A DNA stretch of 64,000 nucleotides from a bacterium (GTDB lineage: Bacteria > Verrucomicrobiota > Lentisphaeria > Victivallales > GWF2-38-69). This document shows positions 1 through 64,000 of this stretch, piece after piece (within the stretch, counting starts at the first letter, position 1; each line of letters begins with the position of its first letter). Where the stretch lies: positions 4,904 through 68,903 of the forward strand of contig JAJXWI010000001.1 in the NCBI GenBank assembly GCA_021781705.1. The letters are read 5' to 3'. The notes beneath the pieces are model-generated. The model searched no databases. It had not been told where the DNA came from and saw nothing but the letters and a program-made list of their open reading frames with translations. A program made the translations under genes and the position numbers.

Positions 1-1158
1 CATGTAAGTTGGGGTGCGTCCGAGCCAATTCCCTTTCTGAATATCTAATCCTGCAATAATTTTATCTCGCTCGTCCGAAGATAATGATGCTACTGCCTGC
101 TTTAAAATGACTCCTTCTTCAGGAGTGGACAGTCTTAGCATGGCGCCGATGCGCGCTAAAACTCGATCGATTCCATTTTTGAGATCAAGTCCTAACCAAT
201 TGGCCCTGGTTGTTAAATATGCATTATATGCGTCTATTGAGATTTTTTGGGGGTCGGAAAGAATGCGCACTGAATCATTCATCGCTTCCATCGCTCTGTG
301 AGCAGGCTCCGTGTATACAAGCGAAGACTTGTTGTTTACGTGGCCTAAGGCGCCTGCAACATCACAAGTATGAATAAAAAGGTCAAATGAAAGGGCGACA
401 GGATCGGTGGCAGGAACGAGGCTTAAACGCAGTTTATCAAACATAGAGGAGTCGCCTTCCAGGTGGGTGATGTGGCCATAGTGAGCTAAATTGGCAACTT
501 TAATCAATAATTTTTTAGCTTCATTTGGGAGCTTCGCAAAAGAGGGAGAAAGCTGAGGATGCTCGGATAGAATATGCATAGCCTCTCCATAAAAATCATC
601 ATGGTCAGGAGCGCTGATTCCATAAGGCTTTAACAATTCTCTTGACTTTTCACTTTTCCCAATGTCGCCAAGAACAAGGGCTGTTTCCATGGCTTGAGCT
701 ATTTGCAATTCTGTCATTCCTCCCCATCTAGATTTCAAAAGCTGCTGGCCTTGAATGTGAAGGCCTTGAAAACTTTTTTGGGAAAGTTGAACATCTTTGG
801 GTTGAGCTGCGGTAAAGTCCTGGTATGCCTGATCGCTGCCGTTTAAAATCAATTTCAAACACCGCAATGTCATCAGGGTTCGATCAAATTCGATGAATTT
901 TTGACCAAATAGTTGTTCTGAGTATGGCGAATTGAGAGAAGCTTGGCCCTCTTCGGTTTTGCGAACATTTTCATCCGCTAACCATAAAATTTCAGGATGT
1001 TCTTGAACACAGTTCTCTACCCATTGTTTCCCTTCTACGGTAGAAAAGATAATAGGAAGGGGCTCTTTCGCATTCTCCTGGATATATATGCTCAGCAATA
1101 CAAAAGTTATACCGCCTAGGAGAATTAATAATCCAATTTTTCCAGTTTTTTTCATCAT
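1..1158 (-). CDS. hypothetical membrane-anchored protein (C-terminus lies beyond window edge)
   Basis: Absent from the supplied track because it runs off the window. A minus-strand ATG at 1158 is followed by 386 stop-free codons down to base 1. The N-terminus MMKKTGKIGLLILLGGITFVLL looks like a signal anchor. His-rich stretches (HYGHITHLEGD, FIHTCDVAGALGH) are present but I recognise no family. Confidence 0.55.
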   Translation of the reverse strand, partial: MMKKTGKIGLLILLGGITFVLLSIYIQENAKEPLPIIFSTVEGKQWVENCVQEHPEILWLADENVRKTEEGQASLNSPYSEQLFGQKFIEFDRTLMTLRCLKLILNGSDQAYQDFTAAQPKDVQLSQKSFQGLHIQGQQLLKSRWGGMTELQIAQAMETALVLGDIGKSEKSRELLKPYGISAPDHDDFYGEAMHILSEHPQLSPSFAKLPNEAKKLLIKVANLAHYGHITHLEGDSSMFDKLRLSLVPATDPVALSFDLFIHTCDVAGALGHVNNKSSLVYTEPAHRAMEAMNDSVRILSDPQKISIDAYNAYLTTRANWLGLDLKNGIDRVLARIGAMLRLSTPEEGVILKQAVASLSSDERDKIIAGLDIQKGNWLGRTPTYM

Positions 1159-1229
1159 GTCACCTTTAGCGATTTTTTTGAAATATTAAGGGATGTTCTG
1201 AAAAACATATCCTTGTTGTATTTTTCCAA

Positions 1230-1320
1230 GGCAGGGCGACCTCGCCGAGGGCGCCGCGTTTTCTTATGAGAGGGCAGTTCCTTTAGCCATGCGTTTCAGC
1301 AGGGCGCCGTAAAGCACCGC
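1230..1320. repeat. GC-rich REP-like element (GTAGGG-hairpin family, degenerate copy)
   Basis: GGCAGGGCGACCTCGCCGAGGGCGCCG (1230-1256) matches GGTAGGGCGACCTCGCCGAGGGCGCCG at 63440-63466 with one mismatch. It is followed by CCATGCGTTTCAGCAGGG, a variant of the CCATGCGTTTTAGCAAGG module near 38139 and 61043 (reverse-oriented near 47755 and 55584). Confidence 0.7.
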
Positions 1321-1356
1321 AATATTGCCGGATTTACTTTTTAAAACTTAATGTGG

Positions 1357-1995
1357 CTAACGTATAAAATTGGTTCTGACTTCAACCTTGGTTTCGGGTT
1401 CTTTGATTCTTTTCTCTCGGCCTGCCTCTATAGATCTCAGAAGCCATGCCATATTCCTGCCGAGATTTCTCATTGTTTGAATACCTTCTTCGTCGCGCGC
1501 TGCTTCCTCTCTCTCCATCCCATAGCCGATATTCCAATAACTGGAACCCACAACAACCATCTGAAGAATGGTGAAGAAATTGTTAAGAGAATTGAATGTA
1601 AAAACGCCACCTGCTCTTCTAACAGCAACAACTGAAGCCCCGATCTTTCGTTTAAACAAATGATCATTAGCGCAGGATGTCATAGAAACTCTGTCCATGA
1701 AAGCTTTTATCTGAGCACTCAAACCAGCGCAATAAACCGGCGAACCGAGAATAACGCCGTCGGCAGCCCTTATCTTGTCGATGCACTCGTTAATCATGTC
1801 ATTCTTTATTGCACAGTAACCATTTTTGTTTTCAAAACACTTCATGCAAGCGACACAGCCCTGAATCTGTTTTTTCCCTACATGAACGGTCTCGGTTTCA
1901 ATGCCTTCTTTCTTAAGTTCGGTAAAAACCGTATTTATTAAAAACGCCGTGTTCCCATCGCCTCTTGGGCTACCATTAAATGCTATTATTTTCAT
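1357..1995 (-). CDS. iron-sulfur flavoprotein-like NADPH-dependent FMN reductase family protein
   Basis: Track ORF 1357..2034 trimmed to the ATG at 1995 (MKIIAFNGSPRGDGNT), which follows an AGGAGG Shine-Dalgarno (SD). It has the flavodoxin-like GSPR..GNT signature and a compact Cys motif C-x2-C-x2-C-x7-C (GCVACMKCFENKNGYC) typical of Isf proteins. Confidence 0.75.
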   Translation of the reverse strand: MKIIAFNGSPRGDGNTAFLINTVFTELKKEGIETETVHVGKKQIQGCVACMKCFENKNGYCAIKNDMINECIDKIRAADGVILGSPVYCAGLSAQIKAFMDRVSMTSCANDHLFKRKIGASVVAVRRAGGVFTFNSLNNFFTILQMVVVGSSYWNIGYGMEREEAARDEEGIQTMRNLGRNMAWLLRSIEAGREKRIKEPETKVEVRTNFIR

Positions 1996-2176
1996 CTTTT
2001 CATTCCTCCTTTTTTCATTTTGATTATAAGGCATATGCTGAATTTTGGCTAGTCCAGTGTCAAAATGTGAATATAAGGATATTTTATTATTGACGGCTCA
2101 TAGGTGTCATTACTGGCAAATAAGTACCTTGAGGATAGAATTCTAATCACAAAACCTGAAAGTTTTATATCGTAAA

Positions 2177-2818
2177 ATGGATACAGTAACTCATTGCCCT
2201 CTGTGCAGCGGTAGGGGGCAGTTTTTCTACAAAAATAAAAATAGTTTGTTTTACAAGTGTGACATTTGCTGCGCCATTTTCCTTGATCGCCCATTTCTCC
2301 CCGACATAGAAGATGAAAAATCACGCTATCATAAGCACAATAATAACGCGAATGATCCGGGCTATCAAAAATTTGTGAACCCTATCGTTTCCAACATTGT
2401 GGGAGATTTTTCTCCACGACATAAAGGTCTTGATTTTGGCGCAGGCTCAGATTCGGCAGTTTCAAAACTGTTAAAAGAGAGGAATTTTCAAATAGAACAA
2501 TATGATCCTCTCTTCCATGCTTTCCCTGAATTATTAGAGAAAAAGTATGACTATATTGCCTGCTGCGAAGTTGTAGAACATTTCCATCATCCTAACAAAG
2601 AATTCGCTATGCTGAAAAAACTACTTTTGCCGGGAGGAAAACTCTACTGCATGACAGCCGTTTACAACGAAGAAACAGATTTTAACACATGGTATTACAA
2701 AAATGATTTAACACACGTTTTCTTCTATCACAGAAAAACATTCGAATGGATAAAAAAAGAATTCGGATTCTTTCACCTCGATATGGATAACAATCTTATC
2801 ATATTGGCGGTAAATTGA
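2177..2818 (+). CDS. class I SAM-dependent methyltransferase with N-terminal Cys4 zinc ribbon
   Basis: CPLC...CDIC zinc-ribbon pattern at the N-terminus. SAM motif I is GLDFGAGSD, followed by YDYIACCEVVEH and LLLPGGKL, as in Methyltransf_11/23-type enzymes. Confidence 0.7.
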   Translation: MDTVTHCPLCSGRGQFFYKNKNSLFYKCDICCAIFLDRPFLPDIEDEKSRYHKHNNNANDPGYQKFVNPIVSNIVGDFSPRHKGLDFGAGSDSAVSKLLKERNFQIEQYDPLFHAFPELLEKKYDYIACCEVVEHFHHPNKEFAMLKKLLLPGGKLYCMTAVYNEETDFNTWYYKNDLTHVFFYHRKTFEWIKKEFGFFHLDMDNNLIILAVN

Positions 2819-3071
2819 CGTCTTTAGAAAAGTTGACTTTTCAAACTAATAGAACTGGTTATATGAAAACAGACTCCCGTCTTACGTCAAGGGTATTATT
2901 AATTGCATTTTCGCCCCGCCTTTCTATTGTGGTGGTTCAAATCTCTGCTATCGTCGTATTGGATCTTTTCCGAGGATGCTCGGATAATTCTCTCGGTAAC
3001 CGTACCGTTGGAGTCTGATGACTCCACTACATCTAAAACGCTATTGTATGTATTGTGTTCTAACTGGGATA

Positions 3072-3830
3072 TCAAATAGAACTCAAATGCCTCACGGCTG
3101 CGCAGCCAGCTCCGAATCCATTGTCGATATTAACAACAGTAACGCCACTGGCACAGCTGTTCAGCATTGAAAACATAGCTGTAAGTCCGCCTAGAGCAGC
3201 TCCGTAGCCGATGCTTGTGGGAACGGCAATTACTGGCACGGAGACAAGCCCCCCTATAACGCTGGGAAGAGCACCCTCCATACCTGCGACAACAATTACA
3301 ACATTCGCTTTTCTGATCTCTTCTATCCTGTTAAACACGCGATGTATTCCGGCTACGCCAATATCAAAAAAAACATTTGCCTTATACCCGCAAACTTCAA
3401 CAGTATATTGAGCCTCCAAAGCGACAGGGATATCACTTGTCCCGGCCGTCACCACGGCAACAGTCCCACTTCTTTTTGTCTTTTTATTTATATGGTAAAG
3501 AACTTTTCCCAACTCGTCGTATATGACGGCGCTGGGAATCTTATTTTTTATCTCAAGGAAAGTCTCTTTACTAAGTCTGGTAATCAGGATATTAGATTTT
3601 TTCTTGTATAGCCGATTAACTATTTCCAATAATTGCTCAGCTGTTTTGTTTGCACCAAAAACAAACTCAGGGAATCCGCATCTCTTCTCACGGGACATGT
3701 CAAGAGCAACGTGCCCATTCAAAAATACATTCTCTCCTTTTCCATGTTCATCTAATAGAGAAAGAACTTCTTCCAGACTGCTCCTTCCAGCCTTAAAATC
3801 CTTTAGCACGTCAGATAATTTTTCTTTCAT
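3072..3830 (-). CDS. larB: nickel-pincer cofactor biosynthesis protein LarB (PurE-like carboxylase/hydrolase)
   Basis: 252 aa with VAVVTAGTSDIPVALEA, IVVAGMEGALPSVIGGLVSVPVIAVPTSIGYG and VVNIDNGFGAG. This matches my memory of LarB/AIR-carboxylase-like proteins. Confidence 0.75.
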   Translation of the reverse strand: MKEKLSDVLKDFKAGRSSLEEVLSLLDEHGKGENVFLNGHVALDMSREKRCGFPEFVFGANKTAEQLLEIVNRLYKKKSNILITRLSKETFLEIKNKIPSAVIYDELGKVLYHINKKTKRSGTVAVVTAGTSDIPVALEAQYTVEVCGYKANVFFDIGVAGIHRVFNRIEEIRKANVVIVVAGMEGALPSVIGGLVSVPVIAVPTSIGYGAALGGLTAMFSMLNSCASGVTVVNIDNGFGAGCAAVRHLSSI

Positions 3831-3863
3831 ACAATAGATTATACTAAGTGAACCATCTGTAGC

Positions 3864-4745
3864 TTACTTATCGCTTTTAGCTTTTTGCTCTTTGTTATTA
3901 TCTTCAGCATTAGCGTGTTCTGTTTTCTTCTTTTCCGCGTCAAAAACAGGTTCAGGAACATTTCTGCTTGATATGTCTATCACATGAGATATCAGCACAT
4001 TAGTCACATTTTCAGGAGTAAGCCATTTATTCCAAATAAAAATGAACCCATTTTTCTCATTCTGCTTTACGATATCATCAATTTTTTCCTTGACTATTTT
4101 TTCAGCAAAAATATTTTTCTGTTCAGCATAATCAGCTACCTTCGAAGATACATATTCATTTTTCCTCATTGCTCTCAATTTCTCATCAAATTTACTCTTA
4201 TCTATATCAGATAAATCGAAGATGGGAACGACACTGTTTTCTATTTTTACCCCGTCGCTGTAATAAGTAAGTCCGAAATATCTACCTGTAATTGTTTTTG
4301 TATAGGGCCCCTGCTTATAAGTAATAGTAATAACACTATTTATGGGCTCAGGTTTGAACATTTCATCTGCTTCCTTCGCGTATTTTTCGGTAAGCTCTTG
4401 ATTCGTTAAAGGAAACTCTTTTTCAGCTTTGGAATTCGCGACTTTCCTGATTTGAGGAACATTCACAACGAGAGGATTTTCATCACCAGTGACAGGATAT
4501 AATTCTTTTGCATCCGAAATAATAGCAGCCTTGACATGTTCACTTTTAATATCACTCCCATTGCTAATGTAGTTATAAATAACATCCTCTATTTTCTGCA
4601 CTTTTTTTTCTGATGCCGTCTTTGCCTTACGATTGCCAAGAATTGATTCGTGTTGTTGTTTTTTGGGAGGTTTCTCTTGATTTGCAAATACAGTTAAAGA
4701 AAAAGCAAAGAACCCCAATATTACAAAAATCTTAATTTTATTCAT
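3864..4745 (-). CDS. secreted Lys/Glu-rich hypothetical protein
   Basis: Track ORF trimmed to the ATG at 4745 (MNKIKIFVILGFFAFSLTVFANQ), which gives a signal peptide. No family recognised. Confidence 0.55.
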   Translation of the reverse strand: MNKIKIFVILGFFAFSLTVFANQEKPPKKQQHESILGNRKAKTASEKKVQKIEDVIYNYISNGSDIKSEHVKAAIISDAKELYPVTGDENPLVVNVPQIRKVANSKAEKEFPLTNQELTEKYAKEADEMFKPEPINSVITITYKQGPYTKTITGRYFGLTYYSDGVKIENSVVPIFDLSDIDKSKFDEKLRAMRKNEYVSSKVADYAEQKNIFAEKIVKEKIDDIVKQNEKNGFIFIWNKWLTPENVTNVLISHVIDISSRNVPEPVFDAEKKKTEHANAEDNNKEQKAKSDK

Positions 4746-4849
4746 GCTTACTACCAAAAATTATTTTTATTTAAAGATTCAAATTCACATTCACAGCTTT
4801 AAAAACCGCACTTATATTAAATATAAGGCATAAACGAAAAGAGAAAATA

Positions 4850-5821
4850 ATGACTACAGAAAAAATAGCAACATATTCGGCACAGTTGGATAAATCACAG
4901 ATAGAAAAACTTTATTCCACCCTGAAAAACCAGGGCTACACATTTACAGAGCACGAACACATGATATGGAAGGCCTCGCGTCCCGGGCTGGGTATATCTG
5001 TCTATAAATCAATGAAAACTGTAATCCAGGGGAAAGAAACACAGGATTTTGTTCTCTTCACGCTCGAACCTGAAATACTCCAAAAAGCCTCCTTGGGCTA
5101 CGAAAAAATTCTTTTGAAGCAGCCAGACGAAACACCATTTACTCCGCACATAGGAATAGATGAAAGTGGAAAAGGAGACTTTTTCGGACCGCTTGTAATA
5201 GGCGCTGTCTTTGTTGATAACGAATCATCAGATATACTTGCAAGAATCGGAGTCAAGGATTCAAAAGAAATAAAAAATGACAAGAAGATGACGGAAATTT
5301 CAGACAAAATAAAACAGATAGTAAAGGGCAAATATTCAATAGTAGCAATAGGTAACGAAGCATACAACAGGCTCTATTCCAATATCAGAAACCTCAACCG
5401 CATGCTTGCATGGGGACACGCCAGGGCTCTGGAAAACCTGCTGGCCAAAGAAATTAATTGTACTTCCGCAATCTCCGACCAGTTCGGAGATAAAAGACTT
5501 ATACAAAACGCACTGCTTGAGAAAGGGAAAAAAATAGAATTAATACAAAAAACAAAAGCCGAATCAGACATAGCGGTGGCAGCTGCATCTATAATAGCCA
5601 GGGCGGAATTCGTAAGAAGGATGGACAAGCTTTCTGAAGAAATAAAAATGCAGCTTCCCAAAGGCGCTAACGCACGTGTCAAAGAAATAGCTCTAAAAAT
5701 AGTTGAACATTCTGGAGAAGAAAAGCTGAAACTACTTTCAAAAACCCATTTCAAAACCTACGCCGAAATTATAGCGGTTCATCAGGAACAACAAGCAAAA
5801 ACCATAAAAAGGCAGAAATAG
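4850..5821 (+). CDS. rnhC: ribonuclease HIII
   Basis: The catalytic motif GIDESGKGDFFGPLVIGAV (RNase HII/HIII) follows an ~85-aa N-terminal substrate-binding-type domain. Length is 323 aa. Confidence 0.85.
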   Translation: MTTEKIATYSAQLDKSQIEKLYSTLKNQGYTFTEHEHMIWKASRPGLGISVYKSMKTVIQGKETQDFVLFTLEPEILQKASLGYEKILLKQPDETPFTPHIGIDESGKGDFFGPLVIGAVFVDNESSDILARIGVKDSKEIKNDKKMTEISDKIKQIVKGKYSIVAIGNEAYNRLYSNIRNLNRMLAWGHARALENLLAKEINCTSAISDQFGDKRLIQNALLEKGKKIELIQKTKAESDIAVAAASIIARAEFVRRMDKLSEEIKMQLPKGANARVKEIALKIVEHSGEEKLKLLSKTHFKTYAEIIAVHQEQQAKTIKRQK

Positions 5822-5884
5822 GGCAACCAGATAAAATGATTTTAAGTTTCGAGTGTTAAGCTTTGACTAATTTTTAATTCGCAA

Positions 5885-7120
5885 TTATTTATAGCGCTTC
5901 AGAACAGCAACGAATGCTCCGTCATGCAAGAGAGAAGGCAGTAACATTTGCTCTTTTTCAATAGTAAATTCAGGATGTCTTTCTATAAAAAAATTTATTT
6001 GCTTCCGGTTTTCTTCGGGTTCAATACTGCATGTACTGTAAATCAATCGCCCGCCGGGTCTAACTTTAGACAAAGCATCTTCCAATATTTCAGACTGCAG
6101 CTTCACTATGTCTCTTAATGATTTTATCGTAAAATTCCACATCACATCAGGCCTGTGCCGTATAACGCCAGTATTAGAACAGGGAACATCCAGTAAAACC
6201 AGATCAAAGGAATCATCTGGCATACTTTTAGCTGTTTTCAGATTCATAATCTCTACATTTTCAAATCCGAATCTCTCAATATTTTCCCTGACTCTTTCCA
6301 GCCTGCTTAAAGACCGGTCTGTCGCAATTATTTTAGATTTTTTGAATATTTCGGCAAGAAGAATTGTTTTCCCACCCGGGGCCGAACAATAATCCAACAC
6401 CGTTTCGACATCCATTTCCGCAATAAGTTCTCCAAATAATGCAGTAGCCGGATCCTGAATGTAAATCTTTCCTTCTTTCATCATATCAGAAGTCAAAACT
6501 ATTCCAGGCTCTTCTGTTGAAAAAAAATGAAACCTCTTTAAAAAGCTTACTCCTTCAATCTTTTCGCACTTTAACTTATTTTCCGGTTCACCCCCAGAGA
6601 TAGATCTAAAAGTAAATAGCGGGATTGTTTTTATTGCCTCTAGAATGGTTAAAACTTCCTCTGGCGAAAAATTCTTTTTCCACCTCTCAAGAAGAATTGA
6701 TGGAACCCTGATCTCATTGTCTATACCCTTATTTTCCCCCGAAGCTGTATCCTGACAATTAACCAACTGCCTTATCATAGCATTAACAAAACCTGAAGCT
6801 CCCTGCCCTTTCTTTTTCTTAATAAAAGAAACTGCAACATCGGCGACAATAGCCGACGGGACCACGGACTGGTAAAGTATCTGAGTAAATACCACACTCA
6901 AAACTCTCCGGATAGCAGGTTTGGTTTTGCCACTACTAAACCTTTTAAGATAAGAATCTATAACACCTTTGTTTCGAAAGTAATTAAACAAAATTGAGGA
7001 AACAGTCCTCCTCGGTTCAGCTTCAGTCAAATAATAATCAAGATAATCATCGAGAGTTCCGCCATTTTCACAAAATTCTATACCTCTGACAGCCAATCGT
7101 AAAATTTCTTCAGTCTGCAT
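5885..7120 (-). CDS. rsmB: 16S rRNA (cytosine-C5)-methyltransferase RsmB/Sun family
   Basis: NusB-like N-terminal region, then DYCSAPGGKT (SAM binding), LLDVPCSNTGVIRHRPD and YSTCS catalytic Cys motifs. Confidence 0.85.
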   Translation of the reverse strand: MQTEEILRLAVRGIEFCENGGTLDDYLDYYLTEAEPRRTVSSILFNYFRNKGVIDSYLKRFSSGKTKPAIRRVLSVVFTQILYQSVVPSAIVADVAVSFIKKKKGQGASGFVNAMIRQLVNCQDTASGENKGIDNEIRVPSILLERWKKNFSPEEVLTILEAIKTIPLFTFRSISGGEPENKLKCEKIEGVSFLKRFHFFSTEEPGIVLTSDMMKEGKIYIQDPATALFGELIAEMDVETVLDYCSAPGGKTILLAEIFKKSKIIATDRSLSRLERVRENIERFGFENVEIMNLKTAKSMPDDSFDLVLLDVPCSNTGVIRHRPDVMWNFTIKSLRDIVKLQSEILEDALSKVRPGGRLIYSTCSIEPEENRKQINFFIERHPEFTIEKEQMLLPSLLHDGAFVAVLKRYK

Positions 7121-7325
7121 ATTATACTTAAATCCTTAAATTCGTAGTATCATGTCAATATAATAAAATATCCTTAATACCTCCATTTTATAACCACAAA
7201 AAACTCAAAATACTCGAAAATAACAATAAACCCTCTTTGACTTGGAGTACAATCAGTATATTTTATTCGCTCTAATTAGAGTCAACACGAAAGGAGTTTT
7301 TGTGGGTGGCTCCAGTTAGCCTTGT

Positions 7326-7403
7326 GGTGGTTGTAGCTCAGTTGGTTAGAGCGCTTGGTTGTGGCCCAAGAGGTCGGGGGTTCGAGTCCCCTCATCCACC
7401 CCA
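7326..7403 (+). tRNA. tRNA-His (anticodon GTG) with encoded G-1 and CCA
   Basis: Cloverleaf read by hand. G-1 pairs with discriminator C73. The acceptor stem is GTGGTTG/CATCCAC (one U-U mismatch). D arm is GCTC-AGTTGGTTA-GAGC. Anticodon stem is CTTGG/CCAAG with loop TTGTGGC. T arm is GGGGG-TTCGAGT-CCCCT. It ends in CCA. Confidence 0.9.
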
Positions 7404-7486
7404 TTCTCATCTTTTAGATTCAATTATCTTGCTTTTCTGAATCAGAACAGTTTGTTTTTTCATGCTTATTCTAATTCTTCAGCTTT

Positions 7487-8029
7487 CTAGCCTTCCTGCT
7501 TCTTATACTCACTATATGGCTTGGACTTTGATAGTCTATCGTTCCAGCATTCTTTGTAAATCTTAGCCAGCTTCTTTGAATGAATAACAAGAACATTCTC
7601 AGCATTATTTTCCTGCGCCGCCTTTGTGAAGTTAAAGCTGCCGGTAATTACTATATGGCCGTCAATAATCATAACCTTATTATGTGCTATGGCCGGTTTA
7701 TAATCAATCCAAAGCGGGATTTTCTGATTCTTCAAGAATGTAGCGGATGAGTATTTCTGAGTTACCTGGCTCTTGTCAAGTATTACCTTAGCGTCTACAC
7801 CTCTTTTATGGGCTTTCATAAGAGCTTTTGCAATCGGCGCTGATGTAAAACTATAACTCTGCACCAGGATTGTTTTTTGGGCTTTATCTATGGCATTAAC
7901 GATAATATCCTGACATTCGCCTTTAGGAGAGAATGCAACTTGGAAAGTGGTACCTTCTTCAAAAGTTTGAGAACCGGCAAATAATGATAGAGAAAATAGT
8001 ATTAATACTGTACTAAGAAGTTTTTTCAT
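7487..8029 (-). CDS. secreted phospholipase D-family (HKD) endonuclease, Nuc-like
   Basis: Track ORF trimmed to the ATG at 8029 (MKKLLSTVLILFSLSLFAGSQ signal peptide). It has a single HKD motif, AHNKVMIIDGHIVITGSFNFT, and is ~180 aa, like Nuc-type PLD nucleases. Confidence 0.8.
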   Translation of the reverse strand: MKKLLSTVLILFSLSLFAGSQTFEEGTTFQVAFSPKGECQDIIVNAIDKAQKTILVQSYSFTSAPIAKALMKAHKRGVDAKVILDKSQVTQKYSSATFLKNQKIPLWIDYKPAIAHNKVMIIDGHIVITGSFNFTKAAQENNAENVLVIHSKKLAKIYKECWNDRLSKSKPYSEYKKQEG

Positions 8030-8373
8030 AGGTGCCAAGATACACTTAATATCATCAAAAACAAGAAAAGCGAAACCATTCAAAACATATTTGGGCTCTA
8101 TAAGACAATGAAAATCGGTACTTGTAAACTTAAAATAAATTACCGATATTCTTTGTGATTTGTCTTTCTCTTGCTTTGGAACGGGTTACTTTGATATGAT
8201 ATAGTATTCATTGAGTAGATGCTCTTTCTTATAATTGGTGTTTTTTAGTAATTGTATTGGCTTTACGATATTGCACACCATGCGCAATGTTTTGCATCTC
8301 TTTTATCAGTAATATGATGCAAGCATTATGACGAGCTCTAAATATTTTAAAAATACTATAAAGAATAAAATTT

Positions 8374-10272
8374 ATGAATGGACAAGAGATTACAGCATTG
8401 GAGAACAAACTCTGGGCGGCAGCTGACCAGCTCCGTGCCAATTCTAAACTAACTGCTACGGAATATTCATTCCCTGTTCTGGGACTTATCTTTCTCAGGC
8501 ACGCCTACAGCAGATTTGTCAGCGTAAAAGACAAAATAGAAAAGGAACTGCCTATCCACCCTCAGAAAGGAAGAAGAGCTCTGACTAAAGATGACTTTCA
8601 GAAGGAGAAAGCGATGTATCTTCCAGAGAAAGCACGCTGGGAATACCTGGCTACACTGCCAGAAGGAAAAGATATTGGAGCAGAACTGGATGATGCTATG
8701 AAGTCCATAGAGGCTGAATATGAGACGCTCCAAGGCGTACTGCCCAAGAACTATTCGCTATTTGAGAAAGACCTGATGTACCGATTGGTTCGTATATTCA
8801 ATGCCGAAGAGCTGAACATAGCAAAAGGTGATGTTTTCGGCAGAATATACGAGTATTTCCTGAACAACTTTGCCAAGTCTGGAGCACAGGAAGGCGGGGA
8901 GTTCTTTACTCCGCCAAGTTTGGTAAATACTATTGTTATAATCATTGAGCCGAATCACGGCATATTTCTAGACCCTGCATCCGGAAGTTTCGGAATGGCT
9001 GTTCAAACAGGGCACTTCCTGGAAGAAGAAGGACTAAACCCTTCCCAGAAAATTACATTCTACGCTCAGGAAAAGACAGATACAAATATCAAGCTCTCCA
9101 AGATGAATATGGCTGTTCACGGTCTCGACGCAAATATCCTGCAGGGAAACACTTTCTACGAAGACCAGCACGGCCTTGTTGGCAAGTGCGATTTTGTTAT
9201 GGCAAATCCTCCGTTCAATGTGGACGGCGTTGATAAGAGCAAAGACAGCGTAAAGAACGATTCAAGGCTGCCATTCGGGTTGCCGAACAATGACAATGCA
9301 AATTATCTCTGGATACAATATTTCTACTCCTATCTCAATCCAACGGGGCGTTCGGGCTTTGTTATGGCATCTTCCGCTTCCGATGCTGGCAGCAGCGAGA
9401 AACTAATCCGTGAGAAGCTCGTCAAGACTGGAGCCGTGGATGTAATGGTTTCCATAGGGACTAAGTTCTTCTATACCCGTTCGCTTCCCTGTACTCTCTG
9501 GTTCTTTGACAGGGCAAAAGAGAAAGACAAAGAGCGCAGGGACAAAACCCTTATGCTTGACCTGCGGGATGTTTACCGCAAAGTATCTTCCAATCTGCAC
9601 GATTTCACGCCTGAACATCATAAGAATATCAAATCCATTGTAGGGCTTTACAGAGGCAATAATGACTACTTCAAGAAAACCATAACAGAATACAAGAGCG
9701 AAGCCGAAAGCTCACTGGAAGAAGCCAGAACGCTATTTAAAACTATCACGGAAAAACAGCTCAAAGCCGAAAACCTGGCGCTCAAAGTTGATAAGCACAC
9801 CTTGCAAATTGCCGAACTCAAGAAGTCCAAACGGGAACTCAATAATGCACATAAGGAGCTTCCTGCTGAAATCAAAACCCTTCTTCAGCAGGAAGCGGTG
9901 AAGAAAGACAAGAGCCGCAAGGAACGTTTGCAGGAGTACAATAAAGATCTCGAGCTGTTAATGGCAGAGTTCAACGCCGCCGCTGACAAGTGCATATACT
10001 TTGACAAGGAACACCACTGGCTGACAAGCCGTTTCCCGAAAGCTGAATACAACGATGTCCCAGGCCTCTGCAAAGTAGTAAGTCAGAGTGAAATTGAAAG
10101 CAATGACTTCAGCTTGACTCCTGGGCGATATGTGGGCGTAGCGCCTCAGATTGATGACGGTTTCGACTACGAAGCGAGACTTAGGGAGATACATTCTGAA
10201 TTTGAGGGACTGAGCGCTGAAGCTACAACCTTGTCATCACGAATTATGGAAAATATTAAAGGATTATTATAG
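8374..10272 (+). CDS. hsdM: type I restriction-modification system, DNA methyltransferase subunit M
   Basis: HsdM N-terminal region (LWAAADQLRANSKL), SAM motif LDPASGSFG, catalytic NPPF (VMANPPFNV), and C-terminal NDFSLTPGRYVG. It carries an extra coiled-coil stretch at roughly residues 430-560. Confidence 0.9.
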   Translation: MNGQEITALENKLWAAADQLRANSKLTATEYSFPVLGLIFLRHAYSRFVSVKDKIEKELPIHPQKGRRALTKDDFQKEKAMYLPEKARWEYLATLPEGKDIGAELDDAMKSIEAEYETLQGVLPKNYSLFEKDLMYRLVRIFNAEELNIAKGDVFGRIYEYFLNNFAKSGAQEGGEFFTPPSLVNTIVIIIEPNHGIFLDPASGSFGMAVQTGHFLEEEGLNPSQKITFYAQEKTDTNIKLSKMNMAVHGLDANILQGNTFYEDQHGLVGKCDFVMANPPFNVDGVDKSKDSVKNDSRLPFGLPNNDNANYLWIQYFYSYLNPTGRSGFVMASSASDAGSSEKLIREKLVKTGAVDVMVSIGTKFFYTRSLPCTLWFFDRAKEKDKERRDKTLMLDLRDVYRKVSSNLHDFTPEHHKNIKSIVGLYRGNNDYFKKTITEYKSEAESSLEEARTLFKTITEKQLKAENLALKVDKHTLQIAELKKSKRELNNAHKELPAEIKTLLQQEAVKKDKSRKERLQEYNKDLELLMAEFNAAADKCIYFDKEHHWLTSRFPKAEYNDVPGLCKVVSQSEIESNDFSLTPGRYVGVAPQIDDGFDYEARLREIHSEFEGLSAEATTLSSRIMENIKGLL

Positions 10273-10468
10273 GTAGGGCGTGTCTCTCCGAGACCGCCGA
10301 AAAAGCGGACGCAAGGTAGGGGCATCTCTTCGCAGATGCCCGATTAATTGTGCGGACGCCTCGGAGGTGCGTCCCTACCCATCGAAAATAATATATGGGA
10401 ATGTGTGGTAGGGTCAGATCCCCGAGCTGACCGCTATTGACGGACGGTTACGGAGAACCGTCCCTACC
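10272..10468 (+). repeat. REP cluster, left copy (five GC-rich hairpins bounded by GTAGGG/CCCTAC)
   Basis: Hairpins seen: GTCTC-TCC-GAGAC, GGGCATCT-CTTCGC-AGATGCCC, GGACGC-CTCGGAGGT-GCGTCC, GGTCAG-ATCCCCGAG-CTGACC and GGACGGTT-ACGGAG-AACCGTCC. Several are preceded by GGTAGGG or followed by CCCTACC. Confidence 0.85.
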
Positions 10469-10494
10469 AAAAGTCATGAAGGGGAAATGAAATT

Positions 10495-10965
10495 ATGGAT
10501 AAAAATCTACCGAATCGAAAAATGCTACCCCACAGCGTGCCTTATTGGTTGACGGAAAGTCCCATTTATTTTTTTACCGTTTGCGCAAGTCCGAGGGGAG
10601 AAAATCAGTTATGCAAAAAAGATATATCCGAAAAGCTTTGGGAAAGCGCATATTTTTATATGAAGAATGGAGATTGGTGGATATACTGTTTTCTGCTGAT
10701 GCCGGATCATATTCATGCCTTGATTGGGCTTTCTATGAAAACAGGGCTTGCCGATTCTGTGGCATTATGGAAACGATATGCGGCCAGGAATTTAAAGATA
10801 AACTGGCAGCGGGATTTTTTTGATCATAGGCTTAGAAGAGAGGAGTCAATAATCAATAAAACTCAATACGTATTAAATAATCCAGTCAGGGCAGGATTGA
10901 CAGAAAGTTATGAACAGTGGCCGTATTATTGGGGATTTAATTCAGATGGAAGGAGTATAAGGTAG
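10495..10965 (+). CDS. REP-associated tyrosine transposase (RAYT; IS200/IS605 TnpA-like Y1 transposase)
   Basis: 156 aa with the HUH motif in LLMPDHIHALI and the catalytic Tyr motif YVLNNPVRAGL. It is flanked by REP clusters. Confidence 0.85.
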   Translation: MDKNLPNRKMLPHSVPYWLTESPIYFFTVCASPRGENQLCKKDISEKLWESAYFYMKNGDWWIYCFLLMPDHIHALIGLSMKTGLADSVALWKRYAARNLKINWQRDFFDHRLRREESIINKTQYVLNNPVRAGLTESYEQWPYYWGFNSDGRSIR

Positions 10966-11158
10966 GGCGGGTCTCTCCGAGACCGCCGAAAAAGCGGACG
11001 CAAGGTAGGGGCATCTCTCCGTAGATGTCAGATTGATTATGCGGACGCCTCGGAGATGCGTCCCTACCCATCGAAAATAATATATGGGAAGATGTGATAG
11101 GGTCAGATCTCCGAGCTGACCGCTCTTGACGGACGGTTGCGGAGAACCGTCCCTACCC
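10961..11158 (+). repeat. REP cluster, right copy (direct repeat of 10272-10468)
   Basis: It aligns colinearly with the left copy. By eye there are about 14 substitutions and 1 indel in ~198 nt. Confidence 0.85.
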
Positions 11159-11326
11159 AAAGAACAGGTATGAGAAAATATTAAAGGACTACGCTGATGA
11201 AGTTCAAGATTGTAAATTGTGTTGTTGTGCCATGCAAAAAATTATAATATTTTGTATGTTACAATCGGATAAATATAGAAATAGCACCCGTTGTAAAACT
11301 CAGGAACACTTAAACGAGCTGGGATT

Positions 11327-12442
11327 ATGAGTTGGAAGAGAGTAAAGGTTCATGATTGTATTGAATTCTTCAATGGGAAAGGGATAAAAACAGAATTACA
11401 TACTGGAGACAATCCAATTTATGGGGCCAATGGGATAATAGGTTCTACAAAAGAAAGTAACTATAGCAATGGAATTATAATTGGTCGAGTAGGTGCATAT
11501 TGTGGAGCTGTCCAGGTAGAAAAAGGTACATTTTGGGCAACTGATAACACGATAGTAGCTAAGGCAAAAAGAGATAATGACAATCAGTTTTGGTATTATC
11601 AGTTTTCAGACTTAAAATTGAATAAATATGCAGGTGGAGCAGCTCAGCCACTTGTTACTCAGTCAGTCTTAAAAGAGATAGATATAGACCTTCCGCCGCT
11701 TGAGACACAGAAGCGGATAGCTAAGATATTATCGGCGTATGATGACCTGATAGAAAATAACCTCAAGAGAATAAAACTTCTCGAAGAAGCCGCTCAGAAT
11801 ATCTACAAGGAATGGTTTGTGAATTTCCGCTTCCCTGGCTCAGAACATACCGAGTTCATCAACGGCCTCCCCAATGGCTGGGAGAGAAAGGCATATTCTA
11901 AAGTAGCTGAGTTTGTTAATGGATTTGCCTTCAAGCCAAGTCATCATTTCTATGACGGAATACCAATTATAAAAATTAAAGAATTAAAAAGCGGTATTGC
12001 AGAAGATACGCCAAGAAATTCAGGTGAGGATATTCCACTTAAATACCACTTCGATGATGGCAGCATCATCTTCAGTTGGTCTGCCGACATTGATGCATAT
12101 TGGTGGTCAAATGGCAAAGCCTTACTGAATCAACACTTATTTTTGGTATTGCCTAGTTATCCGAATGCCAACGAGTATTTCTATTTTGCATTAAAAAATT
12201 CAATGCAAGACTTTAGAAACAGAACAACAGGCGCAACAATGAAACACATCAAGAGAACTGAACTTGACAATGTTTTATGCGTTGTACCTGTAGAAGATAC
12301 GGTGAAAGAATTCTGTAAAGTAACTTCTCCAATACTAAGCCTTATAACAAACTTAAATCAACAGAACCAGAAACTCAAAGAGGCGCGGGATATTTTGCTG
12401 CCACGGTTGATGAATAGAACGATAGAGGTTGGTGGTTCGTAG
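11327..12442 (+). CDS. hsdS: type I restriction-modification system, specificity subunit S
   Basis: Two variable target-recognition halves are separated by the conserved helical spacer LPPLETQKRIAKILSAYDDLIENNLKRIKLLEE. A related C-terminal helix is QNQKLKEARDILLPRLMN. Confidence 0.85.
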   Translation: MSWKRVKVHDCIEFFNGKGIKTELHTGDNPIYGANGIIGSTKESNYSNGIIIGRVGAYCGAVQVEKGTFWATDNTIVAKAKRDNDNQFWYYQFSDLKLNKYAGGAAQPLVTQSVLKEIDIDLPPLETQKRIAKILSAYDDLIENNLKRIKLLEEAAQNIYKEWFVNFRFPGSEHTEFINGLPNGWERKAYSKVAEFVNGFAFKPSHHFYDGIPIIKIKELKSGIAEDTPRNSGEDIPLKYHFDDGSIIFSWSADIDAYWWSNGKALLNQHLFLVLPSYPNANEYFYFALKNSMQDFRNRTTGATMKHIKRTELDNVLCVVPVEDTVKEFCKVTSPILSLITNLNQQNQKLKEARDILLPRLMNRTIEVGGS

Positions 12443-12461
12443 TTGGTGGTTCGTGGTTGAC
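12427..12461 (+). repeat. heptad tandem repeat (GGTTGGT GGTTCGT AGTTGGT GGTTCGT GGTTGAC)
   Basis: Five consecutive 7-nt units read directly. They overlap the last hsdS codons (VGGS-stop) and supply the TTGACA of the downstream promoter candidate. Confidence 0.8.
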
Positions 12462-12496
12462 ATGGAGAGCGTTTTGCTGTATTATTTGTAATACAA
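12457..12496 (+). promoter_or_regulatory. candidate sigma70-type promoter and palindromic operator for relBE(-hsdR)
   Basis: TTGACA (12457-12462), a 17-nt spacer, then TATTAT (12480-12485). The palindrome TTGTAATACAA (12486-12496) follows, then an AGAGGAGG SD before the relB-like ATG at 12516. Confidence 0.45.
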
Positions 12497-12515
12497 CAAA
12501 AAGAGGAGGCGTGAA

Positions 12516-12746
12516 ATGAGCGTAATGACTTTAAGATTACCCGAAAAAATAGAGAAAGAGTTATCGGAACTCGTTAAGACAACAGGACATACAAAGAGCT
12601 ATTTCGTTAATGAGGCAATGAAGACATACCTGGAGGACAGGAAGGACTACATCAAAGCGGCGGCTATTCTGGAAAAGATTGAAGCTGGAGAGATGAAGAC
12701 AAGACCTCTGAAAGAGATTATGGCGAAGTATGACCTGGGAAATTGA
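12516..12746 (+). CDS. ribbon-helix-helix antitoxin (RelB/ParD/CopG-like)
   Basis: 76 aa. The N-terminal MTLRLPEKIEKELSELVKTTGHTKSYFVNEAMKTYL fits a beta-strand plus two-helix RHH pattern. It overlaps the toxin gene by 17 nt. Confidence 0.75.
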   Translation: MSVMTLRLPEKIEKELSELVKTTGHTKSYFVNEAMKTYLEDRKDYIKAAAILEKIEAGEMKTRPLKEIMAKYDLGN

Positions 12747-12996
12747 AGTATCGAAAGAAGCAGAGAGACTTCTTGATAAGCTGGCAAAGTCTGACAAGAA
12801 GACTCTAAACTTGATTTATAAGAAGTTGATGGTATTTGCTGAAAACCCGAGACAGTTTGGCAAAGCTCTCACAGGCGATAAGCAGGGAATATGGCGATAC
12901 AGAGTGGGAGATTATAGGATTCTATGCCAACTGAAAGACAAAAAGCTGATAATGCTTGTTCTGATAATAGACCACAGAAAGGATGTTTACAGATAG
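12730..12996 (+). CDS. type II toxin, RelE/ParE superfamily
   Basis: 88 aa. WRYRVGDYRILCQLKDKKLIMLVLIIDHRKDVYR is a typical RelE/StbE C-terminus. Confidence 0.8.
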   Translation: MTWEIEVSKEAERLLDKLAKSDKKTLNLIYKKLMVFAENPRQFGKALTGDKQGIWRYRVGDYRILCQLKDKKLIMLVLIIDHRKDVYR

Positions 12997-13002
12997 GGAA
13001 AT

Positions 13003-16000
13003 ATGAGCTCTGATTATTCGGAAGATAAGCTGATAGAGCAGACCTGTATAGAGCTATTTAAGGATAAGCTCAAATGGGATACGATAAATGTTTACGGCGG
13101 TGAAGAGCTTGGCGTTACTGGCACGCTCGGACGGAATTCTGAGGCAGAAGTTATACTCAAGGGGCGTTTCTACGATGCGATAAAGAAGCTAAATCCCGCC
13201 CTTCCCACTCAGGCTTACGATAAAGCGTATGAGGAAATCATCTCCGATAGTGCGACCAAAACACTGTCTGAGCTCAATCAGGAGAAGTACAACTTTCTGA
13301 GGGACGGGATAGGAATTACCTTCAAGAACAAGAAGGGAGAGATTATCAGGAACAGGAAGATAAAGGTCTTCGACTTTGAGAACCCATTGAATAATGATTT
13401 CCTGGCAGTCCAGCAGTTATGGATAGAAGGAAAATCCAAACGCAAAAAGAGGCCTGATATTGTGGGTTTTGTCAACGGGATACCGTTATTATTTATCGAA
13501 CTCAAATCACATCATCAAAAACTCAAGGTAGCTTATGAAAAGAACCTCTCCGACTACAAGGACACTATCCCGAAACTTTTCCACTGCAACGCATTTATCA
13601 TACTGAGCAACGGTATTGAGAGCAAAATAGGAGCCATCACAAGCAAGTATGAGCATTTCAACGATTGGAAGCGAATAGAAGAAAAAGAGGAAGGAATCGT
13701 AAGCCTTGATACAATTATTCTGGGGGTTTGCGAGAAGAGACGCATTCTTGACTTATTCGAGAACTTTATTCTGTACGATACGACGATAGGTTCTGTGATT
13801 AAGCTCATAGCCAGGAACCATCAGTTTATCGGAGTTAATAAGGCTATTAACCATCTGAAGAAACAGCAGTCGCTCTTGCAGGCAGAAAAGATAAGGCCTG
13901 CCGATGCACAGAAGCTGGGCGTATTCTGGCATACGCAGGGGTCTGGCAAGTCGTACTCAATGGTTTTCTTCTGCCAGAAAATTAATCGTAAAATGGGCGG
14001 AGCGTATACCTTTATCATAGTTACGGACAGAGTGGAGCTGGACAAGCAGATTTACGGGACATTCGCAGGAGTCGGAGCCGCAACAGGCGATAATTCCAAG
14101 GCAGATAGCGGAGCGGAGTTAAAAGAGCTTCTCAAAACAGGCGATAAGTATATCTTCACGCTTATTCATAAGTTCAACTTCACTGAAACCGTAACTGAGA
14201 GAAGCAATATCATTGTTATCTCCGATGAAGCGCACAGGACACAGAACGGCACGCTAGCTGTCAATATGAGAAAGGCTCTCCCCAATGCTTCATTTATAGG
14301 GTTTACAGGGACGCCGCTCTTCAAGGACGATGAACTCACCAGAAGGATATTCGGAAAATATGTATCTGTCTATGACTTCAAGAGGTCTGTCGAGGACGGT
14401 GCGACAGTGCCGCTCTATTATGAGAACAGAGGCGAAAAGCTAAAGCTGAAAAATCCCACAATAAACGACGAAATCAGAAACGCAATAGAGGAAGCCGACC
14501 TCGATGATGACCAGGAAGAGAAACTCAAAAGACTTTTCGCAAGAGATTATCCCATCCTTACGGCGGAAAAGAGATTGCGCTCAATCGCAACAGATGTAGT
14601 GAAGCATTTCAACGGGCGAGGCTACAGAGGAAAGGGAATGTTCGTAGCTCTGGACAAGGTGACCGCTGTCAGGATGTACAGCTACATTGACGAGGAATGG
14701 AAGAAATATCTCATTAAGCGAAAAGCTGAAATTGACAAAATGACCGACGAGCAGGAACAGCTTATTGAATACAAAAGGCTTCAATGGTCAGAAGAGACCG
14801 AAATCGCAGTTATCATAAGCCACGAACAGAATGAAATAAGCAAGTTTAAAGCCTGGGGTCTGGACATTGAAGAGCATCGGCTGAAAATGAATGAACGAGA
14901 TCTGGAGAAGGAGTTCAAGGACGAGAACCATCCTTTCAGGTTTGCCATAGTCTGTGCAATGTGGATTACAGGCTTTGACGTAAAGAGCCTTTCAACTATG
15001 TATATCGATAAGCCGCTCAAATCTCACACCCTGATGCAGACAATAGCCAGGGCAAATAGAGTTCACGAAGGAAAAAATAACGGCCTTATCGTGGATTATA
15101 TCGAAACTTATAAGGCTCTGCTCCAGGCCTTGGCAATCTACGCTATTGGCGGCAAAAAGGACGGCGGAGAGATTGAACAGCCCGTCAAGCCATTGGAAGA
15201 ACTCATAGAAGAACTCGAAGAGGCGCTTAACGCTACAAAATCCTTTTCGAAAGATGAACTTAACTTTGAAATTGAAGCCATTATTGAAGCTCAAGGACTG
15301 CGCAAATTAAAAGCAATTAAGGATGGAGTCGGAGCTGTTTGTACCAATGACGAGACCAGAAATAAATTCGGGATACTTGCCAGGGAAGTATTTAAGAAAT
15401 ACAAAGCCCTTATGCCTGAGGATGCTATCTATAAATTCCAGGCAGAAAGAGACGCTATCAATGCGATGTACTCCGTAATCAACCAGAATACTGAGGATGC
15501 AGACATTACAGCAATTGTCAAGCAGGTTCAGGATGTAGTAGATAAATCCATAGAGAGCCTTAATATTGAACTTCTACCTGTAGAAGGGCACGGCAACAGG
15601 TTTGACCTGAGCAGTCTTGATTTTGAAAAAATCAGGGGCGAGTTTGATAAACTTAAAGAGAAAGGACTGCAGAATATCGCCGTCCAGTCGCTCAAGGAGA
15701 AACTCGAAAAACAGCTTAAACGAATGATTGAAAAGAACCCATACCGCATAAACTTCTATGAACGGTATCAGGAAATCATAGAAGAATACAACAACGGCAA
15801 AGACTATAAGGCTGTCAAAGAGATATTCGACAAACTCATAGACGAGTTCAAGAAGATAGCAGAAGAGGAAAAACGAGGCATAAGGGAGAACCTTAATGAG
15901 GATGAGCTGGCTGTTTTCGATATGCTTGGCAAAAACAAGAAAATAAACGATAAAGAAAAAACCGAACTCAAGAATGCTGCCAGGAAACTATTAAAACGGC

Positions 16001-16209
16001 TCAAGAATAAGGAATTTAAAGTCGAATACTGGCCTGATAAAGTTCAAACAGCTGCGGCTGTCAGAACTACCATAAATGACTACCTGTTCCAATACCTCCC
16101 CCATCCCGTTTACGACGATGATGACAGAATCGCGAAAATAGAAATTCTCTATGATTTCTTCAAAGCCCGTTACTCGGACTTTGCCAGTGTAACGGCTATA
16201 AATATGTAG
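13003..16209 (+). CDS. hsdR: type I restriction-modification system, restriction (helicase-nuclease) subunit R
   Basis: 1068 aa with SF2 motif I HTQGSGKS, motif II ISDEAHRTQ (DEAH), motif VI QTIARANR, and a long helical C-terminal region. It starts 7 nt after the relE-like stop. Confidence 0.9.
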   Translation: MSSDYSEDKLIEQTCIELFKDKLKWDTINVYGGEELGVTGTLGRNSEAEVILKGRFYDAIKKLNPALPTQAYDKAYEEIISDSATKTLSELNQEKYNFLRDGIGITFKNKKGEIIRNRKIKVFDFENPLNNDFLAVQQLWIEGKSKRKKRPDIVGFVNGIPLLFIELKSHHQKLKVAYEKNLSDYKDTIPKLFHCNAFIILSNGIESKIGAITSKYEHFNDWKRIEEKEEGIVSLDTIILGVCEKRRILDLFENFILYDTTIGSVIKLIARNHQFIGVNKAINHLKKQQSLLQAEKIRPADAQKLGVFWHTQGSGKSYSMVFFCQKINRKMGGAYTFIIVTDRVELDKQIYGTFAGVGAATGDNSKADSGAELKELLKTGDKYIFTLIHKFNFTETVTERSNIIVISDEAHRTQNGTLAVNMRKALPNASFIGFTGTPLFKDDELTRRIFGKYVSVYDFKRSVEDGATVPLYYENRGEKLKLKNPTINDEIRNAIEEADLDDDQEEKLKRLFARDYPILTAEKRLRSIATDVVKHFNGRGYRGKGMFVALDKVTAVRMYSYIDEEWKKYLIKRKAEIDKMTDEQEQLIEYKRLQWSEETEIAVIISHEQNEISKFKAWGLDIEEHRLKMNERDLEKEFKDENHPFRFAIVCAMWITGFDVKSLSTMYIDKPLKSHTLMQTIARANRVHEGKNNGLIVDYIETYKALLQALAIYAIGGKKDGGEIEQPVKPLEELIEELEEALNATKSFSKDELNFEIEAIIEAQGLRKLKAIKDGVGAVCTNDETRNKFGILAREVFKKYKALMPEDAIYKFQAERDAINAMYSVINQNTEDADITAIVKQVQDVVDKSIESLNIELLPVEGHGNRFDLSSLDFEKIRGEFDKLKEKGLQNIAVQSLKEKLEKQLKRMIEKNPYRINFYERYQEIIEEYNNGKDYKAVKEIFDKLIDEFKKIAEEEKRGIRENLNEDELAVFDMLGKNKKINDKEKTELKNAARKLLKRLKNKEFKVEYWPDKVQTAAAVRTTINDYLFQYLPHPVYDDDDRIAKIEILYDFFKARYSDFASVTAINM

Positions 16210-16344
16210 CGTAAATACTAAAGGCAGATACTTAAGGGAAAACACATAGGAGATTTCAGGGTAGATTTAGTAGCAGAAGATGACATGGGTAATTCTGTCA
16301 TAATTTAGTGACAGTGTCGCAGTATTAAAACAAACCAGGCTTTG

Positions 16345-18675
16345 CTATCGCAATCTGCAGATATAAGACGCAGCGACTGCCTGTCCGAACGAAATTCCTC
16401 CGTCATTCGGCGGGACGTTTTCATGAATGTGTACATTGAGCTTAAACCGTTCAGAGAGCAGTTCTGAAACCAGCCTAGTAAGAATTTTATTCATAAACAC
16501 CCCGCCGGAGAGGACTATATTTTTCACAGCCGTCTGGGAGAGTCCGAACTCTACCATTTTGGATATTGCTGAGGCTGCCACGACATGAAAGTCAAAAGCG
16601 TATTGATGCATGAGCGCAAGGTAGTTTTTGTCTCTATGCATACTGTTTATAAACTCCGGCGAAAAATTTTTAAAAGTCTGAGCCCAATCTATAAAAAGCA
16701 TACCATTAATTTCGCTGGCGGAATACTCAAACATGTTATTTTTACTCGCAGTTTTTGTTTTATTAGCTTCTGTTTCCAGCATTATTGCGGCCTCCCCTTC
16801 GTAGGTAATTGTTTTGGGAGCGATTCCAAGCATCACCGATATTGAATCAAACAGCCTGCCTGCGGCATGGGTTAAAGGAGAATTTATGCTTTTCTCATAT
16901 TGCTGTTTAAGCAAGGCGAGTTCTAATTCCGTTATTCCCATAATTCCGGTAGTTTTTTCCTGTATATCTATTCCTGCGTCAATCCATCTGCTTATCAGCT
17001 GGCGGGCTGGTCTGATGACAGAAGCGTCGCCTCCCAGAAGTTTTACTGCTTTAAACGTTGACAGCCTTTCGAAGGATCCTCTGTTAACGTGCAAAAGTTC
17101 TGCTCCCCATATCGTATTGTCCAGCCCCAGTCCTGTTCCGTCAAAAACGACAGCGAGAGCTTCTTCCAGGTTATGTTCGGCCATGCATGAACAAGCATGG
17201 GCGTGATGATGCTGAATTTCAATAACGGGTATATTTTTTTCTCGAGCAAGTTTATGTCCGAGAATTGTAGAATGCATATCCGGGTGCATATCTACTGCAA
17301 TGACCTCCGGTTCCTGTCTGAAAAACAATGGAAATTCTTTCACGGTTTGTTCAAGGCCGCTTATTGCTTCCGGAGTTTCCAGATCGCCTATGTGCGGTGA
17401 TAGTATCGCCTCGCTGCCGAAAGCGAGAGTAACTGTATTTTTTAATTCTGCTCCCATTGCAAGAATAGTTTTTCCTGCTTTTTTATTCAGTTTAATTGAT
17501 TCTGGGGCATAACCTCTGGCCCTTCTCCATACTTGCGCTTTCCCATTTTGAATAGTTACCAAGGAGTCGTCGTTCCTGAGATTTATTTCTCTGTTGTGAC
17601 AAAGAAAAGCGTCGGCTATTCCATTTAACATCAAAAAAGCCTCTTCATTTTTTATGCAGACGGGTTCTCCTCGTTTATTACCGCTCGTCATCACCAGCAT
17701 ATTTATTTCCTCGTCAAAAAGCAGGCAATGGAGAGGAGAATAAGGAATCATAACACCAAGCGTGTTTGTATCGGGTGATAGCAACCCAACTGGCAGATCG
17801 GTTTTAGCAAAATCTTTCAGTTTCAAAACCAGAATTGGAGATGCTGGAGAAGTTAATAACTTTTCTTCTTCCAAAGAAAGTTCACAATATTTTTTTATGG
17901 TTTCGATATCTTTTGCCATAACGGCAAAGGGCTTTGAGGGCCTTTCCTTGCGCTTACGAATGGCAATGATGGCATCTTTGTTATAAGCGTCAAACGCCAA
18001 CAGGTACCCGCCAATTCCTCTAACAGCTACGATGGCGCCCGATTTTATGAGTTTCTTGACTTCTGCAAGACAGTCATCTGTGTTGATAATGCTTCCGTTT
18101 TTGTCGCATAGAAAAAGTTTCGGCCCGCACTGCGGACAGGCAATACTTTCCGCATGAAAGCGCCTGTTTGATGGATCTGTATATTCTTTTTTACAGTCAT
18201 TGCATAATTCAAATTCAGAAAGAGTAGTTCTGCAGCGGTCGTAAGGCATCGCATTTACGACAGTGTATCGCGGGCCGCAGTTTACGCACGTCGTGAAGGG
18301 GTATTTATAGCGCCTCTCGGAAGGGCTAATTATTTCATCTCTACATTCTTTGCATATTGCAAGGTCTACAGGAATTGAAATTTTGTATGTAGAATCGCTT
18401 TCGCTTTCCAATATTTTAAATGGACTCTTTTGTTCGCACGGCTGGCTCTTGATTAATTTTATAGAGTTTATCTTTGCAATGACAGGCAGATTTCCAGGCA
18501 GCTTCTGAACAAAATTCAATATAGAACTTTCTTCTCCTTCCAGAATAAGCAGTACCTTTCCCGAACAGTTTTGTATTGTTCCACCAATACCTGAAGCCAT
18601 AGCAAGATTGTATATAGCCGGCCGGAATCCAACCCCCTGCACTATCCCTTCTATCTCATATGTCCGCCTGATCAT
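16345..18675 (-). CDS. hypF: [NiFe]-hydrogenase maturation carbamoyltransferase HypF
   Basis: Acylphosphatase domain (YEIEGIVQGVGFRP), two paired CxxC zinc fingers (CKECRDE..CVNCGPRY and CNDCKKEY..CPQCGPK), a YrdC-like domain and a Kae1-like C-terminal domain (HHHAH). Confidence 0.9.
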   Translation of the reverse strand: MIRRTYEIEGIVQGVGFRPAIYNLAMASGIGGTIQNCSGKVLLILEGEESSILNFVQKLPGNLPVIAKINSIKLIKSQPCEQKSPFKILESESDSTYKISIPVDLAICKECRDEIISPSERRYKYPFTTCVNCGPRYTVVNAMPYDRCRTTLSEFELCNDCKKEYTDPSNRRFHAESIACPQCGPKLFLCDKNGSIINTDDCLAEVKKLIKSGAIVAVRGIGGYLLAFDAYNKDAIIAIRKRKERPSKPFAVMAKDIETIKKYCELSLEEEKLLTSPASPILVLKLKDFAKTDLPVGLLSPDTNTLGVMIPYSPLHCLLFDEEINMLVMTSGNKRGEPVCIKNEEAFLMLNGIADAFLCHNREINLRNDDSLVTIQNGKAQVWRRARGYAPESIKLNKKAGKTILAMGAELKNTVTLAFGSEAILSPHIGDLETPEAISGLEQTVKEFPLFFRQEPEVIAVDMHPDMHSTILGHKLAREKNIPVIEIQHHHAHACSCMAEHNLEEALAVVFDGTGLGLDNTIWGAELLHVNRGSFERLSTFKAVKLLGGDASVIRPARQLISRWIDAGIDIQEKTTGIMGITELELALLKQQYEKSINSPLTHAAGRLFDSISVMLGIAPKTITYEGEAAIMLETEANKTKTASKNNMFEYSASEINGMLFIDWAQTFKNFSPEFINSMHRDKNYLALMHQYAFDFHVVAASAISKMVEFGLSQTAVKNIVLSGGVFMNKILTRLVSELLSERFKLNVHIHENVPPNDGGISFGQAVAASYICRLR

Positions 18676-18685
18676 AATTTTCTTT

Positions 18686-18805
18686 CCCTAGCAGCCTGCC
18701 GGACTTCGTCTCGACAGCCTGCTAATAAAATTCTCCCCAGGAAAAATTTACTGAATACGTATTGCCTAGCAGTTTATCTGGCTTTACACGACAAACTGCC
18801 GGGGA
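18686..18805. repeat. second palindromic repeat family (CTAGCAG...CTGC units), two tandem units
   Basis: CCTAGCAGCCTGCCGG...CAGCCTGCTAA is followed by CCTAGCAGTTTATCTGGCTTTACACGACAAACTGCCGGGG. The second unit resembles 29193-29232. Confidence 0.6.
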
Positions 18806-18971
18806 AAGAAAATTATATATTTTTCTGAAGAAAACAAGAGCAATGAATTTATATTATAAAAACTATAGTGTCTTCCCTAATTTTCGTGTCGTGAATTTTA
18901 AAGTTCATTTGTTTGTGTTACAGTAGAAGACAATTTAGTTTTTTAAGTTTTTTTATCAGAGGTTTTTTATA

Positions 18972-19370
18972 ATGCCGGTTTTCATGAAATTATATATGAT
19001 GCTTTTTATAGTCCTTCTTGTATCTAATCTGATTTTTCATTTCAAATACAAGATGAAGCTTGTTTTCTTTGCCTATGAAATTTTCAGCGCGATTTATATG
19101 ATTCTTGTAATGATAGTCTATTGGAATCCTCTTATCATGGAGAAGTTGAATATTATAAGCATCATGCCGTTAATATTCATACTTGCTGTAGATATATACT
19201 TTTCCATGTGGGGCAAGGTTGAGGATTTGGGTCTAAAAATTCCCGGGCTTTCAGTGCATGAACAGGAAACTGCAAAGGTCATATCCATCCTTTTTACTTC
19301 TCCGGCCTACATCGTAGGCCTTTTGCTTGCCTTTGAACTAGCGAGTACTCAAAAAATATTTACATTTTAA
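18972..19370 (+). CDS. small integral membrane protein (about 4 TM), hypothetical
   Basis: 132 aa, strongly hydrophobic, with four hydrophobic segments. No family recognised. Confidence 0.5.
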   Translation: MPVFMKLYMMLFIVLLVSNLIFHFKYKMKLVFFAYEIFSAIYMILVMIVYWNPLIMEKLNIISIMPLIFILAVDIYFSMWGKVEDLGLKIPGLSVHEQETAKVISILFTSPAYIVGLLLAFELASTQKIFTF

Positions 19371-20184
19371 AAGTTCGAAAAAAGATAGAACAAAGCTCTG
19401 GGTAGTCTCCCTTTTTCTCTTTTTGATTCTCATTTACTAAGATTGCAAGCTTCTGCAATTGAGTAGAATAATTATCAATTTCAATATCCTTGATTCCAAG
19501 AAAATCAGCAAGAGCTTTGGTTTGAAGCAGGAGAATTTCGCAAATGGTATACAAATAAAGCATAAGTTCTGCTTTCGTTTGCTTGAATGCAACCACATGA
19601 TAATTATCATCAGCACTCTTTTTAAGATGACATTCCCCTAATGCACTAATATTATTGTGTGCATTTAGGCATAGCATATTGTAAATAGAAAGGTATTCAT
19701 CCAGTTTACCCGCAAGCTCTGCACGATCCCGAATATTAATAGGTCCATTATTTTCAGCAATTAATTGATCTAGTTTATCTTGGATATCGCAAATATCTTT
19801 TTTAGGACTTTGATTTGATATTATGTCCACAAAAAATGGATTGGATTCAGAAGAAAACACCTCTTTTGTCAATCGAAGTTTCTCTTTAAGGAACGAGGCA
19901 TACATGCGTTTGTAGTAGTCCTGACACTTCATCAAACTGGTAAGATCAATGCCGGCTTCAAATATGCTTCGCAGCAATATAGGAATTCCTACCAAAGCAT
20001 TCTTTTCCAGAAGAGCTTTACACCCACAGGCAATCTCAAACAAGCGAGCATAAAGACACACGGAATATAATTGTTGAGGATTCTTTCTATCGAACTTCAG
20101 AGTCTCAAGGAAATATTTAGCAAAACCCAAAATAGAAGTCAAAGCGTCTTCGCTTTGCTTGACAACGTCAATAGCTTTTATCAT
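19360..20184 (-). CDS. hypothetical all-alpha protein (possibly DUF5677-like)
   Basis: 274 aa with helical-looking composition. The LLRSIFEAGIDL segment recalls DUF5677-type proteins, but only from memory. Confidence 0.5.
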   Translation of the reverse strand: MIKAIDVVKQSEDALTSILGFAKYFLETLKFDRKNPQQLYSVCLYARLFEIACGCKALLEKNALVGIPILLRSIFEAGIDLTSLMKCQDYYKRMYASFLKEKLRLTKEVFSSESNPFFVDIISNQSPKKDICDIQDKLDQLIAENNGPINIRDRAELAGKLDEYLSIYNMLCLNAHNNISALGECHLKKSADDNYHVVAFKQTKAELMLYLYTICEILLLQTKALADFLGIKDIEIDNYSTQLQKLAILVNENQKEKKGDYPELCSIFFRTFKM

Positions 20185-20457
20185 AATTTCCCTCTCGCCT
20201 AAGATGACTATGCGGATCAGTTTTTTTATTGTTTGTTTGAGCTTATGTAAGGAATTATATCACATTCCTTTCTTTTGGCCAAAATTCTATTGACATAATA
20301 ACTTCACGAATTGAGGTTTTGTATAATTCAGATAGAATGAGCTTAGATAGCTCAAATTTTTAATAATTTTAGTTTGCCATTAGAAGACTCGAAAGAGATA
20401 ATGATAACAGAGTATTTTAGCGGACTTATTTTCGGAAAATATGCTAAGCACTGAAAC

Positions 20458-21348
20458 ATGACAAACATTCTAAAAAATGATTTTTCTTGGTCTTTGCAAA
20501 GATCTACTATGTTTGAGAGATGCAAAAGGGAATATTTCTATCATTATTACGGCTCCTGGGAAGGGTGGAATGAGAATGCAGATGATAGGACAAAACTCAT
20601 TTACAGGTTTAAAAACATAAAGAGTGAGGAGTTCTGGTTAAAGTCTATCATTGAAAAAGCTCTCGCCTCAGCGATAAAAAGAGAGATAGAATTCAGCTTG
20701 GCATCATGTAAAAGTTTTTCCATAAGAATGGCATATAGGGATATATTTGAACTTGAAAGAGAAGAATATTTAAATGATCCGAAAAAACTGTGCCTGGATA
20801 GTGTTTACTTTGCCGAAGAGTCTGTTGACAGCCTGAAAAAGCGGATCACAGCTAGGCTTGAATGTTTTTGGAATGTTATATGGGAAAATCCATTCTTTAA
20901 AGTCATCAGGGAAAAACGATACTGTGACTTTATCAGAACGGGCGGCATTGGCGAATTTGTTTTAGATAATATAAAAGTATGGGTTAATCCCGGTATCGTC
21001 TACATTGAAAAGGATGAGAGATTTATCATTGACATTTATCCTATGCCGAAGAAGAATGAAATTAAACCTGCTTTCTCTATGCCGCTTGCCATTCTTTTTC
21101 TAAAAGAAACTTACAGGCATACAAATGTAGAGATTGTACCAAAAACTATTATTGTTGACAAAGATAAATGTGTTGTGCTTGAAAAATGGCTGCCGGTATC
21201 TGCACTATCTGAACTGATAAGGAAATCATCCCTTGACATGCTTTCCTATCTTACGTTTGACAAAAAAGCTTATGAGGAAAATTTCCCTAAAAATAGTGAA
21301 AAAGAAAAATGCCGCACCTGCCATTTCAAAGAGGCATGTGCGACATAA
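20458..21348 (+). CDS. PD-(D/E)xK-superfamily nuclease-like protein with Cas4/AddB-type Cys cluster
   Basis: One N-terminal Cys (ERCKREYFYHYYG) and a C-terminal C-x2-C-x5-C (CRTCHFKEAC) give the 4-Cys pattern of Cas4/AddB nuclease domains. The candidate core is VLDNI...VYIEKDERFIIDIYP. The usual D-x-K lysine is not obvious. Confidence 0.45.
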   Translation: MTNILKNDFSWSLQRSTMFERCKREYFYHYYGSWEGWNENADDRTKLIYRFKNIKSEEFWLKSIIEKALASAIKREIEFSLASCKSFSIRMAYRDIFELEREEYLNDPKKLCLDSVYFAEESVDSLKKRITARLECFWNVIWENPFFKVIREKRYCDFIRTGGIGEFVLDNIKVWVNPGIVYIEKDERFIIDIYPMPKKNEIKPAFSMPLAILFLKETYRHTNVEIVPKTIIVDKDKCVVLEKWLPVSALSELIRKSSLDMLSYLTFDKKAYEENFPKNSEKEKCRTCHFKEACAT

Positions 21349-21379
21349 TAATTAAATTGACTCTCCGCGGGCGAGTTAA

Positions 21380-22726
21380 TTATTTTGCTGTTACTCTTAT
21401 CCTAATCAATGGGAGCATGAATAATACCGCAAGTACGCAGGAAGCAAGGAGGAATAAGAACCCTGCATTCCATCCCCATGTATCCATTATCATTCCCATT
21501 ACCAGAGTAGCTCCGGTTGTTCCGAATAGATACCCGAAAAGTCCTGTAAACCCTGTGGCCGAACCTGCAGCCTTCTTTGGAACTATGTCAAGGGCATTCA
21601 CACCTATAAGACCTACAGGACCATAAACGAAGAGTCCCAAGGATGCAAGAATAATGGTGTAGAAGAGCCCGGAACCATCTACTTTCCAGTAGAGGAATAC
21701 AGACACAAATGCCAAAGCCATAAATATGATTATTGCAGGAGATCTACGTGAATGAAAGAATCTGTCAGATATCCATCCGCATCCTATTGTCCCTGCTATA
21801 CCTGCAAATTCATAAAGAAAGTATGCCCAGGAGGCGTGGCTGAAAGGAATATGCTTGACAGAAGTTAAATAGAGTGGCGCCCAGTTAAGAGCTCCATAGC
21901 GCACTGTATAAACAAATACATTTGATAATGCCAGACACCAGAGCCACTTATTCGGCAGAACATACTTCAGAAGTATCTCTTTGGTACTCAATTCTTTTTC
22001 GGCGTTGATCCCGACTGTAGTCAAAGCATAATCATTGCGGAATTCCTCTATCGGAGGAAGACCCACCGATTGCGGAGTATCGCGCAACATGAACATCACA
22101 AAGAAACTCCCGACGATAGCCAGTATCCCGGGGACATAAAATATTGCCTCCCATTTCGATGCTTCGGGTACCCCCATGAGAACCACCAATGTCATAGCCC
22201 ACCCGGCAATTGGTGCGATAATCCCCCCGCCTATATTATGAGAACAGTTCCAAACTGACATTTTAGTACCACGCTCGCTTATGGAAAACCAGTGAGCCAT
22301 AGTCCTGCCACATGGAGGGTAGCCCATTCCTCCAACCCAGCCGTTTATAAACATCATGCAATACATCAGAGCTACACCCGAAAAGACAGGAAAAAAGATA
22401 TTCACAAGCCCTGAGAGAAAGAGCCCTGTTGCCATAAAATATCTAGGATTGCTTCTGTCGGAAATATTCCCCATAATGAATTTGCTCCAGCCGTACGCAG
22501 CCGCATAAGCCGAACCTATAAGTCCGAGCTGGGTCTTGGTGTAGCCTAGTTTAACCAAAAAAGGCATCGCGAGTCCATAATTATTCCTTACCAGATAAAA
22601 AGCCGCGTATCCAAGAAATATTGCCAAGAATACCTGCCAGCGTAAAAATGTATATCTCTTCTTTATCTGATCCGCTGGAAGTTGCTCTATGTGCGGCGCC
22701 GGCGTAAATATTCCTATCATAATCAT
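21380..22726 (-). CDS. glpT: MFS organophosphate:phosphate antiporter (glycerol-3-phosphate transporter GlpT/UhpC family)
   Basis: The N-terminus FTPAPHIEQLPADQIKKRYTFLRWQVFLAIFLGYAAFYLVRNNY and ISDRSNPRYF closely parallel E. coli GlpT as I remember it. 448 aa with 12 TM-like segments. Confidence 0.85.
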   Translation of the reverse strand: MIMIGIFTPAPHIEQLPADQIKKRYTFLRWQVFLAIFLGYAAFYLVRNNYGLAMPFLVKLGYTKTQLGLIGSAYAAAYGWSKFIMGNISDRSNPRYFMATGLFLSGLVNIFFPVFSGVALMYCMMFINGWVGGMGYPPCGRTMAHWFSISERGTKMSVWNCSHNIGGGIIAPIAGWAMTLVVLMGVPEASKWEAIFYVPGILAIVGSFFVMFMLRDTPQSVGLPPIEEFRNDYALTTVGINAEKELSTKEILLKYVLPNKWLWCLALSNVFVYTVRYGALNWAPLYLTSVKHIPFSHASWAYFLYEFAGIAGTIGCGWISDRFFHSRRSPAIIIFMALAFVSVFLYWKVDGSGLFYTIILASLGLFVYGPVGLIGVNALDIVPKKAAGSATGFTGLFGYLFGTTGATLVMGMIMDTWGWNAGFLFLLASCVLAVLFMLPLIRIRVTAK

Positions 22727-23276
22727 CTCCTTTGATTGTTATCACTACGTTAACTTTGCTATATGCTTCAGTTTCCGTAATACTTTTACCATTTGAATGA
22801 CACAACGACTGGTATTCTCTCGCTGACGCATACTCTTCCACCTTTTTTATAGTTTTTAACCTATATTTTTATTTTTTTAATCGTTTATTTGTGAGGTTTA
22901 TTCTCCTTATTAAAAAATAAACTGTATTTACGTAGTTATTTCACACAATAACCAGAAAGATAGTATCTACCTTATTATCATGTAGTTAAAAAATAAGAAA
23001 AAAAGGGAGGAATAGCAATCACAGAGATTGTTAAGCATTTAAGCGAAAAACAAGACAAACTGTTTTTGATTGATGGAGAGAGCGTAACGAAAATACAAAA
23101 TCTAAAAAATGGGTTATTATTTGCGGTTTTATGCAAAGATTTCTTTAGGTCCTCCCTACTTGCCAATTTGTTAGGAGTTAGTTATTAATTATGTCCACGC
23201 ATTTTTACAACTTGCATTTTGTTCCATGAACCGATAAAATCAATGTAATTGTAAAAATTGAAATTTTATTAGGAGA

Positions 23277-23933
23277 ATGGAATTAATGTTGAGAAATTTT
23301 ATCAAAAAAATTATTCCAAGCAGGGGAGATATTTTTTTTACGCTATTTGAAGAATCGGCAATTCTAGCTAAGGAATCTGCGAAGATTCTCGTAGATATTC
23401 TGGATTCGCAGAATGAAAGCAAAACCACCCTGCTTCATGCGGATTTAAAAATACAAAAACAGAAAGCATCAACAAACAACAGAAGAGTCGTTAGGGAGCT
23501 TAATCGTATGTTTATTACGCCCATAGACCGCGGAGACATACAAAGGCTATCAAGCATTCTTTACAAATTGAATAAAAAAATAGTAAAAACCGCTATGAAA
23601 CTTCAGGTCTTCAACATAGACGCAAATACTGATAACTGTCTCATAAAAAGCGCAAACACTCTTTTGCTTTCAATGGAACTGCTCACAGATGCCATAACCG
23701 GCCTAAAAGAGGCAAATCAGAAAAAGATATCTATAGCCGATGACAGAATCAACGAACTGGAAGAAAACACTATTGAAGACTTACATCATTCGATAAATGA
23801 AATGTCCTCGGGCAAGTTTGACATTCCCACGATTTTAAAAATAGAGAGCATAAGAAAAAATATAGATTCGGCGATAGAATCTAGTGTATTAATCGCTGAT
23901 ATAGCAATGCAAATATCCTTGAAAAGTATATAA
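23277..23933 (+). CDS. DUF47 (PhoU-like, TIGR00153) phosphate-transport accessory protein
   Basis: 218-aa helical protein immediately upstream of a PiT transporter, which is a conserved pairing. It has an N-terminal FFTLFEESA-type start. Confidence 0.65.
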   Translation: MELMLRNFIKKIIPSRGDIFFTLFEESAILAKESAKILVDILDSQNESKTTLLHADLKIQKQKASTNNRRVVRELNRMFITPIDRGDIQRLSSILYKLNKKIVKTAMKLQVFNIDANTDNCLIKSANTLLLSMELLTDAITGLKEANQKKISIADDRINELEENTIEDLHHSINEMSSGKFDIPTILKIESIRKNIDSAIESSVLIADIAMQISLKSI

Positions 23934-23947
23934 TTGAGCAAACATTT

Positions 23948-24937
23948 ATGACAATATTTATAGTTTTTCTTATAATTGCAATTGCACTGGCATTTGAATA
24001 TATAAATGGATTTCATGACACGGCAAATGCTGTAGCAACATCAATCGCGACAAAATCTCTAACTCCGCTTCAAGCCATTGTTATTGCGGCAATATGCAAC
24101 ATTGTCGGAGCTTTAATCAGCACAAATGTGGCTATAACAATAGGAAAAGGACTAATAAATGCGGCTCTGGTAACTGGTATTGTAGTACTAGCTGCACTCT
24201 TAGCAGCTATATTTTGGAACCTTATAACATGGTATTTAGGAATTCCCTCCAGCTCATCTCACGCGCTAATCGGGGGGCTGATAGGATCTGTCTGGTTCCA
24301 CAATGGTTCTGGCGCTGTTAATTTCGCAAACTTGATCAATAAGGTCATATTCCCTATGATCTTATCACCCATAATAGCATTCTTTTTGTCTTTTTTAATA
24401 ATGGCGATAATAGGTTTTTCATTCCGTAACAACAAAACTCCCAGAAAGACCAATAGTTTTATCAGAGAACTACAGGTAGTTTCGACAGCTTTCCTCTCAT
24501 TCAGCCATGGATCCAATGACGCACAAAAAACAATGGCCATTATAACGCTTACACTGTTTGGGTACGGATTTATAGACAAGGTAGCGGTACCGGTATGGGT
24601 GATTATAGCATGCGCTGTATGTATGGGGCTCGGAACGCTATCGGGTGGAATGAGAATTATTAAAACCTTGAGTTCGCGAGTGGCAGAATTAAAACCAGCC
24701 AATGGGTTTTCTGCTGAATTAAGCTCAGCCACGCTTATTTTTGGAGCATCTCTTGTGGGGCTTCCATTGAGTACCACTCAGGCTGTATCAGGTTCAATAA
24801 TGGGTGCGGGATGCGCCGGAAAATCCGCGATTAACTGGGGAGTTGTTAAAAATATGGCTATAGCCTGGGGGCTTACAATTCCTGTATGTATAATTTTAGC
24901 CGCGTTTTTTTTAGAAATACTTATGTTTTTCCGCTAA
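23948..24937 (+). CDS. pit: inorganic phosphate transporter, PiT (PHO4) family
   Basis: Duplicated PiT signatures: INGFHDTANAVATSIAT and FSHGSNDAQKTMA. It is a polytopic membrane protein. Confidence 0.9.
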   Translation: MTIFIVFLIIAIALAFEYINGFHDTANAVATSIATKSLTPLQAIVIAAICNIVGALISTNVAITIGKGLINAALVTGIVVLAALLAAIFWNLITWYLGIPSSSSHALIGGLIGSVWFHNGSGAVNFANLINKVIFPMILSPIIAFFLSFLIMAIIGFSFRNNKTPRKTNSFIRELQVVSTAFLSFSHGSNDAQKTMAIITLTLFGYGFIDKVAVPVWVIIACAVCMGLGTLSGGMRIIKTLSSRVAELKPANGFSAELSSATLIFGASLVGLPLSTTQAVSGSIMGAGCAGKSAINWGVVKNMAIAWGLTIPVCIILAAFFLEILMFFR

Positions 24938-25638
24938 TCAGCGATTATGGGTTCATCTTTTTTAGAGAGAAGGTTCAGAGCAACAATGGCAGCCTCTACT
25001 TCAGCTTGCTTTTTATTGCTTCCTTTTCCTTCCGATATCTTATCTTTGCCAATGTAAAGTTCAACCGTAAAAAACGGAATATGTTGAGGCCCTGTTACGT
25101 CTTTAAGAACATAAACAGGCTTGGTTCCCCTTTCTTTCTGCAACATTTCCTGTAATAGTCCCTTAGGATTTAATTTGAAAGCGGCAGCAGATGACTCCTC
25201 GATGATTACATCAGTTATTTTCAAAAAAACTCTCTTGACTTCTTCCAGTCCTCCATCGAGGTAAATTGCTCCCATAACAGCTTCAAAAGCATCGCATAAT
25301 GTAGAATCCCTGTTACTTCCGTCAGATTCTTTTTCCCCTTTGCCAAGGAATATATAATCTTGAAGGGTTATGCTTCTGGCAGCATTAGCCAAAGTGGTTC
25401 GCTGTACTATGGAAGACCTTATCACAGTAAATTCTCCCTCTGACTTTTCCTTGAATTTATTAAAGAGGTAATCCGTCACAACCAACTCAATAACAGCATC
25501 TCCCAGAAATTCTAGCCTTTGATTATCGTAGCTTAATGCTCTTTCAGAGGCGTAAGAACTATGAGTAAGAGCTTCCTTAAGAATCAAATCATTGCTAAAG
25601 GAATAACCCAAATCTTGTTGAAGCTTTTCGAAAGTCAT
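24934..25638 (-). CDS. rnc: ribonuclease III
   Basis: RNase III signature NQRLEFLGDAV, the catalytic region DAFEAVMGAIYLD, and a C-terminal dsRBD (GPQHIPFFTVELYIG...GKGSNKKQAEVEAA). Confidence 0.9.
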   Translation of the reverse strand: MTFEKLQQDLGYSFSNDLILKEALTHSSYASERALSYDNQRLEFLGDAVIELVVTDYLFNKFKEKSEGEFTVIRSSIVQRTTLANAARSITLQDYIFLGKGEKESDGSNRDSTLCDAFEAVMGAIYLDGGLEEVKRVFLKITDVIIEESSAAAFKLNPKGLLQEMLQKERGTKPVYVLKDVTGPQHIPFFTVELYIGKDKISEGKGSNKKQAEVEAAIVALNLLSKKDEPIIAD

Positions 25639-25647
25639 AACACAATT

Positions 25648-27420
25648 TTAGAAAGCAGTTATACCGGATGAGTGTTTAATATCTATTACACTAAGCTGCA
25701 GTGTCATAGAGCCATTATAGTTGTTTATTTGAGGAACAGCCAAAACATCCCATGGAGGTTCGGGCAACTTATCTTCAGAAAAGTTAAACGCAATAAACTG
25801 TATTGAATAATTATTAGAATCTTTAAGGTACCCCTTGCTATGCCCCTGACCGATGGTCTTTACGTAAGGAACAGAGAGATTAGTCAGCCTGAAAGTAGGC
25901 TGAAGATTGCCAAAACCGAAAGGTTCAAGACGTTCAAGCTCATCAAAGAATTTCTGGTCGAGTTCAGGAATATAAATATCACCATCGTAATCCATTTGAG
26001 GGATAAGATCTTCAGGAGTTATTACGTTGCTTACTGAATCTTCAAACCTCTTTTTCAGTAAATCTATGTCTTTGGGGTTTAGAGATAATCCCACAGCCAT
26101 AGGATGCCCCCCATATCTTGTCAGAATATCATCACTTCCTGTTAAGATACTTACAAGGTTTACATTAGCTGAAGAGCGACCTGAGCCGTAAGCCTGCCCG
26201 TCTATAATAGTAAGAACGATTGTCGGTCTGTTGTAATCCCTGGCGACTCTTGAAGCTACGTTTCCTATCACTCCCTGATGCCAGTTGTGCCCATAAATAA
26301 GTATGGAATAGGACTCATTCATTTTAATGGTCTGGTATATTTGAGATTCCGCTTCTTCAAAAATTTCTTTTTCTTTGCTTCTTCTCTGATTGTTATAATC
26401 TTTCAACTGTTTAACCAGCGCCGTAGCCTCAACGATACTGGCAGTGTTAAGAAGTTTATAAGCCACCCCGGGATCTCCAAGCCGCCCTGCCGCATTAATG
26501 TATGGCGCAAGCTTGAAAGCTATATCTGTTGACTTCAAAGAGCCATTGACACCTGTAATTTCACATAAAGCCCTTATTCCTGGTCTTACCTGGCGTGAAA
26601 GAACTTTGAGTCCGTATTTTGTAAGTATTCTGTTTTCGCCAAATAACGGAACAATGTCTGCGACAGTTCCAAGAGCTACAAGATCAAGAACTTCTTTTAA
26701 ATCAATCTTTTTGAAAGTAAGACCATTATCCACACCATATTTTATAAAAGCGTGAGCCAATTTAAATGCGGTTCCTACACCTGCCAGACAGTGAAGTTTT
26801 TTCAATTCCGGGTGAACTTTTGAATTTATTATGGTATGGGCCGCAGGCAGTTTTGACGCCTGTTCATGATGATCCGTAATTATAACATCTATTCCCAGAG
26901 AATTTGCTCTGTCTACAGCATCATTACTTGTTATTCCACAGTCAACAGTAAGAAGAAGATTGCACTTATACACTTTTAATGCATTGTCCAGTGATTCTGA
27001 AGTAAACCCATATCCAGTATCAAGTCTATGAGGAATGAAAATTGAAACATTTGCGCCACATTCAGTAAGCACCCATGATAACAAGGCTGAGGATGTCAAT
27101 CCGTCAACATCAAAGTCACCGTGTATAAGAATGTGTTCGTCCCTTTTTAGAGCTTCCCACAGCCTGGCAGAAGCTCGTTCTGTTCCCGGCAGTTCATATG
27201 GCGAACTCAAATCGTTAAGCGTGGCATTGAAAAATTCCCCAATATTTTCAGAGGATATTCCCCTACACGCTAGAACCTGTGCTATCGGTCTCAGCACACC
27301 ATGTTCTTTTATTAATCTGTCAAGTTCTTTTACCGAAAAAGTCTTACCAACCCATTTATTCTCCGTCATTATTCTCCGTAATACCTTATTTTTAATATTA
27401 TTGTTCATACAATAGTCCAT
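25648..27420 (-). CDS. recJ: single-stranded-DNA-specific exonuclease RecJ
   Basis: DHH motifs HGDFDVDGLTS and VIITDHHE, and DHHA1 motif YGGHPMAVG. The true start may be the internal ATG at 27369 (MTENKW). Confidence 0.85.
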   Translation of the reverse strand: MDYCMNNNIKNKVLRRIMTENKWVGKTFSVKELDRLIKEHGVLRPIAQVLACRGISSENIGEFFNATLNDLSSPYELPGTERASARLWEALKRDEHILIHGDFDVDGLTSSALLSWVLTECGANVSIFIPHRLDTGYGFTSESLDNALKVYKCNLLLTVDCGITSNDAVDRANSLGIDVIITDHHEQASKLPAAHTIINSKVHPELKKLHCLAGVGTAFKLAHAFIKYGVDNGLTFKKIDLKEVLDLVALGTVADIVPLFGENRILTKYGLKVLSRQVRPGIRALCEITGVNGSLKSTDIAFKLAPYINAAGRLGDPGVAYKLLNTASIVEATALVKQLKDYNNQRRSKEKEIFEEAESQIYQTIKMNESYSILIYGHNWHQGVIGNVASRVARDYNRPTIVLTIIDGQAYGSGRSSANVNLVSILTGSDDILTRYGGHPMAVGLSLNPKDIDLLKKRFEDSVSNVITPEDLIPQMDYDGDIYIPELDQKFFDELERLEPFGFGNLQPTFRLTNLSVPYVKTIGQGHSKGYLKDSNNYSIQFIAFNFSEDKLPEPPWDVLAVPQINNYNGSMTLQLSVIDIKHSSGITAF

Positions 27421-27484
27421 AAAATTAAAAAAAAACTTGATTTAAACTAAAATTAAATTATTTTTAACATCTCATCATAAGGAT

Positions 27485-27571
<87 letters not shown>

Positions 27572-27614
27572 TTCTCAACAATCATCTTTGGAAACAAAGG
27601 AGGCACAGGGAAAA

Positions 27615-28073
27615 ATGAAGATAAAAAGAGTTCTTGCCGATAAAAAAGAGAATAAAGTCTGTACTATAAACATCAATGATACTATAAGAACAGCCACAAA
27701 AAAAATGACAGATGAAGACGTCCACGCACTTATAGTAATTGAAGACAATAACGACCCTCTGAGTTATGTGGGGATAATAACTACAATAATGATAATAGCC
27801 GAATCCTGGAAATATGATAATATCCTGGAGGAACCGGTTGGAAAAATTATGTCTCATCACTTGCTGGTAATAAAACCGGAAGACGATGTCGAACAGGTAA
27901 TGGGATTTTTCACGAAGACAAAAATAAGATACATTCCTATTTGGGAAGGAGAAAAGATAATCGGGGTGTTTTCAGCCGTAGACCTGGTTAGAACTTTGCT
28001 CAAAGAGAAAGAAATACAGTTAACATCCTTAAGCGACATGTCTGGCGGTACTTACGGGAATAAAGTCTACTGA
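27615..28073 (+). CDS. CBS domain pair protein
   Basis: The track ORF start (27483) reads through the tRNA, so I trimmed to the ATG at 27615, which follows AAGGAGG. Two CBS-like units are present (VCTININDTIRTATKKM..VHALIV and LLVIKPEDDVEQVMGFF..IRYIPI). Confidence 0.75.
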   Translation: MKIKRVLADKKENKVCTININDTIRTATKKMTDEDVHALIVIEDNNDPLSYVGIITTIMIIAESWKYDNILEEPVGKIMSHHLLVIKPEDDVEQVMGFFTKTKIRYIPIWEGEKIIGVFSAVDLVRTLLKEKEIQLTSLSDMSGGTYGNKVY

Positions 28074-28099
28074 TTGCCTTGACCGATATTGCTCAAAAT

Positions 28100-28575
28100 T
28101 TACTCAAAACCCGTTTCGTTCTTAAATAAGAGATTTGCAAACAAACCTACGCAAAACATATATACGAGGGCAAAGTAAATAACAAACATAGCTTTTCTCT
28201 CAGTCCTAAAAGATCTCCTACGCAACCGATAATAATATGAATAACAGCCTGCCTGCAGTCGTAAGACTACAGAACACGCTGACCACTTTTACACCATTTG
28301 TAGCAGAATTCCATCCACGATATTCGTTGAGAAATTTTACCATCCAGATAGAAATTCCCTGTTCTATTCCGATGTAAGCAAAAATTAAAGAACAAACCCA
28401 GCTGATAGAAATCCAACTCATCCCTTCAGGAACAAACAAGGCTACGAGGCAGCGCTTGCGTACAATAAGAAAAAATTCTCCAATAATCAGATATTTTGCA
28501 AATGAGTTTTTTTCAGTCACTCATTTTTTCAGAAAAAAAGAAGCCACCCCTTTTGAGGCCAACAACATACTTCAT
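28100..28575 (-). pseudogene. remnant of an MFS sugar transporter (FucP/GluP-like), frameshifted and truncated
   Basis: An SD plus ATG at 28575 gives only a 20-aa ORF. The next frame (28218..28520) encodes FAYIGIEQGISIWMVKFL...TTAGRLLFILL, resembling the TM7-8 region of FucP-type MFS proteins. A third frame continues RKAMFVIYFALVYMFCVGLF to a stop at 28100. Confidence 0.45.
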
Positions 28576-28589
28576 AGAACTCCTAATAT

Positions 28590-29108
28590 TTAACTAGGCC
28601 ACGGGGAATTTGGAACCGTAACATAAAACTTGTGCGTCGGGGATGCTTCGGATGGAGGGGTGTAGTGGGTCCATAAATCGTCGTATCTGATTGCACCAGG
28701 GCATTCGGGGCTGTTTATTTGTAAAATGGGGCCAAGCTCTACCATTTTCAGTATTGTATTTTTATATATAACTGAAAGCTGATATCCATAATCCTGCCCT
28801 GGCTGATTAATGAAATTAAATTGCATCTCCCTTGCTAGGTATGGGCCGCTCATCCCATTCAATTTGTACGTGCATTCCGACAGTGGGGTGACGGGACTTG
28901 AGCAGGTCGGGCGTGTGGCTATAACCTCCTCAATCAAGTGTAGGCGTGCGTTTCTTTGAATGAGATTTACTCTGAAAGTTATGCCTGATGAAACTATCCT
29001 ATCCCTTTGAGAAAGCTCAAGACGTTGAATCTCCGCATGTAACCTATTAGTCATCATGAAACCCAGAGCGATAATGGTGACAAAGCGCATGGTTGCGTTT
29101 TTATACAT
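28590..29108 (-). CDS. secreted hypothetical protein
   Basis: 172 aa with a signal peptide (MRFVTIIALGFMMTNRLHA). No family recognised. Confidence 0.55.
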   Translation of the reverse strand: MYKNATMRFVTIIALGFMMTNRLHAEIQRLELSQRDRIVSSGITFRVNLIQRNARLHLIEEVIATRPTCSSPVTPLSECTYKLNGMSGPYLAREMQFNFINQPGQDYGYQLSVIYKNTILKMVELGPILQINSPECPGAIRYDDLWTHYTPPSEASPTHKFYVTVPNSPWPS

Positions 29109-29192
29109 ATTTTTTGTACTCCTCAGTCTAATTTTATATTAGTAATTGATTAAATGTTGAATCAGATATTTTAAAGTCGATATAAATATTTT

Positions 29193-29232
29193 CTAGCAGT
29201 TTGTCGGGATTTGCCCTAAAACTGCCGGAAAT
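29193..29232. repeat. palindromic repeat, second family (single unit)
   Basis: CTAGCAGTTTGTCGGGATTTGCCCTAAAACTGCCGG has a GCAGTTT/AAACTGC stem. Compare 18766-18803. Confidence 0.6.
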
Positions 29233-29347
29233 AGAAAAATATACATTACTGAATTCAATGTACCATTTTCAAGAATTCTGGAGATACTTTATAGATAGGC
29301 ATAGTTGATCTCTGATTAACGGCTACTAAAAAAATGGAGGTAGGGTT

Positions 29348-29584
29348 ATGAGTATTGACTCAGCAAAAGCGTATGTAGAAAGAATGAAGAACGACGAGGA
29401 ATTCAGGAAGAAAGTCCTTGCCTACAAAGATGCCAAAAAGAGAATGGAACTGGTAAAAGCAGAAGGTTATGACTTTGCTGAAAATGACATTAAAGTTGTA
29501 ACTGCCGTTATGAATGGTGCGGAGCTAGGAGCAGTAACGGGAGGCAAGGGACGTGGTCCATGCGGGAACACGTTCATACATTAA
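29348..29584 (+). CDS. Nif11-like leader peptide RiPP precursor
   Basis: 78 aa. The leader MSIDSAKAYVERMKNDEEFRKKVLAYKDAKKRMELVKAEGYDFAENDIK...ELGAVTGG matches the Nif11-type leader pattern and ends in a double-glycine motif. The predicted 12-aa core is KGRGPCGNTFIH. A GGAGG SD lies upstream. Confidence 0.7.
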   Translation: MSIDSAKAYVERMKNDEEFRKKVLAYKDAKKRMELVKAEGYDFAENDIKVVTAVMNGAELGAVTGGKGRGPCGNTFIH

Positions 29585-29926
29585 TTTGTGCGAATTACAA
29601 AACACACATGTGAGTACGATAAAAATAAAACCAGAAGATCAATGATTGGATAAAATAAGAGCTTACGTTGACCAGAGGCCGAAATAGGCTCTTTTACATA
29701 AGCTTAGTTATGTTTATATAATATAGTTTTATAAATTTGAGTTTCATATTTAGAATGAAAGCTTTTATTTTATTATTGTGCAATTCTTAAAGGAATTATC
29801 ACTCTGAACAAATTGGCAAATGCCAGCGAAAACAACACCAATAACATCAAGGAAGCAAGAAAATACTTCCTTTTCTTTAATATTTCCGACAGATAAAACT
29901 TCAGCAACTTTAAATCAAAAATATAC

Positions 29927-32014
29927 TCACAGGTTATTCTGAATCCTGTCTATATCTTCCTTTGAGAGCTCCTGATATCCGCACGGCTCCATACTGAAAG
30001 AGGCTCTACCGCCTGAAAGTTTAGGAAGCGCCTTGCTGAACCCGAACATTTCGATAAGGGGCACTTCGCATTCAAGCTTCTTTATATCAGTAAGATTTTC
30101 AACTTTATAAATTACCGCTCTTCTGGATTGAAGATATCCTGTAATTTCACCGATGGTATTTTCAGGGCTCATTATTTCCATTCTGGTAATTGGCTCCAAC
30201 AACACCGTTCCGCTTCTTATTGCTTTTTCTACCCCGTTAAGAACTGCTCCGGCAATAGCGTTTTCAGAGGTCTTATCTTTAGATCCTATTATTTCCATTA
30301 CCGTTCCCTTTATATATGTAAGAGGATATCCCCAATTCCCTCCTGTCTTTAATGCGTTGAGTAAATTTTCTTCCGCTGCTGCAAGCCAGGCATGAGGAAG
30401 GGATTTCGCATTTTTAACGTCAAGATTTACTTCAAGTCCGCCTGTCAGCCGCGAACACGGTTCAAGACTAAATGTCACTTCCGCATAATACTCTTTTTCG
30501 GCTAAGACTTTATTAAAAACTCCTGTAAAAACACCCCCGGATATAAGAGTTTCTTTGAAAACCACACTGGGCGCTCCGTGCCGAATATCAAGATTAAACT
30601 CGTGCTTAAGTCTGTTAGTATTTATTTCTAGGTGAAGTTCACCCATTCCTGACAAGAGAAATTGCCCGGTACTTTCATGTATCTTCGTATTCAGTGTAGG
30701 ATCTTCCCTGCAGAGCATACAAAGAGCATAATCAAGTTTGTCCTTGTCCTTTGAAGATTTAGGCTCAACAGCAATTGAAATAACTGGCTCCGGAAAAGTA
30801 ACCCCTTCAAAGCGCAAGGGCTTTTCTATGGAGCACAAGGTATCGCCCGTAGTAGTATCCTTTAAACCTACAAGCCCGACAATGTCTCCCGGGCCAATAT
30901 TATCGACAGGCTCAACATTTTTTGAGTAAAGCCTCAAAATCCGTTTTATCTTAAACTTATCTTTAGTTCTAGGGTTATAGACGGACATGTCGGTTGATAA
31001 ATTCCCGCTATAAGTTCTTATGTACAATAAATCTCCGCTGCCGCTAGCTATTACTTTAAAAACCAAAGCTGAAAAATTATTCCCGTGAATATCTATGTCA
31101 ATTGGTTCGTTATTTTTTGCATTATATGCTTTTTGAACAGGGAAATCCTCAGGGCTGGGAAGGTAGAGAGAAACAGCATCAAGCACAGGTTGAATTCCCA
31201 TGTTTTTCTTTGCGGATCCGCAGAATATTGGACAGATTTTATTCTCTTTAACGAGCCGTCTTAGTTCCGTTTTCAATAGATTCGAACTTATTGGCTTTCC
31301 ATCGATGTAAAGCTCCGCTATTTCATCTGAAATATCGGCGACGGAAGCAAGCATTTCATCTCGCCTCATCATCGCCTCATCCCTTAGCTCCGATGGAATG
31401 TCAGTTGTTACAACTTCTCCTCCATCTTCACCCTCAAACTTGAGCATTCTCAACTCTATCAGGTCTATAACTGCTTTAAAGTCGGACTCTGAGCCGACAG
31501 GCATCTGCACCGGAACAGACTTTATATCGCTGAATTTTGACTGAATATCTTTTACAACTTTGTCAAAAGAAGCTCCTATCCTGTCCAGCTTATTGATGAA
31601 AGCAATCTTGGAAACATGATACTTATTCGACTGCCTCCAGACTGTTTCGCTCTGCGCCTCAACTCCTTCGACACCACTAAAAACAACAACAGCACCGTCT
31701 ATGACGCGCAAAGACCTCTCTACTTCCGCAGTAAAGTCTATGTGTCCGGGAGTATCTATGAGATGAAAAAGATTATCACCCCAGTGAAAGGATGCGGCCG
31801 CGGCAACTATGGTTATTCCCCTGCTCCTTTCTTCGTCAAGGTAATCCATAACCGTATTGCCGGAGTCGACCTCGCCAATCTTATAAGTCTTTCCAGAATA
31901 GTACAGAAATCTTTCGGATAGCGTAGTCTTACCTGCATCAATGTGCGCTATTATGCCGATATTCCTTATCTTACTTAATAACGCGCTACTATCTTTCTGC
32001 TCTTCTTTTGTCAT
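29927..32014 (-). CDS. elongation factor G family GTPase (stand-alone paralog)
   Basis: G1 AHIDAGKTT, G3 DTPGH, G4 NKLD, and five-domain length (695 aa). It is not in an rpsL-rpsG-fusA-tuf context. Confidence 0.85.
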   Translation of the reverse strand: MTKEEQKDSSALLSKIRNIGIIAHIDAGKTTLSERFLYYSGKTYKIGEVDSGNTVMDYLDEERSRGITIVAAAASFHWGDNLFHLIDTPGHIDFTAEVERSLRVIDGAVVVFSGVEGVEAQSETVWRQSNKYHVSKIAFINKLDRIGASFDKVVKDIQSKFSDIKSVPVQMPVGSESDFKAVIDLIELRMLKFEGEDGGEVVTTDIPSELRDEAMMRRDEMLASVADISDEIAELYIDGKPISSNLLKTELRRLVKENKICPIFCGSAKKNMGIQPVLDAVSLYLPSPEDFPVQKAYNAKNNEPIDIDIHGNNFSALVFKVIASGSGDLLYIRTYSGNLSTDMSVYNPRTKDKFKIKRILRLYSKNVEPVDNIGPGDIVGLVGLKDTTTGDTLCSIEKPLRFEGVTFPEPVISIAVEPKSSKDKDKLDYALCMLCREDPTLNTKIHESTGQFLLSGMGELHLEINTNRLKHEFNLDIRHGAPSVVFKETLISGGVFTGVFNKVLAEKEYYAEVTFSLEPCSRLTGGLEVNLDVKNAKSLPHAWLAAAEENLLNALKTGGNWGYPLTYIKGTVMEIIGSKDKTSENAIAGAVLNGVEKAIRSGTVLLEPITRMEIMSPENTIGEITGYLQSRRAVIYKVENLTDIKKLECEVPLIEMFGFSKALPKLSGGRASFSMEPCGYQELSKEDIDRIQNNL

Positions 32015-32277
32015 AAAAACAATTCAAATTTAGAATTTATGATTGACAATTTTATTCATTCTCTGTCTGCCGTTAAATCCTTATCGAATTTAAAATACCA
32101 ACAGACAGTGTAAAATCGCAATGCACATGCATAAATAAGAGATTCTAACTACAACAAAATACAATAAAAGCTTAACCCAACAGATTGCGTGAGGAAAAAT
32201 ATAGCATCACAATGAAGAAATCAATAGCATTGTCAAAATTTGCCGATAGGAAATCAGAGACAATTGCAAACTCTTTT

Positions 32278-32368
32278 CCGGTTCCGACAGAGCGGAACCC
32301 TCCAGTTTCGAAAATGGAGAGATTTACTCCGTCAAAACCGCTTGTATTTGAATTTTTCAAAAGGCCCA
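32278..32368. repeat. REP-like element (GGTTCCG hairpin plus TCGAAAATGGAG..GTCAAAACCGCTTGTATTTGA module)
   Basis: CCGGTTCCGACAGAGCGGAACCCTCCAG...CCGTCAAAACCGCTTGTATTTGAATTTTTCAAAAGGCCC. It is nearly the same as 55571-55680 apart from that copy's 22-nt loop insert. Confidence 0.8.
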
Positions 32369-32384
32369 TATGTCAAAATAGAAA

Positions 32385-33140
32385 TCAATAAAGTTTTGAG
32401 AGGAAGTAATTCATCTGAATATACCACCATGGCCAGTCATGATTTACATCAGACCCCCAATAGTCAATCCATGCTGGAATACCTTTTGCTTTAAACGTAT
32501 TATCTAAAGCCTTTGTGTCTTCTATGGCCTCATTTTCCCATGCACCCTGTCCCGTGCATATAATAATTGCACTCTTCCGGCACCAGTTCAGAATTGTCGG
32601 CTCCGTAACATTTGGCAGAAAATGAATAGGCGAATTATAATAAACCTCTTTAACATCTCCCCAGGACAGCCTGAACTCATTTCGATCCATCCTGTAAAGA
32701 CCGCTTAAAGCTATAGTACCTCCGCACAGGTCCGGATGTCTCAGAAAAAAATTAACAGCATGATAAGCACCCAAACTTGTACCTGTAGCCATAGGCCTTT
32801 CATTAGGTGACTTTGTGTGTTTTCTAATAAAAGGAATTACTTCATCGGCAATGTATTTATCATACTGATTATGTCTTGCATTTCTTTCAGCCGGGCTGAC
32901 ACTAAAATTATACCATGACTCAATGTCGACGCTGTCTATAGCATAAAGCTTTATTTTTCCACAGTCTATATAACCACTGATTTTATCAATCATCCCCTGC
33001 CCTTCAAAATCAAAATATCTCCCCCTGGAACATGGAAAAACTATGAATGGCTTTCCATAATGCCCGTAAACCTTAAGTTCCATATCCTTCCCAAGCTCAG
33101 GGCTATACCATTTGTGTACTTCTGTGTGCATATCACCCAC
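32385..33140 (-). CDS. alpha/beta-hydrolase, putative esterase family
   Basis: 251 aa with the nucleophile elbow GTSLGAYHA (GxSxG). Its overall layout resembles esterase D/PF00756-type proteins. Confidence 0.65.
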   Translation of the reverse strand: MGDMHTEVHKWYSPELGKDMELKVYGHYGKPFIVFPCSRGRYFDFEGQGMIDKISGYIDCGKIKLYAIDSVDIESWYNFSVSPAERNARHNQYDKYIADEVIPFIRKHTKSPNERPMATGTSLGAYHAVNFFLRHPDLCGGTIALSGLYRMDRNEFRLSWGDVKEVYYNSPIHFLPNVTEPTILNWCRKSAIIICTGQGAWENEAIEDTKALDNTFKAKGIPAWIDYWGSDVNHDWPWWYIQMNYFLSKLY

Positions 33141-33161
33141 CTATTTTTATTGTAATATCTA

Positions 33162-34037
33162 CTATATTATTGAAGGAGTAGGAGTCAGCTTTATCCGTTT
33201 TCCCAGCACAATACAATTATACAAAGCTCTACCTATCTGACCTCTGGTCATGAAGTTATTACTGCCGGCAGCCTCCTCTAGCGATATGACAACCTGGCTA
33301 TAAGCATCATAAACATTAAACATAACCTTCTCATCATCCCATATTGCCGGGTTTGATATATCTGTATCGCATGAAAACTTTACAAGCAGTTTGCCGCTTT
33401 CCCAGAAAACCCAAAGTTCATTCCCGACTGGTGACAGAAGAGATACATTTATAACATTCTCTTCCTCTGTTAGTTTTAAACCTTTTGCTTTTGCCAGCTG
33501 TATAATTTCGGCTCTAAAAACCTTTTTTGCTCTTTCTATAAACTTCTGATCGGCAAATTCTATCGCCTGGTTTCTTGTTTTTGTAAGATATTCTTTTATT
33601 TCTTCCACATTTTTATTAAGTGAAACAGATTTTAAAGACTGCCTGTTTTCATCCCTAATACGCGATACTCTAACAATTTTAAAGCCATTACTTTTAATCT
33701 CTTTTTCACTTTCTTCTATTTTGTAGTCTGACTTTTTTAACGTTAAAGAAATTTGCCATACAGGTATAAAAATTTCACCAAACTGACTATTGTCGCCCTG
33801 ATCCAGATTTACCGGTAGAGAACGAACTTGAAACTCCATTTTAGAAATTTTAACGGCAGATTCAATATCAGCCTCGTCCAAATACCAGAGATAAAGATAT
33901 CTTAATACTTCACAGAGAAGCTTGTGCTCAGACAATTCTTTTATCGTTTTGTCTGATTTTAATTCAGACGCAGAAGCTCCGCAACTAAAAAAAACTGTCA
34001 AACTGAACATCAAGACTACACAAATGATTTTTTTCAA
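33162..34037 (-). CDS. lipoprotein, hypothetical
   Basis: Track ORF 33162..34112 overlaps the upstream gene by 71 nt. A TTG at 34037, preceded by GAAAGGA, gives (M)KKIICVVLMFSLTVFFSCG, a lipoprotein signal with a lipobox Cys. Confidence 0.55.
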   Translation of the reverse strand: MKKIICVVLMFSLTVFFSCGASASELKSDKTIKELSEHKLLCEVLRYLYLWYLDEADIESAVKISKMEFQVRSLPVNLDQGDNSQFGEIFIPVWQISLTLKKSDYKIEESEKEIKSNGFKIVRVSRIRDENRQSLKSVSLNKNVEEIKEYLTKTRNQAIEFADQKFIERAKKVFRAEIIQLAKAKGLKLTEEENVINVSLLSPVGNELWVFWESGKLLVKFSCDTDISNPAIWDDEKVMFNVYDAYSQVVISLEEAAGSNNFMTRGQIGRALYNCIVLGKRIKLTPTPSII

Positions 34038-34041
34038 AACA

Positions 34042-34770
34042 CTATTCCTTTCTTTTAAGCGTATAGAATCTATTTCCTGCAATGGCGCCATTTTTCGAGT
34101 CGGGAATTGCAATAAAATTTCCGCCGGGCCGATAATAATCCTTGTTTGCCATCCATGAGTATGCCCGGCCTGTTACCTTTATCGCATTTATTATATCAAT
34201 ATCTGCAAATATATCAGGCTCTTTTATCCGGTATTGCTTTATATATGAGGATGAAATAGACTTAGCATAACTTAACAACTCAGCAAATTTCCCCGGCTTA
34301 CTGCCGCGGTTAGCAATTTTCAAAAGATATTTTATTCTGTCACAAACCCTTGAATCATGACCAGGCAATCCTTCATCATTAGCAAAAAAACCTTCGCATT
34401 GGCCATTCGCCGTGATTATGTCGATAATGTTTTCTGTAGAAGTGTTTGCTATATGTTGTTGTTTGTATCCTTTTGGGATCAGGAACAAACGGCAATGCAA
34501 AACCCAGAGAATCTGTATCATACCCGTTTTGCTGTCTTTTACGCTTACATAGCTGTGCTCCCCTGGAAATGGCACTTCATTTATCAGCAAATAAGCCAAA
34601 TATCCATCGGGAGTGGATGAGGAGCAGAGCTTAACAAATTCACGGTAAGGTTCTGCCCTGCAAAAAAAAGCACACGACAGCATAAAACCCATAATCAAAA
34701 CACGGACCATAATCCATTTTTTAGAAAAAGAATTATTAAACATAAAATTATCCTGAATTATTCTTTTCAC
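34042..34770 (-). CDS. lipoprotein/secreted hypothetical protein
   Basis: The N-terminal KKWIMVRVLIMGFMLSCAFF is signal/lipobox-like. The start may be the ATG at 34743. No family recognised. Confidence 0.55.
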   Translation of the reverse strand: MKRIIQDNFMFNNSFSKKWIMVRVLIMGFMLSCAFFCRAEPYREFVKLCSSSTPDGYLAYLLINEVPFPGEHSYVSVKDSKTGMIQILWVLHCRLFLIPKGYKQQHIANTSTENIIDIITANGQCEGFFANDEGLPGHDSRVCDRIKYLLKIANRGSKPGKFAELLSYAKSISSSYIKQYRIKEPDIFADIDIINAIKVTGRAYSWMANKDYYRPGGNFIAIPDSKNGAIAGNRFYTLKRKE

Positions 34771-34902
34771 TTATTAAAGCTATCTTATAGCAACGACATA
34801 GTCAACGATCAACTCTATAAAACAAACATTGCTTTTTTTAAGGGAACTGGCTATTTTTAAGGCATATTATTTTAAATTTCAACACAAATTCGGAGAAGAT
34901 GT

Positions 34903-35658
34903 ATGTCTGGACACAGTAGATGGGCAAATATCAAACATAAAAAAGGCGCGGCCGACAAGAAGAAAGGCAAAGTCTTTTCAAGAATGTCAAAAGAAATAAT
35001 GGTAGCAGTCAAAGTTGGAGGGGCTGATCCCGACACTAACGCTAGGCTTAATGCTGCAATAATAGCCAGCAGAGCTGTAAATATGCCTGTCGCCAATGTC
35101 GAAAGGGCCATCAAGAAGGCGTCAGGAGAAGGAAATACTTCCAATTATGAAGAAATCGTATATGAAGGTTATGGACCGGAGGGCGTAGCCATACTCATTG
35201 AATGTCTTTCCGATAACAGAAACCGTACCGCCGGAGAAATAAGAATGATATTTGACAGGAGCGGCGCAAATATGGCAAGTAGCGGTGCAGTTACCTGGAT
35301 GTTTCACAGAAAATGTCATTTTGTAGTAACGGGCGAGAATGCAACAGAAGAAAAACTCTTTGAATTGGTAATTGAAGCTGGCGCTGAAGATCTCGAAATT
35401 GAAGGCGGAGTGGCTGAGATATGGGGACCTGTAGAAGCATTTTTAACAATATCAAAAGTGCTTGAAAAAGCAAAAATAGAAGTAGAGGAAGCCGGTCTTT
35501 CCAGAAAAGCCGAAACCTCTGTAAACATAAAAGATCCGGAAAAAGCCAAAAAATTACTTACTCTGATAGAAAAATTTGAAGACCAAGATGATGTCCAGGC
35601 CGTTCATGCAAATTTTGATATCCCTGACCAAATAATGGAGTCGATACAAGTAGAATAG
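34903..35658 (+). CDS. yebC: YebC/PmpR family DNA-binding transcriptional regulator
   Basis: MSGHSRWANIKHKKGAADKKKGKVFSR is the hallmark YebC N-terminus. 251 aa. Confidence 0.9.
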   Translation: MSGHSRWANIKHKKGAADKKKGKVFSRMSKEIMVAVKVGGADPDTNARLNAAIIASRAVNMPVANVERAIKKASGEGNTSNYEEIVYEGYGPEGVAILIECLSDNRNRTAGEIRMIFDRSGANMASSGAVTWMFHRKCHFVVTGENATEEKLFELVIEAGAEDLEIEGGVAEIWGPVEAFLTISKVLEKAKIEVEEAGLSRKAETSVNIKDPEKAKKLLTLIEKFEDQDDVQAVHANFDIPDQIMESIQVE

Positions 35659-35690
35659 ACCAGAGATCATAGACTGGAGACAGAACAATT

Positions 35691-35708
35691 AACCACGAAC
35701 CACGAACT
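35691..35708 (-). repeat. heptad repeat copy (reverse orientation: AGTTCGT GGTTCGT GGTT)
   Basis: AACCACGAACCACGAACT lies 3 nt upstream of the ruvC ATG. Confidence 0.7.
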
Positions 35709-35711
35709 AAA

Positions 35712-36218
35712 ATGATTATTTTAGGAATAGATACAGCTTTAAGATGTACAGGGTACGGCGTGCTTCGCGCAGAACAGGATAGTTTCGAAGCAGTTGATTG
35801 CGGTGTGATAAAAAATCACAAAGACCTTTCGCACACGCAATGCCTTCTCCGGCTTTCCAGAGGGGTAAAGGAATTGGTAAAAACTTTTAAAATTGATGCA
35901 GCGGCAATAGAGGGAGCATTCTTCGGCAAGAATGTTAAAACCACAATGATCTTAGGGTATGCCAGAGGCGCAGTAATGACAGCGCTGGCGGAATATGGAA
36001 TTCCAGTGTACGCTTATTCGCCAAAAGAGGTAAAAGCAAGCGCAGGCGGGATAGGTACCGCTTCGAAATTTCAGGTTGCCGCAATTCTATCGTCCTTGCT
36101 AAACATGGATGTAAGCAAGCTTGAATACGATGCTACTGATGCCCTCGGATTAGCCATATGCCATGCAAACAAAGCATTGCGTTCAGGCAATGAATACACT
36201 CTCCCAAAACCAATATAA
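35712..36218 (+). CDS. ruvC: crossover junction endodeoxyribonuclease RuvC
   Basis: MIILGIDTALRCTGYGVL (catalytic Asp), AAIEGAFF, and the DATDALGLAICH C-terminal motif. Confidence 0.9.
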   Translation: MIILGIDTALRCTGYGVLRAEQDSFEAVDCGVIKNHKDLSHTQCLLRLSRGVKELVKTFKIDAAAIEGAFFGKNVKTTMILGYARGAVMTALAEYGIPVYAYSPKEVKASAGGIGTASKFQVAAILSSLLNMDVSKLEYDATDALGLAICHANKALRSGNEYTLPKPI

Positions 36219-36234
36219 TTTAAGGTTGTAAAAC

Positions 36235-36729
36235 ATGTTAAAAATCCTATCCTCATCAAAAATCTCACCATGGATGTCAGGAATACTTATAGCATTTCTT
36301 TTTATACTGAGCCTATATGTTATTGATTCGTCCGTAGGCTCGATAAATGCTTACTCTAATCTTGCAAACAAGGCGGCAGCAATCTATAACGGCAATATGC
36401 CATCGATTACCTGGGATGAAATGTTCCTGATAGGAATACTTATTGGTGCGTTCATAGCTGCGCTTGCCGGAAAGCAGTTTAAACTCCAGCTTTTTTCTGA
36501 AGATCATCTTTCGAAAGGGCCGGCTTATTACCTGACTTTTGGAATAATGCTTAATCTGCTGGGAGGCTTTTTAGTCATGGCAGGAATGATTATAGCAGGA
36601 GATACCTTTACAAAAATGTGGGGAGACGCTTTGGGGTTATTTACTATTGTAGGCCTCTTTTTGATAATAATGTTTGTGGAAGCTGTTCTTATAGGAACTA
36701 TGTTGAGTTTAAAAATCGAAGAAAAATAG
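36235..36729 (+). CDS. small polytopic membrane protein, possibly YeeE/YedE-type partner
   Basis: 164 aa with 4 TM-like segments, paired with the following YeeE/YedE-like gene. The assignment is weak. Confidence 0.4.
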   Translation: MLKILSSSKISPWMSGILIAFLFILSLYVIDSSVGSINAYSNLANKAAAIYNGNMPSITWDEMFLIGILIGAFIAALAGKQFKLQLFSEDHLSKGPAYYLTFGIMLNLLGGFLVMAGMIIAGDTFTKMWGDALGLFTIVGLFLIIMFVEAVLIGTMLSLKIEEK

Positions 36730-36749
36730 CAACTAATTAAGGATAAAAC

Positions 36750-37346
36750 ATGCACCCATTGCAAATATCAGGAAATGTAAAATTGTTCGCCGCACTTTTT
36801 ATAGGTATCCTATTTGGATTTATTCTCGTAAAATCTGCGTTATCAAATAGAAAAACATTCATGGACCAATTTACGTTCAAAGACAACTCCTTCGCAATAA
36901 TATTTTTTATTTCTATAACTGTCGGCGTACCGGTATGCTATTTTCTTACAAAATACGGAATAATAAACCTGCACCCTTCAAATTATAGATTTTGGCCGAT
37001 CGTAGTTGGTGCAATACTTACAGGAATCGGACTTGTTCTGTGCGGACATATTCCAATAACGGCAATAGCATCTTTTGGAACAGGAAAGCTCTACTCTCTC
37101 ATCGTACTTTTAGGCATGCTTGCAGCTTTCCCTGTCATAAATCTTATAGAGCCAATTCTCAACGATTACGTATTTGGGAAACCTGATCCTGTAGATTTGA
37201 ATGTGCTGGCCCAAAATTCTCTTTTCTTTCAGGGAAAAACAGCAATGTTATACCTAATACCGGCAATATGTCTGGTGCTTGCACTTTTCCTTCGCCTGAT
37301 ACAGAGAGGATCCGGAACCAAATCAAAAAAGAAGGAAGAAACTTAA
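36750..37346 (+). CDS. YeeE/YedE (sulfur-transport) family membrane protein
   Basis: LFIGILFGFILVKSALSNRKTFMDQFTFKD and VVGAILTGIGLVLCGHIPIT resemble the repeated motifs of Sulf_transp proteins, from memory. Confidence 0.5.
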   Translation: MHPLQISGNVKLFAALFIGILFGFILVKSALSNRKTFMDQFTFKDNSFAIIFFISITVGVPVCYFLTKYGIINLHPSNYRFWPIVVGAILTGIGLVLCGHIPITAIASFGTGKLYSLIVLLGMLAAFPVINLIEPILNDYVFGKPDPVDLNVLAQNSLFFQGKTAMLYLIPAICLVLALFLRLIQRGSGTKSKKKEET

Positions 37347-37374
37347 AATTTAACATTCTAAGTTTTAAATTTTT

Positions 37375-37776
37375 ATGGAAGAAGCAAAGCATATCTCAAC
37401 CGGCAAAAAGGGAGAAAAAATAGCTTGCCACCTGTTGAAAAACAAAGGGTTTAAAATTCTCTTCCGTAATTACAAATCAGACAATCGCACAGGAGAAGTA
37501 GATATTGTTGCTAGAGACGGAGCAGTATTGTGCTTCATTGAAGTCAAAACCCGCTACGCCTCTGCCTTTGTTGAAAAAACAACAGATGATGCATGGGTAA
37601 GCCACAACCAGACGGAAAGAATTAAGAATGCTGCAAAAGACTACCTATTCAAAATCGGCACAGATAAAATCAAGTACAGGTTTGACCTTGTAGAAATAAC
37701 TCTAGGGAAATTCGGAATTAAAAAAATTCATCACTGGGAAAGAAATTTCGGCCTTCCCGATTTAGATAGATACTAA
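37375..37776 (+). CDS. yraN: YraN family (UPF0102) endonuclease-like protein
   Basis: GEKIACHLLKNKGFKIL..RNYK...GEVDIVARDGAVLCFIEVKTR is the typical YraN core. Confidence 0.85.
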   Translation: MEEAKHISTGKKGEKIACHLLKNKGFKILFRNYKSDNRTGEVDIVARDGAVLCFIEVKTRYASAFVEKTTDDAWVSHNQTERIKNAAKDYLFKIGTDKIKYRFDLVEITLGKFGIKKIHHWERNFGLPDLDRY

Positions 37777-38045
37777 CCTAACTTTCTATAGAATTTACAA
37801 ATTTGCATCCAGAATATTTTTGCCAATACTCTAATTTCAGAGAACCTGATCCTTGGCCCTTAAAAAACGTCATAACATCCTGTAAATAAGAGAACAAAAC
37901 AAAAAGTCAAAAGTTACAAAAAAGGAGTAGTTGCATTTCTTCATGCACGTCAGATTTATCCCGGCGAACAAATGAGCACGGAGCTACTTATACATGGTTC
38001 CGACTGTAAAGGTTCAGCAAAATATGTTACCGGACTCAAAACGGC

Positions 38046-38257
38046 TGATTTCTTTTTTTAGTATTTTGCGGTTCCGACAGAGCGGAACCCTCTACTTAAA
38101 TCATAACTTCACGCATCACGTGGAGGGACGAGCTTTTACCATGCGTTTTAGCAAGGTTGTCTCATCCGCATCTTTTACGGTTCCAGGTGGAGGGACGCAC
38201 TACGTTGCGTCCACTTGGCGTAAATATTGATCTACATAGTTTACTGAACACTTACCT
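38046..38257 (+). repeat. composite REP cluster, left arm of a long-range inverted repeat
   Basis: It contains GGTTCCG-ACAGAG-CGGAACC, GGAGGGACGAGCTTTTACCATGCGTTTTAGCAAGG, GGAGGGACGCA-CTACGT-TGCGTCC and ...TTTACTGAACACTTAC. The reverse complement of 47656-47888 aligns along its whole length. Confidence 0.85.
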
Positions 38258-38480
38258 ATCTTGTACTAATTTTAAAAAAACTGGATATTAAAAACATAAC
38301 TTGCCTTATGTTATTTTATCCTGTCAAGAACAATTCGGGTTTTCTTTTAACTTTTAATTCATAACTGAAGATCATATAGTTACCAATCCGTGGGATCTTG
38401 CTGCTCATGCTCTGACGGACAACCCTTCCTATTATACCACGCTTTTGCTGAGTCAATGCTCATTGATCTACCTACTGAAT

Positions 38481-38508
38481 TGTTTGTGGTTTATGGTTTG
38501 TGGGTCAT
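38481..38508 (+). repeat. heptad repeat variant (TGTTTGT GGTTTAT GGTTTGT GGGTCAT)
   Basis: Four 7-nt units read directly in otherwise non-coding DNA. Confidence 0.55.
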
Positions 38509-38615
38509 AGCCTGACTTCCTAGAAAATTTTGGTTCTTTCTTAAAACGAGTGGATAATGGTGCATATTTCCCAATAATGATTTAAACTTTATTTCATCGT
38601 TCAAAAAAATCAATG

Positions 38616-38930
38616 TCATAAAAATGGGATACTAAAGAAAATGATGAAAGAGCTGGTTGAAAAGGCGATTGGAATAAGCAAACCATGGTTTATTCCTAGC
38701 TCATCTTTTTCTTCAAAAATTCGTTTAAAAAGATCTTTTGGTCCGTCAATGCGTGTACCTTTGATGTTTTTAGGGTCTGTATTTTGACCTAAAAGTTGGG
38801 ATATACTGGTTCCTGCGCACACAATGATAAATACGACATGCTCTAACTTTTGAAATTTAGTCAAATTAGATTGATCGGTTTTAAATTCTTGCAAATACTT
38901 ATATGCTTGTTTTAATGAAAAGAGCTGCAA
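38616..38930 (-). CDS. hypothetical protein (weak call, TTG start)
   Basis: 104-codon ORF with only a TTG start and an in-frame stop 28 codons upstream. No motif recognised. Confidence 0.3.
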   Translation of the reverse strand: MQLFSLKQAYKYLQEFKTDQSNLTKFQKLEHVVFIIVCAGTSISQLLGQNTDPKNIKGTRIDGPKDLFKRIFEEKDELGINHGLLIPIAFSTSSFIIFFSIPFL

Positions 38931-39037
38931 ATTTGAAGTACTCTCCGAATCGGATGTAATCTCTGCATATTTTGGTAATTCCTCATCATTCGTAGGGATA
39001 TTTAATTCATATCATAAACAAGCCCCGCTGCAATTTT

Positions 39038-40390
39038 TCAGGTTCGATCTTCTTCATCAACCAGTGTTGGGTTTGATATTTCCGGCAGGATATTTTTGGT
39101 TTGAGCTTCATTTAAGGCTTCAACACTTTGCAGTCTCCTTTGGATTGCACGAGTTCTTTTACCCATTACGTCATCCAACTGGTTTAGGCCTGTTTGAATA
39201 TTATTTTGAGCTTTCTCCATCATGCCGCCAAAGTTTTCAAACTCCTTTTTGACTGCGCCCAACACCTGCCATACTTCACTGCTTCTTTTTTGAATAGCCA
39301 GTGTTTTGAAACCCATTTGAAGACTGTTTAGTATTGCCGCTAATGTTGTTGGGCCTGTTACAATTATTTTATAATTTCTCTGGAGGTCTTCTAACAATGC
39401 TGCTTTTCTGACAACCTCGGCATATATGCCTTCAAACGGCAAAAACATAATTCCAAAATCAGTTGTATTAGGCGGATCGATGTACTTGTCGCCTATATCC
39501 TTGGCCATTTTTTTAATAGTAGCTTCCATATTTTTTTGAGCGGTACTTATCTTGCTTTGATCACCATCGTCATACGCTTCTTGTAACTTTTCATAAACAT
39601 CCTTTGGAAACTTTGCATCAATAGGCAGCCATACACTTGTACCAAAATCATCCCGACCCGGCAATTTAATAGCAAATTCAACCAAATCAGAACTGTTGGA
39701 TTTTGTTTTTACATTCGCTTCGTACTGGTCAGGAGCTAGAATTTGTTCCAACAACATTGATAGCTGAATCTCTCCAATCCCTCCCCGCATTTTAACATTG
39801 CTCAGTACTTTTTTAAGCCCGCCAACGTCAGACGCCAGGTTCTTCATTTCGCCAAGCCCTTCTTGAACCGCTTGAAGCTGTTTACCAACTGTTTCAAATG
39901 ATTGACTTAATCTTTCGTTTAATGTTTTTTGCAGTTTCTCATCAACTGTTTTTCGCATTTCATCAAGCTGTTTGGTATTGTCTTCTCGTATCGACTTTAA
40001 TTGCTTCTCAACAGAATCTTTCACTTCTTTCAGATTGTCGGCAGTCTGTTTATTAAACTCAATTTGCTGGATGCGCATTTCTTCATGCTTGCCTTTCAGA
40101 AGATCATTGAGTTCTTTGACGTTTTTTGAAAATTGAGTACTAAAGGATTCTAAAGTTTTTGTCAATTCATCCCTGTTAGTTTTTGCAATTCCATTGGTTT
40201 CTGTTCGATTCCTTTGGAATTCATCCTTAACTGACTTTTCTGTTCGGTCTATAACAGCGCTAAACCTTATCATTGAATCTTCGATCTCTCTTAATTGAGA
40301 TTTGATTTCAATTTTTGGCTTTTTAAATAGTCCAATCCCAATGCCAATTAGTGAAAGAATTATCAGTATTATCAACAGTGTTTCAATCAT
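39038..40390 (-). CDS. rmuC: DNA recombination protein RmuC
   Basis: An N-terminal TM segment and a long coiled coil, then the RmuC core GEIQLSMLLEQ...WLPIDAKFP...MFLPFEGIYAE...IIVTGPTTLAAILNSL. Confidence 0.85.
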   Translation of the reverse strand: MIETLLIILIILSLIGIGIGLFKKPKIEIKSQLREIEDSMIRFSAVIDRTEKSVKDEFQRNRTETNGIAKTNRDELTKTLESFSTQFSKNVKELNDLLKGKHEEMRIQQIEFNKQTADNLKEVKDSVEKQLKSIREDNTKQLDEMRKTVDEKLQKTLNERLSQSFETVGKQLQAVQEGLGEMKNLASDVGGLKKVLSNVKMRGGIGEIQLSMLLEQILAPDQYEANVKTKSNSSDLVEFAIKLPGRDDFGTSVWLPIDAKFPKDVYEKLQEAYDDGDQSKISTAQKNMEATIKKMAKDIGDKYIDPPNTTDFGIMFLPFEGIYAEVVRKAALLEDLQRNYKIIVTGPTTLAAILNSLQMGFKTLAIQKRSSEVWQVLGAVKKEFENFGGMMEKAQNNIQTGLNQLDDVMGKRTRAIQRRLQSVEALNEAQTKNILPEISNPTLVDEEDRT

Positions 40391-40487
40391 TGTTTTATGA
40401 TCTCCTAATAGAAAAAGTGTTACAACTTATAAATTAATTAAACTTGTATTTATCTGAAGGAAACGCTGCTCTTCTCGATTCGAAAAG

Positions 40488-41273
40488 CTATCCACCCATT
40501 ACGTCGCTGTAAATAAGTTGATATGCCTCTGGTGTAACGCTGAATTTACCAATATATGGGTAGTCCATTGTAATGATAAGAAATATAAGCGAACCTATAA
40601 GAATACTGGTCATAGCAGTAATTATAATGTGCAGCCCTTTTTTCGTTGACACAAGGAACCAGGTTGTGCAGATATTTATGGCAGCTCCAATAAACAGAAC
40701 CCAATAGAGTACATCAGGCAAACCAGAAGTGATAGTTTCCTTGCGATCCCTTCTTGCTTCAATCATTGAGTTAAACAAGGCAAGCTCATTTGAAAAAATT
40801 ATTTTCTCATTTTCTGTTTTGGGTTGAAAATTATACAAAATATTTTCAAGACGTGCAGTGCGCCCGCCCTCTGGAATCAGACCTTTCTGTTGAATAGGCC
40901 AAGCCTCTTTAATTATGTAACGAGTAATCCCCTTTATTTCATTTTTCATTTCACTCCTTACAGGCTCAGGGAATGCAGTCGCACCTTTATACATGCATCC
41001 AAGAAGAGATGCTTCTTTTGACGATATCTCATCTACCTTGGAATATTCCCCCCACGTTGCCACAGAAACAAGCCCAAGTGTAATTCCGTAAAACACGCCT
41101 ATTATTTGTAGAAAATTGGCTATCAAATCGTTTGATGACGGAGGAGAACCCAGCCATCTTTTTATAGAAGGTTCAGTAATAAGAAGCCCGACAACCCCTA
41201 TTAACACAAATAAAACAACTATTAACAGGAGAAGCTGCCACTCCTTGATGTTATATACCCAGAGAAAATTCAT
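40488..41273 (-). CDS. DUF4239-like membrane protein
   Basis: Two N-terminal and two C-terminal TM segments flank a soluble core. IIGVFYGITLGLVSVATWGEY resembles the DUF4239 signature, from memory. Confidence 0.5.
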   Translation of the reverse strand: MNFLWVYNIKEWQLLLLIVVLFVLIGVVGLLITEPSIKRWLGSPPSSNDLIANFLQIIGVFYGITLGLVSVATWGEYSKVDEISSKEASLLGCMYKGATAFPEPVRSEMKNEIKGITRYIIKEAWPIQQKGLIPEGGRTARLENILYNFQPKTENEKIIFSNELALFNSMIEARRDRKETITSGLPDVLYWVLFIGAAINICTTWFLVSTKKGLHIIITAMTSILIGSLIFLIITMDYPYIGKFSVTPEAYQLIYSDVMGG

Positions 41274-41295
41274 AAAAAGCCTTTTCTAAAACAAA

Positions 41296-42027
41296 TCAGC
41301 TGTAATCATTATCAATGAGAAGATAAGTATTATCCGTATTTCTAACCATTTGAGCCGGAATTTTAATATTCCCCACTCCTGAAGCAAGCTGTTTAATAAG
41401 CTTCTGTTTTTCTTTTCCCGGTATAAGCATGATAATATCTTTAGCATTGTTTATAAGCTTGAAAGTAAGACTTATTCTATCCCTGGAAGGAGCATACAGA
41501 GGAGCTTTAACAGCAACAACAAGTTTCTGTTTTTCGTCCAGTGCCGGAGACTTTGGAAAAAGGGATGCGATATGCCCATCCCCACCCATCCCTAATAAAA
41601 CTATATCAAACACAGGGGTGGTATCGGGACTGCAAAGCGTTTTTTTCTTGAAGAACTTTTTTATCTGTTCTTCGTACAATTCAGCAGACTCGGCAGGAGT
41701 ACCGCTTACAGGAATAGGAAATACGTGTGATTCTCTTATACTAGCCTTTGATAGGAACTGTTCATAAGCCAGTTTATAGTTACTATTATCATCTTCATGT
41801 TCTACGAATCTTTCGTCACTCCAGAAGATGTAAGTTTTACCCCAATTCATTCTGGATGCGTACTCATAAGTAGAGAGAAGCGAATACAACTTAGAAGGAG
41901 AAGATCCTCCGCTAAATACAATAGTAAAAAACCCTTTTTCTTTAATACAAACTTCGGCAGACTTGCAAATGAAATCTGCCGTCCATTGGCTCAATTCCAG
42001 TACAGTTTCAAACTTACATATTTTCAT
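41296..42027 (-). CDS. pgl: 6-phosphogluconolactonase
   Basis: SGGSSP and VLLGMGGDGHIASLFP motifs of the Pgl/NagB family. 243 aa. Confidence 0.85.
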   Translation of the reverse strand: MKICKFETVLELSQWTADFICKSAEVCIKEKGFFTIVFSGGSSPSKLYSLLSTYEYASRMNWGKTYIFWSDERFVEHEDDNSNYKLAYEQFLSKASIRESHVFPIPVSGTPAESAELYEEQIKKFFKKKTLCSPDTTPVFDIVLLGMGGDGHIASLFPKSPALDEKQKLVVAVKAPLYAPSRDRISLTFKLINNAKDIIMLIPGKEKQKLIKQLASGVGNIKIPAQMVRNTDNTYLLIDNDYS

Positions 42028-42144
42028 TAAAAAGGCTCCATGTATTTATCTTAAGTCGGGAATCTTGTCTAATTTATACATATTTCAGCCAAATCTCTAC
42101 CAGAAAAATTATTTTCTCCCATATTTTTATATAAAACTTACTAC

Positions 42145-42172
42145 TTGACAGTAGGTTATATCATGTTATACT
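42145..42172 (+). promoter_or_regulatory. candidate sigma70-type promoter for the riboswitch-pnuT operon
   Basis: TTGACA (42145-42150), a 16-nt spacer, then TATACT (42167-42172), about 15 nt upstream of the riboswitch P1 stem. Confidence 0.5.
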
Positions 42173-42186
42173 TCCTCTCTTAATAT

Positions 42187-42280
42187 ACAAGGGGTGCTTT
42201 TACACTCAAAACTTGAGAGGAGTAAGGCTGAGAAAGAAACCCTTTAAACCTGATCCGGTTAGTACCGGCGGAGGGATTGT
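42187..42280 (+). promoter_or_regulatory. TPP (THI-box) riboswitch aptamer
   Basis: ACAA-GGGGTGC...GGCTGAGAAAGAAACCCTTTAAACCTGATCCGGTTAGTACCGGCGGAGGGA-TTGT. It contains the conserved GGGGUGC, CUGAGA and ACCCUUUnAACCUGAUCnGG..CCnGCGnAGGGA elements, closed by an ACAA/TTGT P1 stem. Confidence 0.85.
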
Positions 42281-42360
42281 GAAGCCGTCGGCTGCTGCTA
42301 TTTAGAATGTTTTATACATTCCGATTTGGTTTCCACTTTCTCTAACTAAAAAAACTAAGA

Positions 42361-43011
42361 GTGTGGAAAGTGAATACGATTATTGAGTTCTCGAAGAACA
42401 ACTGGCTAGAGATAGCAGGTGTAGTATTTTCTGTAATTTATCTTTACTTCTCGATAAACAGAAAACTCTGGCTATGGGCCGTCGGAATAATATCCAGCGC
42501 TATATACGTGGTAGTCTTTTTCAGAGCCTCCCTTTATGCTGACATGATACAAAATATTTACTATGTAATAATCAGCATTTATGGGCTTATAACATGGATC
42601 AAGGACAGAGACAACCTTGATAAAAGAACTTATGAAGTCGAAGTCTATAAAACTCCTTTGAAAAAAATAGCCCCGATTATTCTTGCGTGGCTATCAATAC
42701 ACGCCACAATTTACTGTTTCACAAAATTCATGCCTGAAATTCTTGGGATAAGCTCGGCAAGTATTCCATTAATAGACAGCTGTCTTACAAGTACGGCATT
42801 TATCGCTACATGGATGCTTGCAAAAAAATATATAGAACAGTGGGTTTTATGGATATTTGTGGATTTCGCTTATATTGTAGTATATGCTTACAGAGAACTT
42901 TACCTGACCTGTTTCCTGTTTTTAATATATACATCTATGGCCATAGTAGGTTATGTAAAATGGAAAGAACATCTTTTAACAGATAATAAAAATAAAATCA
43001 AGCAGTTATGA
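42361..43011 (+). CDS. pnuT: PnuC-family transporter, predicted thiamine transporter (PnuT) from riboswitch context
   Basis: 216 aa with ~7 TM segments. The N-terminal WLEIAGVVFSVIYLY and C-terminal QWVLWIFVDFAYIVVY are typical of PnuC-family proteins. It lies directly downstream of the TPP riboswitch. GTG start. Confidence 0.7.
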   Translation: MWKVNTIIEFSKNNWLEIAGVVFSVIYLYFSINRKLWLWAVGIISSAIYVVVFFRASLYADMIQNIYYVIISIYGLITWIKDRDNLDKRTYEVEVYKTPLKKIAPIILAWLSIHATIYCFTKFMPEILGISSASIPLIDSCLTSTAFIATWMLAKKYIEQWVLWIFVDFAYIVVYAYRELYLTCFLFLIYTSMAIVGYVKWKEHLLTDNKNKIKQL

Positions 43012-43496
43012 AAAAAAGTACCGTATACATGGTGTCGGGACAAATATGTTCGGGAAAAACCACGTACTCCAAGATTTTGGAGAAAAAAACAAATGCAGTA
43101 AGATTCACTCCCGACGAATGGATGCTCAAACTTTATCCTTTCTCAATAAAAAATGAGGAGTTCGACTCTTATTATTACCTTTGCTGCGATATAGCATGGG
43201 AAATAGCAAAAGAATTTATTAAACGAAATATTGACGTTATCCTTGACTTTGGGTTCTGGAAAAAATCAGACCGCATGAAATATACCGGGCTCGTCAAAAA
43301 AACTGAAGCAGATTATAAACTGATACATGTTGACTGCGCCGAATCAACAATTAGAGAAAGACTGAGAAAAAGAAACGACAACTTGCCTCATGGATGTTTC
43401 TATATAACCGAAGAAACATTCAATTTCTTTGCTCCGGGTTTTGAAAGGCCCGGGAATGACGAAACCTTTGAACTCTTCTATAAATACTTAATTTAA
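43008..43496 (+). CDS. P-loop kinase-like ATPase (AAA_33-type)
   Basis: Walker A is VSGQICSGKTT, and a Walker B-like VILDFGFW is present. 162 aa. The start overlaps the pnuT stop by 4 nt (ATGA), implying translational coupling. Confidence 0.65.
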   Translation: MKKSTVYMVSGQICSGKTTYSKILEKKTNAVRFTPDEWMLKLYPFSIKNEEFDSYYYLCCDIAWEIAKEFIKRNIDVILDFGFWKKSDRMKYTGLVKKTEADYKLIHVDCAESTIRERLRKRNDNLPHGCFYITEETFNFFAPGFERPGNDETFELFYKYLI

Positions 43497-43769
43497 ATTT
43501 CAGATGTGAATTAATTATTTGAAAGGTTATAGACTTTGAGAATAAATATTCAATCGTACCATACATGAAAAATAAAAATCCAGACGAAATATTAGAAGGA
43601 AAAAGGCCGTTAATCCAGGGAAAAACAAAACAGAAAATCAGGCAAAAATAAGAAAGTAAAATTAATATATCCTTTGCACACTGCCTATTTACAGATACTG
43701 TATAGAAAATACAGTAAAAACAGGTTACTATCATAGCCTGCTAAATAAATTTGAGAAAGGCTTTTGATT

Positions 43770-44456
43770 ATGAAATTTTTTATTTATATTTGTTCTTTGG
43801 CAGCAGCAGCTTTACTTACGGGCTGCGTAACAAGTGAAATTGTGCCTCCGCCGCAGGAAAACTATGGGCTCAGCACAGAATCAGCCTACAACGGCGACCC
43901 TATGATAATAGATTCTAGCACTCCCGTGCTCAGATACAATGACCGCATCTATTATTTCCAAAATCAGTCGGAACTTGAAAAGTTTAAAGATGACCCGAAA
44001 TTTTTCTTAACAAGATATCCTTCTAACGAGGCTCCTAAAATAGTCCCACCTCTGACAAATGACTACGGACTGAGAACCAGTTGTGCATTTAACAGCGATC
44101 CTATTGTGGTAGGTCAATTTACGCCCACACTGAAATACATGGGAAGGATCTACTATTTCGCACACACTGAATCCAGACGGATGTTTATGGAAGATCCGCA
44201 AATGTATGTAGCCAAATTCGGAGCGAACAAAGTTCCCAAAATAATTTCGCCTCTTCGCTCTGCATACGGAACAAAAACAATATGCGCTGCATCGGGGATT
44301 CCCATCCTTGTAGGGCCGCACACTCCGGCACTCGAATATATGGGAGAAATCTTCTATTTCAGCGACCTCTCATCAATGGAAGCTTTCAAGAAAGATCCTC
44401 AGGCTTACATAAACAAAAAATTCACAGACCAACAGAATTATAAATCTCTGAATTAG
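43770..44456 (+). CDS. lipoprotein with three tandem YHS/TRASH-like repeats
   Basis: Lipobox LLTGC. There are three ~65-aa repeats of the form Y/N-GL(R/S)T..A.N.DP....(T/S)P.L.Y.(D/G)RIYYF....E...F..DP..(F/Y). This resembles the YHS domain (..YYF.S..C...F..DP..Y) but with the metal-binding Cys largely absent. Confidence 0.6.
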   Translation: MKFFIYICSLAAAALLTGCVTSEIVPPPQENYGLSTESAYNGDPMIIDSSTPVLRYNDRIYYFQNQSELEKFKDDPKFFLTRYPSNEAPKIVPPLTNDYGLRTSCAFNSDPIVVGQFTPTLKYMGRIYYFAHTESRRMFMEDPQMYVAKFGANKVPKIISPLRSAYGTKTICAASGIPILVGPHTPALEYMGEIFYFSDLSSMEAFKKDPQAYINKKFTDQQNYKSLN

Positions 44457-44608
44457 TCATTGAAGGTTTTATGCGGATACCGTATAATAGTTCCAGTGCC
44501 GTTTAATGAAACTGTCGAAAAAACAGGAACCAAGGTGTTTGCTGAAATATTGTTTAAATCAAGATAGGGCGAAGGCGGCATACTCCCTGTCTACATTCGT
44601 AATAATCT

Positions 44609-46000
44609 ATGAATCAGGAAATTCAGTGGTTTTTACATATTATTGAAACAAACAAGCTTCTTTCAAAAGAAGAAATTGTCTATCTGTATAAATCTTTACA
44701 CGAAACTAATATCACACTGGACGAATGCGCTCAGGCGGCATTGGATATAAAAACAGACTCTATCACCAGCGAAGAAGAAGCAAATACTATCGTAAAATCT
44801 TTCGAGGAAGCCAGACTCACAGCTATTGCAAAAGCGGTACAAAATACACCAATCCCGCAAATTACCCAAACCGGCACGAAAAAAATGAATGACTGCTTTG
44901 AAACTGCATCTTCTCTTTCTGAGGAAGACACAAAATACTTTCTAAAAACCCTTCTATCAGATCTGAAAAAAAACGGAACAAGTGATCTGCACATATCGGC
45001 CGGCGCTGTGCCTTTTGTTAGAAAATCTCTAAAAACAGAAAGAATCTCAAATACCTTGATAACTCCCGATCTGTCGGCAAAATTAAATACAGCTTTTCTC
45101 GATCATCAACAAATGCTATCTTTTAGTAATGATAAAGCCCTTTCTTATTGCCTGTCTTTCAGCGAAAAAGAACGATACAGAGTTTCCCTTATTAATCAAA
45201 AAGATGGAATATCAGGCTCGTATCATATAGTTCCTGGAGATATTCAACCACTCAAACAATTAGGTTTCTCGGAAGCTAATATCGCTGCAATTGAATACTT
45301 TCTAAGTCATCATAACGGGCTTATACTCGTCACAGGACCTATTGGAAACGGCAAAACAACAACTCTGGCGTCTCTTGTTGATATTCTTAACAAGAACCGC
45401 AAAGACCATATTATCATGATCGAACATCCCATAGAAATAGTTCAGTCTTCACTCAGCTGCAATGTTACGCAAAGAGAGGTGAAAAAACATACCGCAGCTT
45501 ATTCGTCTGCCATAAGAGCCGCACTCAGAGAAGACCCGGATATCATTGTTATAGGAGAACTAAGCGACCTGGAAACAATTGAAATTGCAATAACAGCTTC
45601 TGAAACCGGACATATTGTTATAGGTACAATGCAAACCGGCGATGCTACAAACACAATGAACAGAATTATAAATATCTTTCCTCCACTTCAGCAGCCTCAG
45701 ATAAGGGCCATGCTTGCCGGGAGCCTGCGTGGAATTATCTGCCAAAGACTCCTGCCTGCAAAAAATGAAGGAGTTACGCTTGCCGCAGAAATAATGGTAA
45801 ATACCCTAGCTATAAGCAATACCATAAACGAAGGAAAAATGCACCTGCTCAAACAAACCATACAAACATCCACAAAGTCAGGTATGATTTCGATGGATGC
45901 TTCTATCCTCAGTTTATACACAGCAGGCAAAATATCAAAAGAAACTGCATTGCAAAATGTTACAGACAAAAAGAACTACGAGAAACTCATTACAGGATAA
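44609..46000 (+). CDS. PilT/PilU-family type IV pilus retraction-type ATPase with ~110-aa N-terminal extension
   Basis: Walker A GPIGNGKTT, the Asp box IMIEHPIE, Walker B DPDIIVIGELSD, and the His box GHIVIGTMQTGDA. 463 aa. Confidence 0.75.
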   Translation: MNQEIQWFLHIIETNKLLSKEEIVYLYKSLHETNITLDECAQAALDIKTDSITSEEEANTIVKSFEEARLTAIAKAVQNTPIPQITQTGTKKMNDCFETASSLSEEDTKYFLKTLLSDLKKNGTSDLHISAGAVPFVRKSLKTERISNTLITPDLSAKLNTAFLDHQQMLSFSNDKALSYCLSFSEKERYRVSLINQKDGISGSYHIVPGDIQPLKQLGFSEANIAAIEYFLSHHNGLILVTGPIGNGKTTTLASLVDILNKNRKDHIIMIEHPIEIVQSSLSCNVTQREVKKHTAAYSSAIRAALREDPDIIVIGELSDLETIEIAITASETGHIVIGTMQTGDATNTMNRIINIFPPLQQPQIRAMLAGSLRGIICQRLLPAKNEGVTLAAEIMVNTLAISNTINEGKMHLLKQTIQTSTKSGMISMDASILSLYTAGKISKETALQNVTDKKNYEKLITG

Positions 46001-46005
46001 CGAAT

Positions 46006-47052
46006 ATGGCTACCATTGATGAACTGCTCATAAATATGGTCGAAATCGGGGGGTCAGACCTGCACATGATGGTGGGACAACCAGCAAAAACCAGAATTCA
46101 CGGAGACCTAGTTCCAACTACCGAAGACCATATTTCAGAGTCGTTCATGGAGACAATGCTTAAAGAAATTTGCCCTGAAGACAAATGGAAAACATTTATG
46201 GAACGCCGAGACCTTGACTTCGCATATGAAATACCCAATGTCGCAAGATTCAGGACAAACTTCCTGTATAATTTTTATGGAATTGGTGCAGTATTCCGAC
46301 AAATCCCTACCAAGATTCTTACAATAAAGGATCTCAATCTGCCGGAAGTGCTTACAAAAATAAGCGAATACAAAAGCGGGCTTATACTTGTAACAGGACC
46401 TACAGGAAGCGGCAAATCCACTACCATGGCCGCTATGATTGATCATATCAATGAGAATTATTCAAAGCACATTATTACAATAGAAGACCCGATTGAATTT
46501 GTTCACAAAAATAAAAAATCAACAATCGTTCATATGGAAATAGGAGTTCATGCAAACTCGTTTGCCGAAGCTATGAAATCAGCCATGAGATCTGATCCGG
46601 ACATAATATTGCTCGGAGAAATGAGAGACCTCGAAACGATCAAACTGGCTCTCACGACAGCCGCCATGGGGGTTCTTGTATTTGGCACACTTCACACAAA
46701 CAATGCCCCAAAAACTGTTGACAGGATAATTGACGCTTTCCCGGCAGATGAACAGCCTCAAGTGAGAATGATGCTCTCCGAATCAATTCAAGGTATAGTC
46801 TCGCAGCTGCTTTGCAAAAAAGTAGGAGGGAAAGGGCGTGTTGCGGTACATGAAATATTACTATGGACAGAGGCATTGCCCAATACTATCAGAGAAGGCC
46901 AGATTTCAAATATTAGAACAATAATAGAAAACAATACCACAAACGGAATGTGCTCTATGGATCAGAACCTGAAAAAACTTGTAGAAGAAGGTACGATCAC
47001 CAAAGAGGAAGGCTACATGAAAGCCCAGGATAAAAAGGGTTTTCTAGGCTAA
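46006..47052 (+). CDS. pilT: twitching motility ATPase PilT
   Basis: 348 aa with GSDLHM, Walker A GPTGSGKST, ITIEDPIEF, DPDIILLGEMRD, FGTLHTNNA and the AFPADEQPQVR motif. Confidence 0.85.
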   Translation: MATIDELLINMVEIGGSDLHMMVGQPAKTRIHGDLVPTTEDHISESFMETMLKEICPEDKWKTFMERRDLDFAYEIPNVARFRTNFLYNFYGIGAVFRQIPTKILTIKDLNLPEVLTKISEYKSGLILVTGPTGSGKSTTMAAMIDHINENYSKHIITIEDPIEFVHKNKKSTIVHMEIGVHANSFAEAMKSAMRSDPDIILLGEMRDLETIKLALTTAAMGVLVFGTLHTNNAPKTVDRIIDAFPADEQPQVRMMLSESIQGIVSQLLCKKVGGKGRVAVHEILLWTEALPNTIREGQISNIRTIIENNTTNGMCSMDQNLKKLVEEGTITKEEGYMKAQDKKGFLG

Positions 47053-47078
47053 AAAAAATAGTTTAAAAAAACTGTCTC

Positions 47079-47642
47079 CTAATCTTCATCTCTGATGACT
47101 ATAGCTTCGAATACTTCGAACTTTGCTTCGGGCGATTTCCAGGCGTTCGGATCAAGTCCTGCCTTCATACTCAGGTGCGTTAAAGTTTCTTCTAAAGTCC
47201 AGCACTGTTCTGGTGCGACCTGCGGAAGAAATACTGAAGAGTCCCCGCCGTGTGTCAAATATATCCCATGCTTGCCAAGTACAATGTCTTTATAGGAATT
47301 TATTTTAACCATTGGAGTAAGTATGGAAATTTCTATTTTAATGCTATCTATCTCTTTTACAGAACGTAACGGCGTGAATCTTGGATCTCTAAATGCAGAA
47401 TTTATGGCATTGTGAATTATGTTGTCATACAATGGTTCAAACGCCATCATATTCCCAATACACCCGCGGAGCTGGCCATTACTACTGTGAAGAGTAACAA
47501 AACATGACTGCTTTACATTCAGCCATTCCGTAGATTCGTCAATTTTTCTATATTTCGAAATTCCTTCCAGCTTGTCCTTAATAGTGTTCCTTACAAGCTC
47601 CAATAAAAACTTCTTTTGCTCTGCCGTATAAACTTCACTCAT
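47079..47642 (-). CDS. AMMECR1 domain protein
   Basis: LRGCIGN motif, RDPRF, and overall length of 187 aa. Confidence 0.8.
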   Translation of the reverse strand: MSEVYTAEQKKFLLELVRNTIKDKLEGISKYRKIDESTEWLNVKQSCFVTLHSSNGQLRGCIGNMMAFEPLYDNIIHNAINSAFRDPRFTPLRSVKEIDSIKIEISILTPMVKINSYKDIVLGKHGIYLTHGGDSSVFLPQVAPEQCWTLEETLTHLSMKAGLDPNAWKSPEAKFEVFEAIVIRDED

Positions 47643-47655
47643 ATCTTCTCCCTCC

Positions 47656-47888
47656 GTAAGTGTTCAGTAAACTAAGCATGTCAATGTTTACGCCAAGCGG
47701 ACGCAACGGAGTGCGTCCCTCCATATGGAACCGTAAAAGATGCGAACGATACAACCTTGCTAAAGGGCATGGTAAAAGCTCGTCCCTCCACGTGTCGCGT
47801 GAAATTATGATTTAAAGCGGAGGGTTCCGCTTTTACCATACGTTTTGGCAAGGCTGTCGGAACCGCAAAATACTAAAAAAGAAATCAG
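47656..47888 (-). repeat. composite REP cluster, right arm of the long-range inverted repeat
   Basis: Its reverse complement aligns with 38046-38257. By eye identity is roughly 85-90%, with one 22-nt insertion (CCTTGCCAAAACGTATGGTAAA) in the GGTTCCG hairpin loop. Confidence 0.85.
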
Positions 47889-47903
47889 GTTAAGTAATGC
47901 TTC

Positions 47904-49976
47904 TCACCAACCATTTGGGATTATCAAATTAACATGATCCTCGCTGGTTTTATCAATCACTATTCCTATTTTATTCGTCGATATACGTCCTAACCCCAAA
48001 TACACTTTTACCGTTTCTTTCACACCATCTGTTCTGATAAGAGTCATATCAAATGGAGACTCCACATCTCCAATCGTATTAGCTTGTTTCCGAGGGTATT
48101 TTTTATCGTTAATCTCAACTTCTACATCAGGCGGCGTAATCAGGTTAACAGTATAAATTGTACTGTCAATATCTATGACAGGAATGGAAATATCCTTCAT
48201 ATCTCCGATTGTTAATGTAGCACTATAAGGAGGTTTGGACTGATGAATCGTACTATCCATTCCCAACACATCATCGTATGCAAAAGCATAAACTTTATCC
48301 CCAAAACTGTGCAATGCTTTTGAATATACATTACACCATGTATTAGTAAAAAAGTTGCCTTTCTTATCCTCAAAATATCCTTTGGAGAGAGTTACTCCAT
48401 CGACAGGAAGTAATCCTACATTCATAGCAGATGATAGGTATTTTACCAGGACTGCCTCCACTGTGTTATTTTTCGCATGAAATGGTGTACCATGCGGACC
48501 ATCCCCGCCAAAAACTTCATTCGATGTAGGTTTAGGTACCGCACTGCTACCAAGTTTATAAGATTCTCCTATTTCTTTGTTATGAAAAGTCCAATGCCCT
48601 TTACCAATATCCTTAACGTCTCCAGAGAAAGTGCCTTTTCCTAATTCACTACAATCAATAGAAATTTTATGATCTCCATGGTAAGTCCAAACACTATCTA
48701 TATAATCTTTGAGGTAGTCCGGATTAAACTCTATTTTTGGGTTGGGTTTGTAAATTGCCTTATTTGGCGCTACGACTCTCAATACTGTTGTATTATCGGT
48801 CTCAAGATCCTTGTGAAGCAAGAATAATTTATTCCATTCGTCGGGAGCGTGCGAGTTTTTAAAATCTAACTCGAATTGAGCTAAAATGTCTTTTCTAGGA
48901 TTTGTTATACCTACAGTAACATCAGCTCCGTCAGCGTCATTATATTGTGTTATCCTGAGAGGCATACAGAAAAAGTCAACAGCCGTAGTATTGAACCATG
49001 TACCATGAGTATTGAATGTAACTTCTGCCTTGTCATAAATGGTGTGATAGTTTGGATCCGTTGGCTTAAATGGGTCAGGATCAGTGATTGTTAATTGGTG
49101 CGTTTTAGCATCTGGTGCAAGATGCAATATCATAGGATGTACCAATGAAATATAGATTCTGCCCGAATCCATATATGGAATACTCAACGTACGGTATGGA
49201 TTTGTGAAGGACGATAGCTTGTAGGAGTAGTCCTTAGATTCTGTATCGGGTTCTCCCGTAACATCAGCAAGACTATCAAAAGAACCATTATTAAATTTTA
49301 CATAGCAATGTTTTTGGGTTTCCGGGTTTATACCCTTAACCAAAATATATATATCGTCATCCGTAACGGCTGGATTATTTGCGCTATTCACAATATTGAC
49401 ACTGAAAAATTCTTTGGTTTCTGGGGCTGTGGCTGAATCGATAAAAATAGCTATAGGCCCGAACTTATCCGGAATTTTGCTTACTGGTTTTCCTTTTTTA
49501 TCAATAATAAGGCTTTCGGTGTCAGGAAGTTCCTTGACTTTGTATGTCATCTTTTCCAATGTTTCGTCGTATTGCACGTCAAATATGGTGCATACTCCAG
49601 CTTCCTCAATACGCCCTTGGGGAGTTTCTATAACAGCAACAAATGCTGCGTTAGGATTATTCTTAGGGAACATCTTTTTCCAGTGTTTCACAAACTCAGC
49701 AGTCTTAACTGTAGATGTTAATCTAGCCGGAGTATCTGTAAATTTGACAATTACAGGTGCTGCTCCAAAAAGCGTAACAGTGTATGAATCATCAGGTTCG
49801 TTATATTTTATAGTTCCCGAATCAGCAGTCTGCGCAAATAACCAGGACTGTTTTGCTGTCAGCTGATTATCTTTAACTTTATTGCTCTCAACACATTTAC
49901 AGGAACTAAGACTTGAGATAACCAGAAATGATAAGAAGAACAGAAACAAATTAAAGATTGCAGCAGCCTTTTTCAT
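47904..49976 (-). CDS. lipoprotein with GH64/thaumatin-like beta-1,3-glucanase-type domain
   Basis: Start trimmed to the ATG at 49976 (GGGAGA SD). The signal ends in the lipobox LSSC. The central region FSVNIVNSANN..DDIYILVKG, MDSGRIYISL and YDKAEVTFNTHGTWFNTTAVDFFCMPL fits my memory of the Glyco_hydro_64 profile. Confidence 0.55.
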   Translation of the reverse strand: MKKAAAIFNLFLFFLSFLVISSLSSCKCVESNKVKDNQLTAKQSWLFAQTADSGTIKYNEPDDSYTVTLFGAAPVIVKFTDTPARLTSTVKTAEFVKHWKKMFPKNNPNAAFVAVIETPQGRIEEAGVCTIFDVQYDETLEKMTYKVKELPDTESLIIDKKGKPVSKIPDKFGPIAIFIDSATAPETKEFFSVNIVNSANNPAVTDDDIYILVKGINPETQKHCYVKFNNGSFDSLADVTGEPDTESKDYSYKLSSFTNPYRTLSIPYMDSGRIYISLVHPMILHLAPDAKTHQLTITDPDPFKPTDPNYHTIYDKAEVTFNTHGTWFNTTAVDFFCMPLRITQYNDADGADVTVGITNPRKDILAQFELDFKNSHAPDEWNKLFLLHKDLETDNTTVLRVVAPNKAIYKPNPKIEFNPDYLKDYIDSVWTYHGDHKISIDCSELGKGTFSGDVKDIGKGHWTFHNKEIGESYKLGSSAVPKPTSNEVFGGDGPHGTPFHAKNNTVEAVLVKYLSSAMNVGLLPVDGVTLSKGYFEDKKGNFFTNTWCNVYSKALHSFGDKVYAFAYDDVLGMDSTIHQSKPPYSATLTIGDMKDISIPVIDIDSTIYTVNLITPPDVEVEINDKKYPRKQANTIGDVESPFDMTLIRTDGVKETVKVYLGLGRISTNKIGIVIDKTSEDHVNLIIPNGW

Positions 49977-50067
49977 ACACATTCTCCCATAATTACATAG
50001 TTTCAATCAAATATGTTAACAACACCACAGTTATATGGTTCTTCTGTGATTTTGTCAATATGGTTTA

Positions 50068-52827
50068 TTAATTTAGAAATAGCCCCAGTGGGATTGAATC
50101 GCCGAGGGTTTTGGTCAATTCCTGCGAATCATCTTCTTGTACAGACTCCAAATGAGCAATCCAGTGAGAAGGGGCATTGTTTTCTTTTAGAAATTTTAAG
50201 CTTTCATTTATTATCCCCTGCCCTAAATTCAAGGCCCTGTCCTGCGTAAGTGCTGCCAGCTTTGACAGGCAAAAATATTTCTCCGCCAAGTTAGACTTAT
50301 CCATGTTATCAAGCAGATTTTTTACCCATTTTTCAACAGGCTTTGGATTAACAGCATTATTTGATTGCGCATGCAAAAGCTTTCTTGCTCCAATCCTGGA
50401 CAATACCCAATATTCATAAGATTCCAATTTTCTACTTCGTGAAATGAGTATTTCAGCCGTTAAAATTTTTTGATTTTCTGGCAGGAGTTCAAGAGCGCCA
50501 AGGCAGCGCCACATTTCGATCTTGGGCTGAAGTCCAATCTTAATTTTTGACTGATAAACGCCTTTGGGAACTATCTGTTTATTAAGCTCTTGGAATATCG
50601 CAATCTGATGTCCGGCCTTAAGTCCAGAAACTACTCTCCTCCAGAAAACCCACCATTCTGCAGCAACCTGAGAATTGTTCGGATTATTCATCCCGTTGTA
50701 CCATATAGCCCAGACTTTTCTAAGCCTTATTTCATCTTCGGGTTCGCCAAATCCCGGTCTCAGACAGAAACCGCAAATATTAAGGAATCGGGCCTCTTTT
50801 TCCGGAGAAATAAGTTCTTTATAATTGACTTTAAGAAGTTCATCCACAAAGCTTCTTATCAAATGTAGCGGCCAGCAATCTTTTGACAAATCAAGTATTT
50901 CTTCCATTTCTCTGAAGATGTTACCGTTTTTATTGTAGCCGCAAAAAAAAGAATTTAAGATTCTTTTACACTTTGATACAAGCGCATAATCTACTACCAC
51001 GTCCGATTTTACCATGCTTTCATCAAGGTCACTTGAAATAAGTCTTATATCAAAACTAAGAGGCCAGACATGGTCAGAATCCAAAGATTTCAGGCTTACT
51101 TTCAGAATGCCAGTTTCAGTAAAATCTGAGACAACCTCGCTCCTCAACTCTTTGCGTTCATGATTTTTACCATACTTCAAAAGACTGTTTAAGGAAGAAA
51201 CAAAAGACATTTCTTCATTTTCATTTATGAAATCCCCAGCCTTATCATTTATTCTTACTGAACTGGAATAAAGGGGAAAAGCGACAGCTTTGTTGGTTTC
51301 TATCTTAAAACTGCCCGGAGTTTCTATTTTAACACTTTCATCTATGCCTCTTGGCATAACACATAAGAGCTTTTCTTTATGTTTTTCAGCGCCTTTATCG
51401 GCTATTTTTAGATAATAGGATCTGTTCGTACCTGTTTTTACCTTTACTCCATCGCCTCTTTTTGTACGACCATAATAAGACGCTCCATACGAAACGGCCA
51501 GGCTCAAATCACGGGAATCCAGTTCAAAAACATTTTCATTATTAAACCAAGTTCTGAGCATCTTGAGAATTCTGTTTCTTAAGATAGCAGGAATCATAGC
51601 TCCGCCATTAAAAAGCACCTTATCAGGAAACAAAACCTGGTAAGTTTTGGAGTCTTTATCATTCTTATTTTCACAAACACGATAAGCGTATTTTAAAAAG
51701 TAAAGCAGGTGCCCGCTAACGGACGGATCGGGTTCATAGGGGAGCCCCATTTTCTGAATCGCAGTTTTTTTAGCAGGAGCGGGAGAATCTGCTGGAATAA
51801 GAGGAAAAAAACCTTCAAGCAGAAGAGATTCAAGCTCATTTTTCTTTAACGAATAACGCTTTGAATTTCCAATAATAGAACTTCCATGTGAGAGTAAAAC
51901 AATATCTATTTCGTTCAAATCAGAACTGAGCAGTTCTTCCTTTGCCTGCCTGGTCTTCTGACACAGGGTCAGCCATTCGCCATGAGAAAGTGTAATATTC
52001 CAGAAAGTTTCAACTTTTCTGGCAATCGCTATGTCTATATTATCGCCGCCAAGAAGAAGATGTGTTCCCGCGGCGCTCCTGACAAGAGATCCGCTCTCCG
52101 TCTTTTCTATAATTGAAAAGTCACTGGTTCCTCCGCCAATGTCTATTACCAATACCCGCTCATTATCTTTTATATTATCTTTCCAAGTTGAAGAGTTTTG
52201 ATCAATCCAGGAATAAAAAGCGGCTAATGGCTCTTCAAGCAAGTTTATGTTTTTGTATCCAGCATTTTTTGCTGCTTCTATAGTTAATTCTCTTGCGGTT
52301 TCATCAAAACTTGCAGGGATAGTAATAACTACACTTTGTTCAGTGAACAGACATTTTGAACCCGACTTATCCTTCAGTTTTCCCAATCTGTAATTCCAGG
52401 CATTCTTTATATGTTCAAGATAATGAGAAGTAATTTCGAGGGGAGAACTCAATATTTCTTTATCAGACCCGCCCCACGGCAAAATTTTTCCTCTGCGGTC
52501 TACACCGGAATGACAAAGCCATGATTTGGCCGAACACACAAACCTGTTGGGCACGGTAGCGCCGAAATCTCTTGCAAATACGCCAAAAAAACAGTCTCCT
52601 CCATGCTTTTCCCATGGAAATCGCATAGACCTAAAATTGGTGGTCTTTTTATCAGGGAAAAAGCAAAATGACGGAAATAATATAAATTCCTCTAGTTCGC
52701 CTTGGGCCGAAAAATGGGGAACCTTAAAGAGTTGTATCCCTTTGTTTTCACTTTCTGTGTCAACAAATGTTACGGCACTGTTGGTAGTTCCGAGGTCTAT
52801 ACCTATAATAAATCGGGATTTTTGCAT
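50068..52827 (-). CDS. atypical Hsp70-fold ATPase with long alpha-helical C-terminal extension (919 aa)
   Basis: Hsp70 nucleotide-binding signatures IGIDLGTTNSAV, VIDIGGGTSDFS, LLGGDNID and VLFNGGAM. A beta-rich domain ends WPLSFDIR, followed by ~320 aa of helical sequence. No DnaK lid or EEVD tail. Confidence 0.8.
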   Translation of the reverse strand: MQKSRFIIGIDLGTTNSAVTFVDTESENKGIQLFKVPHFSAQGELEEFILFPSFCFFPDKKTTNFRSMRFPWEKHGGDCFFGVFARDFGATVPNRFVCSAKSWLCHSGVDRRGKILPWGGSDKEILSSPLEITSHYLEHIKNAWNYRLGKLKDKSGSKCLFTEQSVVITIPASFDETARELTIEAAKNAGYKNINLLEEPLAAFYSWIDQNSSTWKDNIKDNERVLVIDIGGGTSDFSIIEKTESGSLVRSAAGTHLLLGGDNIDIAIARKVETFWNITLSHGEWLTLCQKTRQAKEELLSSDLNEIDIVLLSHGSSIIGNSKRYSLKKNELESLLLEGFFPLIPADSPAPAKKTAIQKMGLPYEPDPSVSGHLLYFLKYAYRVCENKNDKDSKTYQVLFPDKVLFNGGAMIPAILRNRILKMLRTWFNNENVFELDSRDLSLAVSYGASYYGRTKRGDGVKVKTGTNRSYYLKIADKGAEKHKEKLLCVMPRGIDESVKIETPGSFKIETNKAVAFPLYSSSVRINDKAGDFINENEEMSFVSSLNSLLKYGKNHERKELRSEVVSDFTETGILKVSLKSLDSDHVWPLSFDIRLISSDLDESMVKSDVVVDYALVSKCKRILNSFFCGYNKNGNIFREMEEILDLSKDCWPLHLIRSFVDELLKVNYKELISPEKEARFLNICGFCLRPGFGEPEDEIRLRKVWAIWYNGMNNPNNSQVAAEWWVFWRRVVSGLKAGHQIAIFQELNKQIVPKGVYQSKIKIGLQPKIEMWRCLGALELLPENQKILTAEILISRSRKLESYEYWVLSRIGARKLLHAQSNNAVNPKPVEKWVKNLLDNMDKSNLAEKYFCLSKLAALTQDRALNLGQGIINESLKFLKENNAPSHWIAHLESVQEDDSQELTKTLGDSIPLGLFLN

Positions 52828-52888
52828 TGTTATTGGCTTCTGTACTTATGGGTTGCTACTATAACTGTCAGCTGTTAACTATTCCTAA

Positions 52889-54691
52889 TCAATTCTGATT
52901 TTGGTCTTTTCTGATTTCAAAATCAAGCTTCCATCTGTTTTCGCTTCTCTTGTCTATGCACCACACCTGAAGCGTACCTGTTTCGGTGTACTCTACATGA
53001 AGATTGACAGGGACCAGGCTTCCTGATGGAATATCACCATAAGGCTCAAGGTTTACAGCAAGAGATGGCAGTTCGTCGATATCTGGCGAATTTTCTATAT
53101 TATCTATAACCGAGCCTGTTTTTCCATTTTTTTTGAACTTAGAGGAATAAAAATGGAAATCTGTAGTTTCCCCGACAATCAAACCCAGTCCTGAATAGTC
53201 TATATCAAGAGACGTTCCCTCTTCCGCACCGACAGGCAGAACACAAAGTCCCTGCATAGGAGGAAGAAAACCCGGAACTGCCGGCATAGAGGTTTCTACA
53301 CCAAGATAATATGAACGGGAACTGCCGGCTTTAATTCTGATTCCGCTGCCTTCTTTTACAAATGCATAACAGCTTGCGCCCAGAGCAACTGCCAGATCAG
53401 GATTGGTACCGGTAAGAATTTTTACGTCTCTCGTTCCCGACGCCCAACTCTTTATCACTTTTACAATTCGATCTTTTATGACATCGGCCTTTGTAACGCC
53501 CCCATTGAAAAGTATGCAATTAGGCAGATCCTTTTCAGATTTACAGTTACTGTTCAGAAATGCAGCAAGGTGCTTAGTGATTGCAGGGTCTGATTCATAT
53601 TTCAGCCCGAATGTACGAAGCCCCGCTCTCCTTGAATCTGTCGGCTTATCTTCCAGCGCGCATTCTGGAAAAAATCCATCTATCAATATTTCATAAACTT
53701 CATTTCTTGAGAGTTCCGTACTTATAGTATTTGCTATCATGCTGCTGCCTCTGCCAAGCACGGTCAGCTTTTCACTTTTCGTTCCTGAATCTGACATCAA
53801 AGACTCTTTAGCCCTTCTGCACCCATAAGTAAGCCCGGTTATCTGATAAGCATCGAGAACCATATTGTTTTCCTTTTTAAGCTTACCTGCTATGGAATAC
53901 GCAAGCGTCAGGTCCATGTTATCACCGCCAAGAAGGATATGATTGCCAACAGCTACTCTTTCAAGCGTAAGATTTCCTTCCGCATCGGAAACTTTTATTA
54001 AACTAAAGTCAGTAGTTCCTCCACCGATATCGCAAACCAGAATAACATCTCCGGCAGAAACTTTTTTTCTCCAATCTTCGCCATGTTCGTTAAGCCACGA
54101 GTAGAAAGCTGCCTGAGGTTCTTCGAGCAATATTATTTCAAGTCCAGCAAGCCCGGCGGCTTTTACTGTCAACTCCCTTGCAACAGCATCAAATGAAGCT
54201 GGAACCGTTATGACAACAGTCTGATTTTCCAGTATATCCTCCGGTTTTTCAGCAGCCATCTGACTATTCCAGGCATTCTTCATGTGTTCAATTATTGTTG
54301 CTGTAGCGTCAAGCGGAGATAGCTGTTTTTTCGGATTATTCCTGTTCCATGGCAGAATAGCCGACATTCTGTCGACATTATCCGCACAAAGCCAGGATTT
54401 AACGGAGGCAACAACTTTCGTCGGAACCTTGGGCGACATTTTTCTCGCGAGTTCGCCAACAGCCAATTCCTGTTTTTCTTTCCACGGCAAGGCAAGACTG
54501 CCTTCAGGAATATCATTTTCATCAGGGATGTACACAAACGATGGAAGAATAACCTCCTCCTTCAGTTCGCCGGGATCTGAAAGTTGTGGAATTTTAAAAA
54601 GTATCGGGACTGAGGATTCAGCGGTTTTATCAATATAACAAACAACGCAATTCGTAGTTCCCAAATCTATCCCAACCAAATAACGAGACAT
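52889..54691 (-). CDS. atypical Hsp70-fold ATPase (600 aa)
   Basis: VGIDLGTTNCVV, VCDIGGGTTDFS, LLGGDNMD and ILFNGGVTK. The C-terminal beta-rich domain ends WKLDFEIR. No helical lid. Confidence 0.8.
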   Translation of the reverse strand: MSRYLVGIDLGTTNCVVCYIDKTAESSVPILFKIPQLSDPGELKEEVILPSFVYIPDENDIPEGSLALPWKEKQELAVGELARKMSPKVPTKVVASVKSWLCADNVDRMSAILPWNRNNPKKQLSPLDATATIIEHMKNAWNSQMAAEKPEDILENQTVVITVPASFDAVARELTVKAAGLAGLEIILLEEPQAAFYSWLNEHGEDWRKKVSAGDVILVCDIGGGTTDFSLIKVSDAEGNLTLERVAVGNHILLGGDNMDLTLAYSIAGKLKKENNMVLDAYQITGLTYGCRRAKESLMSDSGTKSEKLTVLGRGSSMIANTISTELSRNEVYEILIDGFFPECALEDKPTDSRRAGLRTFGLKYESDPAITKHLAAFLNSNCKSEKDLPNCILFNGGVTKADVIKDRIVKVIKSWASGTRDVKILTGTNPDLAVALGASCYAFVKEGSGIRIKAGSSRSYYLGVETSMPAVPGFLPPMQGLCVLPVGAEEGTSLDIDYSGLGLIVGETTDFHFYSSKFKKNGKTGSVIDNIENSPDIDELPSLAVNLEPYGDIPSGSLVPVNLHVEYTETGTLQVWCIDKRSENRWKLDFEIRKDQNQN

Positions 54692-54739
54692 TTTAAGTAA
54701 CTCCTTTTCTAATGAAAAAATACTTCCAGGCGCTGAAAA

Positions 54740-55351
54740 TTACATAGACTCAACTTCTGCCTGACAAATAATGGAGAAGTTTTCCTTGTTCACTATCTTG
54801 GGAAGCTCAACTTTTGATGAAACCCACCCTTTGTGCCTGATAACACCGCCATAAGGTCCGGCAGCAGGAACGTTCCCTGTCAGTCTTATCTCCTCAGAAT
54901 TAAGCTCACTTCCAAGAGAAATAGTTTCGCCTTCATTTTTGGATGTTATTAAAGGTTTTATTGCAAACTTTTCATTTATAACCTTGGCACAGCCGGAATG
55001 TATCTGACGGACTGCGGCGCCAACTTGAGAATCATCATAGCTTTTTATGTTCTCCATAAGAAAATCTATAAGGCGTCCTTCACGCTGAAGAAGTATCAAA
55101 GAATAGAGGGAACCATTTTCAAAGCTTTTCTGTTTTTCTTCTCTCAAACGAGCTATTTCGCTCTTTAGTTCAGCTATTTCTTCACTCGCTTTCTCACTAG
55201 AAGTAACACTGCTTGCTTTGCTTCTTTTACATCTCTTTATCTTTATTGTCAGAAGGGCAGCAAGTAATACCAACAAAACGACAAGCAATATCCCAGTAAT
55301 GCAGCCGCAAGAACCTTCCGTCCCAGTTAAAAACAGTAAAATTTTTTCCAT
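54740..55351 (-). CDS. DUF2760-like membrane-anchored protein
   Basis: An N-terminal TM segment (ITGILLVVLLVLLAALL) and a short coiled coil, then LILLQREGRLIDFLMENIKSYDDSQVGAAVRQIHSGC...RLTGNVPAAGPYGGVIRHKGW. This matches my recollection of the DUF2760 family. Confidence 0.65.
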   Translation of the reverse strand: MEKILLFLTGTEGSCGCITGILLVVLLVLLAALLTIKIKRCKRSKASSVTSSEKASEEIAELKSEIARLREEKQKSFENGSLYSLILLQREGRLIDFLMENIKSYDDSQVGAAVRQIHSGCAKVINEKFAIKPLITSKNEGETISLGSELNSEEIRLTGNVPAAGPYGGVIRHKGWVSSKVELPKIVNKENFSIICQAEVESM

Positions 55352-55570
55352 GATAATAATTCTTTTTATTTATTTTTTCAACATACCAGACCCGCTACCA
55401 ATTCTATGACATATTAATAACATCTAGAACCGTAGCCTGAAAAACAAAGCTTGCATAATATACACTACTATTCCATTTTGCAAAAAATCTATTGTGTTTC
55501 TTTTATTCTGAATTGTATTTACTGAAAACTCTTTTAGAATAGAAACCCGAGGTAATTGCAAGACCATTTT

Positions 55571-55680
55571 TCGGTTCCGACAACCTTGCTAAAACGCATG
55601 GTAAAAGCGGAACCCTCCAGAATCGAAAATGGAGGATTTTGCTCCGTCAAAACCGCTTGTATTTGAGTTTTTCAAGAGGC
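55571..55680. repeat. REP-like element (GGTTCCG hairpin with 22-nt loop insert, plus GTCAAAACCGCTTGTATTTGA module)
   Basis: CGGTTCCGACAACCTTGCTAAAACGCATGGTAAAAGCGGAACCCTCCAG...CCGTCAAAACCGCTTGTATTTGAGTTTTTCAAGAGGCTC. Compare 32278-32368. Confidence 0.8.
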
Positions 55681-55877
55681 TCAACCCTATCAGTAATTAT
55701 GAAATAAGTGGAGCAAAGAATGAGGCAGGAAACACTATTTGGAGATGTTGAAGAAAAAACAAATTGTTGAGTTTGTAACGAGATTCCTGGAAGAACAAGA
55801 CAATTTCGGCAACAGCATTCTGGAGGTAATAGCGGGTATGCCAATTCCAGTTAAATATAAAAAATACAGAAGTTCAT

Positions 55878-57191
55878 ATGAATATTAATAAAAGCACGAT
55901 TGATAAAGTTCTGGCAATTTTAAGAGAAGAAGTCGTACCGGCGGAAGGCTGTACAGAACCTATAGCATTAGCGTATGTTGCCGCAAGAGCAAGAGAAGTC
56001 CTTGGTAAAGAACCCGACAGAATGAATATCTATGTTTCAGGGAACATAATCAAAAATGTCAAAAGCGTAGTCATTCCTAACAGCGGAGGCAAAGTAGGAA
56101 TTGAAGTAGCATCCGTCATGGGAGCTATTGCGGGAAAACCTGAAAAAGAGCTTATGGTCATTCAGGACATTACAAAAGACGATATGAAAAAGGTAGTGTC
56201 GTTTATAGAAAACAATCCAATAAAAGTTATTCATAAACAATCCGATGCGAAATTATATGTAAAAATAGAACTCTTCAATGGCAGTGAATCATCAAGCGTA
56301 GAAATAAAACATCTCCACACAGATATTACACGGATAGAAAAAAACGGAAAAGTTCTTATAAGACAAGTCTGCAATGACGTTGACTTCCATTCGCCATTGA
56401 CAGACAGAAAAATACTCACCATAAAATTGATATATACCTTGGCGAAATCTATTGACCTTGAATTAATCAAACCGCTCTTTGAAAAGGTTATCAAGCTCAA
56501 TAGCGCAATTGCTGAAGTCGGGCTGAATGAAGTTTACGGGGTAAACCTCGGAAGCTGCATCATTAAAAGCATTAAAGAGGGCTTTTATGGATATGACAGG
56601 AAGAATGTTTGTGCAAGCTACGCTGCTGCAGGTAGCGATGCGAGAATGAGCGGCTGCGCCCTTCCGGTAATGACTACAAGCGGCAGCGGAAACCAAGGAA
56701 TGACAGCATCTCTGCCTCTAATTAAATATTGTCAAGAAAAAAAAATCCCTCATGAAAAACTAATTCGCAGTCTCTTTTTTTCACATCTGACGACTATTCA
56801 TATAAAAACCAATGTCGGAAGGCTTTCAGCATATTGCGGAGCAGTATGCGCTGCTTCTGCCGTAAGCGGAGCAATAGCTTTTCTTGACGATGAAAATTTG
56901 AAAACTGTTTCCAATGCCATAACTAATACTCTCGGAAACATTTCAGGAATTATTTGCGATGGAGCAAAGGCTTCATGCGCCATGAAAATAGCTACAGGCA
57001 TATACTCTGCTTTTGACGGTGCAATGCTGGCTCAAAATCAAAAGGCGCTGCGCAACGGAGACGGCATCGTGGGCAAAAATATCGAAGAAACTATCAGAAA
57101 TATTGGAGAACTGGCGCAGTCAGGCATGCAGAAAACCGACGATGTAATCCTCAAAATAATGACACATAATCATTCAAAACATAGTGAATAG
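55878..57191 (+). CDS. YhaM/CyuA family (UPF0597) L-cysteine desulfidase-like protein
   Basis: PAEGCTEPIALAYVAA and AAGSDARMSGCALPVMTTSGSGNQGMTASLP parallel E. coli YhaM ([28 protein letters not shown]). 437 aa. Confidence 0.8.
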   Translation: MNINKSTIDKVLAILREEVVPAEGCTEPIALAYVAARAREVLGKEPDRMNIYVSGNIIKNVKSVVIPNSGGKVGIEVASVMGAIAGKPEKELMVIQDITKDDMKKVVSFIENNPIKVIHKQSDAKLYVKIELFNGSESSSVEIKHLHTDITRIEKNGKVLIRQVCNDVDFHSPLTDRKILTIKLIYTLAKSIDLELIKPLFEKVIKLNSAIAEVGLNEVYGVNLGSCIIKSIKEGFYGYDRKNVCASYAAAGSDARMSGCALPVMTTSGSGNQGMTASLPLIKYCQEKKIPHEKLIRSLFFSHLTTIHIKTNVGRLSAYCGAVCAASAVSGAIAFLDDENLKTVSNAITNTLGNISGIICDGAKASCAMKIATGIYSAFDGAMLAQNQKALRNGDGIVGKNIEETIRNIGELAQSGMQKTDDVILKIMTHNHSKHSE

Positions 57192-57216
57192 TAAAAACCA
57201 AAAAAAAGGATTTGCT

Positions 57217-57819
57217 ATGAGAGACAAGCTTTTATCGGCGGGAATATTTTTAACTTTTATTCTTATATCTTGTTCGCAAGCTTATTCAGACACAACAAAC
57301 ACAGACACAAGTAAGAACATAGAGAAAGAGAAAATATGGTCTTTAGAAGAAGCCTACTTTACAAATCTATATGAAGCAAATTACGAAGAGGTCCTTGCCG
57401 TTGTACATAGTCAATTCCTTGGATGGCCCCACGCTTTACCTCAACCGATAGACAAGGAAGGAAGTGCTTACTTTATGAAGAAATCGTTTCCAAAGCCTAC
57501 GTTATACAATTTGAATATAGAACGAGAAGGCATCAGAGTCTTGGATAATGTGGCACTAACTGAATATACGCTTAAAGTCAATTACACCGATAGTGGTGGT
57601 GTCGAAAAAATACAATCATCAAGAATTGCGCATACATGGACGCAGGAAAACTCTCAATGGAAGCTACTAGGTGGCATGAGCTACGCTGAACAAGGAGTTT
57701 TACAATCTAAGAAAGAAGAAGTTGCAAGAACCTCCGATTCACCCAAAAGGCTGCACTCTATGATTGATTCCCAATTTGTAACAAAATACAGAAGAGCTAT
57801 TGTTCAACAGTCTAGATAA
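57217..57819 (+). CDS. lipoprotein with SnoaL/DUF4440-like (NTF2-fold) domain
   Basis: Trimmed to the ATG at 57217 (AAAGGA SD). The signal is LTFILISCS. The core IWSLEEAYF...LDNVALTEYTL...RIAHTWTQENSQWKLLGG fits the DUF4440 pattern. Confidence 0.5.
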   Translation: MRDKLLSAGIFLTFILISCSQAYSDTTNTDTSKNIEKEKIWSLEEAYFTNLYEANYEEVLAVVHSQFLGWPHALPQPIDKEGSAYFMKKSFPKPTLYNLNIEREGIRVLDNVALTEYTLKVNYTDSGGVEKIQSSRIAHTWTQENSQWKLLGGMSYAEQGVLQSKKEEVARTSDSPKRLHSMIDSQFVTKYRRAIVQQSR

Positions 57820-57832
57820 GGTGTTTATATTT

Positions 57833-58648
57833 ATGAATATTTCTTTCTCAAAAATGCATGGTGCCGGAAATGATTTTATAATGTTAACCGGAACAGAGCT
57901 AGTTTCTTCTCACACCCTCAAAAAAGAAAAAATAGCCGAACTGTGTCACAGAAAAAGAGGAATAGGCGCAAATGGATTGATCATTGTCTCAATACCGGAA
58001 CAAAAGACCGGATACGACGCTCAAATGACATACTACAATAGTGATGGCTCCAGAGGGGAAATGTGCGGGAACGGATTGAGATGCGCAGCATGGTACGCTC
58101 GGCACAGATTAAATCAACCGAAAGAACTAAGCATAAAAACAGATGCAGGATTACTTTTTACAGAAATAATAGACGCCTCCTCGGTAAAGATAGAAATTCC
58201 ATACATTGTCGAATTTACAAAAGTCTCTGTTGACAATAGAGAAATGTATTTCGGAAATACCGGAGTCCCGCATGTTGTAGTTTTTGTAGATGACATAAAG
58301 GAAATAGACATAAATAAAGAAGGGCGTTTCCTTAGGTATCACGAAAAATTCAGCCCTGCAGGAGCCAATGTAAATTTTGTTTCTATCAACAAAAAAACAA
58401 AAGATAAAAGTAGTTTTTTTATACGCACTTACGAGCGGGGGGTAGAAGAAGAAACCTCTGCCTGTGGCACCGGCATATCTGCTTCTGCTATTTGCGCACG
58501 GCTTTATAAAGACGCAAGATCTCCAGTCGGATTCATAACAATAGACAACGATCTGCTTAAGGTAGAAATCCCTTCAGATAAACCGTTGAAAAAGATATAC
58601 CTCACAGGTCCGGTATGCGAAGTTTTTACCGGAAATTGTCATTTGTAA
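57833..58648 (+). CDS. dapF: diaminopimelate epimerase
   Basis: Trimmed to the ATG at 57833. It has FSKMHGAGNDF, YYNSDGSRGEMCGNGLRC and a second catalytic Cys in ETSACGTG. Confidence 0.9.
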   Translation: MNISFSKMHGAGNDFIMLTGTELVSSHTLKKEKIAELCHRKRGIGANGLIIVSIPEQKTGYDAQMTYYNSDGSRGEMCGNGLRCAAWYARHRLNQPKELSIKTDAGLLFTEIIDASSVKIEIPYIVEFTKVSVDNREMYFGNTGVPHVVVFVDDIKEIDINKEGRFLRYHEKFSPAGANVNFVSINKKTKDKSSFFIRTYERGVEEETSACGTGISASAICARLYKDARSPVGFITIDNDLLKVEIPSDKPLKKIYLTGPVCEVFTGNCHL

Positions 58649-58893
58649 TAATTAATTTTGCCCCCCTGTAGACCTTTCACTCGTAATGAGTTCACATCCT
58701 AAGAAATTTTATAGTTTTTTCTTTAGTAAAATAGATATTTCTTAACATAATTCCAACCTGAATATTATGGTGTTTTTTAGTTCCCAATATTTCAAAGCTA
58801 ATGTGAGACTTTTCTGATTTTATGAAAACTCTTTATAGCAGCAGCTGAATTCTAGTACTATAATGAAGTCATAAACATGAAGAAGGGAAATGC

Positions 58894-59505
58894 ATGAAAT
58901 GCAAAGCCACAATTATGGTAATAGACGATACCTTAGTATCGCTGACACTGCTAAATGATATACTTACAAAAGAAGGATACCAAGTTCATACTGCAGGCAG
59001 TGGCGAACTTGCTCTGGAAGCAATAACATCCAATAATCTTCCGAACCTGATTTTGCTTGATATAGTAATGCCTGGAATCGACGGACTTGAAGTTTGCAGA
59101 AGACTTAAGAAACGCGAGGATACGAAGAATATTCCGATTATCCTTATCAGCGCTTTTTCAGATGTGAAAGAATGGGTGGAAGGCTTGCGCATGGGAGCTT
59201 CTGACTACATAACCAAGCCTTTTCACTTTGAAGAACTCATGACACGAGTCAAAACTCAATTGGCCTTGTGGCAAGCGAACCAGTCGATTGACCAGCAAGC
59301 TGCAGAGCTGGAGAATACCAATAAAAAGCTGGAAATCGAGATTGAAAAGCTCAGGAAGACAGAGGAGCAGCTTGCACAAAAAATAGTAGACCTAGAACGG
59401 TTGCAGCATTTCTTTAACTACAGAGAACAAAGAATAATTTCACTTAAAGACGAAATAAAAGAGCTTAAGACGAGGCTGTTGATCAATAAAGAGAGAAAAA
59501 ATTAA
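58894..59505 (+). CDS. response regulator: receiver domain plus C-terminal coiled coil
   Basis: REC signatures IMVIDD, the phospho-acceptor context LILLDIVMPGIDG, and ISAFSD..DYITKPF. The C-terminal ~75 aa are heptad-rich (ELENTNKKLEIEIEKLRKTEEQL). Confidence 0.85.
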   Translation: MKCKATIMVIDDTLVSLTLLNDILTKEGYQVHTAGSGELALEAITSNNLPNLILLDIVMPGIDGLEVCRRLKKREDTKNIPIILISAFSDVKEWVEGLRMGASDYITKPFHFEELMTRVKTQLALWQANQSIDQQAAELENTNKKLEIEIEKLRKTEEQLAQKIVDLERLQHFFNYREQRIISLKDEIKELKTRLLINKERKN

Positions 59506-59567
59506 AAAATATTGATATAGAAATATTCTTTACATATAGAGCGTTAAACAAACTAAGGAGGTAGAAG

Positions 59568-59984
59568 ATGATTAAAGGAAAACAAGAGGTAATGTGGCAA
59601 ACGGCAACTCCAATTACCATGCTGTGGGATAGGATCATGATGCTACCAATTATCGGGAATCTTGATTCTAAACGCGGTCAGGACATCATGGAAGCGGCCC
59701 TGACAAAAATACTGGACACACAATCTAAAATTATGATAATGGACATACTGGGAGTTCCCATTGTAGACAGCGCTGTTGCGAATCACCTAATTAAAATAAC
59801 TAAAGCAACACAACTTATGGGTTGCAAATGCATTATTACCGGACTGTCTCCGGCGATAGCGCAGACTATGGTTCATTTAGGCGTAGATTTGGGCGGGATA
59901 ACTACAAGAATGACTCTGCGCGATGGAGTGGAAGAGGCATTCTCTATTTTAGGACTTGAAATAATTCCCTTCAAGAAGAAGTGA
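59568..59984 (+). CDS. STAS-domain protein, RsbR-like but lacking an N-terminal sensor domain
   Basis: 138 aa. LPIIGNLDSKRGQDIMEAAL...MDILGVPIVDSAVANHL...GCKCIITGLSPAIAQTMVHLGVDL is an RsbR/RsbS-type STAS domain. Confidence 0.75.
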   Translation: MIKGKQEVMWQTATPITMLWDRIMMLPIIGNLDSKRGQDIMEAALTKILDTQSKIMIMDILGVPIVDSAVANHLIKITKATQLMGCKCIITGLSPAIAQTMVHLGVDLGGITTRMTLRDGVEEAFSILGLEIIPFKKK

Positions 59985-59991
59985 GGATAGT

Positions 59992-60030
59992 GGGTGGTTG
60001 ATAGTTCGTAGTTCGTGGTTGGTGGTGGGG
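59992..60030 (+). repeat. heptad repeat copy (..AGTTCGT AGTTCGT GGTTGGT GGTGGGG)
   Basis: Read directly. Bases 60001-60025 are the inverted partner of 60545-60569 (24/25 match). Confidence 0.8.
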
Positions 60031-60070
60031 AAAATCACAAATCACAAATAAGCCCTATGTCGGAGGAAAT

Positions 60071-60571
60071 GTGCTTTTACATAAAACAACTATGTACATT
60101 ACACGGGAGTGTCTGGTTGTGCCTATTCAGGCAGAACTTCCGGATGATGCATTACTTCAGATACAGATAGATATTCTGGAAAAGGTTAACGCAAGCAGTG
60201 TCAGGGGCGTAGTTATTGATTTTTCCGGAGTTAATATTCTGGATTCTTTTCTCGGCCGAATGGTTTCTGATACTACAAAAATGACACAACTGCTGGGTGC
60301 TGAAACTGTAGTTACCGGCCTTAATCCTGGCATAGTAGCATCATTTATCGACTTAGGAGTAGATTTAAATGCCAGAATAGCTTTTAACCTCGATCAAGGG
60401 ATTAATTTGTTAACACCGGAAGAAGATTTTGTACCTGATATTGAGGAAGAAGGAGACGAAGAAGAAAATTCCTGTGATAGTGAAGATTATAACGAGGAAG
60501 AGTCGCTAAAAGACGACTATGAAGAATCAACCACAAACTACGAACCACCAACCACGAACTATGAACTATGA
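60071..60571 (+). CDS. STAS-domain protein, RsbS-like, with acidic C-terminal tail
   Basis: VVPIQAELPDDALLQIQIDILEKV...VIDFSGVNILDSFLGRMV...VVTGLNPGIVASFIDLGVDL, with the DSF phospho-Ser context as in RsbS. The tail is DIEEEGDEEENSCDSEDYNEEE...TTNYEPPTTNYEL. GTG start. Confidence 0.75.
   Translation: MLLHKTTMYITRECLVVPIQAELPDDALLQIQIDILEKVNASSVRGVVIDFSGVNILDSFLGRMVSDTTKMTQLLGAETVVTGLNPGIVASFIDLGVDLNARIAFNLDQGINLLTPEEDFVPDIEEEGDEEENSCDSEDYNEEESLKDDYEESTTNYEPPTTNYEL
60529..60569 (-). repeat. heptad repeat copy (reverse orientation) inside the 3' end of the RsbS-like gene
   Basis: The reverse complement reads AGTTCAT AGTTCGT GGTTGGT GGTTCGT AGTTTGT GGTTG. It encodes the STTNYEPPTTNYEL tail and overlaps the rsbT-like start. 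Confidence 0.8.
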
Positions 60572-60969
60572 GGCATAAAGAAAAACGGGTTAGCATTAAA
60601 AACGAAATTGATATAGTAGAGGCTGTTTTTGAATCAAAAACACTAGCCGAGACAGCAGGTTTTTCACTAACAGCACAGTGCGCGGTTTCCACGGCAGTTT
60701 CTGAACTTGCCAGAAATATATTCAAGTATGCCGTAAAGGGTGTAATTATACTTAGGATCATAGAGAAAGACGGGAATATAGGTATGGAGGTAGTTGCTGA
60801 GGACAACGGACCGGGGATAGAAAATTTAAATCTGGTTATGAAAGGTAATTATAGTACTGGAGGCAGTTTGGGGCTGGGCATTTCCGGAGTAAAAAGGTTG
60901 ATGGATGAGTTTTCTATAGATACAAAAAAAAGACAGGGATTAAGAATTATTACAAGAAAATGGGCATAA
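60568..60969 (+). CDS. RsbT-like serine kinase (HATPase_c_2 anti-sigma-regulatory-factor type)
   Basis: 133 aa with ELARNIFKYA (N box-like), EDNGPGI (G1) and GGSLGLGISGVKRLMDEF (G2). It has a 4-nt ATGA overlap with the preceding gene. Confidence 0.8.
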   Translation: MRHKEKRVSIKNEIDIVEAVFESKTLAETAGFSLTAQCAVSTAVSELARNIFKYAVKGVIILRIIEKDGNIGMEVVAEDNGPGIENLNLVMKGNYSTGGSLGLGISGVKRLMDEFSIDTKKRQGLRIITRKWA

Positions 60970-61023
60970 CAAGATAGGTATTCACTAAACTATGCGTCAA
61001 TGCTGAGAATACTGGTATGCGCT

Positions 61024-61115
61024 ATGGAGGGCTCTGCTTTTACCATGCATTTTAGCAAGGTCGTCGGGGCCGAAAAGAAAGGCGGAAGAGACTAAGCTCG
61101 TCCCTCCACACGATG
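61024..61115. repeat. REP-like element (GGAGGG..TTTTACCATGCATTTTAGCAAGG module)
   Basis: ATGGAGGGCTCTGCTTTTACCATGCATTTTAGCAAGGTCGTCGGGGCC...GCTCGTCCCTCCACACG. It shares modules with 38120-38160. Confidence 0.75.
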
Positions 61116-61187
61116 CATCGACCTATGTTCTTGCATTATATACCTTGGCACATGGTTTATTGAACTCGTACGAAATAGGCGTTAATT

Positions 61188-61796
61188 ATGAGAAAAGTGT
61201 CTGACAGAATAGAATTTTCTATTGTTAAAAGGCCGCTTATTAAGGGACTGTTGGATTTTGAATGCGGAGATGATGCTATTGTAAAAAAGTTTGGGGCAAA
61301 GGTTTTTTTGGCTGTCATTGACGCTCTAGGACACGGCGGAGACGCGCACGCAATATCAATTATCTGTAAGAATTTTATTGAAAAAAGGCATAATAAAAAA
61401 CTGTCGCAAACCGTTACAGCGCTTCACGAAAACATAAAGTCCCTGAATAAAGGCGCCGTAGCATGTCTTGCGGTGCTTGACCTAGACACGGGCGAACTAG
61501 AATACGTTAGTGTTGGCAATATTTGTCTAAAGATATTTGGCTCTGTTAATCGTAAAATAGAATATAAACCAGGAATTATCGGGTACAACATCCCTACTCC
61601 GCAGGTAGAATTTATAAAAATGAGCATGGGCGATGTGCTCGTTATGCATACTGACGGAGTAAAAGAGCATTTTGACATAACCGATTTTCCGGATATCATG
61701 AAGAACAGCGCGGAAAAGATTGCTAAAAAGATTATCCGTAAATTCGGAAAAGAGCAAGATGATGCCTGCTGCCTTGTATTGAGGTATATAAAATGA
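61188..61796 (+). CDS. PP2C/SpoIIE-family serine phosphatase, RsbX-like (stand-alone catalytic domain)
   Basis: 202 aa with GDDAIV, VIDALGHGGDAH, LEYVSVGNI and GDVLVMHTDGV. Confidence 0.8.
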   Translation: MRKVSDRIEFSIVKRPLIKGLLDFECGDDAIVKKFGAKVFLAVIDALGHGGDAHAISIICKNFIEKRHNKKLSQTVTALHENIKSLNKGAVACLAVLDLDTGELEYVSVGNICLKIFGSVNRKIEYKPGIIGYNIPTPQVEFIKMSMGDVLVMHTDGVKEHFDITDFPDIMKNSAEKIAKKIIRKFGKEQDDACCLVLRYIK

Positions 61797-62977
61797 TTGA
61801 TCTGGGACTTTTGATGATAAATGATGAAACTTCACTCGTCGAATCAAGAAACAAGATACTTGACCTGGCAGGTGATCTGCGGTTCGATTCTATATACTCG
61901 ACTCGTCTGGCTGCAGTAGCGTCTGAACTGATACGCAGCATGCTGGAGACAGGCAAACCATCAAGCATTAAAATAGGATTGGGTCTGAAAAATAACGCAT
62001 TCGGGTTAACGTTGCAGTTCCGGGCAGAAAAAATTAAATCAGAGATTGATTCTAAGGTTCTTGAAGAAATGTTTGACAATATTGTCGTATCCAAGACAGA
62101 AGATAAGCTAGAATGTATAGACGTGTTTAAAATGCTTCCTAATGAGAAATTCGATTTAAACGAAGAGTTTATTGCCCGGGAAAAAGAACTAATCGGCAGA
62201 ATGACCCGCGATGAACTTTACAAACAACTCCAGAACTCTTATATAGATCTTACAGCCAGTACCGCACAACTTATCCAAACGGAAAAATTGGGCTCACTAG
62301 GAACAATGACTGCGGGCGTGGCTCACGAACTTAACAACCCGATGATGGGCATTTTGAATTATATCCAGTACTGCATGAAGAAAACAGATAAATCTGATAA
62401 ACGATATTTAGTGCTGCAGGATGCAGAACGTGAAACACTGCGCTGCATTACTATCGTAGAAAACCTTCTCACATTTTCGCGGATGGAAAAAGAGGGAGAA
62501 GAAGGTTTTCGACAAGCTGACTGCGCAGAAATAATGCAGCGTGTAATTTTGCTATTGTCGTACCGTTATCAAAAAGAGGGAGTCAATATTACTACAAATT
62601 ATACAAAAAATACGCCTCATATCTTTGTGAAAACAAACAATATCCAGCAGGTTTTTTTGAATTTTATAAACAACTCGCTGGATTCCATGGAAGAGAGCAA
62701 AAAGAAGAATATTAATATTGACATACAACCTGCAGGCGAATATGTCCAAATAGCCATTACTGATACCGGCTGCGGTATTCCGAAAGGACTTGTTAAGAAA
62801 ATCTATGAACCGTTTTATACAACAAAGCCTCCAGGGAAAGGCACAGGACTTGGACTTTCCATCTGTCAGAGTATTATAGCGGACCACAAAGGCAGTATAA
62901 CCTGTGAAAGTAAACTCGGGCAAGGAACGAAATTTATAATTTCCCTGCCGGTAACCTTAGCAAAACAAGGGATGTAG
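61793..62977 (+). CDS. cytoplasmic sensor histidine kinase with uncharacterised ~150-aa N-terminal domain
   Basis: H box AGVAHELNNPMMGI, N box FLNFINNSLDSM, G1 DTGCGIP, G2 GKGTGLGLSICQSI. No TM segment. It has a 4-nt overlap with the phosphatase gene. Confidence 0.85.
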   Translation: MIDLGLLMINDETSLVESRNKILDLAGDLRFDSIYSTRLAAVASELIRSMLETGKPSSIKIGLGLKNNAFGLTLQFRAEKIKSEIDSKVLEEMFDNIVVSKTEDKLECIDVFKMLPNEKFDLNEEFIAREKELIGRMTRDELYKQLQNSYIDLTASTAQLIQTEKLGSLGTMTAGVAHELNNPMMGILNYIQYCMKKTDKSDKRYLVLQDAERETLRCITIVENLLTFSRMEKEGEEGFRQADCAEIMQRVILLLSYRYQKEGVNITTNYTKNTPHIFVKTNNIQQVFLNFINNSLDSMEESKKKNINIDIQPAGEYVQIAITDTGCGIPKGLVKKIYEPFYTTKPPGKGTGLGLSICQSIIADHKGSITCESKLGQGTKFIISLPVTLAKQGM

Positions 62978-62980
62978 AAT

Positions 62981-63364
62981 ATGGCAAAAAACATTCTTAT
63001 TATTGATGATGATGATGCTGTGCGCAAAGCATTTACGCTGGCGTTTAAAGATACGCAATACAATGTGGATACCGCGGAATCCGGCAGGATTGGTTTGCAG
63101 ATGGAAAAGAGAAAAAAATATGATCTTATTTTTCTTGACCTGAAAATGCCGGAAATAAACGGCATCGAAGTTCTTTATGAAATACGAAAAACCGACAAAA
63201 ATATCCCGATATATATCATTACAGCTTTTCACAAAGAGTTTTTTAGCGAATTAAGGGAGGCAGAAATGGATGGAATAAGGTTCCAGATTATTAAAAAACC
63301 TATCTGCAAAGACAGGATCGTACTTTTAGCAAGTAGCATTCTTGAAAAGCCATATGAATATTAA
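62981..63364 (+). CDS. single-domain CheY-like response regulator (paralog 1)
   Basis: ILIIDDDD, DLIFLDLKMPEINGIEV, IYIITAF and KKP. 127 aa. Confidence 0.85.
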   Translation: MAKNILIIDDDDAVRKAFTLAFKDTQYNVDTAESGRIGLQMEKRKKYDLIFLDLKMPEINGIEVLYEIRKTDKNIPIYIITAFHKEFFSELREAEMDGIRFQIIKKPICKDRIVLLASSILEKPYEY

Positions 63365-63437
63365 AAACAGAATTTACTCGGGGGGTCACTCGATGAACGA
63401 ATATAAATATTCAGTAGAGCCTCTTGTAAGGTTGATA

Positions 63438-63503
63438 AAGGTAGGGCGACCTCGCCGAGGGCGCCGAATTGAAACGGGCGGCTACGGCGAGCCATCCCTA
63501 CCC
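63438..63503. repeat. REP-like element (GGTAGGG ... CCCTACC long imperfect hairpin)
   Basis: GGTAGGGCGACCTCGCCGAGGGCGCCG...CGGCGAGCCATCCCTACCC. The outer GGTAGGG/CCCTACC and inner CTCGCCG/CGGCGAG are complementary. Confidence 0.8.
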
Positions 63504-63571
63504 AATTTTGCAAGAATCTCAGTAGACTATGTGCCAATTTTCTGATTTAAAATTAAACACTGGAGAAGAAT

Positions 63572-63955
63572 ATGGTAAAACGTATTTTGGTGGTAGACGA
63601 CGATGCCGCAATAAGAAATTCGTTTAATTTGGCGCTTGAGGATACAGGTTATAAAGTAGAGGCGGCATCATCCGGTGCTCAAGCGCTAAAAATGGCTAAA
63701 AAGACAAAATACGATCTTGTTTATCTGGACATAAGGATGCCGGAAATGAATGGTATAGAAGTACTTCGAAAACTCAGAATGCAGGGAGTAACCGCTCCGA
63801 TTTATTTTGTGACAGCTTTTCACAAACAGTTTATGGAAGAACTGGATACTATAAGGCATGAAGGGTTAAGGTTTGAAATTCTTCAAAAACCCATCGGCAA
63901 TGAACAGATAGTGAATATTACGAAAAGTATTCTTGATCAACCAAAAGCGTATTAA
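63572..63955 (+). CDS. single-domain CheY-like response regulator (paralog 2)
   Basis: ILVVDDDA, DLVYLDIRMPEMNGIEV, IYFVTAF and QKP. 127 aa, gap-free and colinear with paralog 1. Confidence 0.85.
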   Translation: MVKRILVVDDDAAIRNSFNLALEDTGYKVEAASSGAQALKMAKKTKYDLVYLDIRMPEMNGIEVLRKLRMQGVTAPIYFVTAFHKQFMEELDTIRHEGLRFEILQKPIGNEQIVNITKSILDQPKAY

Positions 63956-63967
63956 GGAAGGAAAATT

Positions 63968-64000
63968 ATGAATCCACAATATATACTCAGACTTTATGTA
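63968..64000 (+). CDS. 5' end of a gene, possibly KaiB-like (only 11 codons visible)
   Basis: An AAGGAAGG SD precedes ATG. MNPQYILRLYV resembles the KaiB N-terminal beta-strand (..YILKLYVAG..). This is far too short for a firm call. Confidence 0.3.
   Translation, partial: MNPQYILRLYV

Follow-up and report, generated by a model that had tools for sequence, protein, structure and literature searches.

A REP/RAYT module in the hsdM-hsdS spacer of a type I restriction-modification operon from a Lentisphaerota bacterium

Known RAYT loci and the host operon

RAYT genes are typically single-copy and fixed in the same extragenic space (10.1101/2021.07.10.451892). One third of them have BIME-like flanks, and HUH enzymes of the IS200/IS605 type generate no target duplication (Nunvar 2010; PMC2817692). 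REPs overlapping the 3' ends of RAYT genes are also on record, as are GTAG-tagged REPs in PVC bacteria, e.g. Opitutus terrae (Di Nocera 2013; PMC3733652).

The 64,000-nt DNA stretch analyzed here (the window) carries a RAYT gene flanked by REP clusters between the hsdM and hsdS genes of a type I restriction-modification (R-M) operon. The locus is an ordinary member of the known REP/RAYT system; its apparent oddities either recur within the RAYT family or are scars that earlier recombination left at the junction. The reading that we favor, with a probability of about 75%, is that of a canonical REP/RAYT module of the PVC clade in the hsdM-hsdS spacer, at a junction that recombination has reshaped two or more times. 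The operon comprises the following genes:

8374-10272, + strand: hsdM, methylase subunit; 632 aa, intact; Pfam N6_Mtase (242 bits) and HsdM_N (73 bits); ends ...IMENIKGLL*
11327-12442, + strand: hsdS, specificity subunit; 371 aa, intact; Pfam Methylase_S (115.7 bits, two stretches)
12516-12996, + strand: toxin-antitoxin pair in the hsdS-hsdR gap; DUF6290/RHH antitoxin (12516-12746) and ParE/RelE-family toxin (12730-12996), both from Pfam
13003-16209, + strand: hsdR, restriction subunit; 1068 aa, intact; Pfam HSDR_N, SWI2_SNF2, T1R_D3-like and T1RH-like_C

The operon is intact, with full-length Pfam domains in hsdM, hsdS and hsdR, and its gene order is that of L092, the nearest homologous operon. 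The Pfam assignments confirmed the order proposed in the first-pass annotation, i.e., RAYT between hsdM and hsdS, with hsdS, the toxin-antitoxin pair and hsdR downstream. A tRNA-His gene was considered as an island boundary and rejected, a second copy of the tRNA 3' end being absent.

The RAYT gene and its REP clusters

One RAYT copy was found within the 64-kb window:

10495-10965, + strand: RAYT gene; 156 aa, intact; recognized by NCBIfam, by Pfam, and by sequence and fold match to 4er8

Its product carries the HUH motif PDHIH (residues 70-74, within PDHIHAL) and the catalytic Tyr125 (within YVLNNPVRAGL), and both the PDHIH and the Y125 columns are invariant in an alignment of 27 sequences. 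The initial identification of the open reading frame from these two motifs was borne out by profile searches: it passes NCBIfam NF047646 REP_Tyr_transpos (85.2 bits, cut-off 80) and Pfam Y1_Tnp (29.3 against 23), and stays below the cut-off of the IS200 model NF033573 (17.5 bits, cut-off 55). Escherichia coli TnpA-REP (4er8) is the top match of the protein by sequence and also the top PDB fold match (E 3.5e-8, TM 0.69) of its AlphaFold model (pLDDT 89.5), with ISDra2 and IS608 ranking after it. The true start is at 10495, and not at the called M10 (10522), because a conserved LPxRKxLPH motif and the invariant R8 precede M10.

With the RAYT protein as query, the relatives recovered were at most 51% identical in metagenomes and at most 50% identical in genome contigs. 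Homologues bear the names Pontiellaceae, Victivallales, Opitutaceae and others, and the clade spans Verrucomicrobiota, Kiritimatiellota and Lentisphaerota. Compared with L093, the gene has a dN/dS of 0.07-0.09 and appears to have been under long-term purifying selection. Among three close lineages dN/dS is about 1, as estimated from only 9-11 differences, and the L009 protein carries D107G and N129D, both at family-invariant residues; constraint on the gene may therefore now be relaxed.

The REPs of the window are arranged as follows:

10268-10473, + strand: REP cluster A; TATA, five GGTAGGG-tagged hairpins, AAAAG
10272-10298 (forward), 10315-10341 (forward), 10352-10379 (reverse), 10407-10434 (forward), 10441-10468 (reverse): units of cluster A
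10380-10406: AT-rich spacer of cluster A, 27 nt
10956-11162, + strand: REP cluster B; direct copy of A, 92-93% identity
10961-10987, 11004-11030, 11041-11068, 11096-11123 (tag decayed to GATAGGG), 11130-11157: units of cluster B
63440-63502, + strand: the only other REP doublet in the window (REPIN-like); GGTAGGG...CCCTACC, with different stems

Pairwise alignment of 10271-10473 with 10960-11162 gave a gapless direct repeat of 203 nt (92-93% identity). There are 14 substitutions between 10272-10468 and 10961-11157, and one indel lies at the left edge (TATA-GG vs. TATAAGG), which agrees with the two homologous, same-orientation blocks, differing by about 14 substitutions and one indel, that had been noticed by eye. 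Extension of the homology leftward, into hsdM and the RAYT 3' end, was not significant (1174/2000 shuffles). Five tagged units per block were likewise recovered, but the units are not same-sense: in either block they run forward, forward, reverse, forward, reverse, separated by spacers of 10-27 nt. Orientation thus alternates from the second unit on, if not in a strictly regular way, which approaches the regularly spaced, alternating REPs of a BIME. In DNA folding, 6 of 7 units tested form hairpins with the 5' GGTAG unpaired; the units have a conserved loop (CTCCGAG/CTCCGTA) and variable stems in which the changes compensate each other. As the arms of a doublet differ in their stems, one long hairpin is impossible. 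Rfam gave no RNA family match in the cassette region, and a metagenome scan with the internal spacer of the cluster gave no match.

The first-pass annotation presented the direct, rather than inverted, flanks as an anomaly, and this view does not hold. The REPs adjoining RAYT are inverted (CCCTACC at 10462-10468 upstream, GGTAGGG at 10961-10967 downstream), which is the canonical state, and about one related locus in three has long direct blocks: of 126 loci in the PVC RAYT clade, 43 carry direct flank repeats of at least 50 nt and 18 carry repeats of at least 100 nt (e.g., 330 nt in L027, 308 nt in L082 and 257 nt in L151).

The same locus arrangement is present in L008 (97% identical) and L009 (93.7%), the RAYT position is identical in L001, L007, L008 and L009, and the substitutions specific to block A and to block B are common to the window, L008 and L009. 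The event, first described as a recent insertion or duplication, is therefore not recent; the arrangement appears stable and older than the split of these three sampled lineages. Exact look-ups with HsdS, HsdM and RAYT found the same arrangement only, except in L005. The first 187 nt of L005 are unrelated, and this sequence may be a chimera.

The coordinates also agree with the earlier observation that both stop codons touch GGTAGGG tags. The G of the hsdM stop (TAG, 10270-10272) is the first G of the tag at 10272-10278, and the RAYT stop (TAG, 10963-10965) falls within the first tag of cluster B, at 10961-10967; the RAYT stop is the TAG of a GTAGG in 43 of 157 loci. REPs are known to stabilize upstream mRNA in E. 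coli, and, in work by Liang, Rudd and Deutscher from 2015, a REP within about 15 nt of a stop codon reportedly lowered translation. These effects, the contact of REPs with both stops, and the retention of the arrangement in three lineages with all three hsd genes intact would suit a module co-opted as a regulator of the R-M operon, setting the HsdM : HsdS/HsdR ratio through hairpins at the stops and lost coupling. We nevertheless consider co-option unlikely: block A of L008 has an 89-nt deletion and block B contains decayed units, promoter and terminator scans of the hsdM-hsdS spacer gave nothing above shuffle expectation, and a methylase lies near only 1 of 160 related RAYT loci, a count on which a general RAYT/R-M link was rejected as well.

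The hsdM-hsdS junction

Three short segments bear on the history of the spacer:

10245-10266, + strand: bracket copy X, TATGGAAAATATTAAAGGATTA; live hsdM 3' end, encoding (M)ENIKGL
11169-11191, + strand: bracket copy X', TATGAGAAAATATTAAAGGACTA; would read ENIKGLR*, with TGA at 11195-11197
11294-11335, + strand: second hsdM 3' end relic, 42 nt; 11301-11330 encodes QEHLNELGL*

The 42-nt relic was overlooked in the first reading. It closes a small open frame (11217-11330) with QEHLNELGL*, the family-consensus HsdM end, and its TGA overlaps the hsdS ATG (ATGA). It is identical at 9 of 9 residues (tblastn) to the C-termini of P0010 and P0014, and matches 36 of 42 nt of the L092 hsdM/hsdS junction, where hsdM (6001-7902) and hsdS (7899-9140) overlap by ATGA; none of 300 shuffles was as good. 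These matches support the view that the cassette interrupts an hsdM/hsdS junction whose genes probably once overlapped, and with it the initial description of a RAYT-REP cassette inserted within a type I R-M operon. An empty-site search via HsdM (5.8 billion proteins) gave a nearest HsdM only 72% identical and no close cassette-free allele; we thus infer the insertion from the relics.

Within the 64 kb there are exactly two copies of the 15-mer GAAAATATTAAAGGA, starting at 10249 and 11174, and these bracket the whole cassette, as first reported; the flank distal to block B is CAAAGAACAGG. The match widens to 17/18 nt and, with one indel, to 22/23 nt, i.e., TATG(A)GAAAATATTAAAGGA(T/C)TA. A pair this short and A/T-rich could in principle be a chance match in AT-rich sequence, but such a coincidence, entertained in the first-pass annotation, is extremely improbable: 0.02 copies are expected in the window, two or more occurred in 0 of 100 shuffles, the match extends well beyond the 15-mer, and one copy falls on a coding terminus and the other on a stop/start overlap. 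Moreover, at 23 other loci with direct blocks the outer flanks have only strings of 4-9 nt in common. The downstream 15-mer therefore appears to be a true duplicate of the hsdM terminus.

This copy qualifies as a second hsdM terminus, but it is an uncertain candidate for the displaced original hsdM end that was first suggested, since its reading ends in R, whereas each of the 60 HsdM homologues examined has L, I, V or F as its last residue; the clearest candidate for a displaced hsdM end is the 42-nt relic, not the 15-mer. With two displaced ends, the bracket copy and the relic, the junction would have been rebuilt more than once.

One explanation of the bracket is that the cassette is, or until recently was, mobile on its own, as a "REPtron" whose direct ends resemble LTRs, and that RAYT transposed it whole into the hsdM terminus, the 15-23-nt repeat being a target-site duplication. 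In its favor, chance can hardly account for the repeat, which sits immediately beyond either block; the ends are homologous, and direct terminal blocks recur in the RAYT family. The bracket is, however, no family-wide target-site duplication and is specific to this locus, because the 23 comparable loci, whose outer strings reach 4-9 nt compared with 15 nt here, lack such a repeat. Nor is a target duplication expected of IS200/IS605-type HUH enzymes (PMC2817692), or movement of a gene that is typically single-copy in the same extragenic space (10.1101/2021.07.10.451892), and here one copy is present in the window, at a constant position in three lineages. We regard such a transposition as improbable, and find it hard to accept that X-A-RAYT-B-X' arose when a RAYT gene and its REP clusters jointly moved to a new site. 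Were it so, PVC RAYT-REP units with LTR-like direct ends would occasionally be mobile as a whole, unlike the "peel and paste" of IS200/IS605 elements, either by circle integration or by rolling-circle transfer and subsequent fill-in repair, in conflict with the view that RAYT genes never move.

Alternatively, the bracket may stem from recombination of two hsdM alleles rather than from insertion, X being the donor and X' the recipient end, which we hold possible though not probable. Tentatively, a donor segment (hsdM 3' part, cassette and flank) could have entered by a homologous crossover in hsdM and an illegitimate join where TATG microhomology immediately precedes the hsdM terminus of the resident allele; TATG is common to both junction sides (GAATTATG followed by GAAAAT vs. 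CAGGTATGA followed by GAAAAT). Exchange does seem to happen here: a relic of another hsdM allele was already in the spacer, the hsdM 3' end of L009 is very different (...IQKNIKDLL*; divergent X, AAAAATATAAAAGAT) with the same cassette adjoining, and the 5' domain of L008 hsdS differs. The stop TGA of X' also overlaps an ATG (TGATG), as expected of a native hsdM/hsdS junction. On the other hand, neither the donor nor the recipient allele was found, the terminal R of X' is foreign to the homologues, and the likeness of the sequence after X' to an hsdS 5' end (reading MKFKIVN...; GTTCAAGATTGTA vs. GTTCATGATTGTA) is suggestive but not significant (105/1000 shuffles).

In the favored reading, that of a canonical module at a repeatedly rebuilt junction, the host would be an uncultured Lentisphaerota bacterium, an assignment supported by EF-G with 72-74% identity to named Lentisphaerota, and the intact RAYT would be a nuclease of the HUH/Y1 type acting on single-stranded DNA. 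Judging from E. coli TnpA-REP, the enzyme would bind GTAG-tagged REP hairpins, cut and rejoin the adjoining ssDNA, and spread REP doublets at a very low rate while leaving its own gene in place. The flanks would be two copies of one compound, BIME-like five-REP cluster, i.e., a segmental duplication, with the innermost REPs inverted, as presumably at all RAYT loci. In the ancestral operon, hsdM and hsdS probably overlapped by ATGA, like those of the nearest relative. One recombination event may have left the 42-nt consensus-type hsdM end at the start of hsdS, and another may have brought the REP-RAYT-REP cassette to the hsdM stop codon, with the 22/23-nt second hsdM terminus behind it; the present hsdM would then continue beyond its former end into the margin of block A (GGATTAT/TATAG), giving ...GLL*. 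The REP hairpins at the hsdM and RAYT stops may modulate mRNA stability or translation, and direct hsdM-hsdS translational coupling has probably been lost.

Comparison with known systems

The locus leaves the current understanding of RAYTs and R-M systems unchanged. It adds a documented REP/RAYT module from Lentisphaerota and a clean case of such a module tolerated within a defence operon, and its layered hsdM/hsdS relics can be read as traces of recombination that struck a type I R-M specificity locus more than once. Extended direct REP clusters at the flanks, and stop codons set into the GTAG tag, are frequent features of PVC-clade RAYT loci, which should help annotation and REPIN-search tools.

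Of the described systems, E. coli TnpA-REP (RayT/YafM; 4er8; Ton-Hoang 2012; Messing 2012, PMC3479197) has the same HUH, single-Tyr Y1 fold, GTAG-tagged hairpins, and inverted REPs and compound clusters around the gene. The protein described here is about 20% identical to it, the tag is extended to GGTAGGG with a conserved loop and variable stems, the host is a Lentisphaerota bacterium with 39% GC, and the likeness is known from sequence and predicted fold.

The REPIN-RAYT systems of Pseudomonas and Enterobacteria (Bertels and Rainey 2011; Group 2/3 RAYTs, PMC5581495) resemble this locus in a RAYT that appears single-copy and fixed in position, several inverted REP doublets at the flanks and probable long-term purifying selection. 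They differ in that the doublet arms here have unlike stems, which form no single long hairpin, and in that REP density is low, with one doublet in the 63 kb outside the locus.

Finally, modular REP-cluster flanks, a REP over the RAYT 3' end and the PVC clade itself are common to this locus and to BIME-flanked RAYTs (PMC2817692) and PVC GTAG REPs (PMC3733652), whereas the flanks here form a same-orientation 203-nt segmental duplication and the unit lies inside an operon, not between unrelated genes. With IS200/IS605 elements (IS608, ISDra2) it has in common the catalytic fold, subterminal hairpin ends and no need of inverted terminal repeats. The subthreshold IS200 score, the single copy in the window and the 22/23-nt flanking duplication, which is not an IS200/IS605 feature, led us to reject an autonomous element of this type, and tnpB is absent as well.

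The REP/RAYT module and its REP clusters

The window carries a canonical REP/RAYT module from Lentisphaerota, located incidentally but stably in a type I restriction-modification (R-M) operon. The EF-G encoded in the window shares 72-74% identity with proteins named Lentisphaerota or Lentisphaeria, and two MAG contigs (GCA_027457625.1 and GCA_027452705.1) match the window at no less than 99.9%. The following elements were distinguished at the locus:

10245-10266: X, copy of the bracket repeat at the live hsdM 3' end
10271-10473: block A, cluster of five REP units
10495-10965 (+): RAYT (REP-associated tyrosine transposase) gene, 156 aa
10960-11162: block B, cluster of five REP units
11169-11191: X', second copy of the bracket repeat
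11217-11330 (+): small ORF, 37 aa from TTG or 32 aa from the ATG at 11232, ending in a relic HsdM C-terminus (QEHLNELGL*)
11294-11335: relic of an hsdM/hsdS junction

The RAYT gene is intact and conserved. The R-M genes are likewise intact: hsdM, hsdS and hsdR all have full-length Pfam matches, as do an RHH antitoxin and a ParE/RelE-type toxin. The RAYT product contains the motifs PDHIHAL and YVLNNPVRAGL and scores 85.2 bits against the NCBIfam equivalog REP_Tyr_transpos (cut-off 80), but only 17.5 bits against the IS200 model (cut-off 55). E. coli TnpA-REP (4er8) is the closest solved structure in sequence comparison and also the top structural match (E 3.5e-8, TM 0.69) of the AlphaFold model (input alignment of 27 sequences, pLDDT 89.5), followed by the ISDra2, IS608 and IS200 transposases. 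The invariant alignment columns comprise the HUH histidines and Tyr125. The ORF is a RAYT, as the first-pass annotation proposed from its HUH and Tyr motifs. Gene callers place its start at M10 (147 aa); the true start is at 10495, because the conserved LPxRKxLPH motif and the invariant R8 both precede M10.

In comparison with the relative L093 (81% amino acid identity), the dN/dS of the RAYT gene is 0.07-0.09, indicating strong long-term constraint. Among three close lineages the value is approximately 1, based on only 9-11 differences, and the RAYT of one of them, L009 (L009:313-783, JGI 3300063126), carries D107G and N129D at family columns that are invariant or nearly so; judging from these few changes, the constraint may have been relaxed.

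Blocks A and B are direct repeats of each other over 203 nt without gaps, with 93% identity in a repeat search (92% in a MAFFT alignment); the 14 substitutions counted within 10272-10468 and the single indel at the left edge (TATA-GG vs TATAAGG) agree with the count previously made by eye. In each block, the five REP units are ordered forward, forward, reverse, forward, reverse, and all share the 5' tag GGTAGGG and the loop CTCCGAG or CTCCGTA, while their stems differ from one another, with compensating changes. DNA hairpins leaving GGTAG unpaired were obtained for six of the seven units tested. Each block is thus composed of one singlet and two inverted doublets, i.e., a BIME- or REPIN-type cluster. 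The earlier description of the flanks as direct, not inverted, holds for the blocks as wholes, but not for the two gene-adjacent REPs (CCCTACC, 10462-10468, and GGTAGGG, 10961-10967), which are mutually inverted, the defining arrangement of RAYT loci (PMC2817692). As had also been noted, the hsdM stop (10270-10272) abuts the first tag, its G being the first G of GGTAGGG 10272-10278, and the RAYT stop (10963-10965) falls within the tag at 10961-10967.

Unit 4 of block B (11096-11102) reads GATAGGG instead of GGTAGGG in the window, L008 and L009, and the GTAG tag is therefore lost there; unit 2 of this block carries changes that break the stem. In the window, the decay of block B is faster than that of block A. 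Elsewhere in the 64-kb window only one more REP doublet was found (63440-63502; region 63412-63527). It is flanked by two copies of the 8-mer TCAGTAGA, which contains GTAG, at distances of 29 nt (upstream) and 17 nt (downstream), possibly by chance, at a few per cent.

The bracket repeat and the hsdM/hsdS junction

The 15-nt repeat reported to bracket the cassette was recovered as two exact copies: GAAAATATTAAAGGA occurs in the window only at 10249 and 11174 (expected 0.02; two copies reached in 0 of 100 shuffles). When one indel is allowed, the match grows to TATG(A)GAAAATATTAAAGGA(T/C)TA, spanning X and X'. The outer flanks of 23 related loci with direct blocks share at most 4-9 nt, vs 15 nt here, so the bracket is not a family feature and the 22/23-nt duplication of the hsdM terminus is locus-specific.

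In L092, the nearest homologous hsd operon (HsdM 72% identical), the end of hsdM and the start of hsdS share ATGA, the presumed ancestral junction. Just before hsdS in the window, 11301-11330 codes for a peptide identical to the C-terminus of the HsdM homologues P0010 and P0014, and 11294-11335 matches L092 at 36 of 42 positions (as good in 0 of 300 shuffles), which identifies this segment as a relic of an L092-type junction. The live hsdM end (...IMENIKGLL*) is family-like, with IMEN also present in the homologues P0018 and P0057 and a hydrophobic last residue, and X' would read ENIKGLR*, its TGA overlapping an ATG. The locus therefore contains three hsdM ends: the live one, X' and the consensus-type relic. 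The live end meets block A where GGATTAT is joined to TATAGGTAGGG, and the relic reads GGATTATGA; from this comparison the cassette appears to begin within the former stop codon, the last "L*" of HsdM coming from the block edge.

The 22/23-nt duplication may be insertion-associated, or it may derive from homology-facilitated illegitimate recombination at TATG, which is common to both sides of the junction. Relocation of the entire REP-RAYT-REP unit with formation of a target duplication is unlikely.

The event had been regarded as recent, a view not supported by the close lineages. L008 has a 97% identical locus with both bracket copies; in L009 (93.7% identical) hsdM ends ...IQKNIKDLL*, yet its TAG still runs into GGTAGGG. 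Substitutions distinguishing A from B (e.g., GTGGTAGGG vs GTGATAGGG and GGTTACGG vs GGTTGCGG) are common to the lineages, and the duplication and its placement therefore predate their split. Block A of L008 (L008:317-430, Logan SRR13662870) lacks 89 nt, with REP unit 3 fused to unit 5 (GCGGACGCCTCGGAGAACCGTCCCTACC), a loss indicative of recombination or slippage between units within the cluster.

L008 also has a different hsdS 5' domain (target-recognition region). In L009 (L009:1-87 vs window 10184-10270) hsdM is far more diverged over its final ~65 nt (...EDLNAEAIRFLIKIQKNIKDLL*) than is the adjacent cassette (~94% identical), suggestive of a patch of recombination in the C-terminal tail of HsdM. 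Given these two differences, alleles are exchanged at the junction. Overall, the junction underwent at least two rebuilding events. A further contig, L005 (ERZ27236866 k141_2054563), joins an unrelated HAD-like gene fragment (L005:1-187) to window position 10846, inside RAYT, and matches the window at 100% identity from this point across block B, X' and hsdS; the contig represents an assembly chimera or else a genuine rearrangement in which hsdM, block A and most of RAYT were lost.

Expression and surroundings of the operon

Sigma-70 and terminator scans of the spacer gave nothing above background. The TGA of the small ORF overlaps the hsdS ATG, and in L008 the ORF is still open despite nine nucleotide changes, seven of them non-synonymous; speculatively, it might only preserve translational coupling to hsdS.

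The arrangement at 7327-8083 resembles an island, with a tRNA-His gene (7327-7403) closely followed by a PLD/Nuc-like gene (7487-8083, minus strand) and then the R-M operon; a second copy of the tRNA-His 3' end is absent from the window. Other features of the window include a TPP riboswitch (42180-42294, +; Rfam RF00059, 65.9 bits) and two adjoining Hsp70-like genes (50068-54691, -), one with a DUF3731 "DnaK-related" C-terminal domain, adjoined by a GH64 beta-1,3-glucanase gene.

Comparison with related and known RAYT loci

The clade survey comprised 160 RAYT loci from genomes and metagenomes. Homologues with 42-54% identity bear names of Pontiellaceae, Victivallales, Opitutaceae, Chthoniobacterales and similar groups; the clade belongs to the PVC bacteria, in which GTAG REPs were previously reported (PMC3733652). 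RAYTs have no general link to R-M: a methylase is found near RAYT at only one of the 160 loci. Conservation of the GGTAGGG/CCCTACC tag extends across loci L012-L173, at only 42-51% RAYT protein identity, and stems vary between genomes.

Flanks of at least 300 nt on each side were available for 126 loci, of which 43 have a direct repeat of at least 50 nt between the flanks and 18 one of at least 100 nt, the longest being those of L027 (330 nt), L082 (308 nt) and L151 (257 nt); L073 (235 nt, 95% identical) fell outside this survey, its downstream flank being shorter than 300 nt. BIME-like flanks were described for one third of RAYTs (Nunvar et al., PMC2817692). At 43 of 157 loci (~27%) the RAYT gene terminates at the TAG of the downstream GTAGG, and REP overlap of RAYT 3' ends was noted by Di Nocera et al. 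(PMC3733652). RAYTs are typically maintained as single-copy genes and inherited vertically (10.1101/2021.07.10.451892), as is presumably the RAYT of the window. E. coli TnpA-REP acts on GTAG-tagged hairpins (PMC3479197), and by analogy the window RAYT would act on such hairpins as well.

Follow-up and report, generated by a model that had tools for sequence, protein, structure and literature searches.

The window, the whole 64-kb stretch of DNA analyzed here, stems from an uncultured bacterium of the Lentisphaerota. It contains a small gene that an earlier note, made from the sequence alone, had taken for a genuine but orphan precursor of a RiPP with a Nif11-type leader. Such a gene in a housekeeping context raises the question of whether it truly belongs to the precursor family, which enzyme and exporter would act on its product, and whether the product is still made and processed.

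A Nif11-leader precursor gene in the window

Inspection of the ORF list and of the sequence gave the following features.

29348..29584, + strand: Nif11-leader RiPP precursor gene, ATG start, 78 aa
29348-29545, + strand: leader, codons 1 to 66, ending in GG
29546-29581, + strand: core KGRGPCGNTFIH, 12 aa, following the GG
29582-29584, + strand: stop codon of the precursor gene
29336..29340, + strand: Shine-Dalgarno sequence GGAGG, 7 nt 5' of the ATG, read from the sequence

The 78-aa ORF and its good Shine-Dalgarno sequence were exactly as previously reported. The deduced protein consists of the leader MSIDSAKAYVERMKNDEEFRKKVLAYKDAKKRMELVKAEGYDFAENDIKVVTAVMNGAELGAVTGG followed by the core KGRGPCGNTFIH. 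A search with the TIGR03798 model (leader_Nif11, Nif11-like leader RiPP precursor), which the earlier note had proposed as a check of its leader assignment, confirmed the Nif11 type: the score was 58.6 bits (E = 5.2e-16; curated cutoff, 32.3), and the match covered precursor residues 1 to 66 and model positions 1 to 68 of 68. The Pfam Nif11 model (PF07862) scored 48 bits against a cutoff of 23.8. When a leader profile was compared with all window ORFs of at least 25 aa, the ORF at 29348-29584 was the sole match.

The leader end and the 12-aa core with one Cys and one Thr, both claimed before, can be read directly in the sequence. The GG occupies residues 65 and 66, and the junction (...VMNGAELGAVTGG followed by K) represents a double-glycine motif with hydrophobic residues at -4 (V), -7 (L), and -12 (M). 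The Cys is located at core position 6, and the Thr is Thr9 of the core (Thr75 of the precursor). The acidic stretch ahead of the GG is weakened, reading NGAELGAVTGG versus DDxELxxxxGG in the family. The identical, intact precursor protein is present on 9 contigs from several samples, including the metagenome-assembled genome (MAG) GCA_027457625.1. By its sequence, the ORF truly belongs to the TIGR03798 family, and its product is a modified-peptide precursor of the Nif11 type. The family is well known and the ORF an unexceptional member; standard annotation models already recognize the gene, which reveals no new kind of system.

Leaders and cores of related precursors

The leaders of 12 close homologs are 58 to 79% identical to that of the window (BLASTP) and nearly invariant, whereas the cores cannot be aligned. 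In an alignment of 11 homologs the GG is invariant, and all 11 of these close homologs matched TIGR03798. Scanning of metagenomes with the patterns MSI[ED]SAKA and VK[AVS]EG[FY]DF revealed 80 further loci. The leader profile retrieved 134 precursor ORFs from all loci collected, many of which carry two to six copies.

The 81 distinct cores of the family range from 7 to 63 aa (median, 17), and 14 of them are no longer than 12 aa. Cys occurs in 65 of the 81, one Cys being the joint most common count, and 16 of 81 are free of Cys; not all members can thus be thioether substrates. A 12-aa core with one Cys is therefore ordinary for the family. The core size given in the earlier note stands, while the shortness that it had remarked on is not unusual. 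A C-G-x-T motif was found in several cores and is only a weak hint. The core of the homolog P0003 begins with a sequence (AGRGREGMT...) similar to KGRGPCGNT of the window, with a gap of ~28 nt in the DNA alignment. The corresponding reading, a truncated core in the window, was not adopted because a length of 12 aa falls inside the range seen in the family and hypervariable cores cannot be aligned reliably.

Conserved leader-only Nif11 proteins were also encountered (L078, L082, L086, and L088, 61 to 80 aa; L080, L084, L087, and L098, 66 to 110 aa). These proteins start with MSIESAKAF, as in ...ARILKYEGFDFTDEELDSLK..., lack the GG motif and the core, and may represent a non-RiPP branch of the family.

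The recurrence of leader-only proteins (L078, L082, L086, L088, and L098) is a point in favor of regarding the window ORF as a small non-RiPP Nif11-domain protein or as a chance ORF without expression. This explanation is extremely unlikely, since the window ORF possesses both GG and core, exceeds the cutoff of the RiPP-specific TIGR03798 model by a wide margin, and shares its cassette architecture with paralogs that have hypervariable cores.

Genomic neighborhood of the precursor gene

The earlier note had reported no LanM, radical SAM, cyclodehydratase, or PCAT gene in the vicinity of the precursor. Pfam scans of ~50 ORFs detected no LanM, radical SAM, YcaO, or PCAT gene in the 64-kb window. 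The window and further contigs of the organism were searched by tblastn for homologs of the radical SAM enzyme, ABC exporter/PCAT, HlyD, substrate-binding protein, and extracytoplasmic function (ECF) sigma factor. The sole match was a gene for an MsbA-like ABC protein, adjacent to lpxD and skp; it carries no C39 domain and was rejected. Neither a peptide maturase nor a peptidase-ABC exporter is encoded within ~10 kb past the right end or ~7 kb past the left end of the window. With the window and both flanks free of maturase and export genes, the precursor is locally an orphan over ~81 kb, which bears out the earlier claim. A 20-kb stretch of the contig that carries a second remnant of the family (see below) likewise contains no radical SAM, PCAT, HlyD, or ECF sigma gene, and no partner genes were found across the ~100 kb of the organism's DNA examined.

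Pfam scans of the large and nearby ORFs of the window assigned them to housekeeping, restriction-modification, Hsp70-like, signaling, and otherwise unrelated functions. The genes include those for RecJ, RNase III, a PHO4 transporter, a CBS protein, EF-G, an esterase, YebC, RuvC, a type I restriction-modification system, HypF, Hsp70-like proteins, a GH64 glucanase, pilus ATPases, and a partner-switching/two-component cluster. The adjacent EF-G has its best named relatives (72 to 74% identity) exclusively in Lentisphaerota, Lentisphaeria, or Victivallales. The divergent neighbor of the precursor gene is as follows.

28590-29108, - strand: gene for a secreted 172-aa protein, no Pfam match

A functional link between this protein and the precursor was considered and rejected; the 172-aa protein was found in no other organism and is not encoded next to any other precursor. 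Of the neighbors named earlier, the 172-aa protein and EF-G were recovered, whereas the MFS pseudogene found no Pfam or local blastx match. The segment in question (28100-28520, - strand), between the CBS gene and the 172-aa gene, contains broken ORFs of membrane-protein-like sequence.

Several other features of the window were recorded. A TPP riboswitch (42180-42294, + strand; 65.9 bits, above the gathering score) is located directly upstream of a gene of the PnuC/NMN transporter family (42361-43011, + strand), which probably encodes a thiamine-regulated transporter. An operon at 50068-55351 (- strand) encodes two divergent Hsp70/MreB-like proteins (919 aa with a DUF3731 "DnaK-related" C terminus, and 600 aa) and a DUF2760 protein. 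A signaling cluster (58894-63955, + strand, and L100 10397-12652) comprises response regulators, two STAS proteins, an anti-sigma-type kinase, a SpoIIE phosphatase, and histidine kinases; it is followed, just past the window end, by a KaiB homolog. The type I restriction-modification locus (8374-16209) encloses, between hsdM and hsdS, an ORF (10495-10965, + strand) with a weak match to Y1 (IS200/RAYT-like) transposases in the precomputed annotation of this contig (L102 17464-17907).

The partner system of the leader subfamily

Neighbor clustering at the related loci revealed a recurrent gene set in 26 loci. It consists of an ECF sigma factor, a 124-aa protein, one or more precursors, an enzyme of ~465 aa, a periplasmic-binding-like protein, a HlyD-like protein, and two ABC proteins of ~730 aa and ~920 aa; an ECF sigma/anti-sigma pair often stands beside such canonical clusters. 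The ~465-aa enzyme was identified as TIGR04064, "nif11-like peptide radical SAM maturase," with 590 to 700 bits (NCBIfam cutoff, 518.7). The next-best NCBIfam models for these enzymes were PapB (~265 bits), QhpD (227 to 254), and SCIFF (~225 to 232), all below their cutoffs. The export set corresponds to TIGR03794 (HlyD-like), TIGR03796 (C39-peptidase ABC exporter, 1155 bits), and TIGR03797 (second ABC subunit, 1000 bits). The same cluster was found in an NCBI genome.

Ten distinct related loci have 3 kb or more of sequence on each side, and in 6 of them the radical SAM gene lies 71 to 218 nt from the precursor; a precursor beside a TIGR04064 enzyme was also found in L099. A search for the radical SAM family yielded 2546 clusters at E <= 1e-60. 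One member, P0050, was considered as the organism's own enzyme and discarded, as it belongs to another genome (GCA_927405585.1). The leader profile built from the close homologs of the window gene retrieves the radical SAM-adjacent precursors with E values of ~5e-29 to ~1e-17, and the window leader falls in the same MSIESAKAF/Y-ERMK-DE-F subfamily. No LanM was detected among the large neighbors of 72 distinct related loci; 928-aa neighbors are M16-peptidase-like, and the other large neighbors are unrelated. Because the recurrent clusters at related loci carry this enzyme and exporter and no LanM, the leader subfamily is expected to work with a radical SAM/SPASM maturase of the TIGR04064 type and with NHLP-type PCAT export, not with a prochlorosin-type LanM. 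These usual partners are missing from all examined DNA of the organism.

The association agrees with published family descriptions. TIGR03798 was described together with the TIGR03794, TIGR03796, and TIGR03797 exporters, and some members were noted in species for which no maturase had been identified (Haft, Basu and Mitchell 2010, PMC2887384), and TIGR04064 was described as the presumed sole maturase of such peptides (Haft 2011, PMC3023750). For TIGR04064 chemistry, the searchable literature yielded the bioinformatic descriptions by Haft and no experimental reaction; no paper was found to mention the assembly accession.

Some clusters of the radical SAM type deviate from the canonical set. In L030 (2233-5019), L053 (2358-5168), L042, and L052, an M16 (pitrilysin/PqqF-like) peptidase of 928 to 936 aa adjoins the maturase in place of the PCAT set, which suggests an alternative route of leader removal. 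In L012 (409-4716) and L026 (4344-5852), B12-binding radical SAM proteins occur with precursors, alone or in addition to TIGR04064, and hint at further tailoring such as C-methylation.

The neighborhood data bear on two other explanations of the window gene. In the first, which follows the prochlorosin-type framing of the earlier note, a distant LanM would dehydrate core Thr9 (Thr75) and join it to the core Cys. Prochlorosins do use Nif11 leaders and their genes are dispersed (established knowledge; noted in PMC2887384), and the window core offers one Thr and one Cys, a weak criterion. Nevertheless, no LanM was detected in the window or among the neighbors of the 72 loci, whose recurrent enzyme belongs to the radical SAM proteins. 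A lanthipeptide is therefore very unlikely; from the earlier framing, the Nif11 leader and the GG are retained and the LanM partner is replaced by TIGR04064 and NHLP export.

In the second explanation, the product would be an unmodified double-glycine peptide that needs only a C39-peptidase ABC exporter and serves, as a linear 12-mer or a Cys disulfide dimer, in signaling or as a bacteriocin. The leader end conforms to the double-glycine recognition pattern, the Cys-less cores of the family would suit such a product, and NHLP exporters serve several precursor classes (PMC2887384). However, a 66-aa Nif11 leader goes far beyond the length needed for export only, the subfamily is tightly tied to the radical SAM maturase, and a PCAT was not found in the DNA examined either. 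This explanation is unlikely.

Conserved flanks of the precursor cassette

The precursor gene was compared with the paralogous cassettes L010, L104, L105, and L018, which stand in unrelated genomic contexts. Three elements flank the gene in addition to the Shine-Dalgarno sequence, whose region (AGGAGGTAGAG) is kept in the paralogous cassettes.

29259..29287, + strand: candidate ECF-type promoter TGTACC-N17-AGATAC, beginning at -89 from the ATG
29657..29693, + strand: terminator-like hairpin with a 9-bp outer stem AAGAGCUUA / UAGGCUCUU, then UUACAUA (RNA fold of 29585-29700)
29648..29790, + strand: conserved noncoding module 3' of the precursor, GGATAAAATAAGAGC, hairpin, then ACATAAGCTT..TTATGTTT...

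The 90 nt upstream of the ATG are 73 to 83% identical between the window and L010, L104, and L105, versus only 61% for L018; the identity of this block is above the expectation from saturated synonymous sites. In the cassettes the block carries TGTA(A/C)C-N17-AGATAC at -89, and the -35-like box of the window differs by one base from that of the paralogs (TGTACC versus TGTAAC). In canonical clusters with an adjacent ECF sigma factor, a motif TGTAAY-N16-CGTAYT precedes the precursor. A sigma-70 scan of the + strand upstream of the precursor ORF detected no promoter-like site. The shared upstream box, together with the similar motif in ECF-adjacent clusters, makes an ECF-type promoter 5' of the precursor a reasonable inference, no more.

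The downstream module (~110 to 140 nt) is 77 to 90% identical to its counterparts in L104, L105, L010, and L018 (blastn and alignment). The hairpin is kept in all four with a varying stem sequence; in the window, its U-run lies partly within the stem. No Rfam family matched the flanks of the intact precursor gene.

The similarity of leader and flanks across unrelated positions and genomes, with the core replaced, could be accommodated by a broader and doubtful proposal. Precursor genes of the Lentisphaerota lineage may be modular cassettes that are gained, lost, and gutted at variable islets; they would form a recombination-driven diversity system for radical SAM-modified peptides, with one hidden maturase/export locus serving in trans.

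Variable islet, decayed paralogs, and selection

Comparison with related genomes placed the precursor gene in a region of variable content.

28074..29926, no strand: variable islet of 1.85 kb between the CBS-domain gene and EF-G
27485-27571: tRNA-Leu beside the CBS-domain gene at the islet edge

The islet contains a gene fragment, the 172-aa secreted protein gene, and the precursor. In the syntenic relative L107, the CBS gene is 84% identical to that of the window at the nucleotide level, tRNA-Leu 95%, and EF-G 81%; its CBS/EF-G interval is occupied by a nucleoside 2-deoxyribosyltransferase gene, and neither the leader nor the 172-aa protein has left a trace there. In the relative L106, SecA abuts EF-G. 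The precursor is thus missing at the equivalent position in both syntenic related species.

A decayed paralog was found elsewhere in the window.

38380..38463, - strand: decayed paralog, 27-aa ORF MSIDSAKAWYNRKGCPSEHEQQDPTDW, leader codons 1 to 8 kept, remainder of the leader lost

The kept part is an exact 24-nt match to codons 1 to 8 of the intact gene, for which 0 chance matches are expected. The upstream AGGTAGA box and a downstream GGATAAAATA element are kept as well, and the flanks match L018, L010, L104, and L105. Rfam searches of 37770-39040 gave only weak, sub-threshold chance matches. A second decayed paralog, P0013, comprises leader residues 13 to 43 only; it lies in the same MAG on a different contig, flanked by mutL and a GGDEF gene. 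The closest match in a reference genome, L013 from "Ca. Magnetocorallium," is truncated before the GG.

An intergenic repeat of ~210 nt was observed at 38059-38269 and 47656-47888 in opposite orientation (82 to 84% identical), with shorter pieces at 55579-55683, 61025-61065, and 32274-32302; one copy abuts the decayed precursor cassette. Within it are further GGAGGGACG repeats and the pair GCGGTTCCGACAG / AGCGGAACC in inverted arrangement. No Rfam family matched the repeat, which may be REP- or MITE-like. The Y1-like ORF in the restriction-modification locus could be related to this repeat family.

Substitution analysis of the leader against its paralogs gave dN/dS values of 0.04 to 0.24 at dS of at least 0.6, with dS about 1 or more in every comparison that involves the window gene. 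These values show that the leader has been under long-term purifying selection relative to the paralogs. Single-nucleotide polymorphisms within the population were also considered as a selection test; the assemblies are 99.6 to 99.97% identical, too similar for the test to be informative over 237 nt.

Contig L018 (889 nt) was recovered from a sample in which this organism is present as well (L103). It joins 281 nt with 96.8% identity to the organism's second contig to an intact cassette, P0003, with a core of 32 aa. Because this flank derives from a very close relative and P0003 is intact, other intact copies still exist in the population.

These observations bear on the view that the window gene is a relic left stranded: the lineage would be losing this precursor family and the gene would be its last intact copy, with its maturase/export locus gone and its peptide, if made, unprocessed, unexported, and functionless. 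The two decayed paralogs, the truncated reference-genome relative, the weakened acidic stretch, and the variable islet with the precursor missing from syntenic relatives are consistent with such a relic, as is the lack of partner genes in the ~100 kb examined. On the other hand, the ORF, the Shine-Dalgarno sequence, the GG motif, and the hydrophobic residues at -4, -7, and -12 are intact, and the HMM match is strong and full length. Moreover, a very close relative has another intact cassette, so that the family is not simply dying out in the population, and the examined DNA is a small part of the genome. Taken together, a relic is a serious alternative, if on balance somewhat unlikely. Of the word "genuine" in the earlier note, family membership is upheld by the TIGR03798 score, while the islet and the two decayed paralogs place current function in doubt.

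A model for processing in trans

The preferred reading is that the precursor is still processed in trans by a maturase and an exporter encoded elsewhere in the genome, to which we assign a probability of roughly 0.5. Since the maturation and export machinery is not within ~81 kb, the precursor would depend on trans-acting genes elsewhere in the genome. The locus would form a self-contained cassette of promoter, Shine-Dalgarno sequence, 66-aa Nif11 leader, 12-aa core, and terminator. The precursor would be transcribed, possibly from the ECF-type promoter, and a radical SAM enzyme encoded elsewhere would bind the leader. The single Cys would permit at most one cross-link; the likeliest is a thioether with a side chain in its vicinity, e.g., that of core Asn8 or Thr9. 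A PCAT would then cut after Gly66 and export the 12-residue product.

The role of Cys as the cross-link donor in KGRGPCGNTFIH is a conjecture by analogy. The thioether formers PapB, QhpD, and SCIFF are presumably the closest characterized relatives of the TIGR04064 enzyme; the chemistry of TIGR04064 itself was not found in the searchable literature, and the proposed cross-link therefore rests on analogy.

The locus adds a Lentisphaerota example, from an uncultured bacterium, to the Nif11-leader RiPP family. With an uncharacterized radical SAM maturase of the TIGR04064 type as the likely partner, in place of a lanthipeptide synthetase, the enzyme to be sought or coexpressed changes. The intact, gutted, and truncated copies, together with presence and absence in close relatives, give a small, clean picture of the turnover of dispersed cassettes.

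Comparison with known systems

Class II double-glycine bacteriocins have a GG leader of ~15 to 30 aa and an adjacent PCAT and immunity gene, whereas the window precursor has a 66-aa Nif11 leader and no PCAT nearby. The thioether-forming radical SAM/SPASM systems of the ranthipeptide, SCIFF, and QhpD types (PapB, CteB, QhpD) resemble it in their Cys-containing core substrates; their leaders differ from the Nif11 leader.

The prochlorosins (ProcA/ProcM) of marine cyanobacteria share with the window precursor a Nif11-type leader, GG cleavage, and a conserved leader with hypervariable cores. Prochlorosin precursor genes are scattered far from a single maturase. In contrast to that system, no LanM accompanies the leader subfamily of the window in the examined loci, and the host is an anaerobe-type member of the Lentisphaerota, not a cyanobacterium.

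The TIGR04064/NHLP clusters (PMC3023750) differ in having the radical SAM, PCAT, HlyD, and ECF sigma genes that the window locus lacks within ~81 kb. They carry the same leader subfamily, and the window core has a Cys, as do 80% of the family cores. Compared with the TIGR03798 N11P precursors (PMC2887384), the window copy is solitary, belongs to the Lentisphaerota, and stands in a housekeeping context, with a weaker acidic stretch and a core at the short end of the range. It agrees with them in its leader of ~66 aa, the ELxxVxGG-type leader end, the short variable core, and the occurrence of paralogous copies.
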